This document shows, piece after piece, positions 1 to 64,000 of a stretch of 64,000 nt of DNA. Under the pieces are notes generated by a model. The model was not told the DNA's origin. It did not search any database and saw nothing but the letters and a program-made list of their open reading frames with translations. The position numbers were made by a program, and so were the translations under genes. The stretch's first letter is position 1. Each line of letters begins with the position of its first letter. The stretch comes from an uncultured Acidobacteriaceae bacterium. GTDB taxonomy: Bacteria > Acidobacteriota > Terriglobia > Terriglobales > Acidobacteriaceae. Location of the stretch: positions 10,593 to 74,592 of the forward strand of contig CAVULU010000008.1 in assembly GCA_963742455.1 (NCBI GenBank). The letters run 5' to 3'.

Positions 1-32
1 TTTGATATCCCTGATCCCAGGTCCTTGCTTTA

Positions 33-860
33 TCACCAGCTGTGCAGCCACTCTTCATCCTTCCCAATCCGCACCGGTGTGTTGAAGAGTTCACTCAGCT
101 TCGGGGCGGTCAGCATCTCCACACGGGGTCCGTCGCCCACAATGCGTCCGCCGCGCATCAGGATCACGCGTTCGATCTCCGGCAGAATATCGCCCAGATG
201 ATGCGTCACCAGCACCAACCCGGTTCCCTCCTGCGCCAGCCGCCGCAGTGTTTCCCTCAACTCGCGCTGCGCCGCCAGATCCAGCGCGTTCGAAGGCTCA
301 TCGAGCAAGAGTTGACGCGGCCGATGGACCAGCGCCCGCGCAATCAGGATCCGCCGTTTCTCGCCGGCTGACATCTCGCCCACCAGTTGATTCCCCAGGT
401 GTGCAGCCTCGATCCTTTCCAGCGCTTCCACCGCGCGCTCGCGCATTTCGTCCGTGACATGCAGATTCGGCCACAACGTCGATGCCGAGAAGAATCCCGC
501 AATTACGGCATCCAGTCCCGTAGTCACGGCGGTGCGCTCACCGGGCAACTCTGTTCCCATAAGGCCCGCAGCCACAATGCCGAAGTGCTTGCGAAGCTGC
601 GTCAGATCCCAGCGCTCGCGCCCGAAGATACGCACACGCATCCCCGGGCGCACGATGGGATAAATCTGGCATGTGATAGTGAAAATCAGTGTGGACTTGC
701 CGCAGCCATTCGGTCCGAGAATCGCAACATGCTCTCCCGAGCGAATCGACAGATTCACGTCGTGAAGGACAACTCGATCGCCGCGCGCCACATTTACATG
801 GGACAATTCCAGAAACTGTTCGTTATTACCAGCCGCTTCCTCGTTCCGGCTCTGCGCCAT
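33..860 (-). CDS. ABC transporter ATP-binding protein (ModF/YlmA-like), no adjacent permease in window
   Basis: Walker A GPNGCGKS, signature-like MSAGEKRR, Walker B LLLDEP, H-loop VTHH. Start placed at ATG 860 after GGAGG. Confidence 0.85.
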   Translation of the reverse strand: MAQSRNEEAAGNNEQFLELSHVNVARGDRVVLHDVNLSIRSGEHVAILGPNGCGKSTLIFTITCQIYPIVRPGMRVRIFGRERWDLTQLRKHFGIVAAGLMGTELPGERTAVTTGLDAVIAGFFSASTLWPNLHVTDEMRERAVEALERIEAAHLGNQLVGEMSAGEKRRILIARALVHRPRQLLLDEPSNALDLAAQRELRETLRRLAQEGTGLVLVTHHLGDILPEIERVILMRGGRIVGDGPRVEMLTAPKLSELFNTPVRIGKDEEWLHSW

Positions 861-954
861 TGATCCTCCCAAGCGCCCTCGTTTGTTAGATTAAATGGAT
901 TGACTCCTTTGTTTGGGTAAAGGCCCGGCGCACAAGATCCCCGCAATCAACTCA

Positions 955-2196
955 ATGAGCGACCTCTCTCAATTTGTGATTCCCCGCGGTTTCCGCTTCG
1001 GAGCGACCAAGGCCGGCCTCAAGCAGAGTGGCCGCACCGACTTCGCTTTGATTGTCGCCGATGCACCCGCATCTGCTGCTGCAGCTTTCACCGGCAATCG
1101 CGTCAAAGCCGCGCCGCTTCTTGTGGACGCTGAGCACCTCCGCGCCACCGCCGGCAAAGTCCGCGTGGTCGCCATCAACGCCGGCAACGCCAACTGTGCC
1201 GTGGGCCAGGCCGGTATCGACGCCGCCCTCGCCACTTGCAGGGCCGCCGCACAAACCTTCTCCTGCAAGCCCGAAGAAGTTTTGCCGTCTTCCACTGGGG
1301 TCATCGGCGTTCCCCTCCCTGCCGAAAAGCTGATCGCAGCACTGCCAGAACTTGCCAAATCCGTCGGCTCTGAGTCTGACCACTTTCAGCAGGTCGCTGA
1401 AGCCATCCTGACCACCGACACTGTCGAAAAGACCGCCTTCGCGCGCATTGAAATCTCCACACCCGAAATCGATGGTCCCGGCAAGATTCGCCAGGAAGTG
1501 CGCATCGCTGCCGTCTGCAAGGGCTCCGGCATGATTCATCCACAACTTGTACCGCATGCCACCATGCTGGTCTACATCCTCACCGACGCCGCGATTGAGC
1601 CCACGACGCTCGACAGCTATCTACACGACGCCATCGACGTCAGTTTCAATCGCATCTCAGTCGACGGCGATACCTCTACCAACGACACAGTGCTTCTGCT
1701 CGCCTCGGGTGCCAGCGGCGCTATCGTCGGCCCCAGCAATTCTGAATTTGCCATGGCTCTCACCCAGGTCTGCAGTTCGCTCGCGCGACAGATTGTGGCG
1801 GACGGCGAAGGTGTTTCGCACGTGGTCGAACTCCGGATCGACGGCGCCGTTTCCGACGGCGATGCCCTCCGCGTCGCCAAAGCCATCGCTCATTCTCCGC
1901 TCGTGAAGACCGCGTGGGCCGGCTGCGATCCCAACTGGGGACGCCTTATGGCCGCGATCGGCTACTCCGGCGCTGCAATCGATCCCGAAACCATCGACAT
2001 CTCTTTCGGTGAACTGCCCATCTGCCGTAATGGAGGCCGCGCACCCGAATACGACGAGAACACTGCCCATGCTTACATCCAGCAACCCGAGTTCTCCATC
2101 ACCATCGATCTCCGCCAGGGCGATGGCTCCTGCAAATTCTGGACTACCGATCTGACCCACGAGTACATTCGCATCAACGCCGATTACACCACGTAG
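955..2196 (+). CDS. argJ: Bifunctional glutamate N-acetyltransferase / amino-acid acetyltransferase
   Basis: GNANC, STGVIG, KGSGMIHP..ATML, DGDTSTND, DGEG, DPNWGR and terminal INADYTT motifs. Start moved to ATG 955 (ORF track begins at 913). Confidence 0.95.
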   Translation: MSDLSQFVIPRGFRFGATKAGLKQSGRTDFALIVADAPASAAAAFTGNRVKAAPLLVDAEHLRATAGKVRVVAINAGNANCAVGQAGIDAALATCRAAAQTFSCKPEEVLPSSTGVIGVPLPAEKLIAALPELAKSVGSESDHFQQVAEAILTTDTVEKTAFARIEISTPEIDGPGKIRQEVRIAAVCKGSGMIHPQLVPHATMLVYILTDAAIEPTTLDSYLHDAIDVSFNRISVDGDTSTNDTVLLLASGASGAIVGPSNSEFAMALTQVCSSLARQIVADGEGVSHVVELRIDGAVSDGDALRVAKAIAHSPLVKTAWAGCDPNWGRLMAAIGYSGAAIDPETIDISFGELPICRNGGRAPEYDENTAHAYIQQPEFSITIDLRQGDGSCKFWTTDLTHEYIRINADYTT

Positions 2197-2242
2197 CATC
2201 TAACCGAGTTGCAGCTCGCTCGATCAGGTACAACCGTTTACC

Positions 2243-3217
2243 ATGGCCAAAATCGTCAAGTCAAAATCTGAACGCAAGGCAAAGCCAAAACTGGAGCCGG
2301 AGACGTTCTCCCTTATCTCGAGTGAGAAGCTGCTCGCCATTTATTTCGCGATGGTCAAGTGCCGCATGTTTGAGCAGCGCGCAGCGTCACTCTTCCAATC
2401 AGGCAAGCTCGCCTCCGACCTCCACGCATCCTCCGGCCGCGAAGCCACTTCCGCCAGTCTCGCCATTGATCTGCTGCCCAAGGATACACTCAGCCTTTCG
2501 CCGGGCGATTGGCTCCCCGCATTTGTCAAAGGCACCACACCCGAAAACCTGTTCCGAATACTGGCGTTCCCATCCTCCCAACTCAATGGCAAATCACCTT
2601 CCCCTCTTTCCGAGCTTGAGCAGAAAGACATTTTCGCTCTCGATGAAGGTCACCGACCCGAATTTGTTTGTGAGCGCGCTATCGCAGCGCAAGCTGCCAA
2701 GGAGGGCGCGATCATCGCCGCCATTCTTCCATCAGCCGAAGAGTTGATTCAGCCATGGCACGGCACGATGGCCGCGGCTGCGTCCAAAAGGCTCCCCATC
2801 GTATTCGTCCATCACGTTGCTTTGGTGCATCGAGTCGCGGCCGCAAATCAGTCGGATAAGCCTCCAGCCAATGGCAAAGCAAAATATCCTGATGCCCTCG
2901 TTCACGGAGTACCGGCGATCGCCGTTGACGCTTACGACGCAGTGGCGGTATATCGCGTCGCTTACGAGGCCATCGTCCGCGCGCGCCAAGGCCGCGGTGC
3001 AACCTTGCTTCAGTGTTTTACTGACCCTGGCGCGGCAACTGCCACAAGAGGAAACGTCGGCCATTTGTCTGTCGAACATCTCCCGACAATCGATCCTGTT
3101 TCCTCGATGGAAAACTACCTCCTGCGCAGAGGCATCGAATCAAAGCAGCATATCCCCGAGATTGTCGCGACCTTCAATCGCGATCTCGACCTAGCTACCC
3201 GATTTCTTAATTCGTAG
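2243..3217 (+). CDS. 2-oxoacid dehydrogenase E1-alpha-like protein, degenerate (ThDP motif lost)
   Basis: N-terminal MVKCRMFEQRA..LFQSGKL..LH..SGREA and C-terminal VDAYDAVAVY..AYEAI.RARQGRGATLL match the E1-alpha pattern. The GDG..N motif and the RxxGHS loop are absent. Confidence 0.7.
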   Translation: MAKIVKSKSERKAKPKLEPETFSLISSEKLLAIYFAMVKCRMFEQRAASLFQSGKLASDLHASSGREATSASLAIDLLPKDTLSLSPGDWLPAFVKGTTPENLFRILAFPSSQLNGKSPSPLSELEQKDIFALDEGHRPEFVCERAIAAQAAKEGAIIAAILPSAEELIQPWHGTMAAAASKRLPIVFVHHVALVHRVAAANQSDKPPANGKAKYPDALVHGVPAIAVDAYDAVAVYRVAYEAIVRARQGRGATLLQCFTDPGAATATRGNVGHLSVEHLPTIDPVSSMENYLLRRGIESKQHIPEIVATFNRDLDLATRFLNS

Positions 3218-3308
3218 TCCAACTTATCGTAGCTTCGTTTTTTATCTATCTTCCGGGTAATAGAGGACATAGCAGGCCCCGGACCAACCTGAATGGTAAA
3301 GTGAGGAA

Positions 3309-5159
3309 ATGATCGTCAGTAAACGAGCAGGCATTGTGTCTGTCATCTCAAGTGCGATCTTGCTGGCAGCTTTAACCAGCTTCAATCCAACCCCACTTGC
3401 AGCCGAGACGCCCGGAGCCGGCGAAAGCGCGGCGCAAACACCCTCAGACCCGAGTCGCCCCGTTCCGGTCTGTGAGCCCTCAGCGCTGGATTCCCCCTAT
3501 ATTCCAGTTGACAGCTGGGTCTATCCCGCGGTCTTGCGCCTATACGGCCTCGGCTACATCGATACCGTTTTTATCGGAATGCGTCCCTGGACCCGCGCGG
3601 CACTCGAGCACATCGTCGAGCAGGCCGGTGCACGTATCGATGACGCGCAGGATTCCAACGATCCCGCTTTAGACCAGGCACAGGAAATCTACGAAGCACT
3701 CGATCGCGAACTGCATCCCGACATGGAGGGCCCCTGCCGCTCTTTCAGAGGCAAGGCACGCGTTGAATCCGTCTACTCCACCCTGCGCCCGATAACCGGC
3801 ACTCCGCTCAATGACAGTTTTCATCTCGGCCAGACAATCATCAATGATTACGGCCGACCCTACGAGGGTGGATTTAACAACTACAGCGGTGCAAGCGGCT
3901 ATGCATCGGCCGGCCGCTTCACGGCCTATGCGCGCGCCGAGTTGCAATTTGCCCCATCGGCTGCAGGATATTCAACCCTGCTGGCACAGACCCTCTCCGA
4001 CGTCGACGAGATCCCGTTCCTCGATCCTGCCACCGGCTTGCCCCTCAATCAGCCCACCATTCCAATGGGTCCCATTGGCAGCATCGCACGCGCCCGCGTC
4101 ATCGAGGCCTACGTTTCGGCAAACGTGCTAAATAATGAAATCTCCTTCGGCAAGCAGGACGCATGGCTTGGGCCTGGACTTGGCGGCTCTTTTGCCTACT
4201 CTAACAACGCTGAAAATATCTATTCATTTCGCATCAATCGCGTCGAGCCTCTGCACATCCCCGGCCTCTCCTATCTCCTCGGCCCGTTTACTTACGACTT
4301 CCTCGTCGGGCCTCTTCAGGGCCACACCGCTCCAGCAGACCCGTGGGTTCACGTCGAAAAAATCGCCTTCCGCCCAACCGAGAATCTGGAATTCGGTTTT
4401 TCGCGCACGGTGATCTGGGGCGGCAAGGGACACGTCCCCATCACGCTGCATAGCTTCCTGAAGAGCTTCTTCAGCTTCCAAAACGTCTCAGCCGCTGAGA
4501 AATTCAGCCGCAACGATCCCGGCGCGCGTTTTGGAACATTCGACTTCTCCTATCGCCTGCCCTACCTGCGCAATTGGCTCACCCTTTACGCCGACGGCGA
4601 AGTGCATGACGATATATCTCCCGCCGACGCACCGCGACGCGCGGCATGGCGCCCAGGCCTCTATTTGTCACATGTGCCCGGCTTACCCAAACTCGACATC
4701 CGGGCTGAAGCTGTGGATAGCGACCCGGTGGTGCGCACCAGCAATGGCGGCCACTTCATGTATTGGGAAGTTGTCCAAACCCAGGGCTACACCAACAACG
4801 GTCAGCTGTTTGGGGACTGGGTCGGCCGCGAAGACAAGGGCGGCCAAGCCTGGATCACCTGGCACCTCAGCGGCAATGAATGGCTCCAGGGCGGCTACAG
4901 AAATCAAAAAGCCGCGAAGGACTTCATCCCCGGCTCGACCACGATTACGCAACCCGGTACCCCCTATCTCATCGACGGCGGCACCACTATCAACGACATC
5001 TATTTTCAGGCCGTCAAGCGCATCCGCAAGGACTTCGAGATCAACGGGACCTTCGCGTTTGAACACTGGAAGGTCCCAATCTATCTTCCCGGCCAGCAAA
5101 CGGTGACCACCACTACCATCAAGCTAACCTGGTATCCGGAACGCAAGGCCAGCTTCTGA
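3309..5159 (+). CDS. Capsule assembly Wzi family outer-membrane protein
   Basis: Signal peptide, YIPVDSWVYPA, W.GPG..GS..YSNNAE, FSRTVIWGG, PG.YLSH.P, beta-rich C-terminus ending in F. Confidence 0.8.
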   Translation: MIVSKRAGIVSVISSAILLAALTSFNPTPLAAETPGAGESAAQTPSDPSRPVPVCEPSALDSPYIPVDSWVYPAVLRLYGLGYIDTVFIGMRPWTRAALEHIVEQAGARIDDAQDSNDPALDQAQEIYEALDRELHPDMEGPCRSFRGKARVESVYSTLRPITGTPLNDSFHLGQTIINDYGRPYEGGFNNYSGASGYASAGRFTAYARAELQFAPSAAGYSTLLAQTLSDVDEIPFLDPATGLPLNQPTIPMGPIGSIARARVIEAYVSANVLNNEISFGKQDAWLGPGLGGSFAYSNNAENIYSFRINRVEPLHIPGLSYLLGPFTYDFLVGPLQGHTAPADPWVHVEKIAFRPTENLEFGFSRTVIWGGKGHVPITLHSFLKSFFSFQNVSAAEKFSRNDPGARFGTFDFSYRLPYLRNWLTLYADGEVHDDISPADAPRRAAWRPGLYLSHVPGLPKLDIRAEAVDSDPVVRTSNGGHFMYWEVVQTQGYTNNGQLFGDWVGREDKGGQAWITWHLSGNEWLQGGYRNQKAAKDFIPGSTTITQPGTPYLIDGGTTINDIYFQAVKRIRKDFEINGTFAFEHWKVPIYLPGQQTVTTTTIKLTWYPERKASF

Positions 5160-5306
5160 TCTGAGCCTGAATCATCGATTGCGGACTATGTGTTCAGGGG
5201 GACTTCCGAGATGGCGGACATGGTTCAACCCCAGGTCTCAAAGGCGGGATCTGAATGCATCGAGGCTTGTTGTCATCCGGAAGAAGGCAACGGAAGTTCT
5301 TCCTTC

Positions 5307-7724
5307 TCACTCTTCCCGCATCAGCTTCACCGGATTGACCGCCAGCGCTCTTTGGGCTGGAATCCACGCAGCCAGCAGCCCCAATGCCAGCATAGTGAAA
5401 ACCACTCCACCTAGCACCACCGGATCGTTCGGTGAGGCCTGATACACGATGAACGACAGCACTTTCGTCCCCAAAAGTCCCAGCACCAGTCCAGCTGTCG
5501 AACCCAACGAGAGCAGAATGAACGAACGGCCGAGTGCCGTTTGAAGCACCTGCTTGCGCCGCGCCCCCAGTGCCATGCGAATTCCGAGCTCGCGCAGACG
5601 TTTGCTCACGGTATACGAGGCCATGCCGAAGATCCCGGTCACTGCAAGCATCGCGCCCAGGAGCCCGAGAACACCCAGCGCCACCGATGCCACACGTGCG
5701 GCAAACATTGCTGAACCCATTTCCTGGCTCCACGCCCTCACTGTGACAGGCATGGCTGCATCAAGGCCGTGCAGAGCCTTTTCAAGCGCCACGGAGATTT
5801 CCTGCGGATCGCGATTTGAACGCACCAGCAGCCAAGTGTTGCTCGACGGCTGCTGCAGAAATGAGAAGAACATCGCCGGCAGTTGATCCTCGGTGAGTGT
5901 CCGGTATTTTCCGTCTTCCACCACGCCCACCACTTCGGCCCGCTGTCCGCCATTGAACTTGAAATGCGCGCCAATCGCCTTGCTCACCGATCCAAAAACC
6001 TTGATGGCGAATTGTCGGTTGACGAGGGCCACTTTTGGCGCCTTCGCGTCGTCTCGCATCGTCAGGTCTCTGCCCGCGAGCAGGTTGGTTCCTGCGGCTG
6101 CGATGTAGCCAGGCGAGACGTGGTAATTCATGGCGTCGGCGGCTTCATTGGTCGGCCGGAAATCGGTGGTGCTGTCCTGGTACACAAACGAGTCGCCTCC
6201 CTCCAAGCCCAGCGGCAAGTGGTCGATATAGCCAATACTCGTCGCGCCCTGAATGGCTACTGCCGCATCCAGCATGCGGCGTTGCATCTGCTGCACCCGT
6301 TCGTCGGTGTATCCCGACATATGCAGTTCCGTCCCGGCAAGCATCACGTTCTGTGGCACAAATCCGAAATTGCTATGCATTGATCGCGCCAGTCCGCGCA
6401 CCGCTACCAGCGAAGACGTCACCAGCACCGAGCAAATCGCAATCTGCACGGCCAGCAAAACATCGCGCAGCGTGAAGCGCCTCAAGCCGCCAACGCCGGC
6501 CGCGCCGGTTCGAATCACCTGCCACGGATCGGCGCGTAATACCTGGCGCACGGGCACCATTCCAAACACCAGGCCGCTTGCCAGCGCCAACAATAGCGCC
6601 ACCACATACGTGCCCGCATCCGGATTCACGGGTACATTGATCGGAGTATCCGGAATTGGCTGCCATGTACTCAGGAAGCGCAGAATTACGACGCCTGCCG
6701 CCAGCCCAATCGCTCCCCCAGCCAGGGAGACCAGCACCGCCTCCGTCAGCATCTGCCGCAGAATCATTCCGCGCTGCGATCCCAGCGCCAGCCGCAGAGC
6801 CGTCTCCTTGGCACGATCCGCCGCGCGCGCCGCAAACAAGCTTCCCAGGTTCGCGCACGCGGCAAGCAGAATCAGCGCCGCCAACAGCATCAAGCCAGCC
6901 ATGAACGCCCGCGCCGGTCCACCCAGCACGTCCCCGATCAGTCCTGGCCGTGCCAGCGTGAATTTCACACCATCGTCTGCTCCGGGATAGGTTTTGGAGA
7001 GCCACGCGCCAACAGTATTCAGATCCTCCGTCGCCTGCGCCGGGCTCACTCCCGGTTTCAGCCGCCCCACCACCCACGCGCCGTGATTGCCTCGCTGGTT
7101 CAGTTGGTCATAGCCTTCGATCGTGGGCTGCTCCACCATCGGAATCCACATTGCCGGCGCAAAGAAGAGCTCTGTGCCCCGAAACTCCGGGGGTGCCACG
7201 CCGATGATCGTAAGTTGGTGCTTGTTCACTCCCACCGCTCGCCCAACTACACTGGCATCGCCATGAAAATGTCCATGCCAGTAGGCATAGCTCAGCACCA
7301 CATAGGGAGCGCTGCCGGGCCCCTTCTCATCGCTCGCGTGATAGAAATGCCCCAGGTAGGGCCGAATTCCCAAGGCGTCAAAATAGTTTCCGCTCGCCAG
7401 ATATGGCCACGCTGTCGACGGACCTCCGCCGGTATCGACCCCTACCGGCCCCAGAATCTGGCTCATCACCAAGCTCTCGAAGGTGCGGTTCCGGTCGCGC
7501 AGATCTACATAATCGAGATACGACTGCGACGGATACTGAAAGCGCTGCACCATGTAGAGATTCTCTACATTCGGGACCTTCACGGGATGCAGCACCACCG
7601 CGTTCACCACACTGAACACTACAGCGTTCGCGCCAATGCCAAGCGCGAGCGTCACAATTGCTGTCAACGCAAATCCCGGAGACTTCCACAATTTTCGAAA
7701 CGCAATTCTCAGATCTGTAGTCAT
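5307..7724 (-). CDS. ABC transporter permease, ADOP (MacB/FtsX duplicated) family
   Basis: [35 protein letters not shown] start, two MacB-PCD/FtsX halves, LRLALG and [11 protein letters not shown] motifs. Confidence 0.92.
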
Positions 7725-7947
7725 GATGGCTGCCCTTGGAATCAACTACGGCTTCACCCGGAATACAGTTCCATTGAATTTAGTCAGGGGCTCTCGCAGT
7801 TCCGAACGTTTACTGGCCTCTCAAGTACCACAGGCATCGAATCGATCGTGTACCGTTCGCGCCGGTGAGTATTCGAGACTCGGTGCTCAAGGGCAGAAGA
7901 CTAAGCCGCTTTATTCGGGGGAGCAGGGATGGAACAAGAGGAAGCCG

Positions 7948-8598
7948 CTAGTTCGCGCCTTGGGTTCCGGTTCCCTTTTGGCGTGTCAGCACATACGATT
8001 TGCGCCGGTCCTTCGACGCGTGGTCGATCTGCTTCCAGAACGCCACAAAGTAGTCGATTGCGGAGATGGTCGACACGAGCACGGTGAAATAGATCGCAGC
8101 GATGGCTATCCATTGCACCGGAATCACCAGCATGCCGAACTGCCACTGATACCAGCGGTGCGCCAGAACGGCAGAGACAACACAGACAATTTGCACCACC
8201 GTCTTGAGCTTGCCAAGTTCGCTGGCCTGGATCGTGAACCCCTCGGTCGACGCAATGGAGCGAAGGCCCGAGATGAGAAATTCGCGGGCAATGATGACCA
8301 CCACGATCCAGACCTTGACGACCTGCGGGTTATACGCCACCAGCGCGATCAGTGCCCCAGTCACCATGATCTTGTCGGCGATCGGGTCCAGCAGCATTCC
8401 CATCGTCGTGATCTGCGCTCGCTTGCGCGCCAGATACCCGTCGAGACCGTCGGTAATTGACGCCAGGACGAACAGAACCGAAGCCAGAATCTCCTGCTCG
8501 CCGTTCGGTCCCTGCAACGGGAAATGTGGCGAGAGGATCCACAACAGGAGTGGGATCATGGCGATCCTGCTCAACGTGATGGAGTTCGGCAGATTCAC
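7948..8598 (-). CDS. pgsA: CDP-diacylglycerol--glycerol-3-phosphate 3-phosphatidyltransferase
   Basis: MNLPNSITLSRI start; DGLDGYLARK....T.MG.LLDPIADK CDP-alcohol phosphotransferase motif; GKLKT. Confidence 0.93.
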   Translation of the reverse strand: MNLPNSITLSRIAMIPLLLWILSPHFPLQGPNGEQEILASVLFVLASITDGLDGYLARKRAQITTMGMLLDPIADKIMVTGALIALVAYNPQVVKVWIVVVIIAREFLISGLRSIASTEGFTIQASELGKLKTVVQIVCVVSAVLAHRWYQWQFGMLVIPVQWIAIAAIYFTVLVSTISAIDYFVAFWKQIDHASKDRRKSYVLTRQKGTGTQGAN

Positions 8599-8817
8599 GT
8601 TTTTCTCATCAATCCTTGTAGAGTCTTTCTGAAAATCATGCCCGTTTGAAGCCGGTTAATCGTGAATGCCGAAACTTTTGTACCTGCATGTGTCCCGGAA
8701 CAGGTACCACTACAACTATAGACCGCATCACTGGAGCGCCTCAAACAGCCTATGCCTGCTCGGGGTGGATCGCAGGGGTGGGTTGCAGACAAAGCGCTTC
8801 TGATTATTCCCGGCGAC

Positions 8818-9282
8818 TCACGAGATCTGCAGCTTCGACACCAGAACATCCAGAAACGGCTGTTGGCTCTTCAGGATGGACGATTTTGCCGCGGAAAGCG
8901 AGTACCATGCTCCGCGATCCACCTCAGGAATCTCGATCGTTCGTCCCGAACGGGGCGGCCATTCCACCTCGCAAAAGTTGCTGGTCAGCTTCCGCGGGTC
9001 GCAATCGCCTTCAAATGCCCAGGCGCTTACCAGTTTGCCCCCGGACTGTCTCACTGTGCCCAGATCGATGAATTCCCCATTCGCTTCGAACCCGGTCTCC
9101 TCGTGGAATTCGCGACGAGCAGCATCCAGGGGAAGTTCGCCATCAACATATTCACCCTTGGGAATCATCCACGCTCCGGCATCCTTGTTGGCCCAGAACG
9201 GACCGCCCGCATGCACGAGGAACACTTCAAACTGTTCGCCTCGGCGACGAAACATCAACAGGCCTGCGCTGCGCTTTTCCAT
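8818..9282 (-). CDS. NUDIX hydrolase
   Basis: W.IPKGEYVDGELPLDAARREFHEETG Nudix box; LLVH.GGPFW. Confidence 0.9.
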   Translation of the reverse strand: MEKRSAGLLMFRRRGEQFEVFLVHAGGPFWANKDAGAWMIPKGEYVDGELPLDAARREFHEETGFEANGEFIDLGTVRQSGGKLVSAWAFEGDCDPRKLTSNFCEVEWPPRSGRTIEIPEVDRGAWYSLSAAKSSILKSQQPFLDVLVSKLQIS

Positions 9283-9318
9283 TGGAATCAGTATATGTTC
9301 ACCCATCGTTTACCATGA

Positions 9319-10724
9319 GTGTCAATGCTCGCGCTCGATACACAACTGACCGCAAGCGAGGTGCTACGCGCATTCCATCGCGACGAGCCATTCCTATTTC
9401 TCGGGGCTGCATTTAACACGGTCACAATCATTCTTATCGGACTGATCATCATCCGCCGCCGATGGGATGGGCTGCTGCTGTCGCTCGCCTGGTTTGCTCA
9501 TCTCTACGGGCTACGGCTTTGGATGAACTCGAATATTCTGCAATTGACGATTCCACCGAGTGAGTTCTTCCATCGCTTCGCTTCGGCAGTGAATTACCTG
9601 GTTCCGATCCCGGCATTCATCTTCTTCCACTTTGCAGGATTTCTTGGAAAACTCGGCCGTATCATCACTCCAGTCTTCATCGTCCTGTTTTCCGGTCTCG
9701 TCGCGGCCACCCTGCTCTGGGGATCTTTATCGATATTCGGCACCATTAATAACCTGGTGATTGTCGCGGCTTTGATCGCTGTTCTGGTGCGTTCCTTTCG
9801 CAGGGGAGCGGGTGATCGAGATTCCCTGGTCGTCCGCGGAGGACTGATATGCTTTGTGGTTCCGGCGGTCTTTGACAATCTCTCTCCGATTCCGCGAATC
9901 GAGCCTTACGGCTTCGCAATACTGCTCGCTTGCCTCGGTTACGTGGCCGCGCGGCGTACCCTGCAACGTGACAAGGAACTGAGTGAGATTCAGCAGGAAC
10001 TCGATCTTGCGCGGCGCATTCAGCTCTCCATCCTTCCCGATTCCTTCCCCGCATCTCAATCATTTCGCGTCGCGGCAAAGTATGTACCGATGACTTCGGT
10101 GGCGGGAGATCTCTATGATTTTCTGCTTGCCGACGACCAGCACGCCGGGTTATTGATCGCCGACGTTTCGGGCCACGGAGTTCCGGCCGCGCTCATCGCC
10201 TCTATGGTGAAGATGGCTGCGATTTCGCAACGCGCGCAGGCTACACATCCAGCGGCTTTGCTGAGCGGAATGAATTCCGCTCTCTTTGGCAATACTCAGG
10301 GCCAATATGTAACCGCCGCATACGTGTATCTCGATGCTCCCGCGCGAGAACTTCACTACTCCGCTGCCGGCCACCCCGCCATGCTGCTCTTGCGCAGCGG
10401 CGCGGTAACGGAGATTTCTGAAAATGGGATGCTGCTGGCGGCAGTTGATGGTGCGAGCTACGAAAACAAGTCGCTACCACTGCAATCAGCGATCGACTGC
10501 TGCTTTACACCGACGGCCTGCTGGAAGCGCGCAATGTAGCCGGAGAGCTGTTTGGAGATCAATCTCTGGCCGCGGAACTGAAAACGAGTGCCCGTATGAC
10601 ACCCTCTGAGGCCGTCGATCACTTGATTGGCGCAGTGCAGCGTTGGGCCAAATCGCAGGACGATGATCTCACCGTACTCGTGTGCGATTTTATTGGCGAG
10701 CCGGAACAGGCCGCTGCGGATTGA
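9319..10724 (+). pseudogene. 7TM + SpoIIE/RsbU-type PP2C phosphatase, interrupted by a 1-nt frameshift near 10489
   Basis: About 7 hydrophobic segments, then ARRIQLSILP, GDLYDF, IADVSGHGVPAAL, AAGHP. The annotated ORF stops at 10539, but DRLLLYTDGLLEARN...QDDDLTVLV continues in another frame from 10491 to TGA 10722-10724. Confidence 0.85.
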
Positions 10725-10782
10725 TCGAAAACAGAACGGGCCGCCGAAGCGACCCGTTCTACCCAGGAATGGGGGCCCGAAA

Positions 10783-12054
10783 CTATGCATAGATCCCGCG
10801 TTGCTTGATCGTGAAGGCCACGCGATCGATGGCCAGCATGTAGGCTGCGATCCGGTTATTCACGTTGTGAGCCTCGGCGTATCGAACCACGTCGTCGAAG
10901 CTGTCGCGGAGAATCTGCTCCAACTGTTCGTTGACGATCGCTTCCTTCCAGAAGTAGCCCTGTCGATCCTGCACCCACTCAAAATAGCTGGCTGTGACGC
11001 CGCCTGAGTTGGCGAGAATATCGGGCACGATAAAGATGCGCTTGTCAGCGAGGATTTCGTCGGCGACGGCGGTGGTTGGACCGTTGGCGCCTTCCACAAT
11101 GATGCGCGCCTTGATCCTCTCGGCATTGCGGCTGGTGATCACGTTCTCGGTCGCTGCCGGAATCAATACGTCGCAATCGGAGACGATCAATTCCTCGCTG
11201 GGCATGGCCTCAGCGCCGCGGAAGCCAAGGAGCGTTCCATTGCGGTATTTGTATTCGACCAGTTGGTGAATATCGATGCCGTTCGGATTTGAAAGGCCAC
11301 CTTCCTTCTCGGCGATACCGACAATCTTGTAACCGTGCTCCATCATCAGGCGCGCGGCGTTTGAGCCCACGTTGCCAAAGCCCTGGATGATGACGCGGCA
11401 GCCATCGATGGGCAGGTTCAGATAGCGGAGGCTCTCATCGCACACCACCATCACACCGCGGCCCGTTGCCTCAACGCGTCCGCGCGATCCGCCAATGTTC
11501 AGCGGCTTGCCGGTTACAACGCTGGTCACAGTATGGCCCACATGCATGGAATAGGTATCCATGATCCATGCCATGGTTTGCTCGTTGGTGTTTACATCCG
11601 GCGCGGGCACATCTTTTTCCGGCCCGATGAAGTCGATGATCTCCGAGGTATACCGGCGCGTCATGCGCTCCAGTTCGCCCTGGCTCATCTTTTTGGGATC
11701 GCAGATCACTCCTCCTTTGGCTCCCCCGAAAGGAATGTTCACCACTGCGCATTTCCATGTCATCCAGCTTGCCAGCGCCCGCACTTCGTCGAGCGTGACT
11801 TCAGGTGCGTAACGGATGCCGCCTTTTCCAGGACCGCGTGCAATAGAGTGTTGAACCCGGAATCCTGTAAATATCTCAATGCGACCATCATCCATGGTCA
11901 CAGGAAAGTGAACGATAATTTCGCGCGCGGGCGTTCGCAGCAGCTTCCAGAGCCCTTCATCCAAATTGAGCTTCCGTGCTGCGAAATCGAACCGCGCGCT
12001 TTGCGCTTCCCAGGGGTTAATCTCCTGGTCCAATGTCATTGTTGCTGGTGCCAT
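10783..12054 (-). CDS. gdhA: Glu/Leu/Phe/Val dehydrogenase (glutamate dehydrogenase)
   Basis: [16 protein letters not shown]...[18 protein letters not shown]...GGS.GR..ATGRG, QGFGNVG, EGANGP, PDILAN.GGV..SYFEW. Start at ATG 12054, 6 nt after GGAG. Confidence 0.93.
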
Positions 12055-12232
12055 TACCATCTCCAATTCTTTCGCCCGCCGCGGAAAGGCCTGAGGCCCT
12101 TTCAAGAGCCGACTTATAGACGCGGCGAGATTTCCCCGGTTAAAGGGCAATTCTCTTGTTTATGCACTCCGGGATCCCCCTGAGGCTTTCGTCCAGGCCC
12201 TGAAACCACCAACATTTGCCCAAACCCATGTG

Positions 12233-12261
12233 AGTCTAGGCCTCCAGCACAGCCCCGTCAA
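12233..12261 (-). promoter_or_regulatory. Putative sigma70 promoter for gdh (TTGACG-N17-TAGACT)
   Basis: Near-consensus -35 and -10 hexamers with 17-nt spacing on the minus strand, about 180 nt upstream of the gdh start. Confidence 0.55.
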
Positions 12262-12612
12262 GGCGGGGCGAACCAGCCTGGGAACCCCTTGGTACCGCAT
12301 GGAAACAGAACAGTTGCGCCCATCATGCTATCCAGATGCATCGGGGGTAGGAAGCAAACCGGGGCCAGCGACTCTTCCTTGATTTTCTGGGTACGATCGG
12401 TGCTTCTATCGCGCATATGGACAGCGGAATGGGTGCGGCTAACGATAAAATAGTTATGCCCTACAACGTTGGTAATGGAGATCTTGTCGGAGGCGGTCTC
12501 ATCCGTAATTGGTTGGGCTAGACTCATTTTGAACCCAATGGCCTACTCCAACCACAATTATCCGGTAGCACTTGTGCCGGAAGCCGTTTTCGCCGCAACA
12601 CCCGGAGAACAG

Positions 12613-13803
12613 ATGCCATCTGGTGACAGGATCGTATTGATTGACGATGACCGGGTCGTCGGCGAAATTGTCTCTGCCCTGGCTAAGGCGATGGGGTTGC
12701 AGTGCGATATAACCCGCACACCGGGGCAGTTCTTCGAGCGCATAGGCCCGCACACGACGCTGATTCTGCTTGATCTCGTCATGCCGGAGATGGATGGAAT
12801 CGAAATCCTCCGCCTGCTGGGTGAAAGAAACTGCAAGGCAAGCATCGTCTTGATGAGCGGAATTAACATCCGCGTGATTGAGACAGCCAAAAAGCTGGCC
12901 CAGTCCCTCGGCCTCTCCGTGGTGGGTCACCTTCAAAAGCCTTTTCCTATTTCACAATTGCAGGACCTGCTCGGCGCCAATATTGCCCCTGAGAAGCCTG
13001 CTGAAAAGCAGAGCGAGCAACGGATTGCGATTTCTGACGAAGATTTGCGGCGCGCCTTCGATCGGGACGAGTTCGTGATCTACTACCAGCCACAAATCAA
13101 CATCTCTACCGGAATCGTCACCGGAGTTGAAGCTCTTTCTCGATGGCAGCATCCGGACCTCGGGCTGGTTTTCCCGGATAACTTCATCTTCAGAATTGAA
13201 GACCTCGGGCTGATGGACCGATTCTGCTGGATTACCGCCGAACGCGCACTCAACGAGGTGAAGCAATTTTCGGCTTCCCACGGCCACCTGCCCCGGCTTG
13301 CAATCAATATTTCCGTCAGTTCGCTCCGCGATCTGAAGTTCCCCGATATTCTGATGAACCTCGCACGCAAGTATGACTTCCCGGCTGAGCGCATCGTTCT
13401 CGAGATTACGGAATCGGGCCTGATGGAATTCTCTCTCGCACTCGATGTCCTGACCCGTCTGCGGATGCGCAATTTCCAGCTCTCGATCGACGACTTCGGG
13501 ACTGGCTACTCCATGATGAAGCAGTTGCAGAACGTTCCTGCAATCGAACTCAAGATCGACAGAACGTTTGTGAAGCACATGCACGCCAATCATTCGGACC
13601 TGGTGATGGTTGAAAAGATCATTGAAATGGGCCATGAACTCGACATGGAAGTCATTGCCGAGGGAGTCGAAACCGAAGAGCAGTTCAGGATCCTGCGCGA
13701 AAAGGGTTGCGATGGCGTTCAAGGATTTCTCTTCAGCCGCGCTCTTCCTCCGATGGAAATCATTCGCTGGCTTGAATCCCATCGCGCCCAGCAAGTACAG
13801 TAA
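12613..13803 (+). CDS. Response regulator with REC + EAL (c-di-GMP phosphodiesterase) domains
   Basis: IVLIDDD, LLDLVMPEMDG receiver; YYQPQ, EAL, INIS, LEITE, IDDFGTGYS, ELKID, AEGVE, QG motifs. Start chosen at ATG 12613 (GGAG RBS); ORF is open from 12469. Confidence 0.92.
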   Translation: MPSGDRIVLIDDDRVVGEIVSALAKAMGLQCDITRTPGQFFERIGPHTTLILLDLVMPEMDGIEILRLLGERNCKASIVLMSGINIRVIETAKKLAQSLGLSVVGHLQKPFPISQLQDLLGANIAPEKPAEKQSEQRIAISDEDLRRAFDRDEFVIYYQPQINISTGIVTGVEALSRWQHPDLGLVFPDNFIFRIEDLGLMDRFCWITAERALNEVKQFSASHGHLPRLAINISVSSLRDLKFPDILMNLARKYDFPAERIVLEITESGLMEFSLALDVLTRLRMRNFQLSIDDFGTGYSMMKQLQNVPAIELKIDRTFVKHMHANHSDLVMVEKIIEMGHELDMEVIAEGVETEEQFRILREKGCDGVQGFLFSRALPPMEIIRWLESHRAQQVQ

Positions 13804-13920
13804 TCCCGTCGCCTTTCATACGGATCGCAAGTTTCAGAAACAATCCCACTTCATTCAGTTCTATCTGTAACGCGCTTTGTTCGCGATTATCGAAGGACGC
13901 TCTGGCGACAGGAGACGCTA

Positions 13921-15915
13921 ATGCGTAGACTCGCAGGCGCGGTGCTTGCTGCTTCACTTCTGCTCACCATGCGGACTGGCGTTACACAGACTGCGACCCC
14001 CAAAACGCCGGCGGCGACCAGCCAGATCGCACAACCGCAGGCTATGCAGCCGGGTACCAGTGCTCCGACGCCGATCCATTCGCTAGACCAAGCCGACCTC
14101 ACCGCATTTTTCGACGGTATTCTGCCCCTGCAACTTGAGCGAAGCGACATCGCCGGCGCCTCGGTGCTTGTAATGAAAGACGGCAATGTGCTGCTCCAGA
14201 AAGGCTATGGATACGCTGACGTCAAATCGAAGAAGCCGGTCGATCCGACGTCGACCATCTTTCGCCTCGCGTCGATCTCGAAGCTTTTTACGTGGGTCTC
14301 CGTCATGCAACTCGAAGAGCAGGGCAAGCTCAACCTCGACACCGACGTCAATCAGTATCTCGACTTCCCCATCCGTCCCGCCTTCAACAAGCCGATCACG
14401 CTTCGAAACCTGATGACGCATACCGGCGGCTTTGAAGAGACCGGCAACGACATCATCATCACCGATCCCAAACAAGCCGTTTCGCTGCGCGACTATCTCA
14501 TTGCCAATCAGCCAATGCGTATTTACCCGCCGGGCGAGATTCCGGCTTACTCCAATTACGGCGTGGGACTGGCGAGCTACATCGTCCAGCGCATCAGCGG
14601 AGAGCCGTTCGAGCAATACGTGCAGGAACACATCTTCGTGCCGCTGGGAATGACGCATTCGTCGTTCTATCAACCGCTGCAGAAGCCCCTGGCGAGCCTG
14701 CCGTCCGAGGGCTATCGGTCGAATACAACCAAGCCTGCGGTCGGCTTCGAGATTTTCAACCCGGTCGGCGCAGGCGGCGTCTCCTCCAGCGCTGCCGATA
14801 TGGGCCGGTTCGGACAGGCGCTGCTTAATGGCGGAGAACTCGACGGCAAGCGCATTCTCAGATCGGAAACTCTCGCCCTGATGTGGATGCCGCAGTTCCG
14901 CGCCAGCGATCGACTGCCCCCCATCTGCATGGGCTTCTACCAGGACTGGCGCAATCATCTGCGCTGGATCGGCCACGAGGGCGACCTCATCGCTTTTCAT
15001 AGTTTGTTCTTCGTTGAACCAACGCAGAAGATCGTACTATTTGTGTCCTACAATTCCGCCGGCGGTGGGAGCGAGCCCCGACCTGAAATTATCAACTTCT
15101 TCTCAGACCGCTATTTCCCCGGTGCACCCGATGTGCAGTATCTGAAGACGCCTGCGAAAGATCTGAAGAGTATCGAAGGCACATACCAATCCACGCGCCG
15201 TGACGACACAACAAAACTCAAGCTAGCGACGCTTTTCAGTCAGCGCAGCGCGTCCGTCGATAAAGACGGCGTCCTCACGATCAGCGGGGCAAAAGACCTT
15301 CGCGGTCATCCGGTCAAAATGAAACCGATCGGCAGGGATTTATGGCAGGCTGAAGGCGAACAGCAACGCATCTTTGCGATCCGTGACGCTGACAACAAGG
15401 TGGTGCGCCTCGCCGTGGATTTCCCCGGAGTTCAACTTCAGCGCGTGCCCTGGTACGAAAACCAGATTTGGGTAATGATCGCGCTGTGGTCGAGCATAGG
15501 CATTCTCGTGCTGGTTATACTCGCAAGCATCATCCGCACTTGGAGACGTCTTTTTCAGCGCAGAAGGCCGCGCCCAGAACCACAACCGGGGACCATCTGG
15601 GTTACGGCTACGCCACGCATGGCAGCCTTCCTGTGGGTCTTGTTTCTGGGCACGCTTCTCGGCTATTTTGCGGTGAAAGGCGACGACATGATGCCTCCCA
15701 CTCCCGCGTGGTTCAAGTGGTTCGTGCTGGAGAATTTTGTTGCGATGCTGGCAATCGTCATCAGCACGCTCGCCGTGATTGCCGGATTCGACGCGTGGAG
15801 CAGGAACATTCGCGTGATTACAAAGCTGAAGTTCACCTTTGTCGCGCTCGCCTGCGCGTTCCTGATTTGGTTTGCCATTCATTGGCACATCATCGGACCT
15901 ACGAATCGCATTTAG
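13921..15915 (+). CDS. Serine hydrolase, beta-lactamase class C-like, with C-terminal TM helices
   Basis: Signal peptide, SxxK (ASISKLF), YSNYG, LMTHTGG, GHEGD; three C-terminal hydrophobic segments. Confidence 0.88.
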   Translation: MRRLAGAVLAASLLLTMRTGVTQTATPKTPAATSQIAQPQAMQPGTSAPTPIHSLDQADLTAFFDGILPLQLERSDIAGASVLVMKDGNVLLQKGYGYADVKSKKPVDPTSTIFRLASISKLFTWVSVMQLEEQGKLNLDTDVNQYLDFPIRPAFNKPITLRNLMTHTGGFEETGNDIIITDPKQAVSLRDYLIANQPMRIYPPGEIPAYSNYGVGLASYIVQRISGEPFEQYVQEHIFVPLGMTHSSFYQPLQKPLASLPSEGYRSNTTKPAVGFEIFNPVGAGGVSSSAADMGRFGQALLNGGELDGKRILRSETLALMWMPQFRASDRLPPICMGFYQDWRNHLRWIGHEGDLIAFHSLFFVEPTQKIVLFVSYNSAGGGSEPRPEIINFFSDRYFPGAPDVQYLKTPAKDLKSIEGTYQSTRRDDTTKLKLATLFSQRSASVDKDGVLTISGAKDLRGHPVKMKPIGRDLWQAEGEQQRIFAIRDADNKVVRLAVDFPGVQLQRVPWYENQIWVMIALWSSIGILVLVILASIIRTWRRLFQRRRPRPEPQPGTIWVTATPRMAAFLWVLFLGTLLGYFAVKGDDMMPPTPAWFKWFVLENFVAMLAIVISTLAVIAGFDAWSRNIRVITKLKFTFVALACAFLIWFAIHWHIIGPTNRI

Positions 15916-15976
15916 GCCACGCTGTCCTCTCACCAGCCAATATCGAGAGGGAATCGGTGCAATTACACTGGAGGCT

Positions 15977-17506
15977 GTGAAGCCCGCATCGAGTCTCATT
16001 CTGCCCAGCCGCAAGGACTTCCTGGCTCTCGCCAAGAAGCACACGCTCGTCCCCGTCTACCGCACGCTCACGGCCGATCTTGAAACCCCGGTATCGGCAT
16101 TCCTGCGTGCGGCGTGGCAGGAGCGCGAATGCTTTTTGCTGGAGTCGGTTGAGAATGGCGAACAGGTGGGCCGCTATACCTTCATCGGGCTCAACCCGTA
16201 CAAGCGCATCGTCGCGCGCGATCAACAGATTGACATCACCGAAGCTGGGCGAACCACCCGCATTGAAGGCGACATTTTCCATGTTCTGCGTGAAGCGCTC
16301 AGCGGACATAAACCAGCTCGCATCGCGGGACTGCCTCCCTTCACCGCCGGCGCCGTCGGATTCTTTGCTTACGACGCGGTCCGCCAGATCGAGCGCCTGC
16401 CCAACCACGCCAAAGATGAGCTTGGAGTTCCCGATGCTTGCCTGCTCTTCTTCGACGAGGTGCTGGCGTTCGATCACGTGCGCAAGCAGATCTGGATGGT
16501 CGCCACCGCCGACCTTACGCTCGCCAAACCCGATGAGGCTTATGCGAGGGCGGTAAGACGACTGGCAGCGCTGGAAAAACGCCTCGCGAAGCCCCTCCCG
16601 AAGCTGCCGCGGACACGAGGTGCAAAGCGAGTCGAAGTGAAGCGCCGTACCAGTAAGCGAAATTTTCTTGCCGCCGTCGAGCGCACGAAGGAATACATCG
16701 CGGCGGGCGACATTTTTCAGGCGGTGCTGTCGCAGCGGCTCGATGTGTCCACAGGCATGGACACTTTCCAGGTTTATCGCTCGCTGCGGACCGTGAATCC
16801 GAGCCCATACATGTACTTCCTCCGCTTCACTCCGGATGGACCGCTGGGCTCGACAAAAAAGACGAAACAGTCCAACAGCATCGAGCTTGCCGGCTCATCG
16901 CCGGAGCTTCTGGTTCGCGTACACGATCGCAAAGTCGAATACCGGCCTATCGCCGGAACGCGTCCGCGCGGCGCAAACGAAACCGAAGACCTTCGGCTCG
17001 AAGAAGAGATGATGCATGATGACAAGGAGCGCGCCGAACACGTGATGCTTGTTGACCTGGGGCGCAACGATGTTGGACGCGTCAGCGACTTCGGCAGCGT
17101 GAAAGTTGATCGCCTGATGTTCGTCGAGCGCTACAGCCACGTGATGCACATCGTCAGTACCATTGAAGGCAAACTGAGGCCCGAGCTGACTGCTGTAGAT
17201 GCGCTGCGCGCCTGCTTCCCTGCCGGCACGCTATCGGGTGCGCCAAAAGTTCGCGCGATGGAAATCATTGAAGAGCTCGAGCCCTCGCGCCGTGGCACCT
17301 ACGGCGGAGCCGTGCTTTACGCCGACTTTTCCGGAAACCTCGACTCCTGCATTGCGATTCGTTCGCTGCTCCAAACCGGCGGTAAGGGATACGTACAGGC
17401 CGGTGCGGGCATCGTAGCCGATTCAGTTCCCGAACTCGAGCACGCTGAGTCCCTCAACAAGGCGCAGGCAGTGATTCGAGCGATCGAGCGCGCCCGCGAG
17501 CTGTAA
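15977..17506 (+). CDS. trpE: Anthranilate synthase component I family protein
   Basis: DLETPVSAF, FLLES, GRYTFIG, GDIFQAVLSQR, NPSPYMY, SSPE, PIAGTR, EHVMLVDLGRND, FPAGTLSGAPK, QAGAGIVADS. Confidence 0.92.
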   Translation: MKPASSLILPSRKDFLALAKKHTLVPVYRTLTADLETPVSAFLRAAWQERECFLLESVENGEQVGRYTFIGLNPYKRIVARDQQIDITEAGRTTRIEGDIFHVLREALSGHKPARIAGLPPFTAGAVGFFAYDAVRQIERLPNHAKDELGVPDACLLFFDEVLAFDHVRKQIWMVATADLTLAKPDEAYARAVRRLAALEKRLAKPLPKLPRTRGAKRVEVKRRTSKRNFLAAVERTKEYIAAGDIFQAVLSQRLDVSTGMDTFQVYRSLRTVNPSPYMYFLRFTPDGPLGSTKKTKQSNSIELAGSSPELLVRVHDRKVEYRPIAGTRPRGANETEDLRLEEEMMHDDKERAEHVMLVDLGRNDVGRVSDFGSVKVDRLMFVERYSHVMHIVSTIEGKLRPELTAVDALRACFPAGTLSGAPKVRAMEIIEELEPSRRGTYGGAVLYADFSGNLDSCIAIRSLLQTGGKGYVQAGAGIVADSVPELEHAESLNKAQAVIRAIERAREL

Positions 17507-17661
17507 GCGAAGCAAAAATCAGTTCCAGGCTTGATGTCGCCAGAAAGGCAGTCGGGCCTCCTCAAATCCGAGCGCCGAAGCCTTTTGCTCCCCATTCTGC
17601 ATCTATGCCTAAACGGATCGCAGTCGGCTCAATCTTGTTGCTGCGTCCGCCGAGTCGCCTG

Positions 17662-18507
17662 ATGCCAACTGTAGACACGCACGATGCCGAAGAGCAGCAG
17701 CCCTCTGGCTTAAGTCAGCAGAAGGACCTGGAGCGTCCTTCCGCCGACGACATCTACGAGCAGGTAGCCACCAGCGCACGGCAGGAACTGGCCCGCTCAT
17801 CGTTCTCGCTGGCCCTGTCGGGGTTCGGCGCCGGCGCTTTCATGGGATTGTCGGCTTTGGGCACCGCGATCGCGCTTGTGTTGATGGGTGCTTCTGAGCA
17901 TGCGCGCATCATCTCGCGGATGTTCTACCCAATTGGATTCATCGTGGTCATCATCGGCCGGTCGCAACTTTTCACTGAGAACACGCTGTATCCGGTGGCC
18001 CTGGTCCTCAGCGAAAAACGGCAGTTCTGGAACACCATGCGCCTTTGGGCGGTAGTGTTGCCAACCAATGTTCTAGGAGCATTTGGCTTTGCAATGCTGG
18101 CGTCCCACACCACGGCGATCGACCCCGCATTCGTCAGCACCATGAGCACGCTTGGCGCAAAGGCACTCGCCCATCCCGCCACGACCGTCTTCTGGTCCGG
18201 CGTAATCGGCGGTTGGATGATTGCGCTGGCTGCGTGGCTCGTCTCAGCATCCCACTCCGTCACGGGATCGGTGATGTTGATATGGATACTGACCTATGTG
18301 GTGGGGCTTGGCGATTTTGCCCACTGCATCGCAAGCTCCTGCGAAATCTTCGTCACGATTCTTACCCACAGCGCGCCGTGGACTGCTTTCCCGGAGTGGT
18401 TCTTTCCGGCGGTCGGGGGCAATATCGTCGGCGGAGTCTGCCTGGTAACGATTCTCGAATACGGCCAGACAATCTACGGCGGCGAAGCGACAAAGCAGGA
18501 CAAGTAG
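17662..18507 (+). CDS. Formate/nitrite transporter (FNT) family protein, YfdC-like
   Basis: Six-TM pattern, QLFTENT, GGWMIAL, AHCIA, GNIVGG. Confidence 0.85.
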   Translation: MPTVDTHDAEEQQPSGLSQQKDLERPSADDIYEQVATSARQELARSSFSLALSGFGAGAFMGLSALGTAIALVLMGASEHARIISRMFYPIGFIVVIIGRSQLFTENTLYPVALVLSEKRQFWNTMRLWAVVLPTNVLGAFGFAMLASHTTAIDPAFVSTMSTLGAKALAHPATTVFWSGVIGGWMIALAAWLVSASHSVTGSVMLIWILTYVVGLGDFAHCIASSCEIFVTILTHSAPWTAFPEWFFPAVGGNIVGGVCLVTILEYGQTIYGGEATKQDK

Positions 18508-18515
18508 TCTGCGGC

Positions 18516-19622
18516 CTATTCTGCCCCAAACAAGCGTCGAAAGAAGTGGCCCATCCGTGTCACGAAGCCTGGCTTCTTATCGCCTTTGACCTTCGGCGGT
18601 TTCTGAACAGGAGTTACCTGCACGTGGGGCATCGGCGTTCCGCCGGTTGTTGTGATGGTGTCGGTCTCCGGTGGCGGCGCACCGCTTTTGTGCACAAAAG
18701 TGTCTGTCGCTTCAGTGGGTGTGCCTCCGGGAACTTTGCCCGATGGACCGGGCGGAGACAGAGGAGCGAAGCCGGCGCTCTGCGCCTCAGGAAATTCATT
18801 GCTGTTGGGATGGACAGGTGCAGGACAACCGCAGGACTCCTTCTCCTGATCCACGACCGCAAAGACGCTGCCGTGCTGGAACATCACGCGCTGTCCCGGC
18901 TGCACGCGATAGACTCCGCCGTCAAAGACGCTCGTCACCAGCACGTAAGGCGCGTTGACGCCAGCGTTGTCAACGCAGGTGTCACCGTGCTGACCAAGGC
19001 GCACCTTCACATCCGCCGAACCTGGCGCGCCGATCAGGATACGGAAATCGGGCGTCAGCAACACGTCGGAGTTGCGACCAGTGGCAAAGCTCGCCTCGAT
19101 TGCGCCATGATCGATGACCATCATCAACCCAGGAATTTCGCCCTCGGGTGCGCTGGCGTCCGCTGCCAGCTTTACCGTGGTCGCGGCGCAGACGCGCAGC
19201 ACACCGCGACGCGGCAATGTAACCTCGGTCGTATTCGTGCCAGACGTGATGGCGCCGTTTGTGGCGATCATCGCCCGTCCATTCGCCACCTGCAGAGCCC
19301 CTGTGACCAAGGCAGCGCTTCCTGGATCCTTGCTATCGAGCGGGACAATCGCGATGGGTCCTGACTGGGTTGGCCCGTACTGCACTTCGCCAGGGGGAGG
19401 CGTGCCAGACGCAGACTTCTGGGGCGACGCTGCGGACGGGAGCTGTTGCGAGGGGGGTTGCTGAGTTTGCGCTGGAGGAACTGGTGATTCCTGGGGAGTC
19501 GACGCAGGGGATGTCGGCGGCGCTTGCGGCGTTTGCGCCCATGCACAGGTGCCCGCGCAAGCCGCGGCCACGGCAAAAATCCACTGTAACGAGTGTTTCG
19601 CTGACCTTTGCGAATCTTGCAT
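18516..19622 (-). CDS. Hypothetical secreted protein with Pro/Gln-rich linkers and a central beta-rich domain
   Basis: Signal peptide ending AWA-Q, Pro-rich N- and C-flanks, central domain with Cys (VCAATT, TCVDN, SCGCP), basic amphipathic C-terminus. Confidence 0.7.
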   Translation of the reverse strand: MQDSQRSAKHSLQWIFAVAAACAGTCAWAQTPQAPPTSPASTPQESPVPPAQTQQPPSQQLPSAASPQKSASGTPPPGEVQYGPTQSGPIAIVPLDSKDPGSAALVTGALQVANGRAMIATNGAITSGTNTTEVTLPRRGVLRVCAATTVKLAADASAPEGEIPGLMMVIDHGAIEASFATGRNSDVLLTPDFRILIGAPGSADVKVRLGQHGDTCVDNAGVNAPYVLVTSVFDGGVYRVQPGQRVMFQHGSVFAVVDQEKESCGCPAPVHPNSNEFPEAQSAGFAPLSPPGPSGKVPGGTPTEATDTFVHKSGAPPPETDTITTTGGTPMPHVQVTPVQKPPKVKGDKKPGFVTRMGHFFRRLFGAE

Positions 19623-19627
19623 TGCGC

Positions 19628-20218
19628 CTACATTTCCAGGAAGTTGCGAATCATCTGGTGACCGCCTTCGGTCAATACGGACTCGGGATGAAACTGCACG
19701 CCCTCAACTGGCAAGGTGCGGTGGCGCAGCCCCATGATGACAGACCCACCCTTCTTGCCGGTACCGTTGTCTTCGGGTGTGCGGGCCGTAACTTCCAGTT
19801 CCTTTGGCAGCGAATTCTCGGCGACGATCAGCGAGTGATACCGGGTGCAGGTGAGCGGCGTCGGTAATCCGGAAAAAATGCCCTTGCCATCGTGATCAAC
19901 CTTGCTTGTCTTGCCGTGCATCAGGCTGCGCGCGCGCACGACTTGCCCCCCGAACGCTTCTCCGATGGCCTGATGCCCCAGGCAGACACCAAGTATCGGC
20001 GCCTTCCCCACCATGTGCCGGATGAGGGGAACCAGGATGCCTGCTTCGCCCGGCGTACAGGGTCCAGGCGAAAGCAGGATGCGCTCGGGCTTCAGCGCTT
20101 CCACTTCTTCTACCGTCAACTCGTCATTGCGGCGGACCTCAACATCGGCCCCAAGCTCGCCCAGGTACTGAACCAGGTTGTAGGTGAAGGAATCGTAGTT
20201 ATCGAGAACGAAAACCAT
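19628..20218 (-). CDS. trpG: Anthranilate/aminodeoxychorismate synthase component II (glutamine amidotransferase)
   Basis: [45 protein letters not shown]. The ORF-track extension to 20515 overlaps acyP and is not part of the gene. Confidence 0.93.
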
Positions 20219-20261
20219 GGGTGAAACCAGTGTAGCGCGAGCGGCAATCAGGCTGGCGATT

Positions 20262-20546
20262 TCACCAAGCTCCTTCAATGCGGAAAGCGTTGAGGCCTTT
20301 GGCTTCATTGTCGTCGAGATAGTGCTCGATGAGGTGGTCAACGCGGCTGCCGCGCGGACCGCGTCGCAGGCTCTGGCGTAGCTCAGCGAGATCTTCAGCT
20401 CTGCCTGAGGCCACAACCTCGACGTCGCCGTCTTCGGTGTTGCGCACCCAGCCGCGCAAATCCAGTTCGCTGGCTTCGCGGTGCACGAACCAGCGGAAGC
20501 CGACGCCTTGCACACGACCTTGAATCAAGAAATGAAGAACCATCAT
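20262..20546 (-). CDS. acyP: Acylphosphatase
   Basis: [28 protein letters not shown]. Confidence 0.93.
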
Positions 20547-20804
20547 TGACGACCAAAGTCAGTCTTTCAAAGCTGCCGCAGGTGTGCAACTCTCGCCGAT
20601 TGACTGCAGTGCACTTCGTCAATCTTCAAAATCCAATAACGTTCGAATATTTCTCCTCGAAGCATCCCTGACAGTCCGTCCAACAGTCAGCGTCGCCTGT
20701 TCTTCTATAATCTGTAGGGAAGCAAACCTGACAATCCTGCTGGTGCCTTCCCCGTATTTCCCTCAAGCTGCGGCTTGAACAAGACCCGAGGAGCGAGCGA
20801 ACGC

Positions 20805-21353
20805 ATGCCCGAAGCAATCAAGCCCATTGATGTAGAAGCCCTGAAGGCGCTGGTACGCACCGTGCCTGATTTTCCAAAGCCCGGAATTCTGTTTTACGAC
20901 ATCACCACGCTGTTGAAAGACAAGACCGGCTTTGCCAAGCTGATCGACTTGCTAGCCGCCCACTACATCGAACACAATATCGACTTGGTGCTTGGCATCG
21001 AAGCACGTGGATTCATCTTTGGGCCAGCGCTCGCCTATCGCCTGAATGCCGGTTTTGTGCCGGTGCGGAAGCCGCGCAAGCTGCCCGCACCTGTCGCTCG
21101 TGTGACCTACGACCTCGAATACGGGTCGGACACGCTCGAGATTCATATGGATGCGATCGAGCCGGGACAGCGGGTTGTGCTGGTCGATGATCTGCTGGCC
21201 ACCGGCGGGACCATGGAAGCAACCGTAAAGCTGGTAAAACAGCTCGGTGGAGAGATTGCCGGCCTTGCGTTTGCCGTGGAACTGGATTTCCTGAAAGGGC
21301 GCGACCGCTTCAAGGAATACGACGTTTTCAGCCTGCTGCACTACGACGAGTAG
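20805..21353 (+). CDS. apt: Adenine phosphoribosyltransferase
   Basis: [40 protein letters not shown] motif [13 protein letters not shown]. Confidence 0.95.
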
Positions 21354-21425
21354 CAAGAAACCCAGCTTGTAGTTGAAGGCGGCGGTCTGTGTCCTCGTTC
21401 GTCCCCAATCTATCTCCGACTCATC

Positions 21426-21527
21426 CGGTCGGGATTTCTGCATTGATTCCTGCGAAATCCCGGCCGAAAACTGCAAATTTTGAAGGGGGGGTGGGGGGTA
21501 CCGATCCAGGTATGAATTACCCCTCCC
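21426..21527. repeat. Palindromic intergenic element: 16-bp stem hairpin plus G7-T-G6 tract
   Basis: CGGTCGGGATTTC(T)GCA...TGCGAAATCCCGGCCG at 21426-21466; GGGGGGGTGGGGGG at 21485-21498, partly complementary to TACCCCTCCC at 21518-21527. Confidence 0.5.
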
Positions 21528-21865
21528 GTTGTAAATCCGTCAGGCATGATCCTTCCGTCACATGGCCGCTCCCGCTGCTCGAATCAATCAGCCGAGTGAT
21601 TTCGATTTCACTTCGAATCCATTGTGCGCCGGGACGTTCTAATTCCCTGCAAAATGGCGGCCATATTTTTGCTCGCGAATGACCGCAGCTCTATTTCTTG
21701 ATGACGATGGCAGGATTCAAAGTGCTCATTCAATGAACGAGGTGGATGCTCGATGTTCACGACCTGACTGGTACATCTGCCAGTTAACAAACACCCAACG
21801 GTCTCTTAGGCTTTGCGCACTTCGACTCGGTTGACTGCCAGTCGACAGCTAGCTAGGAGATCACT

Positions 21866-24313
<2,448 letters not shown>

Positions 24314-24485
24314 CTGATAAGGCCAACGAAGTGTCAAAAACAAAGGCAGCACTTTTTTCGCGGGGGACTGCGGAGACGGGGCTGCCTTCGATTTGTGCTT
24401 CGCATCGGTTTTGGGATGCAGGAGGCAGTACCATCCCCTATCGATTCACACCGGAAGCCGGAAATTGGACTCTGTTGCGCATCGC

Positions 24486-25223
24486 TCAGGCTGACAGCCC
24501 TTCGACGGTATCGCCCTGAAGCATCTGCGCGTCGGCGAAGCGGTAGCCAACATAAACATCAGTCAGCAGGTAGATGGGGTTGGATGGATCGTCTTCAATC
24601 TTCTTGCGCAGTTGGCGGATGAAGGTGCGCAGATACTCTACCTCTTCGCGGCAATCTGCTCCCCACACCGCGGTGAGCAGTTTGGCGTAGGAAACGACGC
24701 GACCGGCTCGGCTCATGAGGCAGTAGAGGATGTCGAACTCCTTGCGCGTGAGATGGACGGCCTGGCCGCGTTTGGTGACGCTGCGCTTGGCAGGATTGAG
24801 GTGGATCTCACCAATCTCGATAGGCGCATCTTCGGCGCGTGCCGGTGCATGCACCCTGCGAACCGCGGTACGAATGCGCGCTATGAGTTCGCGGGTACTG
24901 AAGGGCTTGGTAATGTAGTCATCGGCGCCGAGCTCAAGCGCCTCGACTTTTTCTTCTTCTCCGTCGCGCACCGTAAGCATCAGCACAGGCAGGCGCGGCG
25001 CAAAGGCACGGATACGGCGCAGAGTCTCAATGCCGCCAATGCCAGGCATATTGATGTCGAGAAGAACAACGTCGAATTGGCTGGAATGAAGCAACTGCAG
25101 CGCCTCTTCTCCGCGAGAGGCTTCGCTGAACAGGAATCCAAGTTCTGCGAGCGGCGGCTTGAGTGCGCGGCGAATCGCGGGTTCATCATCAACGATCAGA
25201 ATGCGAATGGCGGGCTGGTTCAT
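24486..25223 (-). CDS. KdpE-like OmpR-family response regulator
   Basis: ILIVDDE, LLDINMPG, GADDYITKPF, winged helix with VWG...EEVEYLRTFIRQLRKKIE.DPSNP.YLLT..YVGYRF. Confidence 0.88.
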   Translation of the reverse strand: MNQPAIRILIVDDEPAIRRALKPPLAELGFLFSEASRGEEALQLLHSSQFDVVLLDINMPGIGGIETLRRIRAFAPRLPVLMLTVRDGEEEKVEALELGADDYITKPFSTRELIARIRTAVRRVHAPARAEDAPIEIGEIHLNPAKRSVTKRGQAVHLTRKEFDILYCLMSRAGRVVSYAKLLTAVWGADCREEVEYLRTFIRQLRKKIEDDPSNPIYLLTDVYVGYRFADAQMLQGDTVEGLSA

Positions 25224-26752
25224 GATTCCCTCTTTCGTGCCTGGGATGGTATGGCCGCATAAAACGTGTTGCCTTCATCGTGGTCGCTGGTGACCCAGAC
25301 GTATCCGTCATGGATGGTCGCGGCACGCTTGGCCACCGACAATCCGATTCCTGTACCGGAGGCACGATTGGATGAAGTGGAAGAGCGATAGTAACGATCG
25401 AAGATGCGCTCACGGTCTGCGATGGGAATGACGGGACCAAAACTGTGCACCGAAAAAATAACTTCGGCCTTCGACTGCACGGCGCGAATGGTAATGGTGG
25501 TGCCGTAGATTGCATATTTACAGGCGTTGTCGATGTATTGCGACAACAACATCGTCATCAGGCGGCGGTCGCAGCAGAGCACCAGGCTGTCATCGGGCAG
25601 ATCGATCGCCACCTTCATCGAGGCGAGCCGATCCCTGAGACTCGCGACGACCTCATCCAGCAGCGACGCGACGCCAACGGGGATGGCGTGGACGGTGACT
25701 TCGCCAGCATCGAGTCGAGCGGTGGTAAGGAGGCGGGTCGTGAGATCGTTCAGCAGGTCGGCCTGCTCATTGATGAGCGACACCAATTCGCTTTGGCCCG
25801 CGGAAAGCTTGCCCATCTCGTTGAGTCCGGTGGAGGCAGCGCGAATGGCTGTGAGCGGAGTTTTGTACTCGTGCGCGAGTGAGTCGAGCACGGTGGAGCG
25901 AAGCTGCTCGGTCTGGCGCTCTGTCTCGATGCGGCTTTCGTTGGCGAAGGCACGATAGCGGTCGAAGGTTACGGCTATCAATGAAGCAATGGCATTGTTT
26001 GTCAGCGGGCTGGTCTCGCCACGGACCACGATGGAACCGATGGGAACGGTGCCGAGCCGAACGACGCGCCGCGCAATGCCGGTTTCGGAATCATCGTCTG
26101 AGGTTTCAAAGTAGTAGACGTTCTGCGCGAGTTCCTGGGGATCGACATTCCAATAGCCAGCCTGGTAAATCTCGTGCAGGTCCGCATCGAAGATCACTAC
26201 TGCCTCGAGGGCGAATATCTCATGCACCAATTCGGCGAGTTGGGCGCCAGGCTCCACATGCAGATTCATTTGCAGTGTGCGCCTTGTGAACTCGTACAGA
26301 TCCTGCATCTGTCCACCCCACGAATCAGTCTCGCGCGCGTGCTCAGTGACACGCGCGGATAGGCGGCTGATGACAAGCGCGGTCAGGATGAAGGCCACGA
26401 GGGTGATGGAGTTCGCCGGATCCGTGGCTGGATTTAATCTGCCCTGGCGCGCCGCGAAGTAGCTTTGCACCGCGACTGCCGAGAGTGAAACAATCACGGC
26501 TTGCCAGAAGCCGCACCAAAGAGCTGTGGGCACGATGATGAGCAAGTAGAGCAGAACAGCGACAGGCAGCAGCCACTGCAGCCAGTGCGCAAAGACTCCT
26601 GCCAATACCACGGAAACAATGCCGAGAGCGCACTCCGTGGAGAACAGGAGCGCCTTCAATCCGGAGCCGCGCGAGCGACGGCCTGCAAACGCGGCGCGGA
26701 GAGGGATGTAGGTTCCTGACAACCGGTCACCGGCCTTTCCGTCGAGTGCCAT
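25220..26752 (-). CDS. KdpD-like sensor histidine kinase (DUF4118 4TM + GAF-like + HisKA + HATPase), N-terminal KdpD/Usp domains absent
   Basis: TM block ending DPANSITLVAFILTALVISRLS, H-box LDSLAHEYKTPLTAI, DNACKY, IFDRYYR, GTGIGLS. 4-nt overlap with the regulator. Confidence 0.85.
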   Translation of the reverse strand: MALDGKAGDRLSGTYIPLRAAFAGRRSRGSGLKALLFSTECALGIVSVVLAGVFAHWLQWLLPVAVLLYLLIIVPTALWCGFWQAVIVSLSAVAVQSYFAARQGRLNPATDPANSITLVAFILTALVISRLSARVTEHARETDSWGGQMQDLYEFTRRTLQMNLHVEPGAQLAELVHEIFALEAVVIFDADLHEIYQAGYWNVDPQELAQNVYYFETSDDDSETGIARRVVRLGTVPIGSIVVRGETSPLTNNAIASLIAVTFDRYRAFANESRIETERQTEQLRSTVLDSLAHEYKTPLTAIRAASTGLNEMGKLSAGQSELVSLINEQADLLNDLTTRLLTTARLDAGEVTVHAIPVGVASLLDEVVASLRDRLASMKVAIDLPDDSLVLCCDRRLMTMLLSQYIDNACKYAIYGTTITIRAVQSKAEVIFSVHSFGPVIPIADRERIFDRYYRSSTSSNRASGTGIGLSVAKRAATIHDGYVWVTSDHDEGNTFYAAIPSQARKRES

Positions 26753-27090
26753 AAGGTCGCTTCACCCTGGCAGTGAAATGGGTACACCTTCAAGTGGCGC
26801 AGACCGTGAGTAACTTGAACCTCTGCGGCTTTGACGCGAAAATATTCTTCCTGAATCCGCGCGCCCATATATGTCGAACTGCGCTGAATTTCAGAGAACT
26901 CCCCACGTGCACCTCTCTTTTTCATAACAAATGGGCTGGCATCGTGCGCGGGAAGATTGTTTCTAGATATTAACAGTTCTTCATTTGATTCTTATGCGCT
27001 GGAGCGTAGTAGAGGCCATCTTGGCGATTCCGAGCTTCGTCAAAGCAGCCCTAATTCAAGCTTTGCCGCGGGATAGAGAGCAAATCGAAA

Positions 27091-27140
27091 TTTAGATTTT
27101 CTTTCGCTAATCCTCATCTGTTCTTTACGGATTCTTTGCA
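27091..27140 (+). promoter_or_regulatory. Candidate KdpE/OmpR-type tandem boxes (TTT-hexamers phased at 11 bp)
   Basis: TTTAGA(27091)-N5-TTTCGC(27102) and TTTACG(27124)-N5-TTTGCA(27135). Same geometry as the E. coli KdpE site TTTATA-N5-TTTACA. Confidence 0.45.
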
Positions 27141-27347
27141 TTACTAATGACTAGCCGCAGTGATTCAAAACATAGAGGAAGCAGCGCTGAACGCGCATGA
27201 CTTCAACATCTTTGCCTTGGCAGAGACGCAATCCCGTTGTGTCTTCCGTGGCGTGACTGAACGGTAGTCCGTATCAAAGAGATTGAGTCAACAACCTCAC
27301 TTCTCATAAAACTATTCGTTTCATACCCGATTTTGTCAGGAGGAATC

Positions 27348-28619
27348 GTGTCGATATCTCTCAAATTGATTCACATCGTTCTCCAATCCTCAGGCGCTGC
27401 GTTACTCGCAACGGCAATTGTTGCCGGCGCTCAAGCTCCGGCAACACCAGCACCTGCCGCAGCACCGGCACCTGCTGTTGCTACAGCAGCGGATGCAACT
27501 CCAGCTGCCGCAGCCGCTCCGACCCCGCTTTCCACATTCGTTCTCACGGGTCCACTGCAATGGCTGCCTCCGGCGACCTTCGATGCAGGACCATTGGGCA
27601 AGCTGAGCGTGAACGGCATTTTAACTGGTTTCTCGCAATTCCAGACCAATCACGTGCCGGGAGATTCCGGTGCGCAAGCCACCCTGAGCAACGGACAGAT
27701 TTTCATCCAAAAGGCAGACGGGAAAGTTCAGTACTTCGTCCAGGCGGGTGTCTACACCATGCAGGCACTTTCGGTACCGTTTACCAGCGCCCAAACTACC
27801 ATGACGAATTTCTACGGGCCTGTTCCAGTTGCATACTTGAAGTTGCCAGTGGGAAAGACGACCCAGTTCCTCATCGGCTCTCTTCCGACGCTGATGGGCG
27901 CGGAGTCCACCTTCACGTACCAGAACTTCAACGTGGAGCGCGGCATCGTCTGGAACCAGGAAAACGCCATCAATCGCGGCGTTCAGGTGAACCAAACGAT
28001 TAACAAATACCTCAGCGCCTCGTTCAGCTGGAACGACGGTTACTATTCCAACCGCTACTCCTGGCTCTCGGGCTCGGTCACCTTTACGAAGGGGCCGCAT
28101 AGCCTGGTGTATGACGGGATGGGGAACCTCGGACAGACCGTCTTTGAGACGGCCGCCACGCCGATACAGAACAACGGCTACATGCACGCGGTGATCTACA
28201 CGTACACCAAGGGTCCGTGGATCATTTCGCCGTACTTCCAATATGGCAACCTGCCGACCAACGCGACAGTGGGCGTTTACAAGGCCACATCCGCTACCGG
28301 CGGCGCGATCAACGTCAGCTACGCCTTCAAGAGCGGATTCTCGCTTCCGGCGCGCGTGGAATACATCTCGAGTTCCGGCAATGCAATCGACGGATCGGTT
28401 AATTTGCTGGGCTTTGGAGCTGGCAGCTCAGGCACTACTTTCACGGCAACGCCCACCTACCAAAAAGGGGGAATGTATGTGCGCGGCGATCTCGCGTGGG
28501 TGCATGCAGGGAGCTACACGCCGGGAAGTGTCTTTGGCACAACAGGAACAGATGGCGATCAGTTTCGAGGCGTACTTGAATTTGGCTTCATCTTTGGCAA
28601 AAACATGATCGAAAAATAG
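27348..28619 (+). CDS. Outer-membrane beta-barrel porin (BBP2/OmpL-like)
   Basis: GTG after AGGAGG; signal peptide and Ala/Pro linker; alternating beta-strands; G..PT..G.ES.F..QN.N motif; LEFGFIF near the C-terminus. Confidence 0.75.
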   Translation: MSISLKLIHIVLQSSGAALLATAIVAGAQAPATPAPAAAPAPAVATAADATPAAAAAPTPLSTFVLTGPLQWLPPATFDAGPLGKLSVNGILTGFSQFQTNHVPGDSGAQATLSNGQIFIQKADGKVQYFVQAGVYTMQALSVPFTSAQTTMTNFYGPVPVAYLKLPVGKTTQFLIGSLPTLMGAESTFTYQNFNVERGIVWNQENAINRGVQVNQTINKYLSASFSWNDGYYSNRYSWLSGSVTFTKGPHSLVYDGMGNLGQTVFETAATPIQNNGYMHAVIYTYTKGPWIISPYFQYGNLPTNATVGVYKATSATGGAINVSYAFKSGFSLPARVEYISSSGNAIDGSVNLLGFGAGSSGTTFTATPTYQKGGMYVRGDLAWVHAGSYTPGSVFGTTGTDGDQFRGVLEFGFIFGKNMIEK

Positions 28620-28639
28620 CCAAACACTTGAGGATTTTC

Positions 28640-28676
28640 CCGTCCTTGCGATGCAATCAACGATTCGCAAGGGCGG
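28640..28676 (+). terminator. Stem-loop between porin and permease (terminator or processing/stability hairpin)
   Basis: CCGTCCTTGCGA / TCGCAAGGGCGG 12-bp stem; no clear U-tract. Confidence 0.45.
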
Positions 28677-28863
28677 CCCTTGAACTGAAGACTCATGCAC
28701 TTAGAAGCCTCGGTTTCCTCATTTCATCTTCATCGATCGCTGCGTAGCATTCACGTAACCCAGAAACCTGAAGCCTCAGTCCGGAGCGCTTTCCGGCGAA
28801 TCTCAAAACATCCCGTAGCTTAAGCCCCGGGAGAAGACCTCAAGAACTTGAATTTCCAGGAGA

Positions 28864-30651
28864 ATGTTCATGGCAGATCAGAAAGCACCACAGATGCAGG
28901 CAACTCTGGGCCTTACCGGGTTGACCAGCAACGCAATGGCGCTGATTGCTCCCGGCGCCTTCCTATGGCTCACGTTCGTCATCCAGGCAGGCACTGGAAC
29001 CACTGCGCCAGCCATGTGGCTGGGCATCTTTGGCGCCCTGTTACTTTGCCTGGCTACCGCGGTCGCCTACGCTGAAATCTCCAAACTCTACCCCGGCACC
29101 GGCTCTAGTTACTATTACGCAGAGCAGGCGCTGCTCTCAAAGGACAAAGCCTTCAGGTATGCGCGCGTAGCCAAATTCATTGTTGGCTGGGGCTCGCATC
29201 TTTACTACTGGGTCTATCCCGGCGTGATGGTGGCGACTACGGGTATTTTCGTCGGATACGTGGTTGGCTTCCTCTATCCCAATTTCATCAGCGGCGGCAA
29301 TCCCGGCCCAGTTTTCATGGGCTTGGTCGCGGTCGTCTTTTCCTTCTTCGTGGCTTGGATCGCGCAGAAGGGCGCCGGCGCTTCGACGGCGGTGAACCTG
29401 GCGATCAATATTGTGCAGATTTCCGCGCTGATCGTTTTCAGCGTGCTTGCCCTTGGCTATCGCGTTAACCATCCTTCCGGATCCACCGGCTTCCAGTACG
29501 ACTCGCAGACGCTCTCCACTTACACCTATCAGTTCGCAACCGACAAGACAGGCGCGACGATTCGCGATGCGAGCGGCAACCCGCAGCCGTTGCTCGACTC
29601 AGCCGGCAAACCGGTGCCCTACGTGATCACGTATCCGACAGCGGACGCGACGGGCAACTTCCTGACCCACGAGAACGCCGCATCGGTCGTGAAACCGCAC
29701 AAATTCAGCTACATGTTCATCCAGGCTACCGTCGCCATTCTGATCCTGGTCGGCTTCGAATCGGTAACATCGATGGGAGGCGAGGCAAAAAACCCAACCA
29801 AACATATACCCATCGCAGTCATTGCGTCGCTATTGATTCAAGGACTGGTGTGTTACCTGATCGAGTATTTTGCGGCGAATTACTTCCTTAACTCGGGTTA
29901 CACGATGCAGACCGCTGTAAGTTCGGCAGCTCCCATCGGTGACATGATGATCATTGTCGGCGATGCGCTGCTTGGCCAGGGCCACGGTAAGTACTTCATG
30001 CTGGCCGAAGCCATCACCGTCTTCCTAGCGCTGATCGGCACCACGCTTGCCTGCATGAACACCGGCGCCCGCGTAACCTACGCAATGGGCAAGGATGACG
30101 AGGCTCCCGAGCATTTCGGTATGCTGCATGCAAAGTCGCTGACACCGCGGACGGCGATCTGGACGCTGGCCGCGATATCAGCAATCATCGGCTGCATCGC
30201 CGTTTCCCTGGTCTTCGCCGATGCCAGCGCACCGACAGATGCCACCATTGCAGCTCTCCCGCACGGCATCCTTTCCAACTTTGGCTATAGTACCCACGAC
30301 AAGTTAGCCGCGCTGCCGAACTCGCTGCTCACCATCACACTCACTTCCAATTTCGGCACATTCATCCTGTATGCGCTTAGTTGCTTCCTGTGCATCGTGG
30401 CGTACAACAAGCGGCCTGACCACAACTTCCTTGTGCACACATTGATTCCCGGTTTTGGACTTCTAGCCAACATCGTTTGCATGGCCTTCTACCTGATCAG
30501 TCCGGTATTTGGCCTGGGAACCTTCAAGGAACCATTGCTGGCGCTGGGCATATCGGCACTGTGGGGCATCTACGGAGCCGTCTACTTCCTGCGCTCATCG
30601 AAGGCAAAGGGCAAATCTGTCCTGCTGGAAACTAAGAACGTGACCACCTAG
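28864..30651 (+). CDS. APC-family (amino acid/polyamine/organocation) permease with large loop insertions
   Basis: TM1 NAMALIAPGAF, AYAEISKLYPGTGSSY, TM6 LVGFES....GGEAKNP.K.IP, CMNTGARVTYAMG; 12-TM pattern. Confidence 0.88.
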   Translation: MFMADQKAPQMQATLGLTGLTSNAMALIAPGAFLWLTFVIQAGTGTTAPAMWLGIFGALLLCLATAVAYAEISKLYPGTGSSYYYAEQALLSKDKAFRYARVAKFIVGWGSHLYYWVYPGVMVATTGIFVGYVVGFLYPNFISGGNPGPVFMGLVAVVFSFFVAWIAQKGAGASTAVNLAINIVQISALIVFSVLALGYRVNHPSGSTGFQYDSQTLSTYTYQFATDKTGATIRDASGNPQPLLDSAGKPVPYVITYPTADATGNFLTHENAASVVKPHKFSYMFIQATVAILILVGFESVTSMGGEAKNPTKHIPIAVIASLLIQGLVCYLIEYFAANYFLNSGYTMQTAVSSAAPIGDMMIIVGDALLGQGHGKYFMLAEAITVFLALIGTTLACMNTGARVTYAMGKDDEAPEHFGMLHAKSLTPRTAIWTLAAISAIIGCIAVSLVFADASAPTDATIAALPHGILSNFGYSTHDKLAALPNSLLTITLTSNFGTFILYALSCFLCIVAYNKRPDHNFLVHTLIPGFGLLANIVCMAFYLISPVFGLGTFKEPLLALGISALWGIYGAVYFLRSSKAKGKSVLLETKNVTT

Positions 30652-30684
30652 GCAGAAAGTCGTCCTTCCTCCACCGAACACAAC

Positions 30685-30745
30685 CACTGGGTGGCATACC
30701 TTCTCAGCTCGATTCTGAAGGCTGCAGATGGGAGACCACCCAGTG
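30685..30745 (+). other. Nested stem-loop in the permease-PP2C spacer
   Basis: CACTGGGTGG / CCACCCAGTG perfect 10-bp outer stem enclosing a CCTTC(T)CAG / CTGAAGG inner stem. Confidence 0.5.
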
Positions 30746-30868
30746 TTCTTGCAAAACCTTAGTCTTTGAACTTCAACAGCATCCTCCATTGCGTTACGCG
30801 CAAGAAGCTTGAAATCACCCTGCGAACAAGGACCCGTTCGTGAGGACCCCAAAAGAGGCTACCGGTCC

Positions 30869-31672
30869 ATGTTGGATGTCGTGTTTGGTCAGGCAAGCGA
30901 TCCCGGCAAGATTCGCACGAACAACGAGGATGCCATGGGATCTTTTGTTCCGAATTCGCGCCACCAGGCTCGTTCCCACGGTTATTTATTCATCGTTGCC
31001 GATGGCGTAGGAGGACTTGACCTGGGCGAAATAGCTTCCTCCACGGCGGTTTCCGTTCTCATTCAGGAGTTTGAAAAGGCGCAGGGCGGGGCCATGCTTA
31101 TCAGCCTGCTGCCTCGGCTCGTGCAGCACGCCAACGCGGCGGTCCACGACCGTACGCTGGCGCCGGAGTTTCGCGGAAAGAAGATGGCGACGACAGCAGT
31201 CGCCTGCGCTCTTCGACACGACCAGGCCATCATCTCTCATGTGGGCGATTCGCGCTGCTATCTCGTACGCAAAGGCGTTGCAAAGCAAATCACTCAAGAC
31301 CATACCTGGGTGAATGAACAGAGAAAAATGGGAGTGATTTCAGCAAGCGATATGGCGACTTCAGATTCGCGTCATGTGCTGATACGCTCTCTTGGACCAG
31401 AGCTGTTTGTTTCGCCCGACACCACGGCGCTCACGATTCAGGCCGGCGACGTCCTGGTGCTCTGTTCCGACGGCTTGCACGACGAAATGCCCGAGGCGAC
31501 CATTGCTTCGATCGTCTCGCAAAACAAACCCGTCGACGAGATTGCACAGGAGCTGGTTGCACGCGCGGTCGAGATTGATGGCAATGACAATACCACGGCG
31601 CAGGTGATTCGCATCCGTTCGGTCGAACAGGTCGGCATGTACCGCGGCCGTCCCTACCGGCTTCCCTCCTGA
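30869..31672 (+). CDS. PP2C-family (PrpC/Stp-like) Ser/Thr protein phosphatase
   Basis: SDPGKIRTNNED, IVADGVGG, HVGDSRCY, TQDH, LCSDGL, DNTT. Confidence 0.92.
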   Translation: MLDVVFGQASDPGKIRTNNEDAMGSFVPNSRHQARSHGYLFIVADGVGGLDLGEIASSTAVSVLIQEFEKAQGGAMLISLLPRLVQHANAAVHDRTLAPEFRGKKMATTAVACALRHDQAIISHVGDSRCYLVRKGVAKQITQDHTWVNEQRKMGVISASDMATSDSRHVLIRSLGPELFVSPDTTALTIQAGDVLVLCSDGLHDEMPEATIASIVSQNKPVDEIAQELVARAVEIDGNDNTTAQVIRIRSVEQVGMYRGRPYRLPS

Positions 31673-31763
31673 ATGACTTCCCCAAGCCTTACGAATTCCT
31701 TAGAGATACGCCGCCAAAGCTCGATAGAGTAGGAGCAGCACAAGCATTGGAGAACGCCGCCCG

Positions 31764-32738
31764 ATGGGCATCCTCGACACCATTGAAACCGGGTCGCAAA
31801 TCGATTCTTACCGCATTGAGGCACCAATAGCGCGAAGCGGCATGGCGTCGATCTTTCGCGCCGTGGACGTTCGCGACAATCGTGTGGTCGCGTTGAAGAT
31901 TCCGCACCCTGACATGGAAGCCGATCCGATCCTCTTCGATCGCTTCAAGCGGGAAGCGGACATCGGTGAGAAGCTCGATCACCCCATGGTGATGCGCGTC
32001 TACGGCGGCGAGAAACGTTCCCGAATCTACATGGTGATGGAGTGGTGCGAGGGCAGACTTTTGCGCGACATCCTCGCCGAAGGCCGCATGCCGCAAGATC
32101 GTGCTATCCATATCGCCATCGAGGTGCTTGATGCACTGGAATACATTCATGAGCAGGGCGTCGTGCACCGCGATCTGAAGCCGGAAAACATCATGGTTGA
32201 CGCCAACGACAACATCAAGCTCATCGACTTCGGCATTGCCGGAGATTCGGCGGCCCGCCGGCTGACCTATGCGAACTTCACCGCGACACTTGGCACCGCG
32301 GATTACATCTCCCCGGAACAAGTAAAAGGCAAGCGGGGAGACGGACGCACGGACATCTATGCTGTGGGCATCATCCTTTACGAGATGCTTACGGGCCGGT
32401 TGCCCTTCTCCGGCTCATCTCCGATGGAAATAATGAATGACCGCCTGTTGAACTATCCTCTGCCTCCCAGGATTGCGGAGCCCTCGATTTCGCCGCAGTT
32501 GCAGGAAGTGCTTTACCGGGCGCTGGAACGCGATCCGCAAAATCGCTATGCGAAGGCGCGCGAGTTTGCACATGATTTGCAGCATCTCGCAGAGGTGGGA
32601 GTGGAAGACCGTATCGAACTACGCGACTGGAACAAGCGGAAATCCCATACATCGCGACAGGTGCTCTACTATGGTGCACTTGCGCTCATTCCGGTTGTGA
32701 TTCTTCTGCTGATGATGCTGGTCGCGCATCACAGGTAA
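31764..32738 (+). CDS. Hanks-type Ser/Thr protein kinase with a single C-terminal TM helix
   Basis: SGMASIF, VALK, HRDLKPEN, DFG, GTADYISPEQ, DIYAVG; hydrophobic tail with essentially no extracellular domain. Confidence 0.92.
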   Translation: MGILDTIETGSQIDSYRIEAPIARSGMASIFRAVDVRDNRVVALKIPHPDMEADPILFDRFKREADIGEKLDHPMVMRVYGGEKRSRIYMVMEWCEGRLLRDILAEGRMPQDRAIHIAIEVLDALEYIHEQGVVHRDLKPENIMVDANDNIKLIDFGIAGDSAARRLTYANFTATLGTADYISPEQVKGKRGDGRTDIYAVGIILYEMLTGRLPFSGSSPMEIMNDRLLNYPLPPRIAEPSISPQLQEVLYRALERDPQNRYAKAREFAHDLQHLAEVGVEDRIELRDWNKRKSHTSRQVLYYGALALIPVVILLLMMLVAHHR

Positions 32739-32844
32739 ACCCAGTGGAAGAACGATTGAAACGCAAATCTTCACGGCGTCTTTATGGGTCAGCCACTACA
32801 TTCTGATCAAAGCCCCCCTCGCCTTTACCGCCATAAGGAGACCC

Positions 32845-33870
32845 ATGACAAAATACAAACTTGAATACATCTGGCTCGACGGCAAGAAACCGATCCCTGA
32901 ACTTCGCGGTAAAACCCAACTCAAATCCTTTGAGAATCCGCCCACTCTTGCCGATCTTCCCCTGTGGGGATTCGACGGCAGTTCCACGATGCAGGCGGAG
33001 GGCAGCAAATCAGACTGCGTGCTGCAGCCCGTGGCCCTCTACCCCGACGCAAGCCGGAAGAATGGGTATATCGTTCTTTGCGAAGTTATGCATCCTGACG
33101 GCACCCCGCATTCCACCAACATGCGCGCGACGATTGAAAATGATCCGGACCTATGGGTCGGTCTTGAGCAAGAATATTTCCTCTACAAAGATGGTCGACC
33201 GCTGGGCTTTCCGAAAGAAGGTCATCCTGCTATCCCCCAGGGGCCGTATTATTGCGGCGTCGGCTACAAATACATGGGCAGTATGGCGCGTCAGATTGTT
33301 GAAGAGCACCTGGAACTCTGCCTCGCCGCGGGCATCAATCATGAAGGGATCAACGCGGAAGTGGCAAAGGGACAGTGGGAATTCCAGATCTTCGCCAAGG
33401 GTTCTGCCAAGGCGGCGGATGATGTCTGGACCGCTCGCTACCTGATGTTGCGTCTCTGTGAGAAATACGAAGTTGACGTCGTGTTGCATTGCAAACCCAT
33501 CAAGGGCGACTGGAATGGATCAGGCATGCACTGCAACTTCTCGACCAAATATCTGCGCGAAGAAGGCGGCAAAGAATACTTCGAAGATCTCATGAAGGCT
33601 TTCGAAAGGTTCATCCCCGAGCACATCGCCGTCTACGGCCCAGACAACCATCTCCGTTTAACGGGTCACCACGAAACACAGTCCATCGATAAGTTCAGCT
33701 ACGGTCTTTCTGATCGCGGGGCTTCGATACGGATGCCGGTCAACTTTATCAAGAACGGCTACAAGGGCTATCTGGAAGATCGCCGCCCGAATTCCGAAGG
33801 CGATCCCTACCAGATCGTCTCTCGCATTCTGAAGACAATCAACAGCGTTGAAATGCCAGTCATGGCCTAG
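32845..33870 (+). CDS. glnII: Glutamine synthetase type II
   Basis: MTKYKLEYIWLDG, WGFDGSST.QAEG, QGPYYCGVG, GINAEV..GQWEFQ, GDWNGSGMH, RLTG.HET, DRGASIR, GYLEDRRP; 341 aa. Confidence 0.92.
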   Translation: MTKYKLEYIWLDGKKPIPELRGKTQLKSFENPPTLADLPLWGFDGSSTMQAEGSKSDCVLQPVALYPDASRKNGYIVLCEVMHPDGTPHSTNMRATIENDPDLWVGLEQEYFLYKDGRPLGFPKEGHPAIPQGPYYCGVGYKYMGSMARQIVEEHLELCLAAGINHEGINAEVAKGQWEFQIFAKGSAKAADDVWTARYLMLRLCEKYEVDVVLHCKPIKGDWNGSGMHCNFSTKYLREEGGKEYFEDLMKAFERFIPEHIAVYGPDNHLRLTGHHETQSIDKFSYGLSDRGASIRMPVNFIKNGYKGYLEDRRPNSEGDPYQIVSRILKTINSVEMPVMA

Positions 33871-33976
33871 ACTTCGAGGAAGGTTTCAAGAGAAAAACGC
33901 GACTTCATTCTCTTGCGCTGACTGAGTCGTTCATGTAACCTGAGTTGTTCTGTCAATGTTTAATCAACAATCAAGG

Positions 33977-34021
33977 GCGCACGAAATTGGGAAGGTTTCC
34001 ACGCTTCTCCATTTCGTGCGC
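33977..34021 (+). other. Long stem-loop between glnII and the glnA-like gene
   Basis: GCGCACGAAAT..GGGAAG / CTTCTCC.ATTTCGTGCGC inverted repeat. Confidence 0.5.
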
Positions 34022-34104
34022 TCAGTCTGATTTCGGGCTGCCCGCGTTGCGCGTTGTAGCCGCGTCCGATTAGAAATCCGTATCATCCTGGCAAAAGGAG
34101 AGCC

Positions 34105-35535
34105 ATGTCATCTGATTACCGGAATTTTCTCGCCCTCTCGTACGATGAGCTTGAAGAACTGAACCTGGAGGCCAAGGCGGACCGCATGAACCGTCTCCCT
34201 ATCGAAGAGGTTCGCGAAAAGCGGATCAAGTATTTGACAGAACAAAAGCACATCAAGGCAGTGACGGTCTTGTTCTCCGATCTCGAGGGCCGCCTGCACC
34301 TATTGGACTACGATAAAAAGTTTTTACTCGGCTCGCACGAGAATCTGACCTTCGACGGCTCCTCTATACGCGGCTTTACGGCGCAGAAGGAAAGCGACCT
34401 CCGCCTTGGCATCGACTGGAGTGCGTTCTACTGGGTCCCGGCTGACGTATTCGGCAACGGCAAGGTGCTAGTTTTCGGCACGGTGATCGACAAGGACGGC
34501 ACGCCTTACTCCGGCGACCTGCGCGGCGTGCTCAAGGCCTACTCCGACAAGTTGTTCAAGGACAAGGGCTACACGCTCAACGCGGCCAACGAAATCGAAG
34601 GATTTCTCTTCGCCGGTAAAGACGCGGAGCGCCATTACCACGAGACATTGAAATTCGACTTCATCAACACTGGCGGCTATTATCACGTGCTGCCGCTTGA
34701 TCCACTACGCCAGTTCATCGACACAGCCGCCGAAGTGCAGCGCGCGATGGGTTTCCAGAACGAAAAGGATCACCCCGAAGTTGCGCCCAGCCAGTTTGAA
34801 ATCAACTACGGATACGGCGAAGTTGTCGCGGCCGCGGACCAGATTCAGCTCTACAAGCTGCTATGTCGTCAGATCGCTAACAATATGGGCTACACCGCAT
34901 GTTTCCTGCCCAAGCCGGTGGTCGGTGTGAACGGCAGCGGCATGCACACCAACGTCTCAGTCTCCAAAGACAAGGTAAACCTGATGTGGGACCCCAAAGG
35001 CCAGGAAATGCTTTCCGCCTTCGGGTGGAAGTTCATCGATCGCATCCTGACCAGCGCACTGGATATTTGTCTGATCCTGAATCCGAGTGTGAATGCTTAC
35101 CGCCGCCTTGATCCGCACTTCGAGGCCCCCAACCAGATCAAGGCATCGGCCACCGATCGTGGTTCCATGGTGCGCGTACCGATCGGCAACTCGCGCTCAA
35201 TGCGTGTTGAGGTTCGGTCGGTTGCACCGGATGCGAATCCTTATCTGGCTCTTTACTCAATCTTCAAAACTGGCATCGACGGCAATACTGCCAAGATCAA
35301 GAACCTGCGCCAGGCAGAGCGGTACTTGCCGGACCACATTCAAGCGGCCATCGACGATTTCAAGGGGTCGGAGTGGATCGCCGAGATACTTGGATCCGAT
35401 GTACAAGGCCGGTTTGTCGACCTGAAGCAGGCCGCCGCTAATCGCTGCGCGCGCGAACTTGGCACCTTTGTCAAGGCTCCCGAGGTACAGTTCCACCACG
35501 AGGTTTACAACCAGTCGCTCTGGAACCTGTTCTAG
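34105..35535 (+). CDS. Glutamine synthetase type I-like (GlnA family / gamma-glutamyl ligase)
   Basis: FDGSS, NEIEGFLF, HPEVAPSQFEI, FLPKP..GVNGSGMH, NPSVNAYRRLDP, DRGSMVRVP, RVEVRS.APDANPYL. Confidence 0.88.
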   Translation: MSSDYRNFLALSYDELEELNLEAKADRMNRLPIEEVREKRIKYLTEQKHIKAVTVLFSDLEGRLHLLDYDKKFLLGSHENLTFDGSSIRGFTAQKESDLRLGIDWSAFYWVPADVFGNGKVLVFGTVIDKDGTPYSGDLRGVLKAYSDKLFKDKGYTLNAANEIEGFLFAGKDAERHYHETLKFDFINTGGYYHVLPLDPLRQFIDTAAEVQRAMGFQNEKDHPEVAPSQFEINYGYGEVVAAADQIQLYKLLCRQIANNMGYTACFLPKPVVGVNGSGMHTNVSVSKDKVNLMWDPKGQEMLSAFGWKFIDRILTSALDICLILNPSVNAYRRLDPHFEAPNQIKASATDRGSMVRVPIGNSRSMRVEVRSVAPDANPYLALYSIFKTGIDGNTAKIKNLRQAERYLPDHIQAAIDDFKGSEWIAEILGSDVQGRFVDLKQAAANRCARELGTFVKAPEVQFHHEVYNQSLWNLF

Positions 35536-35561
35536 AGCGAACGTCTCATCCTCTGATCGAC

Positions 35562-35604
35562 ACGCAGAAAGGCGCGGCCAGCGACGGTCGCGCCTTTTCT
35601 GCGT
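35562..35604. terminator. Bidirectional rho-independent terminator between convergent glnA-like and TPR genes
   Basis: ACGCAGAAAGGCGCGGCC-AGCGAC-GGTCGCGCCTTTTCTGCGT inverted repeat. Confidence 0.75.
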
Positions 35605-35625
35605 TTGGTTGAGAAGTCCACTGAT

Positions 35626-36405
35626 TCAGTGCGCTTCAGATTCAGAGCTCCTGGCGAGACGTGCATGCGCGATTTCCAGTACTTGCGCGGCCTCTTCTTT
35701 GTTCCCCATCTCGGTGAGGACATCGGCGAGTTTCTCGGCAAGGGGGAGTGAATCCGGGTATGTGTTGACTCCATCGCGCAGCACTCTGGCCGAGTCGGAA
35801 AATTTCCCCACTCGCGTATAGGCCAGATCAAGATTGATGCACTGCTTCACGGTCCTCTGGGGCGCCAGTCTCGCCGTATCGAGCAATTCGATCACTCCCT
35901 CGAGGTTGTTGTCCGCAATCAAGTCGTCGGAGAGCTTGTCGAGCGCGTCAGAGTATTCAGGATCGATTTCGAGGGCGGCCAGCCATTCCGTTTCGGCATC
36001 AGCGGTCGCATGGGTACTATCCAGTGCCTCTGCCAGCAGCAGATGCAGCTTGATGTCGCAGTATCCGAACTTCTCTGCCTCCTGCATCGCGGTAATTGCC
36101 TCTTTGATGTCCCCGACAAGGTAGAGGCTCGCGCCAAACATGAAGGCGACGTGAGGCATGTCCTTTTGCTTCGGATCCATCTGCAGCGACGTCGCGAAGG
36201 CATTCGCCGCACAGTTGTAGTCTTTCTCGTCACCAAACCACACCCCGAGGTCATTCAATGCGGCGGTGTCGGGTTTTCCGGCAAACTTCGCTTTCATCGA
36301 CTCAGGGGGCGTGCAAGGGGCCTGCGCCCAACCGGCGGATCGAAGTAACGCGGAAAACGCAAGGAGGGAGACGAATCGAATTGGACTGGAAGGACGCATG
36401 CGCAT
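35626..36405 (-). CDS. Secreted TPR protein with N-terminal C-x33-C motif
   Basis: Signal peptide ..AGWA-Q; TPR-like helices (LGVWF, HLLLAEAL, ALEIDP); begins just after the TolB-like gene stop. Confidence 0.8.
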   Translation of the reverse strand: MRMRPSSPIRFVSLLAFSALLRSAGWAQAPCTPPESMKAKFAGKPDTAALNDLGVWFGDEKDYNCAANAFATSLQMDPKQKDMPHVAFMFGASLYLVGDIKEAITAMQEAEKFGYCDIKLHLLLAEALDSTHATADAETEWLAALEIDPEYSDALDKLSDDLIADNNLEGVIELLDTARLAPQRTVKQCINLDLAYTRVGKFSDSARVLRDGVNTYPDSLPLAEKLADVLTEMGNKEEAAQVLEIAHARLARSSESEAH

Positions 36406-36422
36406 GTTGGCTCGGCTCAAGT

Positions 36423-38201
36423 CTAATGCTGCTTTTCAACCTGCGCGCCGCTCGCAACATCGGCGCCGTCGGCGACGTGTACCTCGATCTGATCGATGCC
36501 GTCAGGATTGATGTTCACGAACTCGGGGAGGTTTACGGCGCGATTCGCAGCCGTCGCATTGTCGATTAAAATCGCGGGACTGGAATTGCCATTTTCGTCG
36601 ATGTGGGTGAGATACATCTGGGTATAGGGCGAGCGGGCCTTCGATGAGAAGACCAGCCACCTGGCATTGGGCGACCAGCTATGCCATGAGTTCATCAGGC
36701 GCGTGTTGGCCTGCAGACGCCGCGCCGCGCCGCCGCGGACAGAAACAATATAGAGCTGGCTATCGGGCCGCATCAGTTGGCCGTTCTTGCACTGCACGAA
36801 GACGATCCATTTGCCGTCGGGCGAGATCTTGGGAAAGTTGTTGCTCATCCCGTTCTGCGAAGCGCCCTTGATCGGCTCCGGTGTGCCGCCTTTTCCGCCG
36901 TTGAACGGGATTCGGTAGAGATCGTACTGGATCTGCGCTTCGTTGGGATCGTTGGCATGGGTGGCGCCGGGGTGGCCCGGTGGGCGCGGATCTCGTGCTT
37001 CGGCACGGGCAAAGACGATGTACTTTCCGTCAGGACTCCACACGCCGTCGGTCTGCACATATTTCGAATCGTCGGCGCCGGGGAGCGGTTCTCGCAGGCT
37101 GGCAGACCGGTTGTAATACTCCAGAATGCCGCGCGTCGGGAAGAACACCTGAAGAAACCGATAGTCCATGAAGTTGGTGACGTAATAACTGTCGATCATG
37201 CGGCTCAGTGCCGGTCCAGCAAACGTGCTCAGCACATATTGTCCGTTGGGAGAGACCTGCGACATGAAGCCGACGCGCACCGCACCGACTTTTCCATCCG
37301 TGTTCCAGTGCACCATGTCTTTGCTCTGGATGACCATGTGCTTCTGCACTGGAACCACGGCGTAGAGCCCCTTGTCGTTGGCCGGGCCATCAATGTCCAT
37401 GCCGAAGGTCTTGCCGTCGGCTGAGAAGGAGTGGCAGTTGGCGCAGGTCGGCATATCTTTCAGCACGGTGTGGCTCTCAGGCTTGCGAATGTCGCGGATA
37501 CGCCAATGAATCAGGTGAATATCGGATTGCGCGAGAGGGGCCACTGCTCCTCCGCTTCCCGATGCGGGCATCAGCGGAACATCGCGATAGAAAATCGGCG
37601 CGCCAACGTCGTCTTTAGAAGTAGTGAGTGTGATGTGCGACTGAGACCAGGCGACCTGCCCTTCGCGATACCCGGTGATTGTCACCGTTGCCGACTTGCC
37701 GGCGGAGTGCGACTGGATCGCAGCCCACGTCGCGGCATCCGGTTTCCAGGTCCAGGTCGCTGCCTGTTGCGCGTTCAATTTCGGCGGGGAGTTCGAGTCT
37801 GCCACGCAATCCGGATCGATCGGTCCAATCTGCATGCGCTCGCCTTTTGACGTTGCATGAATAGGTTCAGATTTGTCGGCGAAAGATATGTCGATGGACC
37901 AGGATGTGCCCGCGGCATCCCGCCATAAAAAAGTGGGCGGAGTAATCCCCGGCGGAAAGATCGAGCCATCTTCGGGATAATCGATGGAAATCGGAGTCAG
38001 AACAGGGGCTGTGGCGCTCGCCGCACAAGCGAAGAGATTCCCGGCGAACCTGCTTTGCCGGCCTGACGGAAATGAGGAATCCAGCAGAATGAAGACGGAA
38101 ATCGTGAAGACCGAGAACATTCCTTTCCAAAACAGCCGCGAAAATGAGGCTCCCTGTTGCACTGTTCCTCCGAAGAGCGAAGATTCTGCATCGAGGAACA
38201 A
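36423..38201 (-). CDS. TolB/PD40-repeat beta-propeller protein with single CxxCH
   Basis: SPNG/SPDG/WSPN WD40-like repeats, TCANCHSFS (37431-37445), IDYP..GSIFPP.I..PTFLW N-domain. True start uncertain. Confidence 0.8.
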   Translation of the reverse strand: MFLDAESSLFGGTVQQGASFSRLFWKGMFSVFTISVFILLDSSFPSGRQSRFAGNLFACAASATAPVLTPISIDYPEDGSIFPPGITPPTFLWRDAAGTSWSIDISFADKSEPIHATSKGERMQIGPIDPDCVADSNSPPKLNAQQAATWTWKPDAATWAAIQSHSAGKSATVTITGYREGQVAWSQSHITLTTSKDDVGAPIFYRDVPLMPASGSGGAVAPLAQSDIHLIHWRIRDIRKPESHTVLKDMPTCANCHSFSADGKTFGMDIDGPANDKGLYAVVPVQKHMVIQSKDMVHWNTDGKVGAVRVGFMSQVSPNGQYVLSTFAGPALSRMIDSYYVTNFMDYRFLQVFFPTRGILEYYNRSASLREPLPGADDSKYVQTDGVWSPDGKYIVFARAEARDPRPPGHPGATHANDPNEAQIQYDLYRIPFNGGKGGTPEPIKGASQNGMSNNFPKISPDGKWIVFVQCKNGQLMRPDSQLYIVSVRGGAARRLQANTRLMNSWHSWSPNARWLVFSSKARSPYTQMYLTHIDENGNSSPAILIDNATAANRAVNLPEFVNINPDGIDQIEVHVADGADVASGAQVEKQH

Positions 38202-38478
38202 GGAAGCAAACTGGCTGCTTATGCGTGCAGTTCGCTCAATGCTGATACGAGTTTGGAATTGCCGGCCGAAGCAAGGATGATTTGATCGACAGCATTTCCG
38301 ATTGCTGACACTGGCAAAACATGAATGAAAGTCGACAATACACTGGATGTTCGCAGGCGGTAAATTGTGCTGTCAAGGCGATGCGCCTTCGCGATGCGCT
38401 TCCGATGCAATCCATTCATGGCCCGCAAATTGCGGCTCAAATTGGATTCAATCATGCGGTACTTCGCCGAAGGTGATG

Positions 38479-40605
38479 TCATGGGGCTTTGTTTGCCTGT
38501 ACGGCGTTCAGCACCAATGACTGCTGATCTGCCGCAACAACTTTCTGGTAGAAGTCGTGTAATTGCTCGTAGTCCTTGGGATCAAGAAGCGTGAACCCCC
38601 GCTGCAAGACGCGCGCATTCGTAATCGAACCGCCTTCAACCTTGGTGTGAAGCTGATAAGCGGCGTTCTCTTCCCACTTAAGGTTCGTATCCTGCGGGGT
38701 TCTTTCGAGCGCATAGCCCGCCGGCAACACGTAGGTAATCTGCTCCTGCTCCTGTGCTGCATATCGCATGTCGACCGGAAGTTCGCGAGAGCTGTCTGGA
38801 GGGAATGGATTTCGCTCCATTGCCTCGAAGAACATTCGCGGCAGCACGAGGCCACCGCCTGAGTTCTTCGCAAACGAACCGGATACAGGAATAACAGCCA
38901 GCAATTGCTTGCTCGGATCATCGAGATAGACAACATGATCAACCGAAGCCTGGACGCCAGCGGGCACTTGTTGCGCCAGCAGCGCGTTGATCTCTGACTT
39001 CACCCCTTCCGCACCGGATTTGACGCCGATCTGCCGGAGTTCGATCGCCCTTTGCCCGAGGAACGCTACTTTCAAAGTTCCGGAAACCGCGCCTTGCGCT
39101 GACACGTTGAGCGCGCCGACATGCAGTGTGCTGTTGTCAGTATTCTTCTGCAAAGGCGTCACAATGATCTCTGCCTTGTTGCCAGCGTCCATGGCCACGC
39201 CGCCAGCCCCGGTGTGCGCCCAGTGCAACATCGCAAACGGAGCCATTCTTGTTCCGGGATCGACAAGGATTTCCTTCCCGTCGACCTTGAGTGCAATCAG
39301 AACGGTGTCGAGTTGGATATTGTCCATATACTGCGCGGAGAATATGCGGAGGCTGCGACTGGCAATCCGCTCGGGGCGGGCGCTGATACCCGCCGTGCGA
39401 ACCAATGCCAGGTAGAGAAATGCGATCTGGTTGCTCGATCCCTTCCTTTTTAGAAGGACAGACTCGACCTTGCCCTTTGGAATCCATTCACTGCCGGTAA
39501 GCGGCGCGCCATCGGGACTCGAATCGGTGTTCTCGATCTTCTGAACCAACCCATATAGCTTCGCTGCCTTTTCTTCCGGCGAATCCGAATGGGAAACCAA
39601 TTCCTTGACTGCATTCTGCAAAGCAGGGGTCGGAGCGGTGTAGGCATTCAGCGCCTTTGTCCAGAAAGCCATCTGCTTTTGCCAGTAATCCTTCACGTCG
39701 GGCGTATAAGTGTAGAAAAAGTTCACACTATAGGCCTCGGTATTCAGCGGGGGCGCGAAGGGTTCCTGCGGGATTGGAGGTACATCGGTGAGATCCAGAA
39801 CATAGTTTCCCATCGCGTCCTTGGTCAAAGTCTTGCCGGCAGGAAGGATCGGTTTGAAACGAATGTCAGTCAGAATATTGTCGTGCGAATCCTTCAACAC
39901 GCTGTCTCCCACTCCCGGGCCGTTCACGTCCTGGGGAAGAAACTGCCCAGTAGGCCGGAAGACAAAGTGTTCCTTGTGGATGAAGTACTCTTTCTGCACC
40001 TTCCAGTCAGGCGCAGTGAGATAGCGGTCGTAACGAACCTGGTAGCGATACTCGATGACACTGCCCACTTCAACCGACGGCATGGTGAATGTTGTTTCGC
40101 TGCCGCGCGGCCCCTTGTTGACTTTCAGCAGTTGCGAAGCCTTTCCGGTCAGGGGAACGACCGTACCGTCGGCGTGCGTCACGCGTCCCTCGAGCGCCCC
40201 GATTTCAACTTTGCCAACGTAGGAATCGGTATCCCAGGGCTGGTCCTCACCGGTGCGCTCGATTGACGGAAGGCTGAAGTTCGTCGCGTCCCCTGAAGCG
40301 AGGAAGCTGGAGTTATTGCCCACGGCGTTATAGACGAGCGTCTGCGGGAAGCTGACATGAACGGCGGCGGCGCTCTTTCCAGCCTCGGTCAAGACTTTGA
40401 TGCGTGCATAAACCGTTCGATACGCATGAGGGTCGTCTTCGGTTTCTTCCCGGTAGAGATACACCGCCGCAGCACCGGGCGCTTTAGAATCCGACGTCAT
40501 CGCCAGGTCCTCTTTGGAAACAGGCGGAAATTGTGCATGAGCCACAAGCGGAACTGTTCCAATGGCAAACAGGAAAGCAAGCGGAAGCGAAGGATGAGAA
40601 CGCAT
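38479..40605 (-). CDS. DUF3857 / transglutaminase-like domain protein
   Basis: Signal peptide, APGAAAVYL, RIKVLTEAG, VEVGSVIEY.Y, YLALVRTAG, DPG, LPAGY, Y..L.DFY.KV..AD C-terminus. Confidence 0.82.
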   Translation of the reverse strand: MRSHPSLPLAFLFAIGTVPLVAHAQFPPVSKEDLAMTSDSKAPGAAAVYLYREETEDDPHAYRTVYARIKVLTEAGKSAAAVHVSFPQTLVYNAVGNNSSFLASGDATNFSLPSIERTGEDQPWDTDSYVGKVEIGALEGRVTHADGTVVPLTGKASQLLKVNKGPRGSETTFTMPSVEVGSVIEYRYQVRYDRYLTAPDWKVQKEYFIHKEHFVFRPTGQFLPQDVNGPGVGDSVLKDSHDNILTDIRFKPILPAGKTLTKDAMGNYVLDLTDVPPIPQEPFAPPLNTEAYSVNFFYTYTPDVKDYWQKQMAFWTKALNAYTAPTPALQNAVKELVSHSDSPEEKAAKLYGLVQKIENTDSSPDGAPLTGSEWIPKGKVESVLLKRKGSSNQIAFLYLALVRTAGISARPERIASRSLRIFSAQYMDNIQLDTVLIALKVDGKEILVDPGTRMAPFAMLHWAHTGAGGVAMDAGNKAEIIVTPLQKNTDNSTLHVGALNVSAQGAVSGTLKVAFLGQRAIELRQIGVKSGAEGVKSEINALLAQQVPAGVQASVDHVVYLDDPSKQLLAVIPVSGSFAKNSGGGLVLPRMFFEAMERNPFPPDSSRELPVDMRYAAQEQEQITYVLPAGYALERTPQDTNLKWEENAAYQLHTKVEGGSITNARVLQRGFTLLDPKDYEQLHDFYQKVVAADQQSLVLNAVQANKAP

Positions 40606-40885
40606 GGATGTCTCCAGTAATTATCTATTTCTATGACCGCTTTATGCCCCGAAAAGGGTCAGCCCCAAGCAAGCATAAAGAATTCTACTGAATTGATTAT
40701 CGCGCGGCAGCGAATTGCGTCACACCGCCTGGGTTAGTCGCAAGACGTCTGATCGGAGTGTGATCTTAATGAAATGAAGGGCTTATGCGGCATTGAAGCG
40801 CATGGCGGGGTTTGGCGAGACATTGCGCCCTTCCTAGCCAATTGACGCTTGCATGCTCGGCGATCGCCGATTTCCAACCCATTGA

Positions 40886-40901
40886 TGTGAGCGAGATCAC
40901 C
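40886..40901. promoter_or_regulatory. CRP/FNR-family-like site TGTGA-N6-TCACC
   Basis: 9/10 match to TGTGA-N6-TCACA, in the divergent DUF3857 / TolB-TPR spacer. Confidence 0.35.
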
Positions 40902-40957
40902 GAAGCATTCGCTTCGTCCCTTCATCCTCAAGATAACGACGAAGTTGAATAGCGCTG

Positions 40958-43285
40958 TTGTGGGGGTCCATGGGGTCTCGTCCTTCCCAATTCAAGATTC
41001 TGGCGGTTCTTGCAGCGTGCGCGGGGGCACTGATCGCCTGCGCCGTACTTTTCCCAGGGTTCGGCACTCCATTGCAAGCTGCTGCCACATCCCAAGCTAC
41101 GATCAAGATCGACTATCCGCTCAACGGCTCGGTGTTCCCTCCTGAGATCACGCCGCCCACGTTTTTATGGCGCGATCCGTCTCCCTCAGCGTTGCGCTGG
41201 GTAATTCAGGTCTCATTCATGGAGACCAAAGAGCCAATTCGAATCGATGCACCGGGCAAAACGATGCAGCAAGGCGAGATTGACTCGAATGCAGGCCCGA
41301 GCCTGGCACTCACGCCGGAGCAGGCGTCTACCCATACGTGGAAGCCTGACGCAGAAACGTGGGAAAACATCAAGCGCCTTTCCGCAAAGTCGACCGCGAA
41401 CATTGCAATCATGGGATTTGGCAACGATGGTTCCGAACTGCCGGTGTCGATAGGCAAAGTTTCCATTTCGACCTCGGCGGACACGGTGGGCGCCCCAATC
41501 TTCTATCGCGATGTACCCCTGCTTCTTCCTCCTCCGGGCGAAAAGGGGCCCGTCGCCCCGCTTCCACGCTCTGCCATTCCGCTTATCAAGTGGCAGATTC
41601 GCGACATTGCGCAGCCCAGGAGCCACCTGGTGATGACCAACCTGCCTACCTGCGCCAATTGTCATTCCTTCTCGCGGGATGGCAAGACATTCGGCCTTGA
41701 CCTCGATGGTCCTCGCAATGACAAGGGGCTGTACGCGCTGGTTCCGGTTTCGAAGCAGATGACTATTCGCAACTCCAATGTCATCCACTGGAGTTCCTTC
41801 GGGCTCAATCAGGAAGCCGGCGCGGCAGATCCGGCAGTGAAGCGCTTTGGATTCATGTCGCAGGTTTCGCCTGACGGCCGCTACGTGGTCACCTCGATCG
41901 GGCCGCCCAACAATAGCAACCGGCATCAGAAAGAGGAACCCGGCTTCGCTTCCGGCATCCTCGACCGGCTGTACAGCACCAACTACCGCAGCATTGAGTT
42001 CAGCCAGGTCTTCTATCCGACGCGCGGCATCCTCGCCTGGTACGACAGCAAAGAAGGCAAGATGCATGCGTTGCCCGGGGCGGACGACCCGCAGTATGTC
42101 CACACCAGCGCCTTCTGGTCCCCTGACGGAAAGTACCTCATCTTTAGCCGCGCACTGGCACGCGATCCGTACCCTGCCGGCGTGCCCAAGCCCGAGTACG
42201 CTAACGATCCCAATGAAACACAGATCCAGTACGACCTCTACAAAATCCCATTCAATGAAGGCCGCGGAGGCAAAGCCGTCCCAGTTGAAGGCGCATCCGG
42301 CAACGGCATGAGCAACAACTTCCCCAAGGTTTCCCCCGACGGCAAGTGGATTGTGTGGGTGCAGAACAAGAACGGCTTGCTGATGCGCCCCGATAGCAAG
42401 CTTTACATCGTTCCCTTCGGCGGAGGCAAAGCGCGCCTGATGAGTTGCAACCTCGCGCCGATGAATTCCTGGCACAGCTGGTCGCCGAATGGCCATTGGC
42501 TCGCGTTCTCGTCAAAGGCGCGCGGGCCTTATACGCGGCTCATGGTCACCCACATCGACGCCGACGGCAATGACACTCCCGCGGTCATCGTCGACGACAC
42601 CACCGCTGCCAATCGCGCCATTAATATTCCCGAGTTCGTAAATTTGCCGCCCGGCACCAGCATCGACAGAATCGACCCCCAGGCTACTGAATTCTACCGG
42701 CTCTTCGATGAGGCCTACACGCAGATTCAAAACAACCAGTTTCCCCAGGCCATCGAAACGCTGCAGAAAGCCATCGCGACCAATCCGGACGACTCACTCT
42801 CCCACTACGTTCTTGCCGCTGCCCTCAGCGCCAACGATCAGGAGAAGGACGCTCTGCTCGAATATCGACAGGCCGTCGGCCTGACCCCTACCAATCCCAT
42901 CTTCCTCGACCACCTCGCCGTCTCACTGGCCCTGAATGGCGACCCGGATGGCGCTATTGAGCAATTGCAAAAGGCGATCGCCGTCGACTCCGGTTCAGCG
43001 GAGTATCGATTCAACCTCGCGTATGTTCTTGAATCGCGTGGCGACTTCGCCGGCGCAATCTCTCCACTTGAGGAGGCTGTCGCTCTCAGCAAAAGTAAAG
43101 ACTGGCGTTGTCTCGTCGAGTTGGCTAAGGTGTATGACAAGACAGGTCGCGCCGCCGATGCCATCCCCCTAGCCCGTCAGGCTTTGAATCTCGCGGTGGA
43201 GCAAGACAATCAGCAGGTTGCAAAGATTCTGCAGGACGATCTCGATCACTATGAACGCGACGTCTCCGGCACAAAATCAAATTAG
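40958..43285 (+). CDS. TolB/PD40 beta-propeller + CxxCH + C-terminal TPR fusion protein
   Basis: Signal peptide, TCANCHSFS (41651-41665), SPDG/WSPN repeats, about 5 TPR helix pairs after residue ~580; paralog of 36423-38201. Confidence 0.85.
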   Translation: MWGSMGSRPSQFKILAVLAACAGALIACAVLFPGFGTPLQAAATSQATIKIDYPLNGSVFPPEITPPTFLWRDPSPSALRWVIQVSFMETKEPIRIDAPGKTMQQGEIDSNAGPSLALTPEQASTHTWKPDAETWENIKRLSAKSTANIAIMGFGNDGSELPVSIGKVSISTSADTVGAPIFYRDVPLLLPPPGEKGPVAPLPRSAIPLIKWQIRDIAQPRSHLVMTNLPTCANCHSFSRDGKTFGLDLDGPRNDKGLYALVPVSKQMTIRNSNVIHWSSFGLNQEAGAADPAVKRFGFMSQVSPDGRYVVTSIGPPNNSNRHQKEEPGFASGILDRLYSTNYRSIEFSQVFYPTRGILAWYDSKEGKMHALPGADDPQYVHTSAFWSPDGKYLIFSRALARDPYPAGVPKPEYANDPNETQIQYDLYKIPFNEGRGGKAVPVEGASGNGMSNNFPKVSPDGKWIVWVQNKNGLLMRPDSKLYIVPFGGGKARLMSCNLAPMNSWHSWSPNGHWLAFSSKARGPYTRLMVTHIDADGNDTPAVIVDDTTAANRAINIPEFVNLPPGTSIDRIDPQATEFYRLFDEAYTQIQNNQFPQAIETLQKAIATNPDDSLSHYVLAAALSANDQEKDALLEYRQAVGLTPTNPIFLDHLAVSLALNGDPDGAIEQLQKAIAVDSGSAEYRFNLAYVLESRGDFAGAISPLEEAVALSKSKDWRCLVELAKVYDKTGRAADAIPLARQALNLAVEQDNQQVAKILQDDLDHYERDVSGTKSN

Positions 43286-43362
43286 CCTGAACCACTGGAT
43301 TATTTCTCGTTATGCGGGATTGCTTCATCTCCTGCCCCTGCACTCATTTCGAAGCAGTTGAG

Positions 43363-43389
43363 TCAACCGGAATCAACATTTCCGGTTGA
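43363..43389. terminator. Stem-loop downstream of the TolB-TPR gene
   Basis: TCAACCGGAA / TTCCGGTTGA perfect 10-bp stem with 7-nt loop. Confidence 0.45.
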
Positions 43390-43511
43390 TGGAAGCGTTC
43401 AATTCTTCGGGCCGATGAAAACAACTTGAATTCCGATAGAACCGCACTCCGGTCCGAGCGCGTCTACTATACACACATCCGGTTCGGTCGGGCCGGAACA
43501 GGAGCCCTTTG

Positions 43512-45029
43512 ATGCCAGCTCACCCTCTTCCCCAGACCCTGGGGGAACTGCGCAGCAGCACCCAGTTTTCTGAAGCTCGCCTCATGACCCGCAGCGTCAA
43601 AGATGAACTGCGCTCGAACCTCATCGCCCGCCTTCAGGCACATGAGACACTTTTTCCCGGCATCGTCGGCTTTGAAGACACGGTTGTCCCGCAGATCGTG
43701 AATGCGGTTCTTTCGCGGCAGAACTTCATCCTGCTCGGCTTGCGCGGGCAGGCGAAGAGCCGCATTCTGCGTGCGCTGACGGCCTTGCTAGACGAACGCA
43801 TACCTTATGTTGCGGGCTGCGAAATCCGCGACAACCCCTATCAGCCAATTTGCAAACGCTGCCGCGACCTGATCGCGAAGTGCGGCGATGCCACGCCCAT
43901 CGCATACATGGGCCGCGATGAACGTTACGTGGAGAAACTGGCCACGCCCGACGTCACCGTTGCTGACCTTGTGGGCGATCTCGACCCGATCAAAGCGGCA
44001 CGCGGCGGCGAGGATCTTTCCAGCGAACTGACCATGCACTACGGACTGCTGCCGCGCGCCAATCGCGGTATCTTCGCCGTCAACGAACTGCCCGACCTTG
44101 CGGGAAAAATACAGGTTGCGCTCTTCAACATCATGCAGGAAGGCGACGTGCAGATTAAGGGCTACCCGGTCCGCCTCGCGCTCGATGTTGCCCTCGTGTT
44201 CAGCGCCAACCCCGAGGACTATACGGCTCGTGGCAAGATCGTGACGCCGCTCAAGGATCGCATTGGCTCCGAGATTCGCACCCACTACCCCGAGACGCTC
44301 GAAGAAGGTATTGCGATCACCGCGCAGGAGGCTTGGTCTGAACGAAACGAAGCGCATATCGACATTCCGCCTTACATCCGCGCCGTCGTGGAACAGGTGG
44401 CATTCTCGGCACGCGAAGACAAAAGAGTGGACAAGCGCAGCGGGGTTAGCCAGCGTCTTCCTATCTCGACCATGGAACTCGTCGTCTCCAACGCCGAACG
44501 CCGCGCGCTGGTGAATAGCGAGAAGGTCGCCGTGCCTCGAATCAGCGACGTCTACGCAGCACTTCCCGGCATCACCGGCAAGCTCGAACTGGAGTACGAA
44601 GGAGAGATGCGCGGCGCAGACATTGTCGTCCGCGAACTCATCCGCACTGCCGTTGGCAAAATATATGACCGCTATTTTGCGGAGACCAACACGCAACAGA
44701 TCGAGCAGTGGTTCAATCTTGGGGGCACCGTCAAGCTTGATGACAACCAGCCAAGCTCGGAAGCGCTGGCGGATCTCAAGAAAATCCAGGGCCTGTTTGA
44801 AAAACTTTCTCCGCTGGCTGTAAAAGTTTCCGACGATCCGGCCAAGGCTGTTGCCGCGGCAGAGTTCTTTCTCGAAGGCCTGGTTTCGCATCGCAAGCTC
44901 AGTCGCAGCGAAGAACGAGGATTTGCAGCACCCGAAAAGCCAAAGCGTAAAGAAGAACGCGACATTGAAGTTGAATTCGACGACTGGCAGCGCGCACGCC
45001 GGTCTGGCCGCGGCGGCGGCTTGAATTAG
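43512..45029 (+). CDS. AAA+ ATPase (Mg-chelatase/MoxR-like clade)
   Basis: Walker A-like GLRGQAKS, ANRGIFAVNELPDL, SANPEDY, PLKDR. Confidence 0.85.
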   Translation: MPAHPLPQTLGELRSSTQFSEARLMTRSVKDELRSNLIARLQAHETLFPGIVGFEDTVVPQIVNAVLSRQNFILLGLRGQAKSRILRALTALLDERIPYVAGCEIRDNPYQPICKRCRDLIAKCGDATPIAYMGRDERYVEKLATPDVTVADLVGDLDPIKAARGGEDLSSELTMHYGLLPRANRGIFAVNELPDLAGKIQVALFNIMQEGDVQIKGYPVRLALDVALVFSANPEDYTARGKIVTPLKDRIGSEIRTHYPETLEEGIAITAQEAWSERNEAHIDIPPYIRAVVEQVAFSAREDKRVDKRSGVSQRLPISTMELVVSNAERRALVNSEKVAVPRISDVYAALPGITGKLELEYEGEMRGADIVVRELIRTAVGKIYDRYFAETNTQQIEQWFNLGGTVKLDDNQPSSEALADLKKIQGLFEKLSPLAVKVSDDPAKAVAAAEFFLEGLVSHRKLSRSEERGFAAPEKPKRKEERDIEVEFDDWQRARRSGRGGGLN

Positions 45030-45053
45030 CCCACGCATCCCGAGGGTGATTGG

Positions 45054-46289
45054 ATGAAGCGCGTTCGCTACACAAAATTTAACGGCGACCTGGCCTCAGA
45101 GATGGACATTGAAGACCTGCTCAAGGCTCTCTCTGACTACCTGCTCGACTCCGGCTTCCGCGATCCTTATCTGCATTTTCAAGACATGGATCACACCCTC
45201 GACGATCTGCGCGAGGCACTGCGTCAGCTTCTCGAATCCGGTGAAATGTTCGACGACCGCATCCGCCAGCAGCTGGAACAAATGGGTGAGCAGGGGAAAC
45301 TGGACGAATTGATCGACAAACTGATTCAACGCATGGAGCAGGAGAACTACATCTCTTACTCGCAGAACATGAGTCCCACGCAGATGTCGCAAATGATGGG
45401 TCAGGCTGGAAACGTTCAGGGCGAAGTCAGGTTTGAAGTCACCGACAAGAGCCTTGATTTTCTGGGCTTCAAGACGCTGCGCGATCTGCTCGGTTCTCTG
45501 GGAAAGTCAAACTTCGGCCGCCACGATACGCGCCACTGGGCTACCGGCGTCGAAGCCCACGGCGCATCGCAGCGCTATGAGTTCGGCGACACGCTGAATC
45601 TGGACACCACCACCACACTCAAGTCCGCAATTTCGCGCGAAGGCATCGGCCTGCCGCTCAATCTTGAGTATGACGATCTGCATGTACATCAGTGCGAGTA
45701 TCAAAGCTCCTGCGCGACCGTGGTGATGCTCGATTGCTCGCATTCGATGATTCTGTATGGCGAGGACAGATTCACTCCGGCGAAGAAAGTCGCGATGGCA
45801 CTGTCGCACCTGATCCGCACACAGTATCCGGGAGACTCACTTTCGCTCGTCCTCTTCCACGACTCCGCCGAAGAACTGCCCGTTTCGCAACTCGCCCGGG
45901 TCAAGGTCGGGCCTTATTACACCAACACCCGCGAAGGTCTTCGAGTGGCCCAGCGCATCCTCGCCCGACAACGCAAGGACATGAAGCAGATTGTGATGAT
46001 TACCGACGGCAAGCCATCGGCGCTCACGTTGCCTGACGGGCGCATCTACAAGAATGCCTATGGCCTCGATCCACTGGTTGTCAGCGAGACGCTGGAAGAA
46101 GTTGCGCGCTGCAAGCGATCCAACATCATGATCAATACCTTCATGCTGGCGTCGGACCTCGGCCTCGTGCAATTCGTGCACAAGGTCTCAGAGATGTGCC
46201 GCGGCAAGGCCTACTTCACCACGCCGGACACCCTGGGCGAGTACCTGCTGATGGACTACATGAATCGCAAATCAAAGACGATTCACTAA
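45054..46289 (+). CDS. VWA-domain protein, partner of the AAA+ ATPase
   Basis: MIDAS DCSHS, T in YYTNT, ITDG. Confidence 0.85.
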
Positions 46290-46328
46290 GGGAAGCGGCC
46301 AGGGATCAGGTTGCACGGAATTACATTC

Positions 46329-47084
46329 TCATCGTTGGCGTTGCAGTTCCTCCACCAGGATCGGCAGACCAAGGTTGAAGGTCTGAACTCCCTGAACGAC
46401 GCAGAGCTTCAGCACTTCCATGATTTCCTCCATGGTCGCGCCGGCTTTCAGTGCGCTCTTGATGTGACGGCGCGTGCCCGGCGCATACATGTGCGTGACG
46501 GATGCATCGAGGGCGATGCTGAGGAGTTCAAGCTCTTTGGACGACATGAGACCGCTCTTGTATACACCCGCTCCCATCGCCATGAATTCGTCGGTGAAAA
46601 CCGGATCGAGTTCAAAGAACGGATCCCACGCTGCGTTCCACTGGCCGATCTTTCGCATGGCATCACAAGCGGGGGTCGGCTCTGTAGCGGTTCGTGGAGT
46701 CAGCTTCACGTCCGCAGCTTTGGCCTCTTCCAGAAGAATGGGAGCGGCCTGACTGCAGCAATGAATGGACAGGACCGATCCGCACTTGAGAGCAAACAGG
46801 ATTTCGTCGCGAGTCGCGCCAGCCTGGAGCGCAGCCCGAATGTGGTGACGTGTTCCCTCGGGATTGAGATTCGTGCAGGCAGCATTCAAGCTGACGCTGA
46901 CCAATTCGATGAATTTGCGCGGGAGAACAGAATGGGTCCATGGATTGGTGCTCATCCTGAAGCAGAGCTCGGCCCATTGCGGATCCCATTCGCGCAGCGT
47001 GTTCAGAGCCGACTCCCAAGGGCCCTGAGGCGCACCAGTTGCGGCATCCGCGTTTTCCCCAGATACCTTCGCTTCGACGCTCAT
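46329..47084 (-). CDS. Tandem-domain carboxymuconolactone decarboxylase (CMD/AhpD-like) protein
   Basis: Two repeats: ELVSVSLNAACT...GTRHHIRAALQAGATRDEI and ELLSIALDASVT...GTRRHIKSALKAGATMEEI. AAGGAG RBS before ATG 47084. Confidence 0.82.
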   Translation of the reverse strand: MSVEAKVSGENADAATGAPQGPWESALNTLREWDPQWAELCFRMSTNPWTHSVLPRKFIELVSVSLNAACTNLNPEGTRHHIRAALQAGATRDEILFALKCGSVLSIHCCSQAAPILLEEAKAADVKLTPRTATEPTPACDAMRKIGQWNAAWDPFFELDPVFTDEFMAMGAGVYKSGLMSSKELELLSIALDASVTHMYAPGTRRHIKSALKAGATMEEIMEVLKLCVVQGVQTFNLGLPILVEELQRQR

Positions 47085-47193
47085 GATTTTCTCCTTTTTA
47101 AATCGCAGTTTTAGCGGTTCCGTGAACAATACGGTACTGTTGCCTGGATTCAAGAAATGCACGTAGCGGCCTTGACCTACCGCCGTGAGCAAT

Positions 47194-47502
47194 TCAAGAA
47201 ATCGCGACCAGGATTATTCCGTCGACGACTTTCGCCGGAAAAGAAGCAACTCCAACGTCCGAAGTGCCCGCGAAGCATCCGTTGGTGACGTCGAACTTCA
47301 TTCCATGTACGGGACACGTGACAATTGTGCCGTCCAGCTTTCCCATTCCCAGAGAGCCACCAGCATGAGGACAGGTATCTGCGATGGCGCAGATGTTTCC
47401 GTCCACGTTGAATATTGCTAGGTCCTTGTCGGCGACGGTGAACCGGGATCCGGCTCCGGGCCGGATTTGATCGAGACCCGTCACTTCGATAAAGTCCGCC
47501 AT
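47194..47502 (-). CDS. Rieske [2Fe-2S] ferredoxin
   Basis: CPH.GGSL..G and CPVHG..FD Rieske ligands; 102 aa. Confidence 0.92.
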   Translation of the reverse strand: MADFIEVTGLDQIRPGAGSRFTVADKDLAIFNVDGNICAIADTCPHAGGSLGMGKLDGTIVTCPVHGMKFDVTNGCFAGTSDVGVASFPAKVVDGIILVAIS

Positions 47503-47561
47503 CGCTGTCGCCTGCAGAAGGAGAATGTTGATCGCAAGATCGCAAAATGTCGTTCGTGTTC

Positions 47562-47590
47562 AGGTCCCTCCCGAATTTCGGGAGGGATCT
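47562..47590. terminator. GC-rich hairpin between BKACE and Rieske genes
   Basis: AGGTCCCTCCCGA-ATT-TCGGGAGGGATCT, 13-bp stem; the T-rich tail lies on the + strand. Confidence 0.55.
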
Positions 47591-47618
47591 TATTTGCGTT
47601 TTAGCTGCGACACCCTTC

Positions 47619-48788
47619 TTAGCTGCTTGCCCCCATCTTGATCGGAATGTCCAGCTTTTCTTCCCATTCCCCGGCGTGAATATGTCCGCATCCGCCCTGG
47701 GCTGCCGGATGGTACATCCCATCCGTCTCATGCACAATGAACCCCATGTTGCCTGGACGGCGGTTGGGCGGCAGGCCGAGGTTGGCTAACGTTTCCTCTG
47801 TGGATTTGTAGGTAACTCCGATCTTCAACATCTGGCGCGCTTGTTCAGGTGTAGCAACGGCACGTCCAAGTTCATTGGCCATGCGCACATGGCGCTCGAT
47901 CATCTGGATCGTCGACATGCGCTTGCCCTTGGTCGTGTCCCACAGGTTGTCTTCGATGCCGGCGCGCGTGTGCTGCCCAAGGGCGATGCAGATAGCCGCG
48001 ACCGGATGGGTAAGACGGAACGTAGTCTGGTAGGTGAAGAAGGAACCATGCGGTGTGCGACGGATGAGTTCCATCAGGTCGAAGGGATTGGACCCGCACA
48101 CGCCTCCGCCGCCGATGCTGAAGAAGCCGTTCATTGGCCCCATGTAGTAGCCCTTGCGAATGAGCCGCTCCACAAGTTCGAGGCTGTGGACGTGGCCGAG
48201 TGCGAAATACGGTTGGATTCCGTGCTGGACCAGGCGCTTGATGTTTTCGAGATAGAAGTCGGGGGTCGAGTCGGCCACAAGGTTGGCCATCGCGTGTAGC
48301 ATCGCCGGATTAGTGAAGCGCGTTCCTTCGAACGCATCATCGACGGGATGCAGCGCCGTCAGATCATAAAGAGATGTTCCGCAGGTGACGGTAACCTGGT
48401 CTGGTTTCGGATCCACTTCGGCCAGCTTGTGACGCGAATCGTAGCTTTGGAACTGCGCTTCTTCGCCCGGTTCAGGGGCAAAAGAGATTGAGCCACCGAG
48501 TTGCAGGATCATCTTCGGAACGGCCTGGCGAAGTCGTCCGATCTGATCGTTGTACTGCTTGAAGTCCTTTGAGATATGACCTGTCTTGGGGTCGCGCACA
48601 TGAATGTGCAGCAACGTTGCACCGGCGTTATAACAGTCCACCGCAGCCTGGACCTGTTCATCCCAGGTGACAGGTAGTTTCTGTTCGGGGGTGCAATCCA
48701 CCGGCATCCACACCGGCCCATAGGGCGCGGCGGTGATCATCAGTGGAGCCTGGTTTTCGGGTAGCAAGGAGTCATCGGTAAAATACAT
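47619..48788 (-). CDS. 3-keto-5-aminohexanoate cleavage enzyme (BKACE) family protein
   Basis: ITAAPYGP, AGAT.LHIHVRD (Zn His pair), GGS, H.RAGIEDNL; GGAGG RBS before ATG 48788. Confidence 0.87.
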   Translation of the reverse strand: MYFTDDSLLPENQAPLMITAAPYGPVWMPVDCTPEQKLPVTWDEQVQAAVDCYNAGATLLHIHVRDPKTGHISKDFKQYNDQIGRLRQAVPKMILQLGGSISFAPEPGEEAQFQSYDSRHKLAEVDPKPDQVTVTCGTSLYDLTALHPVDDAFEGTRFTNPAMLHAMANLVADSTPDFYLENIKRLVQHGIQPYFALGHVHSLELVERLIRKGYYMGPMNGFFSIGGGGVCGSNPFDLMELIRRTPHGSFFTYQTTFRLTHPVAAICIALGQHTRAGIEDNLWDTTKGKRMSTIQMIERHVRMANELGRAVATPEQARQMLKIGVTYKSTEETLANLGLPPNRRPGNMGFIVHETDGMYHPAAQGGCGHIHAGEWEEKLDIPIKMGASS

Positions 48789-49003
48789 TTCTTTCCTCCA
48801 GGGATTGGGCGAGGTCAACTGGCCGGCGCGCGGTCAATTGACCTCTGAAGTCTTTCGGTGTCAGTGCTATTCAGAAACTGAAACGTACCAGCGGGGAATG
48901 GCATTCGAGTCGTTCATTGCCACCTGGGCACTTGGCGCGATCCTGAAGCCGAATATCTGGCATCCGACGGTCGTGAAGGTACGCTTCTCAGCGACCCTGG
49001 CCT

Positions 49004-49021
49004 ACTGTCAGTTGTGACAGT
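49004..49021. promoter_or_regulatory. Perfect palindrome, candidate operator upstream of the BKACE genes
   Basis: ACTGTCA-GTTG-TGACAGT. Confidence 0.4.
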
Positions 49022-49174
49022 GCAGGTTATTTTTCTCCATAAGAAAAACGATGGAGGCGATGGCGCAGACATCTGGGCAGCCACTCTTCGCGCCTGGCTT
49101 TAGAGTGCGGAGATTGGGTCGAACGCCTCACGATTCCAGGTAAATCGCTGACCTCTGAACGTTGTCCTTGTCTT

Positions 49175-50032
49175 TCAGGGCGCCAACTTGCCATCGAACG
49201 TTGGGCAACTGCTTACCTCTCCGCCATCGAGGCCGCGCTTGAACCATTCCGTGCGCTGTGCACTCGATCCATGGGTCCACGACTCCGGACTCACCGCCCG
49301 CCCGCTCATCTTCTGCAGGTTATCGTCGCCAACAGCTGCAGCCGCCTTGAGGGCGCCGGCAACGTCGTCCGCGTGCACGATGTTGCGTTGCTGAGTGCTA
49401 TGCCCCCACACGCCGGCAAAGCAGTCGGCCTGCAACTCGAGATCTACTGACAGCGGATTCTGCGCGTCTTCGTCCTGCTGCGACAGCCGCCGCATCTGCT
49501 GCTCGATCCCGAGCAGCTTCTGCACGTGGTGGCCCAGCTCATGCGCAACCACGTAGGCTTGCGCAAAATCTCCGGTGCTTCCGCCAAATTGCTTGAGTTC
49601 CTGCCAGAACGAGAGGTCGATATACACCTTCTCGTCCTGCGGGCAATAGAAGGGACCGGTGGACGCCTGTGCCGTACCACAGCCCGAGTACGTAAGATCG
49701 CGATACAGCACCAGCTTGGCGCGGCGGTATTGACGGCCATGCGCCGCGAAAATCTGCTCCCAGGTGTTCTGTGCATCATCGAGCACGAAGCTGATAAGGT
49801 GCACATCGCGCTCTTCAGCCGGCGACGCTGTAACCGGCCCGTCGGAAGGTTGGGGCTGCAGATTTGCATCTCCACTGCTGCCGGCAAAGAAGTTGCGCCC
49901 CGTAACCACGCTGATGATCAGCAGCAGGATGAATCCGCCGATCCCCATGCCGCCGCCGAGACCGAAGCCTCCGCCGCTACTTCCCCGGCGATCCTCTATA
50001 TCCGAGCTGACTCCCTGATCCTGCCATTCCAT
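49175..50032 (-). CDS. Neutral zinc metallopeptidase (YpfJ-like)
   Basis: DIEDRRG start, CG......GPFYCP.D, YVVAHELGHHVQ (HExxH), ELQADC, THGSS.QR. Confidence 0.92.
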   Translation of the reverse strand: MEWQDQGVSSDIEDRRGSSGGGFGLGGGMGIGGFILLLIISVVTGRNFFAGSSGDANLQPQPSDGPVTASPAEERDVHLISFVLDDAQNTWEQIFAAHGRQYRRAKLVLYRDLTYSGCGTAQASTGPFYCPQDEKVYIDLSFWQELKQFGGSTGDFAQAYVVAHELGHHVQKLLGIEQQMRRLSQQDEDAQNPLSVDLELQADCFAGVWGHSTQQRNIVHADDVAGALKAAAAVGDDNLQKMSGRAVSPESWTHGSSAQRTEWFKRGLDGGEVSSCPTFDGKLAP

Positions 50033-50138
50033 GACTGCTTCCTCAGTACCTCAGAAGCAGTTTGGCATAAAGCTCAGTCCGCGGCCAGAGACGATTCGCT
50101 CTGGGAATTGCTATCCTGACAGGCAGGAGATCTTTTCA

Positions 50139-51764
50139 GTGGTCAAGCGGCTGGGCGCGGAGTTTGCAGGTTTTGTGCTGGCCGGCTTTCTAGCCTTTAC
50201 AGCAACCGCCCACGCAGCGTGCAACGGCCCTGCCGCACTGGTTGCGCAGCTCAAGACTCATCCGACCACCGAGAACGCTGTCCTGCTGGGCAGCTGGTAT
50301 GCCAGTCACAAGCAATTAGATTGCGCGGTCACAACCTTCCATGCGGCCATGAACGCCGATCCCAATTCGGCGCAACTGCATTACCTCACTGGCCTTGCTT
50401 ATGTCGATGGCGGCCAGACCAGTGACGCACTCTCTGAACTGCAGAAAGCCGTGCAACTCGATCCCCATGTCCTTAAGCCGCATCTCTTGCTGGCGTACGT
50501 TCTTGATCGAACAGGCAAGCGCCAAGAAGCGGAAGAACAGTGGCGCCAGGCAATCGCCATCGATCCAAAGTCTACTATCGCCCTCGAAGGCCTCAGCCAG
50601 GATCTGCTCGATCGCAATGCCTTCATCGACGTAGTAGTCCTGTTACGGAACGTTCCCCGTACTGAAAAGCTCTCCATCGATCTTGCCCGAGCTTTTGGAA
50701 ATCTGAATATGCTCGACGAGGCCCGCGACGTGCTGACCGAGGCGCTGAACGCTCATCCTTCTTCCCTGCCCCTTTCGAGCGCACTCATCGTTGTCCTGGT
50801 GAAGCAGGTTCGTTTTCAGGATGCGATCAACCTCGCGCAGCACATTGCCGATTCCAATCCGAACAATGTGGATGCGGTGGTGCAGTTGTTTCGCATTCTG
50901 GTTCTCACCAACCACATCAACGCTGCGCGGCCTATCGGCCCCAGGCTTCTTGCGCAGCGCCCTCACGATCCTGAAGTTCTCTATCTCAACGGGATCGTTC
51001 TTCGTGCGGTTGGAGACTATCCTGGAGCAAAGACGCTACTGGAGCAATCGGTTGCCGCAGATCCGAATTCTCCCAACTCGCACTACGAACTCGGGATGGT
51101 GCTGGTCTTCCTTAAGGATTGGGCTCCAGCGCGGCAGGAACTTGAGAAGTCCATCGCCATGGGCGCCAAAGAGCCGCAGGCGCACTACCAGCTGGCTCTT
51201 GCCCTGCGTGGACTTGGTGAGACCGAGCAAGCTCAGAAAGAATTCAAGAATTACCAGGATCAGAAGGCAAGCGATGAGTCAAAGCTTGAAGCGTCGATGA
51301 AGGCGTCGCAGGCTGACGACGATCTGAAAAATGACAAGCTGCAGGATGCAATCGGCCATTACAAGGAGGCTGTTGCAGCCGAACCCGATAACGCCAATTT
51401 CAAATACAAGCTGGCCCTCGCTCTTCATCAGGCAGGCGATGCAGACGGTGAGCGTGCACAGCTTGAGCAAGCAGTCCAGTTGAATCCCGACCTCGCGGGC
51501 GCGCAGAATGAACTCGGCTACCTGCTGTCGCGCAGCGGAGATTCGGCCGGCGCCATTCAGCACTTCCAATCAGCCGTGCATGCTGCACCCGGCTACGTCG
51601 ATGCATGGATCAATCTCTCCGCCGAATTTGCGATGGCGGGAAAGTTCCCGGAAGCGCGCGACGCGATCGCGATGGCGTTACGCCTGGAGCCGGAGAACGA
51701 GCAGGCTCAGAAGCTGAACGACCGCCTTTCTCGCGATGCCGCCGCGCAGCAATCCCATCCGTGA
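50139..51764 (+). CDS. Secreted TPR protein with N-terminal C-x33-C motif
   Basis: Signal peptide ..TAHA-A; more than 10 TPR-like repeats (LYLNG, HYELG, HYQLA, NELG). GTG 50139 after GGAG; ORF is open from 50031. Confidence 0.85.
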   Translation: MVKRLGAEFAGFVLAGFLAFTATAHAACNGPAALVAQLKTHPTTENAVLLGSWYASHKQLDCAVTTFHAAMNADPNSAQLHYLTGLAYVDGGQTSDALSELQKAVQLDPHVLKPHLLLAYVLDRTGKRQEAEEQWRQAIAIDPKSTIALEGLSQDLLDRNAFIDVVVLLRNVPRTEKLSIDLARAFGNLNMLDEARDVLTEALNAHPSSLPLSSALIVVLVKQVRFQDAINLAQHIADSNPNNVDAVVQLFRILVLTNHINAARPIGPRLLAQRPHDPEVLYLNGIVLRAVGDYPGAKTLLEQSVAADPNSPNSHYELGMVLVFLKDWAPARQELEKSIAMGAKEPQAHYQLALALRGLGETEQAQKEFKNYQDQKASDESKLEASMKASQADDDLKNDKLQDAIGHYKEAVAAEPDNANFKYKLALALHQAGDADGERAQLEQAVQLNPDLAGAQNELGYLLSRSGDSAGAIQHFQSAVHAAPGYVDAWINLSAEFAMAGKFPEARDAIAMALRLEPENEQAQKLNDRLSRDAAAQQSHP

Positions 51765-51825
51765 TCCAACTCGCAAGTGATTGGCGGTTGCACCGCGACA
51801 ATGTGAGAATGAAGAAGCTCAAAGG

Positions 51826-53595
51826 ATGAAAAGAATCTTCCCCACTTCTGGCTGGAGCCGGCGAAAACTGTTGCAGACTGCTCCCGCACTTTGTGCTTCG
51901 GCGCTTCTTCCCACGAGGCTTGGTGCTGCTGCACAGGCGGATCATCCGACCGCCGCAGTCAAACCGTTTTCGACATTCACAGACGTGGCGGCGACAGCGG
52001 GCCTGACGGCCACGATGTATTACGGCGTCCCCGAGGCTGTGACCTACATCATCGAAGAGATGGGGGGCGGTTGCGCCTTTTTTGATTACGACAACGATGG
52101 GTGGATGGATATTTTCATTCTCGGCGGACGAACCCTCGATGCTGTCCCTGCCGATGCTTCGAACCGGCTTTACAAAAACAATCGCAACGGTACGTTCAAA
52201 GACGTCACCAAGGAAGCTGGACTGTGGGATGCCGGCTGGGCTGTCGGTGTCTGCGTAGGCGACTACAACAACGACGGCTTCGAAGACCTGTTTCTTACCT
52301 ACTATGGCCAGAACAAGCTCTATCGCAATAACGGCAACGGCACCTTTACCGATGTCACGGAGAAGGCACACCTGACGCACGATGGCATTCGCTTTGGCGC
52401 AGGTTGCACCTTCATCGACTACAACTGCGATGGACTGCTGGACTTGTTCGTGTCGAATTATGTCGATATCGATATGGCGAATGCGCTCAAGCCGTCACTC
52501 AACATTCCCAACTGCAATTACGAGGGCGTGCCGGTGGCATGCGGACCGAAAGGACTGAAGGCGCCGCAGCACTATCTCTACAAGAATAACGGCGACGGCA
52601 CATTTACCGATGTTTCAAAAGAATCGGGCATCGCAGCGATCAAGGGCTCCTACGGGCTCACCGCAGTTTCGTTCGACATCGATGAGGATGGGTGGCCAGA
52701 TCTCTTTGTAGCCTGCGATACCACGCAGAGTCTTCTGCTGCTGAACAATCACGACGGCACTTTTCGCGAAGAAGGCCTGATGCGCGGCGTCGCGATCAGC
52801 CCCGATGGCCAGGAAATGGCCGGTATGGGCATCGGCGTCGGCGACTACGATCTGGATGGGCACCTGGACATCGTCAAAACCCATTTCCAACTCCAGGCAG
52901 CCGGACTGTACCGCAACGACGGCAAGGGCAACTTTGACGATGTGGCGCAACAGGCCGGTTTAGCAGGAGAGAGAACTTACGTAAGCTGGGGAACTTGCCT
53001 TCTCGACCTCGATAATGACGGCTACCCGGACATCTTCTGGGTGACGGGAAACGTTTACGCGGAAGTGGAGAAAATCAACCCTAAATTCCCCTATAAAGGG
53101 CCCCGCGTATTGTTCCGCAATCGGGGGAACGGAACGTTTGCCAGGATCGGCGACGAAGCCGGGTCGGCGATCAGCGCCCGGCACGTCAGTCGAGGCTGCG
53201 CTTTTGGGGATTTCGATAACGATGGCGATATCGACATCGTGATCATGAATCAGCACGAGCCCCCGTCGCTGCTCCGTAACGACGCTCCCAAGGAGAATCA
53301 TTGGATCAAGGTTCGGCTGGAAGGAACGAAGAGCAATCGAAGCGCCATTGGCGCACGTGTTCTTGTTCACTATGGAGGCAAGACACAGGCCCAGGCCGTC
53401 CTAAGCCAGGCAAGCTACATGTCTGGGAATGATCCCCGCCTTCATTTTGGTCTGGGAAAGGAAACGACGGCCGACATTGAAGTGGTATGGCCCCGGGGAA
53501 CCATCGAGAAATACCCTGCCCAGGCCGCAGACCACCTGATCACCATCCTTGAAGGTCACGGAATTGTGCCAGGCCGGCCTTTCCGGTCAGGCTAA
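51826..53595 (+). CDS. CRTAC1-family protein (7 FG-GAP Ca-binding repeats + ASPIC/UnbV), Tat signal
   Basis: SRRKLL twin-Arg; seven DxDxDG-type loops; NRSAIGARV..QAV..SY.SGND.RLHFGLG..WP C-terminus. Confidence 0.88.
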   Translation: MKRIFPTSGWSRRKLLQTAPALCASALLPTRLGAAAQADHPTAAVKPFSTFTDVAATAGLTATMYYGVPEAVTYIIEEMGGGCAFFDYDNDGWMDIFILGGRTLDAVPADASNRLYKNNRNGTFKDVTKEAGLWDAGWAVGVCVGDYNNDGFEDLFLTYYGQNKLYRNNGNGTFTDVTEKAHLTHDGIRFGAGCTFIDYNCDGLLDLFVSNYVDIDMANALKPSLNIPNCNYEGVPVACGPKGLKAPQHYLYKNNGDGTFTDVSKESGIAAIKGSYGLTAVSFDIDEDGWPDLFVACDTTQSLLLLNNHDGTFREEGLMRGVAISPDGQEMAGMGIGVGDYDLDGHLDIVKTHFQLQAAGLYRNDGKGNFDDVAQQAGLAGERTYVSWGTCLLDLDNDGYPDIFWVTGNVYAEVEKINPKFPYKGPRVLFRNRGNGTFARIGDEAGSAISARHVSRGCAFGDFDNDGDIDIVIMNQHEPPSLLRNDAPKENHWIKVRLEGTKSNRSAIGARVLVHYGGKTQAQAVLSQASYMSGNDPRLHFGLGKETTADIEVVWPRGTIEKYPAQAADHLITILEGHGIVPGRPFRSG

Positions 53596-53804
53596 ATGGG
53601 TATTTTGGGTCACATCCAAGGTTGGGAATATCACGTATAAATGAGTGGGTAGTTTCCAACTATTTCTTGTTCAATTTCGAGCCGACTGCCAAAAATCGAG
53701 CCTGGTGACAATTTAATGACCATCGGCCGGAACAGGCCAACCGGGTAAATCTCGAGAAATCTGAGTGATATGGGAAACCGTTTTACTTCAGGGTTCAGCG
53801 CCTA

Positions 53805-53816
53805 AAAAGCGCTTGC
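53805..53816. promoter_or_regulatory. LacI-type palindrome core (AAGCGCTT) upstream of the TBDR
   Basis: AAAAGCGCTTGC; a second degenerate site AAACCGTTT lies near 53775. Confidence 0.3.
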
Positions 53817-53955
53817 CCGTGGTATGCCGGTTGTGATATCGATACTCGATTCACTTAGATGAGTTTCTGATGATGGCTAACTCCGGCGCGTCGGGGTCAG
53901 TTGTGCGTCAGGGATTAAAAAACAAGAACAACAAACGCTTCAGGAGGCTTGGTAA

Positions 53956-56900
53956 ATGTTTACAAACCAAAGAAAGACATCGAGCGGTTCATCGATGTCG
54001 AAATGGTTTAGGCGAATCCCATGGCTGGTCATTCCAGTCATGCTTTTGTCCTTTTCCATCGCAAATGCACAACAGCTGACCGCGACGTTGAGTGGCATAG
54101 CCACCGACCAGACGGAAGCCCGCGTACCAGGGGCCAAAGTTGTTGTATCCAACGAGGCAACGGGCGACGTTCGTGAAACCAAGGCCGATAACCAGGGATT
54201 CTTCTCGGTAACGGCTCTGATTCCCGGCACGTACAAGGTCACGATCACCGCAAAGAGCTTCGCCACGTGGGAAGAGACGGGAATCCTGCTCAACCAGGGT
54301 GATACCCGTACCATCCCGAACATTCGCCTCAAGATTGGTTCCGAAGCGACTGCTGTAACGGTCATCTCCGGGGCCGATGCAGAAATTCCTACAGATAACG
54401 CGGAAATCAGCGCCACCCTGAACAACGAGCTCGTTGACTCCGCCACACTGACGGGACGCAACGCGGCCGAAATGATCAAGATGATGCCCGGCGTCACGTT
54501 CAACAACTCCGGCGGTGCAGGCTCGGGGTTCAATGGAACGGTTACGGGCACCAATAACGGACCCGCGGGCAACTTCTCTGCCAACGGTTCACAGCCTTAT
54601 GGTTCAACCGCGGTCATCCTTGATGGCGCAAACCTGATCGATCCGGGTAATGCCGGAACGCAGATTGCCAACATCAACCAGGATATGACCGACAGCGTAA
54701 AATTCCTGTCAGCTTCCTACGGCGCTGAATATGCGAAAGGCCCGGCTGTTCTGCAGGCCTTCTCCAAGAGCGGCGGTCAGAAGTTCCACGGCGAAGGTTA
54801 CATCTACGCCCGTAACTCCGCGGTCGGCTATGCCAACGACTGGTTCAACAAGGCGTCTGGCAATCCACTGCCGGTTCAAAGTTACTACTACTACGGCGGC
54901 AACATCGGCGGTCCGGTGTTCTTTCCACATTTCAACCACAATCGCGACAAGCTGTTCTTTTGGGCCGGCTATGAATATATGAGCCAGCACCCGTATTGCA
55001 ACAGCTGCTACGGTGGTGCTCCAACCGAAATGAACGTTCCGACTCCGGCTCAGTTGAGCGGCGATTTCAGCAACACCGGCGTTCCCCAACAGGTAATTTC
55101 GGCGTGGCCAGGCGCATATGCACTGCCTTGCAACACGGACGACGGATGGCAGGGTTGCAACATTGCTACTTCGCCATGGCAGGGAACCTACACTGGCCTG
55201 AACAGCTACTTCGACCCGGAAGGTCTGCTGCTGACCAAGTTGAACCCAGCTCCTAACCAGACTCCCAACCAGACCAACGGCTGGAACAACTATGGAACGA
55301 TTCCCAGCACACCGCAGAACCGCTGGGAAGTTACGGGCAAGGTCACCTACGCCTTCAACGACAACAACAAGCTGTGGGGCTCTTACACGTATCAGACGGA
55401 AACCGATCAGCATCCACTGTCAGTATGGTGGGCGCCTGAATGGACCATTCCGTATCCCTCTCTACCGGTCGCAAAGGAGACGGCTCACGTTTACCTGGCC
55501 AACTACACCCACGTGTTCAGCGCCACCACGACGAACGAGTTCGTATTCTCGTATGCGGAATTCGTGAACAACGTGTCTCTCAGCAACCTCGCCAACAGCA
55601 GCCGCAAGGCGCTTGGATTCCCTGCGCAGAGCCTGTTCGGAGCTTCCAAGACCGACCAGATTCCGAACTCGACCGGTGGCTGGAGTTCCGGCCTGACCGA
55701 AATCAACGAGTTTGATTTCAACAGCGGCATCTACGGGCCAGGCACCTTTGGCAAAACTGCCAAGGCTCCTGCCATCAGCGACACCTTCACGAAGATCGTC
55801 GGCACTCACTCGATCAAAGCCGGCTTCTACTGGGATACCCAGGAGAACCTGCAGGCCAACGGCAGCGACATCAACGGCAACTACGACTTTGAGACCTGGG
55901 GCTCCACTTCCACCTACAACCTCACAGTCGATCGCTTGATGATGCGTCCACAGAACTATGACCAGTACAACACCGACGTAGTTCCAGACATTACCTGGCA
56001 CCAGTGGTCGCTCTGGGCGCAGGACTCCTGGAAAGCCACACGGAAGCTGACACTCAACATCGGTCTCCGCGCGGATCACGAAGGACAGTGGTACGACAAG
56101 ATCGGTGGAACTCAGGTTTGGGATCCGTCGACGTACGTCAACACGCCGAACCCTCCTGCCGACACCGGCTTGGCCTGGCATGAAATCAATCCCGCGATTC
56201 CAACCTCCGGCTGGAAGAGCAATCTCTTTACCTACAACCCACGCCTCGGCGCTGCGTTTGATGTGTTCGGCACAGGCAAAACCGTGGTTCGTGGAGGTTT
56301 CGGCACCTACCGTTACCAGGTATCCTCGAATGACGCCAGCAAGGCTATGAACGGCCCGCTTGGATCGTTTGATTACAACACCTCGGGAACCGGCGGCCTG
56401 AACGGCTTCTATGGAGCCGCGATTCAGGGCGGCACCATGTGCATCACCATAACCGGTGGCTTGAACGCGAACTGTACCGGGACCAAGTCACTCGCTATCC
56501 CGCAGGGCGTAAACCAGAATGGCACTGCCGGCCTGGTTGCCGACCAGATGGGTGACGACAAGGTGCCTTATGCGAATACCTGGAGCTTCGGAGTTGCGCA
56601 GGCGTTGCCGAGCCATTCCGTCGCCGAGATTTCGTATGTGGGCAGCGCGAGCCGCAACCAGCTCGAGAACGGACAGAACGGCCACATCAACGATGCCAAC
56701 CCAGTTGCGTACGGCGCGACCTTCACGCCGGACCCGAAGACTGGTCTTTACGAGAACCTCTATCCAATTACCGGCACCGGCGCAAACATCAATGACTGGC
56801 GTCAGCTGATCAACTACGGCAGCATCTGGATCCAGTCGCATGGTGGTTACGCAAACTACAACTCCTTGCAGGTTTCAGCACAGAAGCAGTCCGGCAACCT

Positions 56901-57753
56901 GTACATGTTCACCAACTTCACCTTCGGCAAGGTCCTCGGTACCCGCGACGGATCCACGTCAAACGGAAACGGAAACGGTTCGGCGGTCAATCCTTTCAGC
57001 CTGGACTCAAACTATGGGCCGCTCGGATATGACCACACCAAGACCTTCAACCTGTCGCTGAGCTACAAGCTACCCAAGCCCATCCACAACAACTGGGCGC
57101 TGGGCGGGTTGATCAACGGCTGGCAGATATCCAACTACACGACGTACGAAGATGGATCACCCTACCAGTCCAATTCGGCGAACATGAACATGAACTACCA
57201 GCAGTACCACGACCCATCTGGTGCAACTCACAACGTCAATATCTATCTACCGATCCCAGCAACGGCGGTGGGTGGCAACGTGACGACCAACATCAGCTCA
57301 ACGACCTGGTTGGGAACGAACCAGTACGAAACCCAGCAGGCTCAACCTGTACTTGTTTGCGATCCTCGCAAGGGATTGCTGAAGAACCAGTACTTCAACC
57401 CCAACTGCTTTGCAGCACCGCTCCCGCCGACAGCAACGTCGTTTGGACAGAACGGTCAGATCATCTGGCCCTATATCCGCAACCCGCATTACTTCGGCAG
57501 CGATCTGGCAATGTTCAAGGCATTCCGAGTTACGGATTCTCAAAGGGTTGAGTTCCGCGCCTCGGCTACCAACTTCCTTAACCACCCGAACGCACAGTTC
57601 GGATTGGCGGGAACCTCGGACAATAGCCTGCTGTTTAACGGTGTTCCCACCGCTTCAGCTGGGGTTTACAACACCAACTCAAGCACCACTGGTATCCCGC
57701 AGAATAAGGTTGGATATCGCTGGTTGCAATTGGCAGCCAAGTACTACTTCTGA
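53956..57753 (+). CDS. TonB-dependent receptor-like outer-membrane protein with N-terminal carboxypeptidase-regulatory-like domain
   Basis: Signal peptide, VPGAKVVVSN..TG, GFFS...LIPG.Y, SKSGG.KFHG, QDSWKATRKLTLNIGLR, PR.GAA.D, RGGFG, C-terminal QLAAKYYF; GGAGG RBS. Confidence 0.92.
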   Translation: MFTNQRKTSSGSSMSKWFRRIPWLVIPVMLLSFSIANAQQLTATLSGIATDQTEARVPGAKVVVSNEATGDVRETKADNQGFFSVTALIPGTYKVTITAKSFATWEETGILLNQGDTRTIPNIRLKIGSEATAVTVISGADAEIPTDNAEISATLNNELVDSATLTGRNAAEMIKMMPGVTFNNSGGAGSGFNGTVTGTNNGPAGNFSANGSQPYGSTAVILDGANLIDPGNAGTQIANINQDMTDSVKFLSASYGAEYAKGPAVLQAFSKSGGQKFHGEGYIYARNSAVGYANDWFNKASGNPLPVQSYYYYGGNIGGPVFFPHFNHNRDKLFFWAGYEYMSQHPYCNSCYGGAPTEMNVPTPAQLSGDFSNTGVPQQVISAWPGAYALPCNTDDGWQGCNIATSPWQGTYTGLNSYFDPEGLLLTKLNPAPNQTPNQTNGWNNYGTIPSTPQNRWEVTGKVTYAFNDNNKLWGSYTYQTETDQHPLSVWWAPEWTIPYPSLPVAKETAHVYLANYTHVFSATTTNEFVFSYAEFVNNVSLSNLANSSRKALGFPAQSLFGASKTDQIPNSTGGWSSGLTEINEFDFNSGIYGPGTFGKTAKAPAISDTFTKIVGTHSIKAGFYWDTQENLQANGSDINGNYDFETWGSTSTYNLTVDRLMMRPQNYDQYNTDVVPDITWHQWSLWAQDSWKATRKLTLNIGLRADHEGQWYDKIGGTQVWDPSTYVNTPNPPADTGLAWHEINPAIPTSGWKSNLFTYNPRLGAAFDVFGTGKTVVRGGFGTYRYQVSSNDASKAMNGPLGSFDYNTSGTGGLNGFYGAAIQGGTMCITITGGLNANCTGTKSLAIPQGVNQNGTAGLVADQMGDDKVPYANTWSFGVAQALPSHSVAEISYVGSASRNQLENGQNGHINDANPVAYGATFTPDPKTGLYENLYPITGTGANINDWRQLINYGSIWIQSHGGYANYNSLQVSAQKQSGNLYMFTNFTFGKVLGTRDGSTSNGNGNGSAVNPFSLDSNYGPLGYDHTKTFNLSLSYKLPKPIHNNWALGGLINGWQISNYTTYEDGSPYQSNSANMNMNYQQYHDPSGATHNVNIYLPIPATAVGGNVTTNISSTTWLGTNQYETQQAQPVLVCDPRKGLLKNQYFNPNCFAAPLPPTATSFGQNGQIIWPYIRNPHYFGSDLAMFKAFRVTDSQRVEFRASATNFLNHPNAQFGLAGTSDNSLLFNGVPTASAGVYNTNSSTTGIPQNKVGYRWLQLAAKYYF

Positions 57754-57775
57754 TTTAGTTCAGGAGCTTGCACTC

Positions 57776-57810
57776 AGAAGGGGTGGCGAAATGCCACCCC
57801 TTCTCTTTTT
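57776..57810 (+). terminator. Rho-independent terminator after the TBDR
   Basis: AGAAGGGGTGGC-GAAAT-GCCACCCCTTCT followed by CTTTTT. Confidence 0.85.
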
Positions 57811-58170
57811 GCGTCAGAAATTGATCGATCACTTTATCGGCATCAGGACAAGTAATCCTTTCCTCTCTGCTCGCTGGAGAAAGTACTTATGGTGGTGGCT
57901 TTCCAGGATGGCCGCGCGGATCACTTCGCTATCGAATGCGGAACCGCGGGTAGTGGGATGGCTTTCAGTCGCGCCCGGGAAGCAACTATGTGCGCATTGA
58001 GTGGACACTGCCTCGATGCGCTATCTAATCCCTCAAATGCTAATATTGATCGACGTGCGGAACTTTGGCGCGCCGGAAGCGACTTCTATCAAGGGATTTC
58101 CCCGGCGATATCCGTTACGCCAGCTGTTACACGTGACGTCTCGCATTCGATCCGACTACTTTCAAACTCA

Positions 58171-59280
58171 ATGCTTCCCTCTGCAACTTCCAAGGCTCTA
58201 TGGACTCTGGCATTGCTGACGTTACTCGTAGTGTGTCAGAAACGCATACAGGCACAAGAGGGCGCACCCGAGTTTGGAGATTTGATTTCCCGTGCGGCAG
58301 AAGCACGCGATCAGCAGAATCTGTCTCTAGCTATCGAACTTTATAACCAAGCCGTGCAGCTTCGCCCCGACTGGGGGGAAGGCTGGTGGTATCTCGGCCT
58401 GCTCCAGTACAACTCAAATAGGTTCGCACCGGCAATTGAGTCGTTCAATCACCTTCTTGAGTTGCAACCGGGCATGATTCCAGCAAAGGCTCTGCGCGGG
58501 CTGTGCGAGTTCGAGACTGCTGCTTACGACGATTCGCGGCGCGATCTGGAACAGGCCGTAGCCCTTGGAGCAGCCAACGAGCCTCGCAACGGGCAAATTA
58601 TTCGGTATCATCTCGCACAATTGCTGACCAGAGCTGGACGCTTCGAAGATGCGGTGGCCCAATACAGGTTTTTTGCCTCGCTGACGGTAGATGACCCTGA
58701 ATTGCTGGTTGGTCTTGGCGTGGCCGGAATGAGAGTGAATTCCTTGTCTCGGGATGTTCCGTCAAGTGACAAGGCATTCTATGAGGCCGCGGGTAAAGCC
58801 GGATTCGCCTTCATGGCCGGCAACATCGAGGAGTCTGATACGCTATTTGACCGGCTCTTTTTGCAGTATCCGAAGACGGCTAATCTTCATCTGTTCTATG
58901 CCATGCTGGTGAGCGCGAACGCGCCGGACGTGGCGATCGGCCTTCTTCAACGCGAAGTATTGCTGGCCCCAGCGAATAGTTACGCACATGGGGCGCTGGC
59001 AATGATGCTCATGTTGGCGGGCCGTTACGGCGAAGCCGTACCCGAAGGCGAACTGGCTTTGGCCGCAGCTCCAGACTCGCAAATGGTGCAGCTCGCGTTG
59101 GGCCGCTCATTAATCGAAACGGGAAATACAAAACGCGGAAGCGAGTTGCTGAATAAGGTCCTCGAGCGAGATCCGAACAACCTGGAAGCGCATATGGGAC
59201 TGGCCACTGCCTACGTTCGTGAAGGAAGACTCGACGACGCATACCATGAGCGGAGGGTTTGCCTTGGGCTGGCTCGATAG
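58171..59280 (+). CDS. Secreted TPR protein
   Basis: Signal-like N-terminus from ATG 58171 (ORF open from 57889); GWWYLG, RYHLAQ, LALG..L, AHMGLA TPR motifs. Confidence 0.8.
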   Translation: MLPSATSKALWTLALLTLLVVCQKRIQAQEGAPEFGDLISRAAEARDQQNLSLAIELYNQAVQLRPDWGEGWWYLGLLQYNSNRFAPAIESFNHLLELQPGMIPAKALRGLCEFETAAYDDSRRDLEQAVALGAANEPRNGQIIRYHLAQLLTRAGRFEDAVAQYRFFASLTVDDPELLVGLGVAGMRVNSLSRDVPSSDKAFYEAAGKAGFAFMAGNIEESDTLFDRLFLQYPKTANLHLFYAMLVSANAPDVAIGLLQREVLLAPANSYAHGALAMMLMLAGRYGEAVPEGELALAAAPDSQMVQLALGRSLIETGNTKRGSELLNKVLERDPNNLEAHMGLATAYVREGRLDDAYHERRVCLGLAR

Positions 59281-60355
59281 ACGACGGGGTCTCGTCAGGA
59301 CGGGCTGGGCCAGGAATCCGGCGTGGCTGCTGTTGTGGTTCGCGGCGGCACTGCCGGTCACGGCGCAGAATCCGGAGCAAGCGAAAGGTTCGGTTACGTG
59401 CGCTACGTGCCATGCAGCGGTATCGGCATCGTATGCACATGCGCCGATGCGACATGCCATGGAATCTCCGGGGGCAAATCCAGCACTCGAGCGCCATCCA
59501 AAGCTCAGTGTGGAGCTAGGCGGATACACCTACACGGTGTTGACCAAGGACGGCAAGAGCACCTATAGCGTGGCTGACGGAACAGGGTCGTTGACGGTGC
59601 CGATTCGCTGGATGCTCGGGGAGCAGACGCAGACTTGGATCCTGGAGAAGGACGGGCGCCTGTATGAAAGCCTGGTGTCCTTCTTTCCACGCGACCAGGT
59701 GCTTGCCGTAACTCCCGGCGATCAAAAAATAGTGCCGCGCAATCTCACCGAAGCCATGGGTCGGGAACTATCGATCTGGGATGCGCGGCAATGTTTCAAC
59801 TGCCATGCGACGCATGCTATAGAAGGGGTGCGATTGACGCTGGACAAAATTCGTCCGGGATTGGATTGCGAGCGCTGCCACGATGGAGCGCAGCAGCACA
59901 TGGCCGACGCAGCGCGCAGCAACTTCAGCACGTTGCCGAAATCGCTGAACAAGATGGACGCGCAAGAAACATCAACATTCTGCGGGCAGTGCCATCGCAG
60001 TTGGGATACGGTGCTGCGCAACCACTGGCGCGGGCCTGTGTTTGTGCGCTTTCAGCCCTATCGGTTATCGAACAGCAAATGCTTCCAGGTCAATGACCGG
60101 CGCATCAGCTGCCTGGCGTGTCACGACCCGCACCAGCCTGCAAACCATACGGTGTCTTACTATGACGCGAAGTGCCTCACCTGCCACGGAAACGCAAAGC
60201 CCATGAAGGCTGATATGGCGGTGAAGCAATGCCCCGTGAGCAAGACGGATTGCGTGACCTGCCACATGCCCAAGATTGAACAACCGGGCAAACATGCCAG
60301 CTTCACGGATCATGAGATTCGTATCGTGAAGGCAGGCGACGCCTATCCTGATTAG
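59219..60355 (+). CDS. Multiheme c-type cytochrome (7 CxxCH; c554/paired-CXXCH-like)
   Basis: CATCH, CFNCH, CERCH, CGQCH, CLACH, CLTCH, CVTCH; hydrophobic signal LLLWFAAALPVTA-Q. Start may be 59246. Confidence 0.9.
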   Translation: MKEDSTTHTMSGGFALGWLDRRRGLVRTGWARNPAWLLLWFAAALPVTAQNPEQAKGSVTCATCHAAVSASYAHAPMRHAMESPGANPALERHPKLSVELGGYTYTVLTKDGKSTYSVADGTGSLTVPIRWMLGEQTQTWILEKDGRLYESLVSFFPRDQVLAVTPGDQKIVPRNLTEAMGRELSIWDARQCFNCHATHAIEGVRLTLDKIRPGLDCERCHDGAQQHMADAARSNFSTLPKSLNKMDAQETSTFCGQCHRSWDTVLRNHWRGPVFVRFQPYRLSNSKCFQVNDRRISCLACHDPHQPANHTVSYYDAKCLTCHGNAKPMKADMAVKQCPVSKTDCVTCHMPKIEQPGKHASFTDHEIRIVKAGDAYPD

Positions 60356-60416
60356 GATCAGTTTTGGTTGTCGCGGCAGTCTGTATCAATGCGAACGGGA
60401 AAAAGAGAGTCGCAAC

Positions 60417-61532
60417 TCAATTGTCGCGAGATGGCTGCTGCTGTTGTTTAGCCTCAATCTCACGAATCGTATTTCGCTCCCGGTCTCCATCGGCAGACCG
60501 CTTCAGCTTGTAGTAAACATTCGCCAATTCGACGTGAGGTTCTAACCAACCGGGATCGGTCTTCTCCAAATCTTCGAGGATCGCAACGGCTTCAGCCAAG
60601 TGTCCTTTAAGGTCATTCAGCTTGGCAATCTCCAGGCGGGCCAGCGGCCAGTTCGGCCGTAGTTGCAGAGCGAGTTCCAGGAGGGGCCCGGCGTCTTCGA
60701 GATCCCTCTGATTCAACCGTATGGTTCCCAGATAGAGATTTGCCATGAAGTCCTTAGGATCTTCAGCAAGAGCGCCTTCAAAGGCTCGAACAGCCCCGTC
60801 GACATCTCCGCGTCCATAGCGGGCCTGACCCGCCATTGTGTACAGGCCCGGCAGCTTCGGATTCAAATCCACCGCTGCATTCAGATCCTCGAGCGCAATC
60901 TTCATTTCGCCGCGATAAAACCGGGCAGAACCGGCCAGCAGCCACGCCTCGGCGGAGTTCTTCGTCCTGGCCAGTTTTTCCATCCTCGGCAATCCCTGGT
61001 CCGGCTTGCCCGAGGCGATAAGGGCGTAGGCATAAACGTATTCGAATTGATAATCGTCTTCATGTCCCGGCTCCAGCGGCGCAAGAAGTGCCGCCGCCTC
61101 GGCTTGGCGGTCGAGCTTGTTATACGTATACCCAAGCAGAATTGCCGTATTCAAATCGGAAGGATGCGCGGCATGAAGTTTCTCGAACTCAACGCGAGCC
61201 TGATTCCAATTGCCGGTGCGATAGTGGGCCATGGCCAGGTTCATCCGCACCGCGTCATTCTGCGGAGCCAGTTCCAGCACATGGCTGTCCTCTTCAATGG
61301 CAGCGTCCATCTGCCCCGCGGCGGCCAGCGCGGCTCCAAGATTTGCCCGCGCCTCAATCAAATCAGGTTTCAGGGTCAGCGCCCTTTGGAAATCGGCGAT
61401 CGCCGTCTTCAGGTCGCCGTGTTCCTGCGCAAGGGTCCCTTCTCGAAGCGCCGACTCAGCATTCGCCGCGGCGTTCTGACCGGCAGCAGCCTGAACCAGG
61501 AGCCCCGCGCACAGAATCGGAACAATTCGCAT
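60417..61532 (-). CDS. Secreted TPR protein
   Basis: MRIVPILCAGLLVQAAAG signal at ATG 61532; ARANLG, RMNLA, LYTMAGQA, ANLYLG repeats. The ORF-track extension to 62099 is antisense to CRTAC1. Confidence 0.85.
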   Translation of the reverse strand: MRIVPILCAGLLVQAAAGQNAAANAESALREGTLAQEHGDLKTAIADFQRALTLKPDLIEARANLGAALAAAGQMDAAIEEDSHVLELAPQNDAVRMNLAMAHYRTGNWNQARVEFEKLHAAHPSDLNTAILLGYTYNKLDRQAEAAALLAPLEPGHEDDYQFEYVYAYALIASGKPDQGLPRMEKLARTKNSAEAWLLAGSARFYRGEMKIALEDLNAAVDLNPKLPGLYTMAGQARYGRGDVDGAVRAFEGALAEDPKDFMANLYLGTIRLNQRDLEDAGPLLELALQLRPNWPLARLEIAKLNDLKGHLAEAVAILEDLEKTDPGWLEPHVELANVYYKLKRSADGDRERNTIREIEAKQQQQPSRDN

Positions 61533-61631
61533 CGCTCTACAGGATAGAACATCCGTCAGTCGACTCCCTTCCTCCGATTCGCAGATAGTAGAATTCAAGT
61601 GGGGCACCGCTGCTGCCGCCCTTCCTTTTAC

Positions 61632-63332
61632 ATGTGCAGGTCTGGATTCGTCCCCATCCATCTCGCGGCGCTGGCGCTTGTCTCGTGGGCTTTCTGCGGC
61701 GTCCTGCAATGCCAGCAAACAGCGAAGTCCGGCCAGTCCCCCGCCCCGATTCAATTCGATCTCAAGAATCTGCCTTTTCAACTGGACAGTAGCCTCAGCG
61801 CAGCCAAGAACGTCCCGGAAACCATGGCGGGCGGAGTCGCCGTCTTCGACTACAACGGTGATGGCCGTCCCGATATCTTCTTCACCAACGGCGCCGATAT
61901 CGCAACCCTGCAGAAGTCCTCGCCGAAATATTACAACCGTCTCTTCCGCAACAATGGCGACGGCACCTTCACTGACGTGACAGAGCAAGCCGGACTGAGA
62001 GGCACCGGATTCGATGTCGGTGTTGCTATCGGCGACTACGACAACGATGGCCACCCCGACATCTTCGTTGCCGGCGTACACGGCAACACGCTCTATCACA
62101 ACAACGGCGACGGGACCTTCAGCGATGTGACCAAGAAAGCCGGCCTCGACAAGTGGAACGATCCGGAATATGGCCCGCTGTGGGCAGTTGCCGCCGTCTG
62201 GGTCGACGTGAACAACGACGGGCTACTCGACCTGTTCATCGTCAACTATCTGCAGTGGACTTATTCGAATATTCCAAAGTGCGTCATTGAGGGAGTGGCG
62301 GAATACTGTCATCCCCGTTACTACAAGGGACTTCCCGATCAACTCTTTCTCAACCAGGGAGATGGGACTTTCAAGGATGTTTCCAAGGAGTGGGGCATAC
62401 GCGATCACATAGGCAAGGGCATGGGCGTGGGGATGGCGGATTATGATCTCGACGGCAAACCCGATCTCTTCGTGACCAACGATGCAGAGTATGCGTTTCT
62501 TTTTCACAACCTCGGCAACAAATTCGAAGAGGTCGCATTCCAGACCAATGTCGCTCTGGCCGAAGATGCCGCATTCATCTCCGGCATGGGCACCGATTTC
62601 CGCGACATCAACAACGATGGATTCCCCGATATCATCTACGTCGCACTCAAGAGCCAGACGTTTCCCATCTATCTCAACACCGGCAAAGGCGACTTCGCCG
62701 AGGCCACAGCGCCCAGCGGCATGCGTAACCTCAGCCTGGGCATGTCGGGCTTTGGCCCGGCTTTCTACGACTTTGACAACGACGGTTGGAAGGATCTCTT
62801 CGTCACGCGCGGGCAGGTCACTTCAGTCTGGCCACCGGGCTACAAGTTCGCTGAACCCAACGTTGTCTTCCGCAATCTCGGCGCCAGTGGCAAATGGCAG
62901 GCACTCGCCGCTGAGGCAGGATTTACCGACGCTACCGCAGCGCGTCATCGCGGCTGCGCATTCGGCGATTTCGACGGCAACGGCCGCATCGACATTGTTG
63001 CCACCAGCCTCGATAAACCGGCGGAGCTATGGATGAACCGCAGCCCCAACGCCGGCCACTGGCTCGATATTGCTCTGCGCGGCGTCAAATCGAATCGAGA
63101 TGGAATCGGCGCGCGGATCAAAGTCGTAACCAATGCTGGAACGCAGTACAACCACCAGACATCCAGCGTCTGCTATGCATCTTCAACCCTTGGGCCAGTG
63201 CACTTTGGACTCGGCGCGGACACGAAGGCTAAGATTGTTGAAATTCATTGGCCAAGCGGCATTGTTCAAACACTAGAGAATGTTGCGGCGGATCAGATTT
63301 TAAAAGTTACCGAGCCAGCGGCCTCCAAATAG
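61632..63332 (+). CDS. CRTAC1-family protein (7 FG-GAP repeats + ASPIC/UnbV), Sec-type signal
   Basis: PETMAGG; seven DxD/NxDG loops; NRDGIGARI...HFGLG..WPSG..Q C-terminus. Alternative GTG start at 61599. Confidence 0.88.
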   Translation: MCRSGFVPIHLAALALVSWAFCGVLQCQQTAKSGQSPAPIQFDLKNLPFQLDSSLSAAKNVPETMAGGVAVFDYNGDGRPDIFFTNGADIATLQKSSPKYYNRLFRNNGDGTFTDVTEQAGLRGTGFDVGVAIGDYDNDGHPDIFVAGVHGNTLYHNNGDGTFSDVTKKAGLDKWNDPEYGPLWAVAAVWVDVNNDGLLDLFIVNYLQWTYSNIPKCVIEGVAEYCHPRYYKGLPDQLFLNQGDGTFKDVSKEWGIRDHIGKGMGVGMADYDLDGKPDLFVTNDAEYAFLFHNLGNKFEEVAFQTNVALAEDAAFISGMGTDFRDINNDGFPDIIYVALKSQTFPIYLNTGKGDFAEATAPSGMRNLSLGMSGFGPAFYDFDNDGWKDLFVTRGQVTSVWPPGYKFAEPNVVFRNLGASGKWQALAAEAGFTDATAARHRGCAFGDFDGNGRIDIVATSLDKPAELWMNRSPNAGHWLDIALRGVKSNRDGIGARIKVVTNAGTQYNHQTSSVCYASSTLGPVHFGLGADTKAKIVEIHWPSGIVQTLENVAADQILKVTEPAASK

Positions 63333-63335
63333 GAA

Positions 63336-64000
63336 TTACTGCTTCGCCGGGCCGGCCTTCTGCTGCGCGGCCTCAAGCTGCTTCACAATGTCGCGTTCTC
63401 GCTGTCCGTCATCCGGACGATGGAGCTTGTAGTAGATCGGCGCGAGCTCAATGTGAGGATCAAGCCAATTGGGATCAGCCTTCTCCAGTTCTTCCAAGGT
63501 CGCAGCAGCTTCGGCATATTTTCCAGTCATGGCATTCAACTTTGCGATTTCCAGCCGCGCCATGGCCGAATTTGGCTGCAGTTGCAGCGCAAGCTCCAGC
63601 ATCGGTCTTGCGCTATCCATATCCCTCTGCTTAAGCCGCATAGTTCCGAGGTAGAGATTTGCGGTATAGTCCCGCGGGTCCGCCTTCAACGCTTGCTCGA
63701 ATGCAGTCTGTGCGGCATCCGTGTCTCCCAAAGCATCACGCGCTTGACCGGCCATCGTATACAGACCGGGAAAATCTCCGTGCAGATTTATCGCGGCGTC
63801 AAGATCGGCGCGTGCCTCGTGAAATTCCCGGCGCCGCAGCCGCGTCGTTCCCGCTACGAAGTAGGCGTCAGCCGATTGGGTTGCCTTAGCCATCTTCTCC
63901 ATGCGCGCCAAGCCGGATGTCTCTTCCCCGGAATCGATCAATGCATAGGCCAGCACGTACTCGAGGTCCATGTTGCTTTCGTGCCCAGTTTCGAGCGGCG
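63336..64000 (-). CDS. TPR protein, 5'-truncated by the window edge; paralog of 60417-61532
   Basis: PGLYTMAGQAR, ANLYLGT, LELALQL.P, ARLEIAKLN, DP.WL.PH.ELA..YYKL are shared with the 60417-61532 product; the frame is open to the window end. Confidence 0.85.
   Translation of the reverse strand, partial: PLETGHESNMDLEYVLAYALIDSGEETSGLARMEKMAKATQSADAYFVAGTTRLRRREFHEARADLDAAINLHGDFPGLYTMAGQARDALGDTDAAQTAFEQALKADPRDYTANLYLGTMRLKQRDMDSARPMLELALQLQPNSAMARLEIAKLNAMTGKYAEAAATLEELEKADPNWLDPHIELAPIYYKLHRPDDGQRERDIVKQLEAAQQKAGPAKQ

Follow-up and report, generated by a model that had tools for sequence, protein, structure and literature searches.

In substrate-responsive uptake systems, a two-component system (TCS) is usually transcribed divergently from the transporter under its control. 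GluR-GluK and AauS-AauR are models of a TCS that responds to a transported substrate. OmpR/PhoB-family regulators typically bind direct repeats that have an 11-bp period and overlap the -35 position. The E. coli KdpE site is T-rich. Glutamine synthetases (GS) of the glnII type are classically induced under nitrogen limitation. The literature searched holds no description of a module with the layout reported here, in line with an initial annotation that had named no described counterpart.

The locus belongs to a Terracidiphilus genome (Acidobacteriaceae), a soil acidobacterium, and lies within the 64-kb stretch of DNA that was analysed, hereafter the window (Table 1). An ORF check recovered eight ORFs exactly where the initial annotation had placed its eight genes. 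On the strands that it had assigned, the sensor histidine kinase (HK) and response regulator (RR) genes are divergent from six co-oriented genes, which encode a porin, an APC permease, a PP2C phosphatase, a Hanks-type Ser/Thr kinase (STK) and two GS enzymes. The reported absence of kdpFABC also holds, as no Kdp pump gene is found among the 38 ORFs covering the window. A search of RNA runs gave none containing this sequence. Domains were called with Pfam and NCBIfam, and folds and sequences were also compared with the PDB. Inspection of the translations showed the catalytic and phospho-acceptor residues of all four signalling proteins (RR, HK, STK and PP2C), as well as the GS motifs.

Table 1. 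Coordinates of genes and predicted regulatory features of the locus in the window.
Feature	Position	Strand	Signature
RR	24486..25223	-	Response_reg + Trans_reg_C
HK	25220..26752	-	DUF4118 + HisKA + HATPase_c
Upstream activator box (putative)	26977..27012	+	TTCTTCAtttgATTCTTATG, 10 nt, TAGTAG
Main porin promoter region (putative)	27099..27149	+	11-bp-period repeats, then TACTAA
BBP2 porin	27333..28619	+	Pfam BBP2
Hairpin after porin	28640..28677	+	-23.9 kcal/mol, z = -3.5
APC activator box (putative)	28715..28750	+	TTCCTCAtttcATCTTCATC, 10 nt, TAGCAT
APC permease	28864..30651	+	Pfam AA_permease_2
Hairpin APC/PP2C	30685..30745	+	-31 kcal/mol, z = -3.0
PP2C phosphatase	30809..31672	+	Pfam PP2C
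Hanks-type Ser/Thr kinase (STK)	31764..32738	+	Pfam Pkinase
glnII activator box (putative)	32767..32802	+	ATCTTCAcggcGTCTTTATG, 10 nt, TACATT
GSII-like glutamine synthetase (glnII)	32845..33870	+	NCBIfam GlnII
Hairpin glnII/glnA	33975..34023	+	-36.3 kcal/mol, z = -5.4
GSI-alpha-like glutamine synthetase (glnA)	34105..35535	+	TIGR00653
Terminator hairpin	35561..35607	no strand assigned	-39 kcal/mol, z = -7.3, then UUUGGUU

The HK and RR genes overlap by 4 nt (ATGA). The RR is an OmpR/PhoB-family protein of 245 aa (Pfam Response_reg 2e-33, Trans_reg_C 1.9e-22), and its receiver residues D12/D13, D56, T84 and K106 are intact when the translation is read by eye. Its top NCBIfam models are YycF, RpaB, PhoB, MtrA and, in fifth place, KdpE (169.5 bits vs. 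a cut-off of 325), all scoring under their cut-offs, and its best PDB matches are RegX3 (162 bits) and KdpE (155 bits). The label "KdpE-like" is therefore apt in that KdpE is among the best matches, but it is not specific, as RegX3 and four NCBIfam models outscore KdpE. The HK is a membrane histidine kinase of 510 aa (Pfam DUF4118 3e-12, HisKA 2.2e-11, HATPase_c 4.1e-19). Its DUF4118 transmembrane (TM) bundle (residues ~35–133, coinciding with the hydropathy peaks), unassigned linker domain (~140–280), DHp domain with H294 and catalytic domain are arranged in the same order as in the C-terminal half of KdpD. Periplasmic loops are nearly absent, and there is no large periplasmic domain. The same three Pfam domains recur in 120/120 close homologues, all of which lack PF02702 and Usp, and Pfam and NCBIfam agree with the earlier description of a DUF4118 and kinase core devoid of the KdpD N-terminal and Usp domains. 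The GAF domain of that description was not recovered, since residues 139–280 have no Pfam match even at E ≤ 10; the AlphaFold (AF2) model of the HK, with a mean pLDDT of 46.6, is not good enough for a judgement on this domain. Among NCBIfam models the HK matches KdpD best, yet the score of 126 bits falls far below the equivalog cut-off of 1123 and derives mostly from the generic kinase core, which argues against the "Kdp-derived" origin first proposed for the sensor.

The porin is an outer-membrane beta-barrel of the BBP2 (OmpL-like) family (Pfam BBP2 1.2e-52) with a signal-peptide-like N-terminus in translation, and its true start is probably GTG 27348, downstream of an AGGAGG ribosome-binding site. 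In related loci, the porin slot is sometimes filled by a second BBP2 subfamily. The permease (595 aa; Pfam AA_permease_2 1.5e-19) is a divergent APC-superfamily member. It carries the APC-family signature GFES...E-x-KNP, and 80 residues are inserted on the periplasmic side between TM5 and TM6. Its family is small: at E ≤ 1e-3 it takes in 1826 of 1.84 billion clusters built at 50% identity. By sequence, the permease matches only GkApcT, CAT1 and AdiC in the PDB, none of them better than E 1e-8. The folds nearest to its AF2 model (pTM 0.72) are BasC, GkApcT and AdiC, then KimA and NKCC; amino-acid transporters come first in this search, with KimA at rank 15 and without a sequence match to the permease. 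Sequence and model thus place the protein only generically, as a putative APC-superfamily amino-acid transporter. The phosphatase is a cytoplasmic PP2C-type Ser/Thr enzyme of 287 aa (Pfam PP2C 9.1e-19; NCBIfam Stp1/IreP family 203.7 bits vs. a cut-off of 230), and its metal-binding motifs ADGVGG, DGLHD and DNTT are present in translation. The STK (324 aa; Pfam Pkinase 2.7e-51) contains K45, D137 and DFG 155–157 in translation, and is tail-anchored by a single C-terminal TM helix (residues 303–321), without an extracellular domain.

The glnII product resembles type II GS (341 aa), with an NCBIfam GlnII score of 371.9 bits, short of the 500-bit cut-off, and PDB entry 4bax as its best match (E 2.9e-92). 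The glnA product is GSI-alpha-like (476 aa), has an N-terminal extension of ~40 residues and scores 271 bits against TIGR00653, under the cut-off of 429; its best PDB matches are archaeal and Bacillus GSI-alpha enzymes (E ~4e-67). The motifs FDGSS, EIEGF, HPEVAPSQFE, NGSGMH, NAYRRL and RVEVR are found in its translation.

Four copies of a tandem direct repeat with an 11-bp period (wTCYTCAy-n3-wTCYTTATG) were found in the window, two before the porin gene and one each before the permease gene and glnII, and a TAnnnT hexamer lies 10–12 nt 3′ of the box in all promoter classes. A 20-nt two-repeat position weight matrix (PWM) trained on porin sites only returned four matches of at least 12 bits in the 64 kb (at 26977, 27110, 28715 and 32767), all on the + strand and in intergenic spacers of this locus, where 0.1 per window are expected in Markov-1 random sequence. 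The 26977, APC and glnII boxes score 20.3, 17.0 and 19.1 bits, and the runners-up reach 9.3 and 8.1 bits, so that no other site in the window scores strongly. At the main porin site, three to four repeats (TTCTTTC gcta ATCCTCA tctg TTCTTTA cgga TTCTTTG) are followed by a -10-like TACTAA at 27142–27147; the hexamers of the APC and glnII boxes lie at 28745 and 32797. Conserved 8- and 10-mers in 47 HK-porin spacers align as a 51-nt block of 3–4 repeats, which is conserved across 29 aligned loci (consensus nTCTTTTnnnnnTCCTCATnTnTTCTTTATGnnnnGTTTGCnTTACTnGTG). A PWM of this full block scores 62.7 bits at the main porin site, its sole match of at least 15 bits in the window. The 26977 box lies ~130 bp 5′ of the main porin box and could act as an auxiliary site or as an additional promoter; many related loci have a second site 110–135 bp upstream of the main box.

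Stable hairpins follow the porin gene, the APC gene and glnII. The one after the porin gene lacks the U-run of a canonical terminator, and may instead be a stabiliser or attenuator. Where the window has the glnII-glnA hairpin, related loci have a hairpin and then a U-run (14 aligned spacers). The strong terminal hairpin reported at 35562–35604 was recovered between the convergent glnA and TPR-protein genes. The internal hairpins and at least three separate activator-box promoters argue against the single operon with a shared terminator that had been proposed for the six genes. Since no PWM match of at least 8 bits precedes glnA in the window and a strong hairpin separates it from glnII, glnA may fall outside the regulon.

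Permease-anchored comparison used the best 80 GTDB species loci, all from Terracidiphilus/Acidobacteriaceae, and presence and absence were counted in the 59 fully covered related loci. The HK and RR genes lie upstream in the same order in 46/59 complete loci, bearing out the TCS linkage first noted, and all 46 have PP2C/STK downstream. This gene arrangement is conserved far beyond chance. GS genes occur in 40/46 TCS-type loci vs. 0/13 TCS-less loci (Fisher p = 6.7e-9, inflated because the loci are mostly orthologous positions in one genus and not phylogenetically independent). Species carry glnII, glnA, both or neither, so the GS pair is not the fixed part of the module that it had been taken for; the first GS gene always bears the box, whichever type comes first. 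The architecture of boxes before the porin, permease and first GS genes recurs across the best 80 loci, with variant boxes retained in a divergent clade. In 1.5 Mb of related loci, the 194 PWM matches of at least 13 bits include 88 before porin, 52 before APC (at about -155 from the start; consensus TTCtTCATTTCATCtTTATc-n10-TAgcaT), 28 before glnII, 15 before glnA (the 43 first-GS boxes lying at -67 to -88) and 9 elsewhere. Paralogous loci that have no TCS next to them, nif-linked permease copies included, also bear the box. Permease paralogues of 81–85% identity adjoin an Amt gene (L008, L024, L058), and others are directly 3′ of nifENX-nifQ-nifS-nifV-nifW (L033, L040, L046, L050).

Relatives of the permease in Chloroflexota (32–43% identity) lie in amt-PII-amt-APC-PP2C-STK-glnA clusters. 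The order is Amt-APC-PP2C-STK-GS on the contig with P0355, GS-Amt-PII-CitMHS-Amt-APC-PP2C followed, with interruptions, by STK and GS in L092/L093, and Amt-PII-CitMHS-Amt-APC-PP2C-STK-GS with an adjacent GlnE-like gene in L094. APC-PP2C-STK is seen in L081 and L087. In L088 a PEPC gene is divergent from APC-STK-GltB, a GOGAT context, and on the contig with P0241 the APC gene adjoins urate/purine catabolism genes. Some distant members of the permease family occur in non-nitrogen contexts, without the kinase. In L083/L084 the order APC-STK-PP2C is followed by a DUF4118 HK gene on the opposite strand and a co-directional OmpR-type RR gene; the L083 HK shares 27% identity with the HK of the window, over the kinase core only, so recruitment of DUF4118 sensors seems to have happened repeatedly. 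In L082 a sigma-54-type TCS is divergent from a 52%-identical permease, which suggests dedicated control of the permease in more than one lineage. The 190 kb of distant loci contain no PWM match of at least 17 bits. Identities to the window proteins are 32–52% for APC, 37–41% for STK and 33–35% for PP2C, and the tail anchor is shared by the kinases of L081, L083, L087, L092 and L094. The evolutionary core is APC, PP2C and tail-anchored STK, ancient and travelling together across phyla, to which the TCS, porin and GS genes are lineage-specific additions. This trio had been missed by the initial annotation. The nitrogen-assimilation link that it had drawn is strengthened by the restriction of GS genes to TCS-type loci, by the amt and nif neighbours of the paralogues and by the distant amt-PII-GS, GOGAT and purine contexts.

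The locus is probably a regulon for the acquisition and assimilation of nitrogen that is wired locally. The box layout resembles the Pho box, with repeats overlapping the -35 position as expected for an OmpR-family activator, and adjacency and repeat geometry make the neighbouring RR the likely protein that binds and drives the boxes. Together with the conserved synteny, the common OmpR-type box at porin, APC and first GS gene supports the prediction that the TCS regulates the downstream genes. That an unlinked regulator binds the boxes, with the TCS controlling something else, is improbable. Box-bearing paralogous loci without a nearby TCS are compatible with the RR acting in trans and equally with another regulator, and no strong box in the orientation typical of autoregulation lies on the HK-RR side. 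However, the TCS adjoins the box-bearing spacer in most complete loci, the geometry is that of the OmpR/PhoB family, the remote-box locus L050 shares its genome (MAG SPRUCE 516) with the TCS locus L022, and in L083/L084 the trio has an independent pair of DUF4118 HK and OmpR RR linked to it. The TCS might instead sense the substrate of the permease (e.g., glutamate, an amino acid or an amine), as in GluR-GluK or AauS-AauR, and turn on pore, permease and GS for its consumption, an option that is possible but rather unlikely. It would fit the divergence of TCS and transporter, the L082 arrangement and an HK that, lacking a large periplasmic domain, could use the permease as co-sensor; the repeated amt, PII, nif, GOGAT and GS neighbours and the classical nitrogen-limitation response of glnII-type GS fit general nitrogen status better. 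Both readings could hold at once.

It is quite doubtful that a Kdp-derived cation sensor reads NH4+ directly, as a K+ mimic, and drives ammonium import and assimilation. The collinearity with KdpD and its rank as best NCBIfam model, the place of KdpE among the two best PDB families and the GS genes in the regulon are in its favour, but the KdpD score is mostly generic kinase core, no GAF was detected, four models beat KdpE for the RR, the L083 DUF4118 kinase is similar in the kinase core only, and the permease motifs are those of an APC amino-acid transporter and not of a known cation carrier. Least probable is a response to K+ limitation or turgor, in which the TCS would control cation/glutamate import and glutamine synthesis for K-glutamate or osmolyte homeostasis. 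The TCS architecture resembles KdpD/KdpE, the box half-sites are T-rich like the E. coli KdpE site, and the APC fold is also that of KimA-type K+ importers; yet the window lacks kdp genes, KimA is outranked by amino-acid transporters and undetected by sequence, the APC signature is present, and the neighbours across lineages are nitrogen genes and not K+ genes.

In the favoured nitrogen regulon, the inducer would be a lack of nitrogen or a C/N signal related to it, probably sensed by the HK within the membrane, possibly via the permease or the STK anchor. The phosphorylated RR would bind boxes overlapping -35, as in Pho-box promoters, and activate three transcription units: porin, APC(-PP2C-STK) and the first GS gene. 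Porin and permease would carry a nitrogen-containing solute (amino acid or amine) across both membranes, and the extra GS enzymes would fix ammonium into glutamine. STK and PP2C would form a reversible switch coupled to the permease, which may adjust transport or else signal transport or occupancy to targets in the cytoplasm (such as GS, PII or the RR). That the trio is also found within ammonium-assimilation clusters in an unrelated phylum suggests a nitrogen-control module not described before.

The locus at 24486-35535 contains eight genes, which the ORF list and profile searches recovered where the initial annotation had placed them, in the divergent layout that it described: a histidine kinase/response regulator (HK/RR) pair on the minus strand and six genes on the plus strand. 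Proteins near-identical to the encoded ones are labelled Terracidiphilus sp. or Acidobacteriaceae.

Coordinates of the genes and predicted activator boxes of the locus, and of a nif cluster in a related locus (L040)
Feature	Position	Strand	Details
OmpR-family response regulator (RR)	24486-25223	-	start overlapped by HK stop, 4 nt
Histidine kinase (HK)	25220-26752	-	Pfam DUF4118, HisKA, HATPase_c
BBP2 porin	27333-28619	+	PF07642
APC permease, 595 aa	28864-30651	+	Pfam AA_permease_2, AA_permease
PP2C phosphatase	30809-31672	+	Pfam PP2C 9.1e-19
Hanks-type kinase (STK)	31764-32738	+	Pfam Pkinase 2.7e-51
Type II GS-like gene (glnII)	32845-33870	+	NF041605 below cut-off; best PDB 4bax
GSI-alpha-like gene (glnA)	34105-35535	+	TIGR00653 below cut-off; best PDB GSI-alpha
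Box	26977	+	5′ of porin
Box	27110	+	5′ of porin
Box	28715	+	149 nt before permease gene
Box	32767	+	78 nt before glnII
nif cofactor-assembly cluster	L040:222-8049		nifE-like, nifN-like, NifX-type, DUF269, ferredoxin, NifQ, NifS-like, NifV, NifW

The RR has full-length receiver and Trans_reg_C winged-helix domains (Pfam), as in the OmpR/PhoB family, and residues D12, D13, D56, T84 and K106 are present in its translation. The porin matches PF07642 over profile positions 2-339 of 339 (179.7 bits), which places it in the BBP2 (OmpL-like) family. The translations of the Ser/Thr kinase (STK) and the phosphatase contain the catalytic Lys, HRD and DFG motifs and the metal-binding Asp residues, respectively, in agreement with Hanks-type kinases and PP2C phosphatases. 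The STK has one C-terminal transmembrane helix and no extracellular domain, and only its kinase domain matched NF033483 (302 bits against a cut-off of 450). It was rejected as a PASTA kinase of the Stk1/PknB kind because it has no PASTA repeats and stops three residues past the transmembrane helix. Of the two glutamine synthetase (GS)-like products, that of glnII scores 371.9 bits against a cut-off of 500 with NF041605 and matches 4bax over its full length (E 2.9e-92). The glnA product scores 271 bits with TIGR00653 (cut-off 429), above its 137 bits with the gamma-glutamylputrescine synthetase model; its best PDB matches are to GSI-alpha enzymes (about 4e-67), and inspection of the translation shows motifs of the metal, glutamate and ammonium sites. 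GlnA is extended at its N-terminus by about 40 residues (residues 1-40, 34105-34225; MSSDYRNFLALSYDELEELNLEAKADRMNRLPIEEVREKR…) that have no Pfam match.

The initial annotation regarded the two-component system (TCS) as KdpD/KdpE-like and proposed a Kdp-derived sensor re-wired to ammonium, amine or nitrogen status. The likeness lies in a sensor whose four-helix DUF4118 membrane module precedes the DHp and catalytic domains, together with an OmpR-family regulator; this domain order agrees with KdpD/KdpE, and among NCBIfam models KdpD matches the HK best. Both proteins nevertheless score far below the equivalog cut-offs: the HK reaches 125.9 bits against 1123 for KdpD (NF007793), with its best stretch in the kinase core, and the RR 169.5 bits against 325 for KdpE (NF007820). 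KdpE ranks fifth among NCBIfam models for the RR, after YycF, RpaB, PhoB and MtrA, and the top PDB matches of the RR include RegX3 (162.5 bits), slightly ahead of KdpE (155.6 bits). In the HK, and likewise in 120 of 120 close homologues, Pfam recognises only DUF4118, HisKA and HATPase_c, which bears out the annotated lack of an N-terminal KdpD domain (PF02702) and of Usp. DUF4118 and the kinase core were found as annotated, but the GAF domain was not, residues 139-280 having no Pfam match at E ≤ 10 (the AlphaFold model of the HK, from a shallow alignment and with a mean pLDDT of 46.6, is too poor to judge GAF). The putative targets also differ, being porin, APC permease and GS genes with no kdpFABC nearby; as originally noted, the pump is absent from the window, where 38 ORFs spanning 64 kb lack Kdp subunit domains. 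Judged from sequence, the TCS lies outside the KdpDE system by every tested criterion save partial domain architecture, and direct NH4+ sensing by a Kdp-derived module is neither supported nor contradicted.

The 580-bp divergent spacer between the HK and porin genes was compared over 47 related loci, in which conserved 8-10-mers align to a 51-nt block. The block consists of three to four direct repeats with an 11-bp period, and its consensus is nTCTTTT-n5-TCCTCAT-n3-TTCTTTATG-n4-GTTTGCrTTACTrGTG. A 20-nt two-repeat matrix was built from the porin sites alone, and the entire window was scanned with it on both strands. Four matches score at least 12 bits, all on the plus strand and all in spacers of the locus; the runner-up scores are 9.3 and 8.1 bits, and random first-order Markov sequence would give 0.1 matches per window. 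Related loci (1.5 Mb) contain 194 matches of at least 13 bits, among which 88 lie before the porin gene, 52 before the permease gene, always at about -155, 43 between -67 and -88 of the first GS gene (glnII in 28 loci, glnA in 15) and only 9 elsewhere. In every class a TAnnnT hexamer lies 10-12 nt 3′ of the box, which puts the repeats over the -35 position, an arrangement shared with Pho-box promoters. In the window the box regions span 26977-27012, 27099-27149, 28715-28750 and 32767-32802, and for the hexamers at 27142, 28745 and 32797 transcription is predicted to start about 7 nt further 3′. Repeats of such geometry are typically expected for an activator of the OmpR/PhoB family, and the adjacent RR probably binds the boxes, as both its position and their geometry suggest. 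Variant boxes are still recognisable in a divergent clade with more distant HK and RR proteins, and no strong match was found in 190 kb of distant loci. Just 5′ of the PP2C gene (30770-30800), GCATCCTCCATTGCGTTACGCG resembles the porin-box fragments ATCCTCAT … TTGCGTTAC; it has no score with the matrix and may be a degenerate site or a chance resemblance.

The six plus-strand genes had been taken to form one operon, a view contradicted by stable hairpins after the porin gene, the permease gene and glnII and by several predicted promoters. The hairpin described at the end of the locus is indeed strong (35561-35607; -39 kcal/mol, z = -7.3). Where a locus has both GS genes, a hairpin and U-run lie 3′ of glnII, and glnA is boxless with its own conserved -10-like sequence (L022 is the exception); because of the boxless glnA and the hairpin and U-run, the glnA of the window may lie outside the regulon. 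A sigma-54 promoter in the divergent spacer was rejected by eye, the GG/GC spacing being unsuitable. No riboswitch or other known RNA in the long leaders matched Rfam at E ≤ 1 (24000-36500), and a generic promoter/terminator scan gave counts equal to those of shuffles and overlooked real hairpins. A search for RNA runs with the window sequence found none; the sequence is present only in six soil-metagenome DNA runs.

The top 80 species-level loci anchored on the permease (L001-L080) are all from Terracidiphilus/Acidobacteriaceae MAGs, and 59 are fully covered on both sides. The linkage of the TCS to the transport genes, on which the initial annotation had staked its reading, recurs in these genomes: RR and HK genes lie upstream (RR<HK<) in 46 of the 59 complete loci, and PP2C/STK genes lie downstream in 46 of those 46. 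At least one GS gene is found in 40 of the 46 loci with the TCS as against 0 of the 13 without it (Fisher p = 6.7e-9, not corrected for shared ancestry among loci mainly from one genus). GS content differs by locus, comprising glnII, glnA, both, or a third GS-like gene. The slot between the HK and permease genes is filled interchangeably by two BBP2 porin subfamilies (clusters 7 and 4) and a third, longer porin type (610 aa, cluster 54), with the upstream box retained.

Permease paralogues with 81-85% identity occupy other gene settings. At some of these loci a divergent second kinase replaces the TCS, and in three (L008, L024 and L058) an Amt gene adjoins; no PII gene was found beside the Amt gene among the listed ORFs of the Terracidiphilus paralogue loci. 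In four others (L033, L040, L046 and L050), the paralogue lies directly 3′ of nifE-nifN-nifX-DUF269-ferredoxin-nifQ-nifS-nifV-nifW, and the box is present in three of the four. A 2022 paper reported nitrogenase genes for Terracidiphilus MAGs (PMC9599518) but not the nifW-permease link.

The permease itself is a very divergent APC member. It has 13 hydropathy peaks, in line with the APC superfamily (TC 2.A.3), and its PDB sequence matches are weak and limited to GkApcT, CAT1 and AdiC (best E 1e-8). The best NCBIfam model, TIGR00909, gives 87 bits against a cut-off of 557, and neither models nor close similarity assign the protein to a characterised APC subfamily (CAT, APA, LAT, AGT, KimA/KUP). 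When 1.84 billion cluster representatives (50% identity) were searched exhaustively with a profile, only 1826 relatives emerged at E ≤ 1e-3. Signature motifs of the family are NAMALIAPGAFLW, HLYYWVYPGV, ILILVGFES, SSAPIGD and NTGxRVTYAMGKD, and an 80-residue periplasmic insert is confined to members of the Terracidiphilus type and those resembling P0241, a distant relative. The permease N-terminus, with a conserved TLGLTGxT, is one candidate substrate of the kinase/phosphatase pair. The AlphaFold model is moderate (pTM 0.72), and Foldseek relates it with a probability of 1.00 to BasC, GkApcT, AdiC and LAT1 (TM-score about 0.7 on the target). Amino-acid transporters rank first by fold, followed by KimA (rank 15) and cation-chloride cotransporters, with similar TM-scores, and the fold therefore leaves the substrate undiscriminated. 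A KimA-type K+ importer was considered and rejected on sequence, as there is no KimA match and the motifs of APC amino-acid transporters are present; the fold search is not discriminating.

Beyond Terracidiphilus, the permease gene was traced through loci of distant relatives (L081-L094) and the contigs of P0241 and P0355. The order APC>PP2C>STK recurs in L081 and L087, whose permeases share 37% (pairwise BLAST) and 46% (representative-search listing) identity with that of the window. In L083/L084 (about 47% permease identity), APC>STK>PP2C precedes genes for an unrelated DUF4118 kinase and an OmpR-type regulator; the L082 permease gene (52% identity) lies opposite a sigma-54-type TCS, and the P0241 permease gene adjoins urate/purine catabolism genes. 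A metagenome scan with the L083-type permease as seed yielded one locus, L088, with the arrangement PEP carboxylase<APC>STK>GltB (GOGAT large subunit). L086 is too short for gene context, and some family members have unrelated gene contexts from which the kinase is absent. Located 5′ of the L083 permease gene (L083:7890-7925), TTAACgcgatgTTCACgaagaaTTAAC comprises three TnAC units with an 11-bp period and resembles the actinobacterial GlnR ‘a-site’ repeats (GTnAC-n6-GTnAC); the trio of permease, phosphatase and kinase is linked there to a different DUF4118-HK/OmpR-RR pair.

The clearest nitrogen-gene context of the permease family is that of a Chloroflexota clade. The P0355 contig carries Amt>APC>PP2C>STK>GS, and L092/L093 carry GS>Amt>PII>CitMHS-type carrier>Amt>small membrane protein>APC>PP2C>...STK>...GS; L094 has the same core with an adjoining GlnE-like gene. 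Across phyla, permeases share 32-43% identity with the window protein, kinases about 40% and phosphatases 33-35%, and the kinases of distant trios are all tail-anchored. The GS encoded beside the Chloroflexota trio shares only about 30% identity with GlnA of the window; GS genes therefore appear to have been recruited independently, and the association to be functional rather than a matter of block inheritance. In these clusters a CitMHS/ArsB-type carrier is encoded between PII and the second Amt gene. A conserved membrane protein of 64-79 aa (L092:6776-6970, L094:6772-7011 and the P0355 contig; …LEGTNT…NWL.WLQFLV…LWPLVLFIEK…) is encoded between the second Amt gene and the permease gene.

The initial annotation knew of no described system with such a layout, and the literature searched likewise yielded no description of the trio or the regulon. 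By analogy, the locus may be likened to a Pho-box regulon in promoter design and to a GlnR regulon in logic. The Pho box consists of 7-nt direct repeats with an 11-bp period that replace the -35 element. Here, too, at least two 7-nt repeats with an 11-bp period lie about 10 nt 5′ of a -10 hexamer, and several transcription units, a porin among them, share the box. However, the half-site is wTCYTCA/TTCTTTA rather than CTGTCAT, the sensor is of another type than PhoR, and the putative targets are nitrogen rather than phosphate genes. In the GlnH-GlnX-PknG-GarA system of Actinobacteria, a Ser/Thr kinase is genetically associated with the glutamate/glutamine node and with proteins of the membrane and of solute handling. 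A solute-binding protein together with GlnX serves there as the membrane partner, a part that would fall to an APC permease in the locus. PknG is a soluble protein that carries TPR and rubredoxin domains, whereas the kinase of the locus is minimal, tail-anchored and paired with a PP2C phosphatase, and no FHA-domain target is encoded in the locus. Transporter co-sensing is known from CadC-LysP, BceS-BceAB and DcuS-DctA, LysP being itself an APC permease. As in those systems, the gene of a membrane sensor with at most a small periplasmic domain accompanies that of a transporter that could be its signal source, but those systems lack the kinase/phosphatase pair. Actinobacterial GlnR, an OmpR-family regulator, binds direct repeats 5′ of GS, ammonium-related and transporter genes under nitrogen limitation (PMC3662644). 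The likeness of the RR to GlnR is taken at family level; GlnR is an orphan without a cognate kinase and recognises GTnAC-n6-GTnAC, whereas the RR has a cognate membrane kinase and another motif, and its regulon appears local. Cyanobacterial PII is phosphorylated at Ser49 and served by the PP2C phosphatase PphA, its kinase being unidentified as of a 2015 review (PMC4285133). A PP2C enzyme is common to both, as Ser/Thr phosphorylation in nitrogen signalling would be, and the Chloroflexota trio lies a few genes from a PII gene; the Terracidiphilus locus, however, has no PII gene, and the hosts are not cyanobacteria.

The permease, its PP2C phosphatase and its tail-anchored kinase form the evolutionary core, a trio placed repeatedly among ammonium-assimilation genes. 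In Terracidiphilus the core has gained a predicted outer-membrane pore, a membrane TCS of its own and accessory GS genes, and one putative activator box ties the parts together. Taking the anatomy, conservation, box statistics and neighbourhoods of the locus as observed, the most likely working model is as follows. Nitrogen shortage or a related C/N signal would cause the HK to phosphorylate the RR at D56; the RR, on the repeats, would recruit RNA polymerase to three promoters; the pore and permease would import a nitrogen-bearing solute, and GS would trap ammonium; the kinase/phosphatase pair would tune the permease or relay its state to GS, PII, Amt or the RR. The HK lacks periplasmic loops, which suggests sensing within the membrane, possibly via the permease by analogy with CadC-LysP. 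A bolder extension of this working model, which we consider rather unlikely, is that the trio is a cross-phylum nitrogen ‘transceptor’, in which the permease reports external or imported amino-nitrogen and the kinase and phosphatase reversibly phosphorylate GS, Amt, PII or an OmpR-type regulator. If so, it would add a control layer complementing or replacing GlnD/GlnE-type nucleotidylylation in Acidobacteriota and Chloroflexota, and the trio kinase would be a candidate for the long-sought type of PII kinase.

Other genes of the window include, upstream of the locus, a SpoIIE/PP2C-type phosphatase (9319-10539), a glutamate dehydrogenase (10783-12150, minus strand) and a response-regulator-EAL protein (12469-13803); these nitrogen/signalling genes (9319-13803) have no shown link to the locus. 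Many TPR, PD40/WD40-like and FG-GAP/ASPIC proteins are encoded at 36423-43285 and 50031-63332, together with a 1265-aa outer-membrane barrel (CarboxypepD_reg + OMP_b-brl_4; 53956-57753) and a multihaem cytochrome-like protein (59219-60355).

Nitrogen control is well understood in Proteobacteria (NtrBC, PII, GlnD/GlnE), Actinobacteria (GlnR, AmtR, PknG), Firmicutes and Cyanobacteria. To our knowledge it is almost unexplored in Acidobacteriota and Chloroflexota, phyla that dominate many soils and peats. The locus offers a concrete, testable regulon made up of a defined regulator, four copies of a DNA box and three predicted promoters, and its trio is found together with amt, PII, GS and GOGAT genes in two phyla. 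Even if this is just another nitrogen-regulated transporter operon, the box and the regulator would be the first point of entry to a nitrogen regulon in Acidobacteriota. Should the trio prove to be a nitrogen transceptor or a GS/Amt/PII switch, bacterial nitrogen signalling would gain a Ser/Thr-phosphorylation branch, which would help to explain nitrogen scavenging by abundant oligotrophs in acid peat.

What the first reader, a model, noticed from the sequence alone, without database searches (positions are those of the whole stretch)
50139..64000. Candidate undescribed envelope system: TonB-dependent receptor + 4 TPR proteins + 2 CRTAC1 Ca-propellers + a 7-heme cytochrome c
Seen: in 14 kb, every gene whose 5' end is visible encodes an exported protein. 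The order is TPR > CRTAC1 > TBDR > TPR > 7xCxxCH cytochrome > <TPR, CRTAC1 > <TPR. There is no glycoside hydrolase, protease, inner-membrane transporter or regulator. Established: TBDR loci normally carry catabolic enzymes or regulators; FG-GAP DxDxDG loops bind Ca2+; I know of no assigned bacterial function for ASPIC/UnbV domains; CxxCH attaches heme c. Inference: a periplasm-to-surface module that couples TonB-dependent uptake or sensing to redox chemistry, for example oxidation or reduction of a polymer, humic or metal ligand, with TPRs as scaffolds or chaperones for the propellers and cytochrome.
Basis: partly seen in the sequence, partly recalled or inferred. Interest (0 to 1): 0.82.

Follow-up and report, generated by a model that had tools for sequence, protein, structure and literature searches.

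The report
TonB receptor cluster plus inserted cytochrome cassette
The eight genes are real, but they are two units: a conserved soil-Acidobacteria outer-membrane transporter cluster with calcium-propeller/TPR protein pairs of unknown function, and a separate two-gene cytochrome cassette that was inserted into it here and sits next to such clusters more often than chance predicts.

Summary
Order, strands and domains are as described: TPR1 > CRTAC1-like CRT1 > TonB-dependent receptor > TPR2 > 7xCxxCH cytochrome > <TPR3, CRT2 > <TPR4.

The interpretation as one module is only partly supported. The conserved core is TPR1-CRT1-TBDR-(TPR/CRT2)n, which continues beyond the window with an acidobact_VWFA protein. 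It recurs in every TBDR-ortholog locus examined. TPR2>cytochrome is a separate cassette with overlapping genes and its own conserved leader. The pair is intact in 80/80 cytochrome loci, but most of those lie in unrelated housekeeping contexts. In this window it sits between the TBDR's intrinsic terminator and TPR3. Only the nearest relative shares that arrangement; eight other orthologous loci lack it. In peat metatranscriptome contigs an orthologous TBDR reads roughly 50-200x deeper than every neighbour.

A facultative link to redox proteins still looks real. The cassette adjoins the same cluster at several different junctions in other genera. Multiheme-cytochrome-TPR fusion proteins occupy the "TPR partner" slot upstream of CRT1-like genes in other soil contigs. 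TPR-cytochrome fusions lie next to a TBDR of the same class.

CRT1-type propellers carry a conserved twin-arginine signal. Function remains unknown, and I found no description of the cluster in the literature searched.

The parts
50139..51764 (+). TPR1: exported TPR protein, upstream partner of CRT1 (17-nt gap to the CRT1 ORF)
   Evidence: Pfam TPR families. The start at 50139 matches the 541-aa orthologues. The TPR1>CRT1 pair is conserved in 21 group-B loci and in every TBDR-ortholog locus long enough to show it.
51826..53595 (+). CRT1: Tat-signal CRTAC1-like protein (FG-GAP Ca-loop beta-propeller plus UnbV_ASPIC domain)
   Evidence: Pfam. PDB sequence hit to CRTAC1 9etn, E 8e-20. Foldseek top hit 9etn, then fungal GlcNAc lectins and integrin alpha (the model is low confidence). 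Twin-arginine motif WTRRRLL in 15 of 19 orthologues and widespread in CRT1-like metagenome sequences.
53995..57753 (+). TBDRw: TonB-dependent-receptor-class outer-membrane barrel with an N-terminal CarboxypepD_reg domain
   Evidence: Pfam. Orthologues at 64-90% identity. An orthologue in L071 is the dominant transcript of its locus.
57776..57814 (+). Intrinsic terminator of the TBDR gene (13-bp stem, T-run)
   Evidence: The hairpin is conserved in L081, where the next gene is TPR3 rather than TPR2.
58038..58121 (+). Conserved leader of the TPR2-cytochrome cassette. A possible hairpin ends at the usual start codon, which is ATA in the window.
   Evidence: blastn and alignment to the region upstream of TPR2 in at least 25 loci. 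Almost no covariation, so an RNA structure is unproven.
58171..59280 (+). TPR2: exported or membrane-anchored TPR protein, obligate partner of the cytochrome
   Evidence: Pfam. TPR2 lies directly upstream of the cytochrome in 80 of 80 loci by tblastn.
59246..60355 (+). CYT: seven-heme c-type cytochrome with a beta-rich domain between haem motifs 1 and 2. Its start overlaps the end of TPR2.
   Evidence: 7 CxxCH invariant. Pfam Cytochrome_C554, c3 and c7. 2744 homologues. 546 representatives at E<=1e-30. The AF2 beta domain, residues about 75-180, is confident and the rest is not.
60417..61565 (-). TPR3: exported TPR protein, divergent from CRT2
   Evidence: Pfam. Orthologues follow the TBDR directly in L081, L085, L089 and L090.
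61632..63332 (+). CRT2: Sec-signal CRTAC1-like propeller, 40% identical to CRT1
   Evidence: Pfam.. Orthologues lack the RR motif.
63336..64000 (-). TPR4: 3' part of a TPR3 paralogue, convergent with CRT2; the gene continues beyond the window
   Evidence: Pfam. 58% identical to TPR3. In L081, L085 and L090 the orthologue is preceded by a roughly 1010-1060-aa acidobact_VWFA gene.
49175..50032 (-). Zn metallopeptidase (PF04228). A flank, syntenic only in close relatives, and probably not part of the system.
   Evidence: Pfam E 2e-97. Present in L081, L085-87, L090 and L091. Absent in L083, L084, L089, L092 and group B.

Best explanation
There are two units.

(A) Core envelope cluster. This is a conserved Acidobacteriaceae cluster. 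A separately transcribed, very highly expressed CarboxypepD_reg-type TonB-dependent transporter is flanked by pairs of a TPR protein and a CRTAC1-like Ca2+ beta-propeller. CRT1 is exported folded through Tat and CRT2 through Sec. Beyond the window the cluster is completed by an acidobact_VWFA protein and PD40/Tricorn_N-TPR proteins.

Inferred working model for (A): the transporter brings an unknown organic or metal-complexed ligand into the periplasm. The lectin/integrin-like propellers bind or process it there, or they capture it beforehand. Each propeller is held by its dedicated TPR adaptor.

(B) Cytochrome cassette. TPR2 and a seven-heme periplasmic cytochrome form a self-contained cassette with overlapping reading frames and its own conserved leader. 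In this lineage it was inserted between the TBDR terminator and TPR3.

Inferred relation between (A) and (B): the cassette is a facultative redox accessory. Where it is present, it passes electrons to or from whatever the TBDR/propeller module handles, for example reductive release of Fe(III) from an imported organic complex. The TPR protein would act as its docking partner. The core does not need the cassette.

Shown: the gene content, the two-unit architecture, the insertion, the conservation patterns, the Tat motif and the expression asymmetry.
Inferred: all biochemistry.

My confidence is about 0.85 for the architecture and about 0.35 for the functional link. The figure given is a blend of the two.
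For: Architecture:
- TPR2>CYT is found in 80 of 80 loci.
- The terminator after the TBDR is conserved in L081, where TPR3 follows after 130 nt.
- L081, L083, L084, L085-87, L089, L090, L091 and L092 all have TPR1>CRT1>TBDR>[<TPR]CRT2><TPR<VWFA and give no cytochrome hit by tblastn.
- Only L088 (TBDR 90% identical) shares TBDR>TPR2>CYT.
- The cassette carries its own conserved leader.
- Elsewhere the cassette lies beside UvrB/CcmF, arginase, SerB-like, GH2, amylase and MacB genes.
- Expression: the L071 TBDR reads at depth 100-1100, against 0-37 for CRT2, TPR3, TPR2, CYT, TPR1 and CRT1, in 4 peat metatranscriptomes. The same direction appears weakly in L080.

Facultative link:
- 23 of 27 loci of the second cytochrome clade hold the same families in at least 5 arrangements with different flanks.
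- L028 places the cassette next to the VWFA end of the cluster.
- L096, a soil contig found through CRT1, repeats the group-B order.
- Cytochrome-TPR fusion proteins sit directly upstream of Tat-type CRT1-like genes in L169 and L173. L155 has a 9-haem-TPR protein two genes upstream of its CRT1-like gene, plus a NapC/NirT-type cytochrome on the opposite strand.
- TPR-CYT fusions occur in 4 protein clusters. In L093 a convergent TBDR of the same class follows the fusion gene, and the cut downstream genes in L094 and L095 match TBDRs as well.
- TBDR-class genes occupy the position next to the cassette 13-16% of the time, against 4.5% farther out.
- The literature reports a CRTAC1-family gene flanked by haem/propeller hydrazine-synthase homologues in non-anammox bacteria (PMC12758564).
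Against: - No biochemical or genetic data exist for any component.
- The cluster contains no inner-membrane transporter, regulator or recognisable enzyme.
- The cytochrome is absent from most core clusters, and most cassettes lie far from any CRT. The link is therefore at best optional and could reflect a few ancestral juxtapositions inherited by related genomes. Group B may be one event followed by rearrangements.
- The enrichment of TBDRs next to the cassette rests on 2-4 independent synteny groups.
- Expression depths come from assembler contig depths, not read counts.
- Both AF2 models are low confidence (pLDDT 55 and 53).
- The subcellular location of the CRT proteins (periplasm or secreted) is unknown.
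Confidence: 0.6

Rival explanations
1. All eight genes form one obligate periplasm-to-surface machine that couples TonB-dependent uptake or sensing to multihaem redox chemistry.
For: The same seven families stay together in 23 of 27 group-B loci despite rearrangements. L096 repeats the order. Cytochrome-TPR fusions lie next to CRT genes.
Against: Eight of nine orthologous TBDR loci lack the cytochrome. About 50 of 80 cassettes lie in unrelated contexts. A terminator separates the units. Expression differs by 50-200-fold. Only 2 of 80 CRT1-type contigs hold a cytochrome of the window's family or the related CYTb family.
Confidence: 0.12
2. There is no functional link. The cytochrome cassette is an independent periplasmic electron carrier that lies beside the TBDR cluster by chance insertion, and in group B by inherited synteny.
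For: The cassette occurs in many housekeeping contexts. It has its own leader and the TBDR has its own terminator. The insertion is confined to the window and L088. Group A and group B are each largely one synteny group.
Against: At least four different junction types join the cassette to components of the same cluster: group B1 and B2, the window, and L028. A single insertion has a chance of about 15 kb in roughly 6 Mb of landing in the cluster. Unrelated multihaem-TPR fusions sit upstream of CRT1-like genes. The TPR-CYT fusion is next to a TBDR.
Confidence: 0.28
3. TPR2 is a CcmI/CycH-like dedicated apocytochrome chaperone, and the cytochrome serves general respiration. This would explain the invariable pairing without any tie to CRT or the TBDR.
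For: Pfam TPR_CcmH_CycH scores 42.1 bits for TPR2, against a cut-off of 42. In L026, L035-L037 and L041 the cassette lies just upstream of CcmF and the ccm genes. The reading frames overlap, which suggests coupled synthesis.
Against: All four TPR proteins of the window match that model at similar E-values (6e-6 to 1.5e-15), so the hit is generic. Stable TPR-cytochrome fusion proteins exist, which fits a permanent partner better than a transient chaperone. TPR2 has one hydrophobic N-terminal segment, not the two-helix CcmI anchor.
Confidence: 0.2
4. The core cluster serves envelope biogenesis or maintenance (analogous to BamA-BamB-BamD or TolB-Pal-CpoB) and not nutrient uptake.
For: It combines an outer-membrane barrel, beta-propellers and TPR proteins. 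PD40/TolB-like TPR proteins lie nearby. Group B1 is flanked by SurA-like, DsbA-like and LptD genes. No catabolic enzyme or inner-membrane transporter is present.
Against: The barrel belongs to the TBDR class and has a plug-like region and a SusC-type N-terminal domain. The CRT fold is closest to ligand-binding lectins and integrins. The flanks differ between subgroups.
Confidence: 0.1

Closest known systems
SusC/SusD-type polysaccharide utilisation loci and TonB-dependent 'CUT' loci
   Same: An outer-membrane TonB-dependent barrel with an N-terminal carboxypeptidase-regulatory-like domain, clustered with exported ligand-binding proteins. The transporter is very highly expressed.
   Different: There is no SusD, glycoside hydrolase, regulator or inner-membrane transporter. 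The partners are TPR/CRTAC1 pairs and VWFA proteins. The ligand is unknown.
Vertebrate CRTAC1 (ASPIC), structure 9etn
   Same: The same two-domain body: an FG-GAP Ca-loop propeller plus a UnbV_ASPIC domain.
   Different: The bacterial proteins lack the EGF-like tail. They carry Tat (CRT1) or Sec (CRT2) signals and are encoded next to TPR and TBDR genes. The function of neither the vertebrate nor the bacterial protein is established, as far as I know.
Porin-multihaem-cytochrome conduits (MtrAB, Geobacter Pcc, the putative Verrucomicrobia PCC; PMC5615132)
   Same: An outer-membrane barrel gene lies next to a periplasmic multihaem cytochrome gene in bacteria from humic, low-oxygen soils.
   Different: The barrel here is a plugged TBDR-class protein with its own terminator and promoter. 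There is no extracellular cytochrome. There are seven haems rather than 8-10. The adjacency is facultative.
Hydrazine-synthase-like haem/propeller clusters that enclose a 'CRTAC1 family protein' gene (PMC12758564)
   Same: A CRTAC1-like FG-GAP protein is genomically tied to c554-type multihaem proteins and beta-propellers.
   Different: The cytochrome families and the phyla differ. No TBDR or TPR pairing is reported there. Function is unknown there too.
CcmI/CycH apocytochrome chaperones
   Same: A TPR protein is encoded with, and presumably binds, a c-type cytochrome. Some cassettes adjoin ccm genes.
   Different: The Pfam score is borderline and generic. The membrane anchor differs. Stable fusion proteins exist.

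Membership tests
TonB-dependent transporter (TBDR) | C-terminal 22-strand beta-barrel domain | tested here: met
   PF25183 OMP_b-brl_4, E 4.9e-124, residues 270-1215. Strand number was not counted.
TonB-dependent transporter (TBDR) | N-terminal plug domain | tested here: inconclusive
   PF07715 Plug scores 22.9 bits, below the 23.9 cut-off. It is listed as 'weak' in orthologues.
TonB-dependent transporter (TBDR) | TonB box and energy-dependent uptake | not tested
   No motif scan or experiment was done.
CRTAC1 / ASPIC-UnbV family | FG-GAP/VCBS Ca-loop propeller followed by a UnbV_ASPIC domain | tested here: met
   CRT1: FG-GAP_3 E 1.9e-53 plus UnbV_ASPIC E 8e-18. CRT2: 2.2e-55 and 1e-18. 9etn is the best sequence and fold match.
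CRTAC1 / ASPIC-UnbV family | C-terminal EGF-like domain of vertebrate CRTAC1 | tested here: not met
   No EGF family appears among the Pfam hits. The proteins end shortly after the UnbV_ASPIC domain.
Multihaem c-type cytochrome (c554/c3/c7-like) | Several CxxCH haem-attachment motifs in an exported protein | tested here: met
   Seven CxxCH motifs, all invariant in 57 homologues. Cytochrome_C554 scores 28.2 bits, above the 20.8 cut-off. The N-terminus looks like a signal peptide.
Multihaem c-type cytochrome (c554/c3/c7-like) | Covalent haem and redox activity | not testable with these tools
   This needs haem staining and spectroscopy.
SusC/SusD polysaccharide utilisation locus | A SusD-like lipoprotein gene adjacent to the TBDR, plus CAZymes | tested here: not met
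   No SusD or glycoside-hydrolase domain is found in the finding or in the orthologous loci. The one exception is a GH92 gene about 6 kb from the TBDR in the L084 flank.
Porin-cytochrome conduit (Mtr/Pcc) | An unplugged porin and a periplasmic multihaem cytochrome in one operon, usually with an extracellular cytochrome | tested here: not met
   The barrel is TBDR-class and ends in its own terminator. There is no second cytochrome in the window. The adjacency is absent in 8 of 9 orthologous loci.
Tat substrates (for CRT1) | A conserved twin-arginine motif ahead of a hydrophobic stretch | tested here: met
   SRRKLL in the window. WTRRRLL in 15 of 19 orthologues. [ST]RRxF[LV] in about half of 80 CRT1-like metagenome sequences, many of the rest being N-terminally cut. 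Actual export was not tested.
CcmI/CycH chaperone (for TPR2) | A specific CcmH/CycH-type TPR domain, a two-helix membrane anchor and ccm context | tested here: inconclusive
   PF23914 scores 42.1 bits against a cut-off of 42, but the other TPR proteins match that model too (E 6e-6 to 1.5e-15). TPR2 has one hydrophobic segment only. The cassette is next to the ccm genes in 5 of 80 loci.

The most novel reading that the evidence does not exclude
Tat-exported CRTAC1-like propellers would be the working subunits of a previously unrecognised periplasmic redox system of soil bacteria. TPR proteins dock them, sometimes as multihaem-cytochrome fusions. Where present, NapC/NirT-type and seven-haem cytochromes wire them to the quinone pool. 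They would act on substrates delivered by a dedicated, highly expressed TonB-dependent transporter. This would give the first function for the CRTAC1/ASPIC fold.
Probability: 0.15. Interest if true: 0.85.

Novelty: new variant of a known kind. Interest (0 to 1): 0.55.

Why it matters
Acidobacteriaceae dominate acidic soils and peat, and their many CarboxypepD_reg-type TonB-dependent receptors have no known substrates. In the peat metatranscriptomes examined, this one is by far the most strongly transcribed gene of its locus.

It sits in a conserved cluster with TPR/CRTAC1 pairs. To my knowledge that protein family has no assigned function in any organism. The cluster is therefore a concrete, testable entry point: cultured carriers exist, such as strain AB60 and possibly Terracidiphilus gabretensis.

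The Tat signal on CRT1 and the recurrent cytochrome-TPR fusions narrow the hypotheses towards a cofactor-bearing or redox-linked periplasmic protein.

The result also shows that the attractive eight-gene "system" in this window is a lineage-specific composite. Experiments should therefore treat the cytochrome cassette and the core cluster as separate variables.

Tried and rejected
- AF2 of the cytochrome with 57 homologues. pLDDT was 55, and only the beta domain (residues about 75-180) was confident. Foldseek against the PDB found nothing below E 0.1. A PDB profile search gave only a marginal NrfA tail match, E 0.025. No fold-based function could be assigned.
- AF2 of CRT1. The 2-sequence run gave pLDDT 53 and pTM 0.59.
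- A CRT1-specific cysteine cluster (C83, C143, C194, C297) as a metal site linked to Tat export. C83 and C297 are not conserved in the wider Tat-type family, so I dropped the idea. C194, C230 and C239 are universal.
- RNA-seq for the window itself. No run was found; only DNA soil metagenomes hold it.
- Rfam on 49-64 kb. No match at E<=0.1.
- The leader hairpin upstream of TPR2. The sequence is conserved, but only 1 of 14 pairs shows a double change, so structure is not demonstrated.
- NCBIfam. There are no family-level names for CRT, the TBDR or the cytochrome. All TPR hits fall below their cut-offs (PrsT, MamA and others) and are generic.
- Literature searches. No description of a TBDR/TPR/CRTAC1 cluster was found. 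The only related material is a note that ASPIC/UnbV and TBDR genes form large paralogue families in Solibacter (PMC3174227) and the HZS-like/CRTAC1 neighbourhood (PMC12758564).
- The Zn peptidase and the AAA+/VWA pair as members of the system. I rejected both because they are syntenic only among close relatives.

Full report
**1. What is in the sequence**

- TPR1: 50139-51764 +.
- CRT1: 51826-53595 +. Six FG-GAP_3 repeats plus UnbV_ASPIC.
- TBDR: 53995-57753 +. CarboxypepD_reg plus OMP_b-brl_4. The Plug hit falls just below its cut-off.
- TPR2: about 58171-59280 +.
- Cytochrome: 59246-60355 +. Seven CxxCH motifs.
- TPR3: 60417-61565 -.
- CRT2: 61632-63332 +.
- TPR4: 63336 to beyond 64000 -. 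Only the 3' part is in the window.

TPR4 is a 58%-identical paralogue of TPR3, and CRT1 and CRT2 are 40% identical. All seven visible N-termini look like export signals, and CRT1's contains SRRKLL.

A PF04228 Zn peptidase abuts TPR1 on the other strand. The genes further upstream are unrelated: BKACE, an AAA+/VWA pair, PD40-TPR proteins and glutamine synthetase. NCBIfam has no family-level name for CRT, the TBDR or the cytochrome.

**2. The cytochrome side**

The cytochrome belongs to a large, well-conserved family. It has 2744 homologues, mostly Terracidiphilus and other Acidobacteriaceae. In a 1.84-billion-protein library it has 546 representatives at E<=1e-30, nearly all 340-410 aa long.

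I fetched 80 genome loci and searched them with the window's proteins.
- TPR2 lies directly upstream of the cytochrome, usually overlapping it, in 80 of 80 loci.
- ORF clustering and a distance tree split the loci into two groups.
- In the window's own clade (53 loci, 57-69% identity), only the window has the full CRT/TBDR neighbourhood. L028 has the orthologous TBDR, TPR3 and a VWFA gene next to the cassette. L016 has a distant CRT upstream.
- The other cassettes of that clade lie beside UvrB and the ccm operon, arginase, a SerB-like gene, GH2, an amylase, MacB permeases, or a different TBDR followed by an ion channel, PEPCK and GltB.
- In the second clade (27 loci, about 50% identity, other genera including Acidobacterium sp. 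and Ca. Sulfotelmatobacter MAGs), 23 loci hold the same families as the window. They occur in at least five arrangements with different flanks. The commonest is TPR3> <CRT2 <TBDR | TPR2> CYT> TPR1> CRT1>.
- Some of these loci add acidobact_VWFA proteins (TIGR03436) and a second seven-haem cytochrome.

**3. The TBDR/CRT side**

The TBDR has many orthologues at 64-90% identity. I looked at nine further distinct contexts.
- L081, L083, L084 (strain AB60), L085-87, L089, L090, L091 and L092 all show TPR1> CRT1> TBDR> [<TPR3] CRT2> <TPR4 <VWFA, usually followed by a Tricorn_N/PD40-TPR gene. None gives a cytochrome or TPR2 hit by tblastn within 10 kb.
- Only L088, the closest relative (90%), has TBDR> TPR2> CYT> as the window does.
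- The TBDR ends in a 13-bp-stem terminator. That hairpin is conserved in L081, where TPR3 follows after 130 nt instead of the 2.6-kb cassette.
- The cassette brings a conserved 80-90-nt leader, also found upstream of TPR2 in at least 25 other loci.

The most parsimonious reading is a recent insertion of a self-contained cassette into a pre-existing cluster.

**4. How general the core is**

A metagenome scan with a CRT1 alignment returned 80 soil and peat contigs at 45-68% identity.
- A TBDR-class gene is present in 27 of 80 contigs, and in 21 of the 39 contigs of at least 9 kb. It is often immediately downstream of CRT.
- TPR genes are detectable by tblastn in 33 of 80, which is a lower bound.
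- The CRT proteins are the most conserved parts. CRT1 is 63-69% and CRT2 67-72% identical between the window and group B. The TBDR is 41-47%, the TPR proteins 39-47% and the cytochrome 47-52%.
- CRT1 orthologues carry WTRRRLL in 15 of 19 cases, and twin-arginine motifs are widespread across the CRT1-like family. CRT2 orthologues have Sec-type signals.
- CRT1's best sequence and fold match is murine CRTAC1 (9etn). Next come fungal GlcNAc-binding propeller lectins, integrin alpha and aldos-2-ulose dehydratase. The model is low confidence.

**5. Whether the cytochrome is functionally tied to the cluster**

Evidence against an obligate tie:
- The cytochrome is missing from 8 of 9 orthologous loci.
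- Most cassettes lie elsewhere in the genome.
- Only L096 (group-B order) and L155 among the 80 CRT1-type contigs carry a cytochrome of the window's family or the related CYTb family.
- In contigs from four peat metatranscriptomes, the L071 TBDR reads at depth 100-1100, with transcript ends near 4620 and 8517. CRT2, TPR3, TPR2, CYT, TPR1 and CRT1 read at 0-37. L080 shows the same direction weakly. Contig depth is a crude measure.

Evidence for a facultative tie:
- (a) The cassette touches the same cluster at several different junctions. It is divergent from the TBDR in group B1. It lies between VWFA genes in B2. It lies after the TBDR in the window and L088, and after the VWFA gene in L028.
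- (b) In L169 a 738-aa protein with a five-haem c554-like N-terminus and C-terminal TPRs sits exactly where TPR1 normally sits, directly upstream of a Tat-type CRT1-like gene. L173 is similar, with 3 CxxCH in a cut ORF. L155 has a nine-haem-TPR protein two genes upstream of CRT, and a NapC/NirT-type cytochrome on the opposite strand.
- (c) A TPR-CYT fusion of 938-977 aa exists in four protein clusters from three data sources. Its TPR part aligns colinearly with TPR1 (E 9e-48) rather than with TPR2. In L093 a convergent TBDR of the same class follows it, and the cut downstream genes in L094 and L095 match TBDRs as well.
- (d) TBDR-class genes are about three times more frequent at the position next to the cassette than farther out, though few independent events underlie this.
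- (e) A published neighbourhood links a CRTAC1-family gene to c554-bearing hydrazine-synthase homologues (PMC12758564).

**6. Mechanism**

Shown:
- There are two separately terminated units.
- The TPR+propeller pairing is conserved.
- CRT1 has a Tat signal and CRT2 a Sec signal.
- The TBDR transcript is very abundant.
- The cassette is an intact pair with overlapping frames.

Inferred:
- The TBDR imports an unknown ligand.
- The lectin/integrin-like Ca2+ propellers bind or process it, held by TPR adaptors.
- Where present, the seven-haem cytochrome with its TPR partner exchanges electrons with that module, for example reductive release of Fe(III) from organic complexes.

I rate the architecture at about 0.85 and the functional link at about 0.35. 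The rivals are pure coincidence, a CcmI-like chaperone role for TPR2 (the cassette lies beside ccm genes in five loci), and an envelope-biogenesis role for the core. All are listed with their tests.

**7. Comparison with known systems**

- The cluster works most like a TBDR-centred uptake locus, but it fails the PUL membership tests: there is no SusD and no CAZymes.
- It fails the porin-cytochrome tests: the barrel is a plugged TBDR-class protein, the transcripts are separate, and there is no outer cytochrome.
- The CRT proteins are members of the CRTAC1/ASPIC family apart from the vertebrate EGF tail.

Eight literature searches found no description of this cluster.

**8. Verdict**

The single-module interpretation is partly supported. 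The locus is a new variant of a known kind: a TBDR locus with an undescribed TPR/CRTAC1/VWFA partner set and an optional cytochrome cassette. Interest is moderate at 0.55. A bolder reading, in which CRTAC1 propellers are redox-wired periplasmic enzymes, is not excluded (p about 0.15).

Noticed in passing
window 58038-58121; also upstream of TPR2 in L001-L015, L019, L021, L023-L027, L032, L039, L044, L046, L050: A conserved leader of about 80 nt lies immediately upstream of the TPR2 start codon. It begins with an extended -10-like CTGCTAnnAT. A CGCCGG...CCGGCG hairpin then ends at the ATG. In the window that ATG is ATA, so translation must start downstream. Only 1 of 14 pairs shows a compensatory change.
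   Followed up: partly
L071 4591-8520 (orthologous TBDR); runs X10-X13: The TBDR orthologue is transcribed at depth 100-1100 in four peat metatranscriptomes. Adaptor-marked transcript ends lie near 8517 (5' end) and 4620 (3' end). A divergent TPR2 transcript starts near 8741, so the divergent promoters lie within about 220 nt.
   Followed up: partly
L169 1667-3880, L173 1-1809, L155 5643-8354 and 4063-5526 (-): Multihaem cytochrome-TPR fusion proteins (5, at least 3, and 9 CxxCH) lie directly or closely upstream of Tat-type CRT1-like genes. L155 also encodes a NapC/NirT-type (Cytochrom_NNT) five-CxxCH cytochrome on the opposite strand, which hints at a quinol-linked electron path.
   Followed up: partly
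P0266, P0391-P0393; loci L093-L095: These are 938-977-aa proteins that fuse a TPR1-like TPR array to the seven-haem cytochrome domain. In L093 a convergent CarboxypepD_reg/OMP_b-brl_4 TBDR follows the fusion gene; the cut downstream genes in L094 and L095 match TBDRs as well.
   Followed up: partly
window 36423-38201 (-) and 40958-43285 (+); L054 6027-8180: Paralogous PD40/TolB-like propeller proteins each carry a single CxxCH, and the second also has TPRs. A homologue sits inside the cluster in L054. Tricorn_N/PD40-TPR genes flank the core cluster in L081, L083, L085 and L089-L092.
   Followed up: partly
window 43509-46289 (+): A chelatase/MoxR-like AAA+ protein and a VWA (Rv0959_3rd) protein form a pair. 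The same pair directly follows TPR2-CYT in L003, L019 (AB60) and L046. It lies upstream of the core cluster in L081, L085-87 and L089-L091.
   Followed up: partly
L065, L072, L076, L078, L080 (family f27, e.g. L065 14180-15445 -): A second, distinct seven-CxxCH cytochrome, with a weak GSU2203/DmsE-like hit, lies between CYT and TPR1 in some group-B loci.
   Followed up: no
beyond the window end; L081 18157-21345 (-), L085 18137-21169 (-), L090 18083-21205 (-): The gene upstream of TPR4 in orthologous loci is a roughly 1010-1060-aa acidobact_VWFA (TIGR03436) protein with no Pfam hit. The cluster therefore probably continues past position 64000.
   Followed up: partly
CRT1 residues 83, 143, 194, 297, 458, 230, 239: CRT1 orthologues have invariant cysteines at equivalent positions just before the Ca loops of several blades, and CRT2 lacks four of them. 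In the wider family only C194, C230 and C239 are universal.
   Followed up: partly
window 1-34000: Unrelated genes by Pfam: Wzi capsule-assembly protein (3309-5159), MacB-type permease (5307-7745 -), SpoIIE-type phosphatase, glutamate dehydrogenase, response regulator with EAL domain (12469-13803), beta-lactamase-family protein, anthranilate synthase I, sulfatase (21866-24313), histidine kinase and an amino-acid permease.
   Followed up: no
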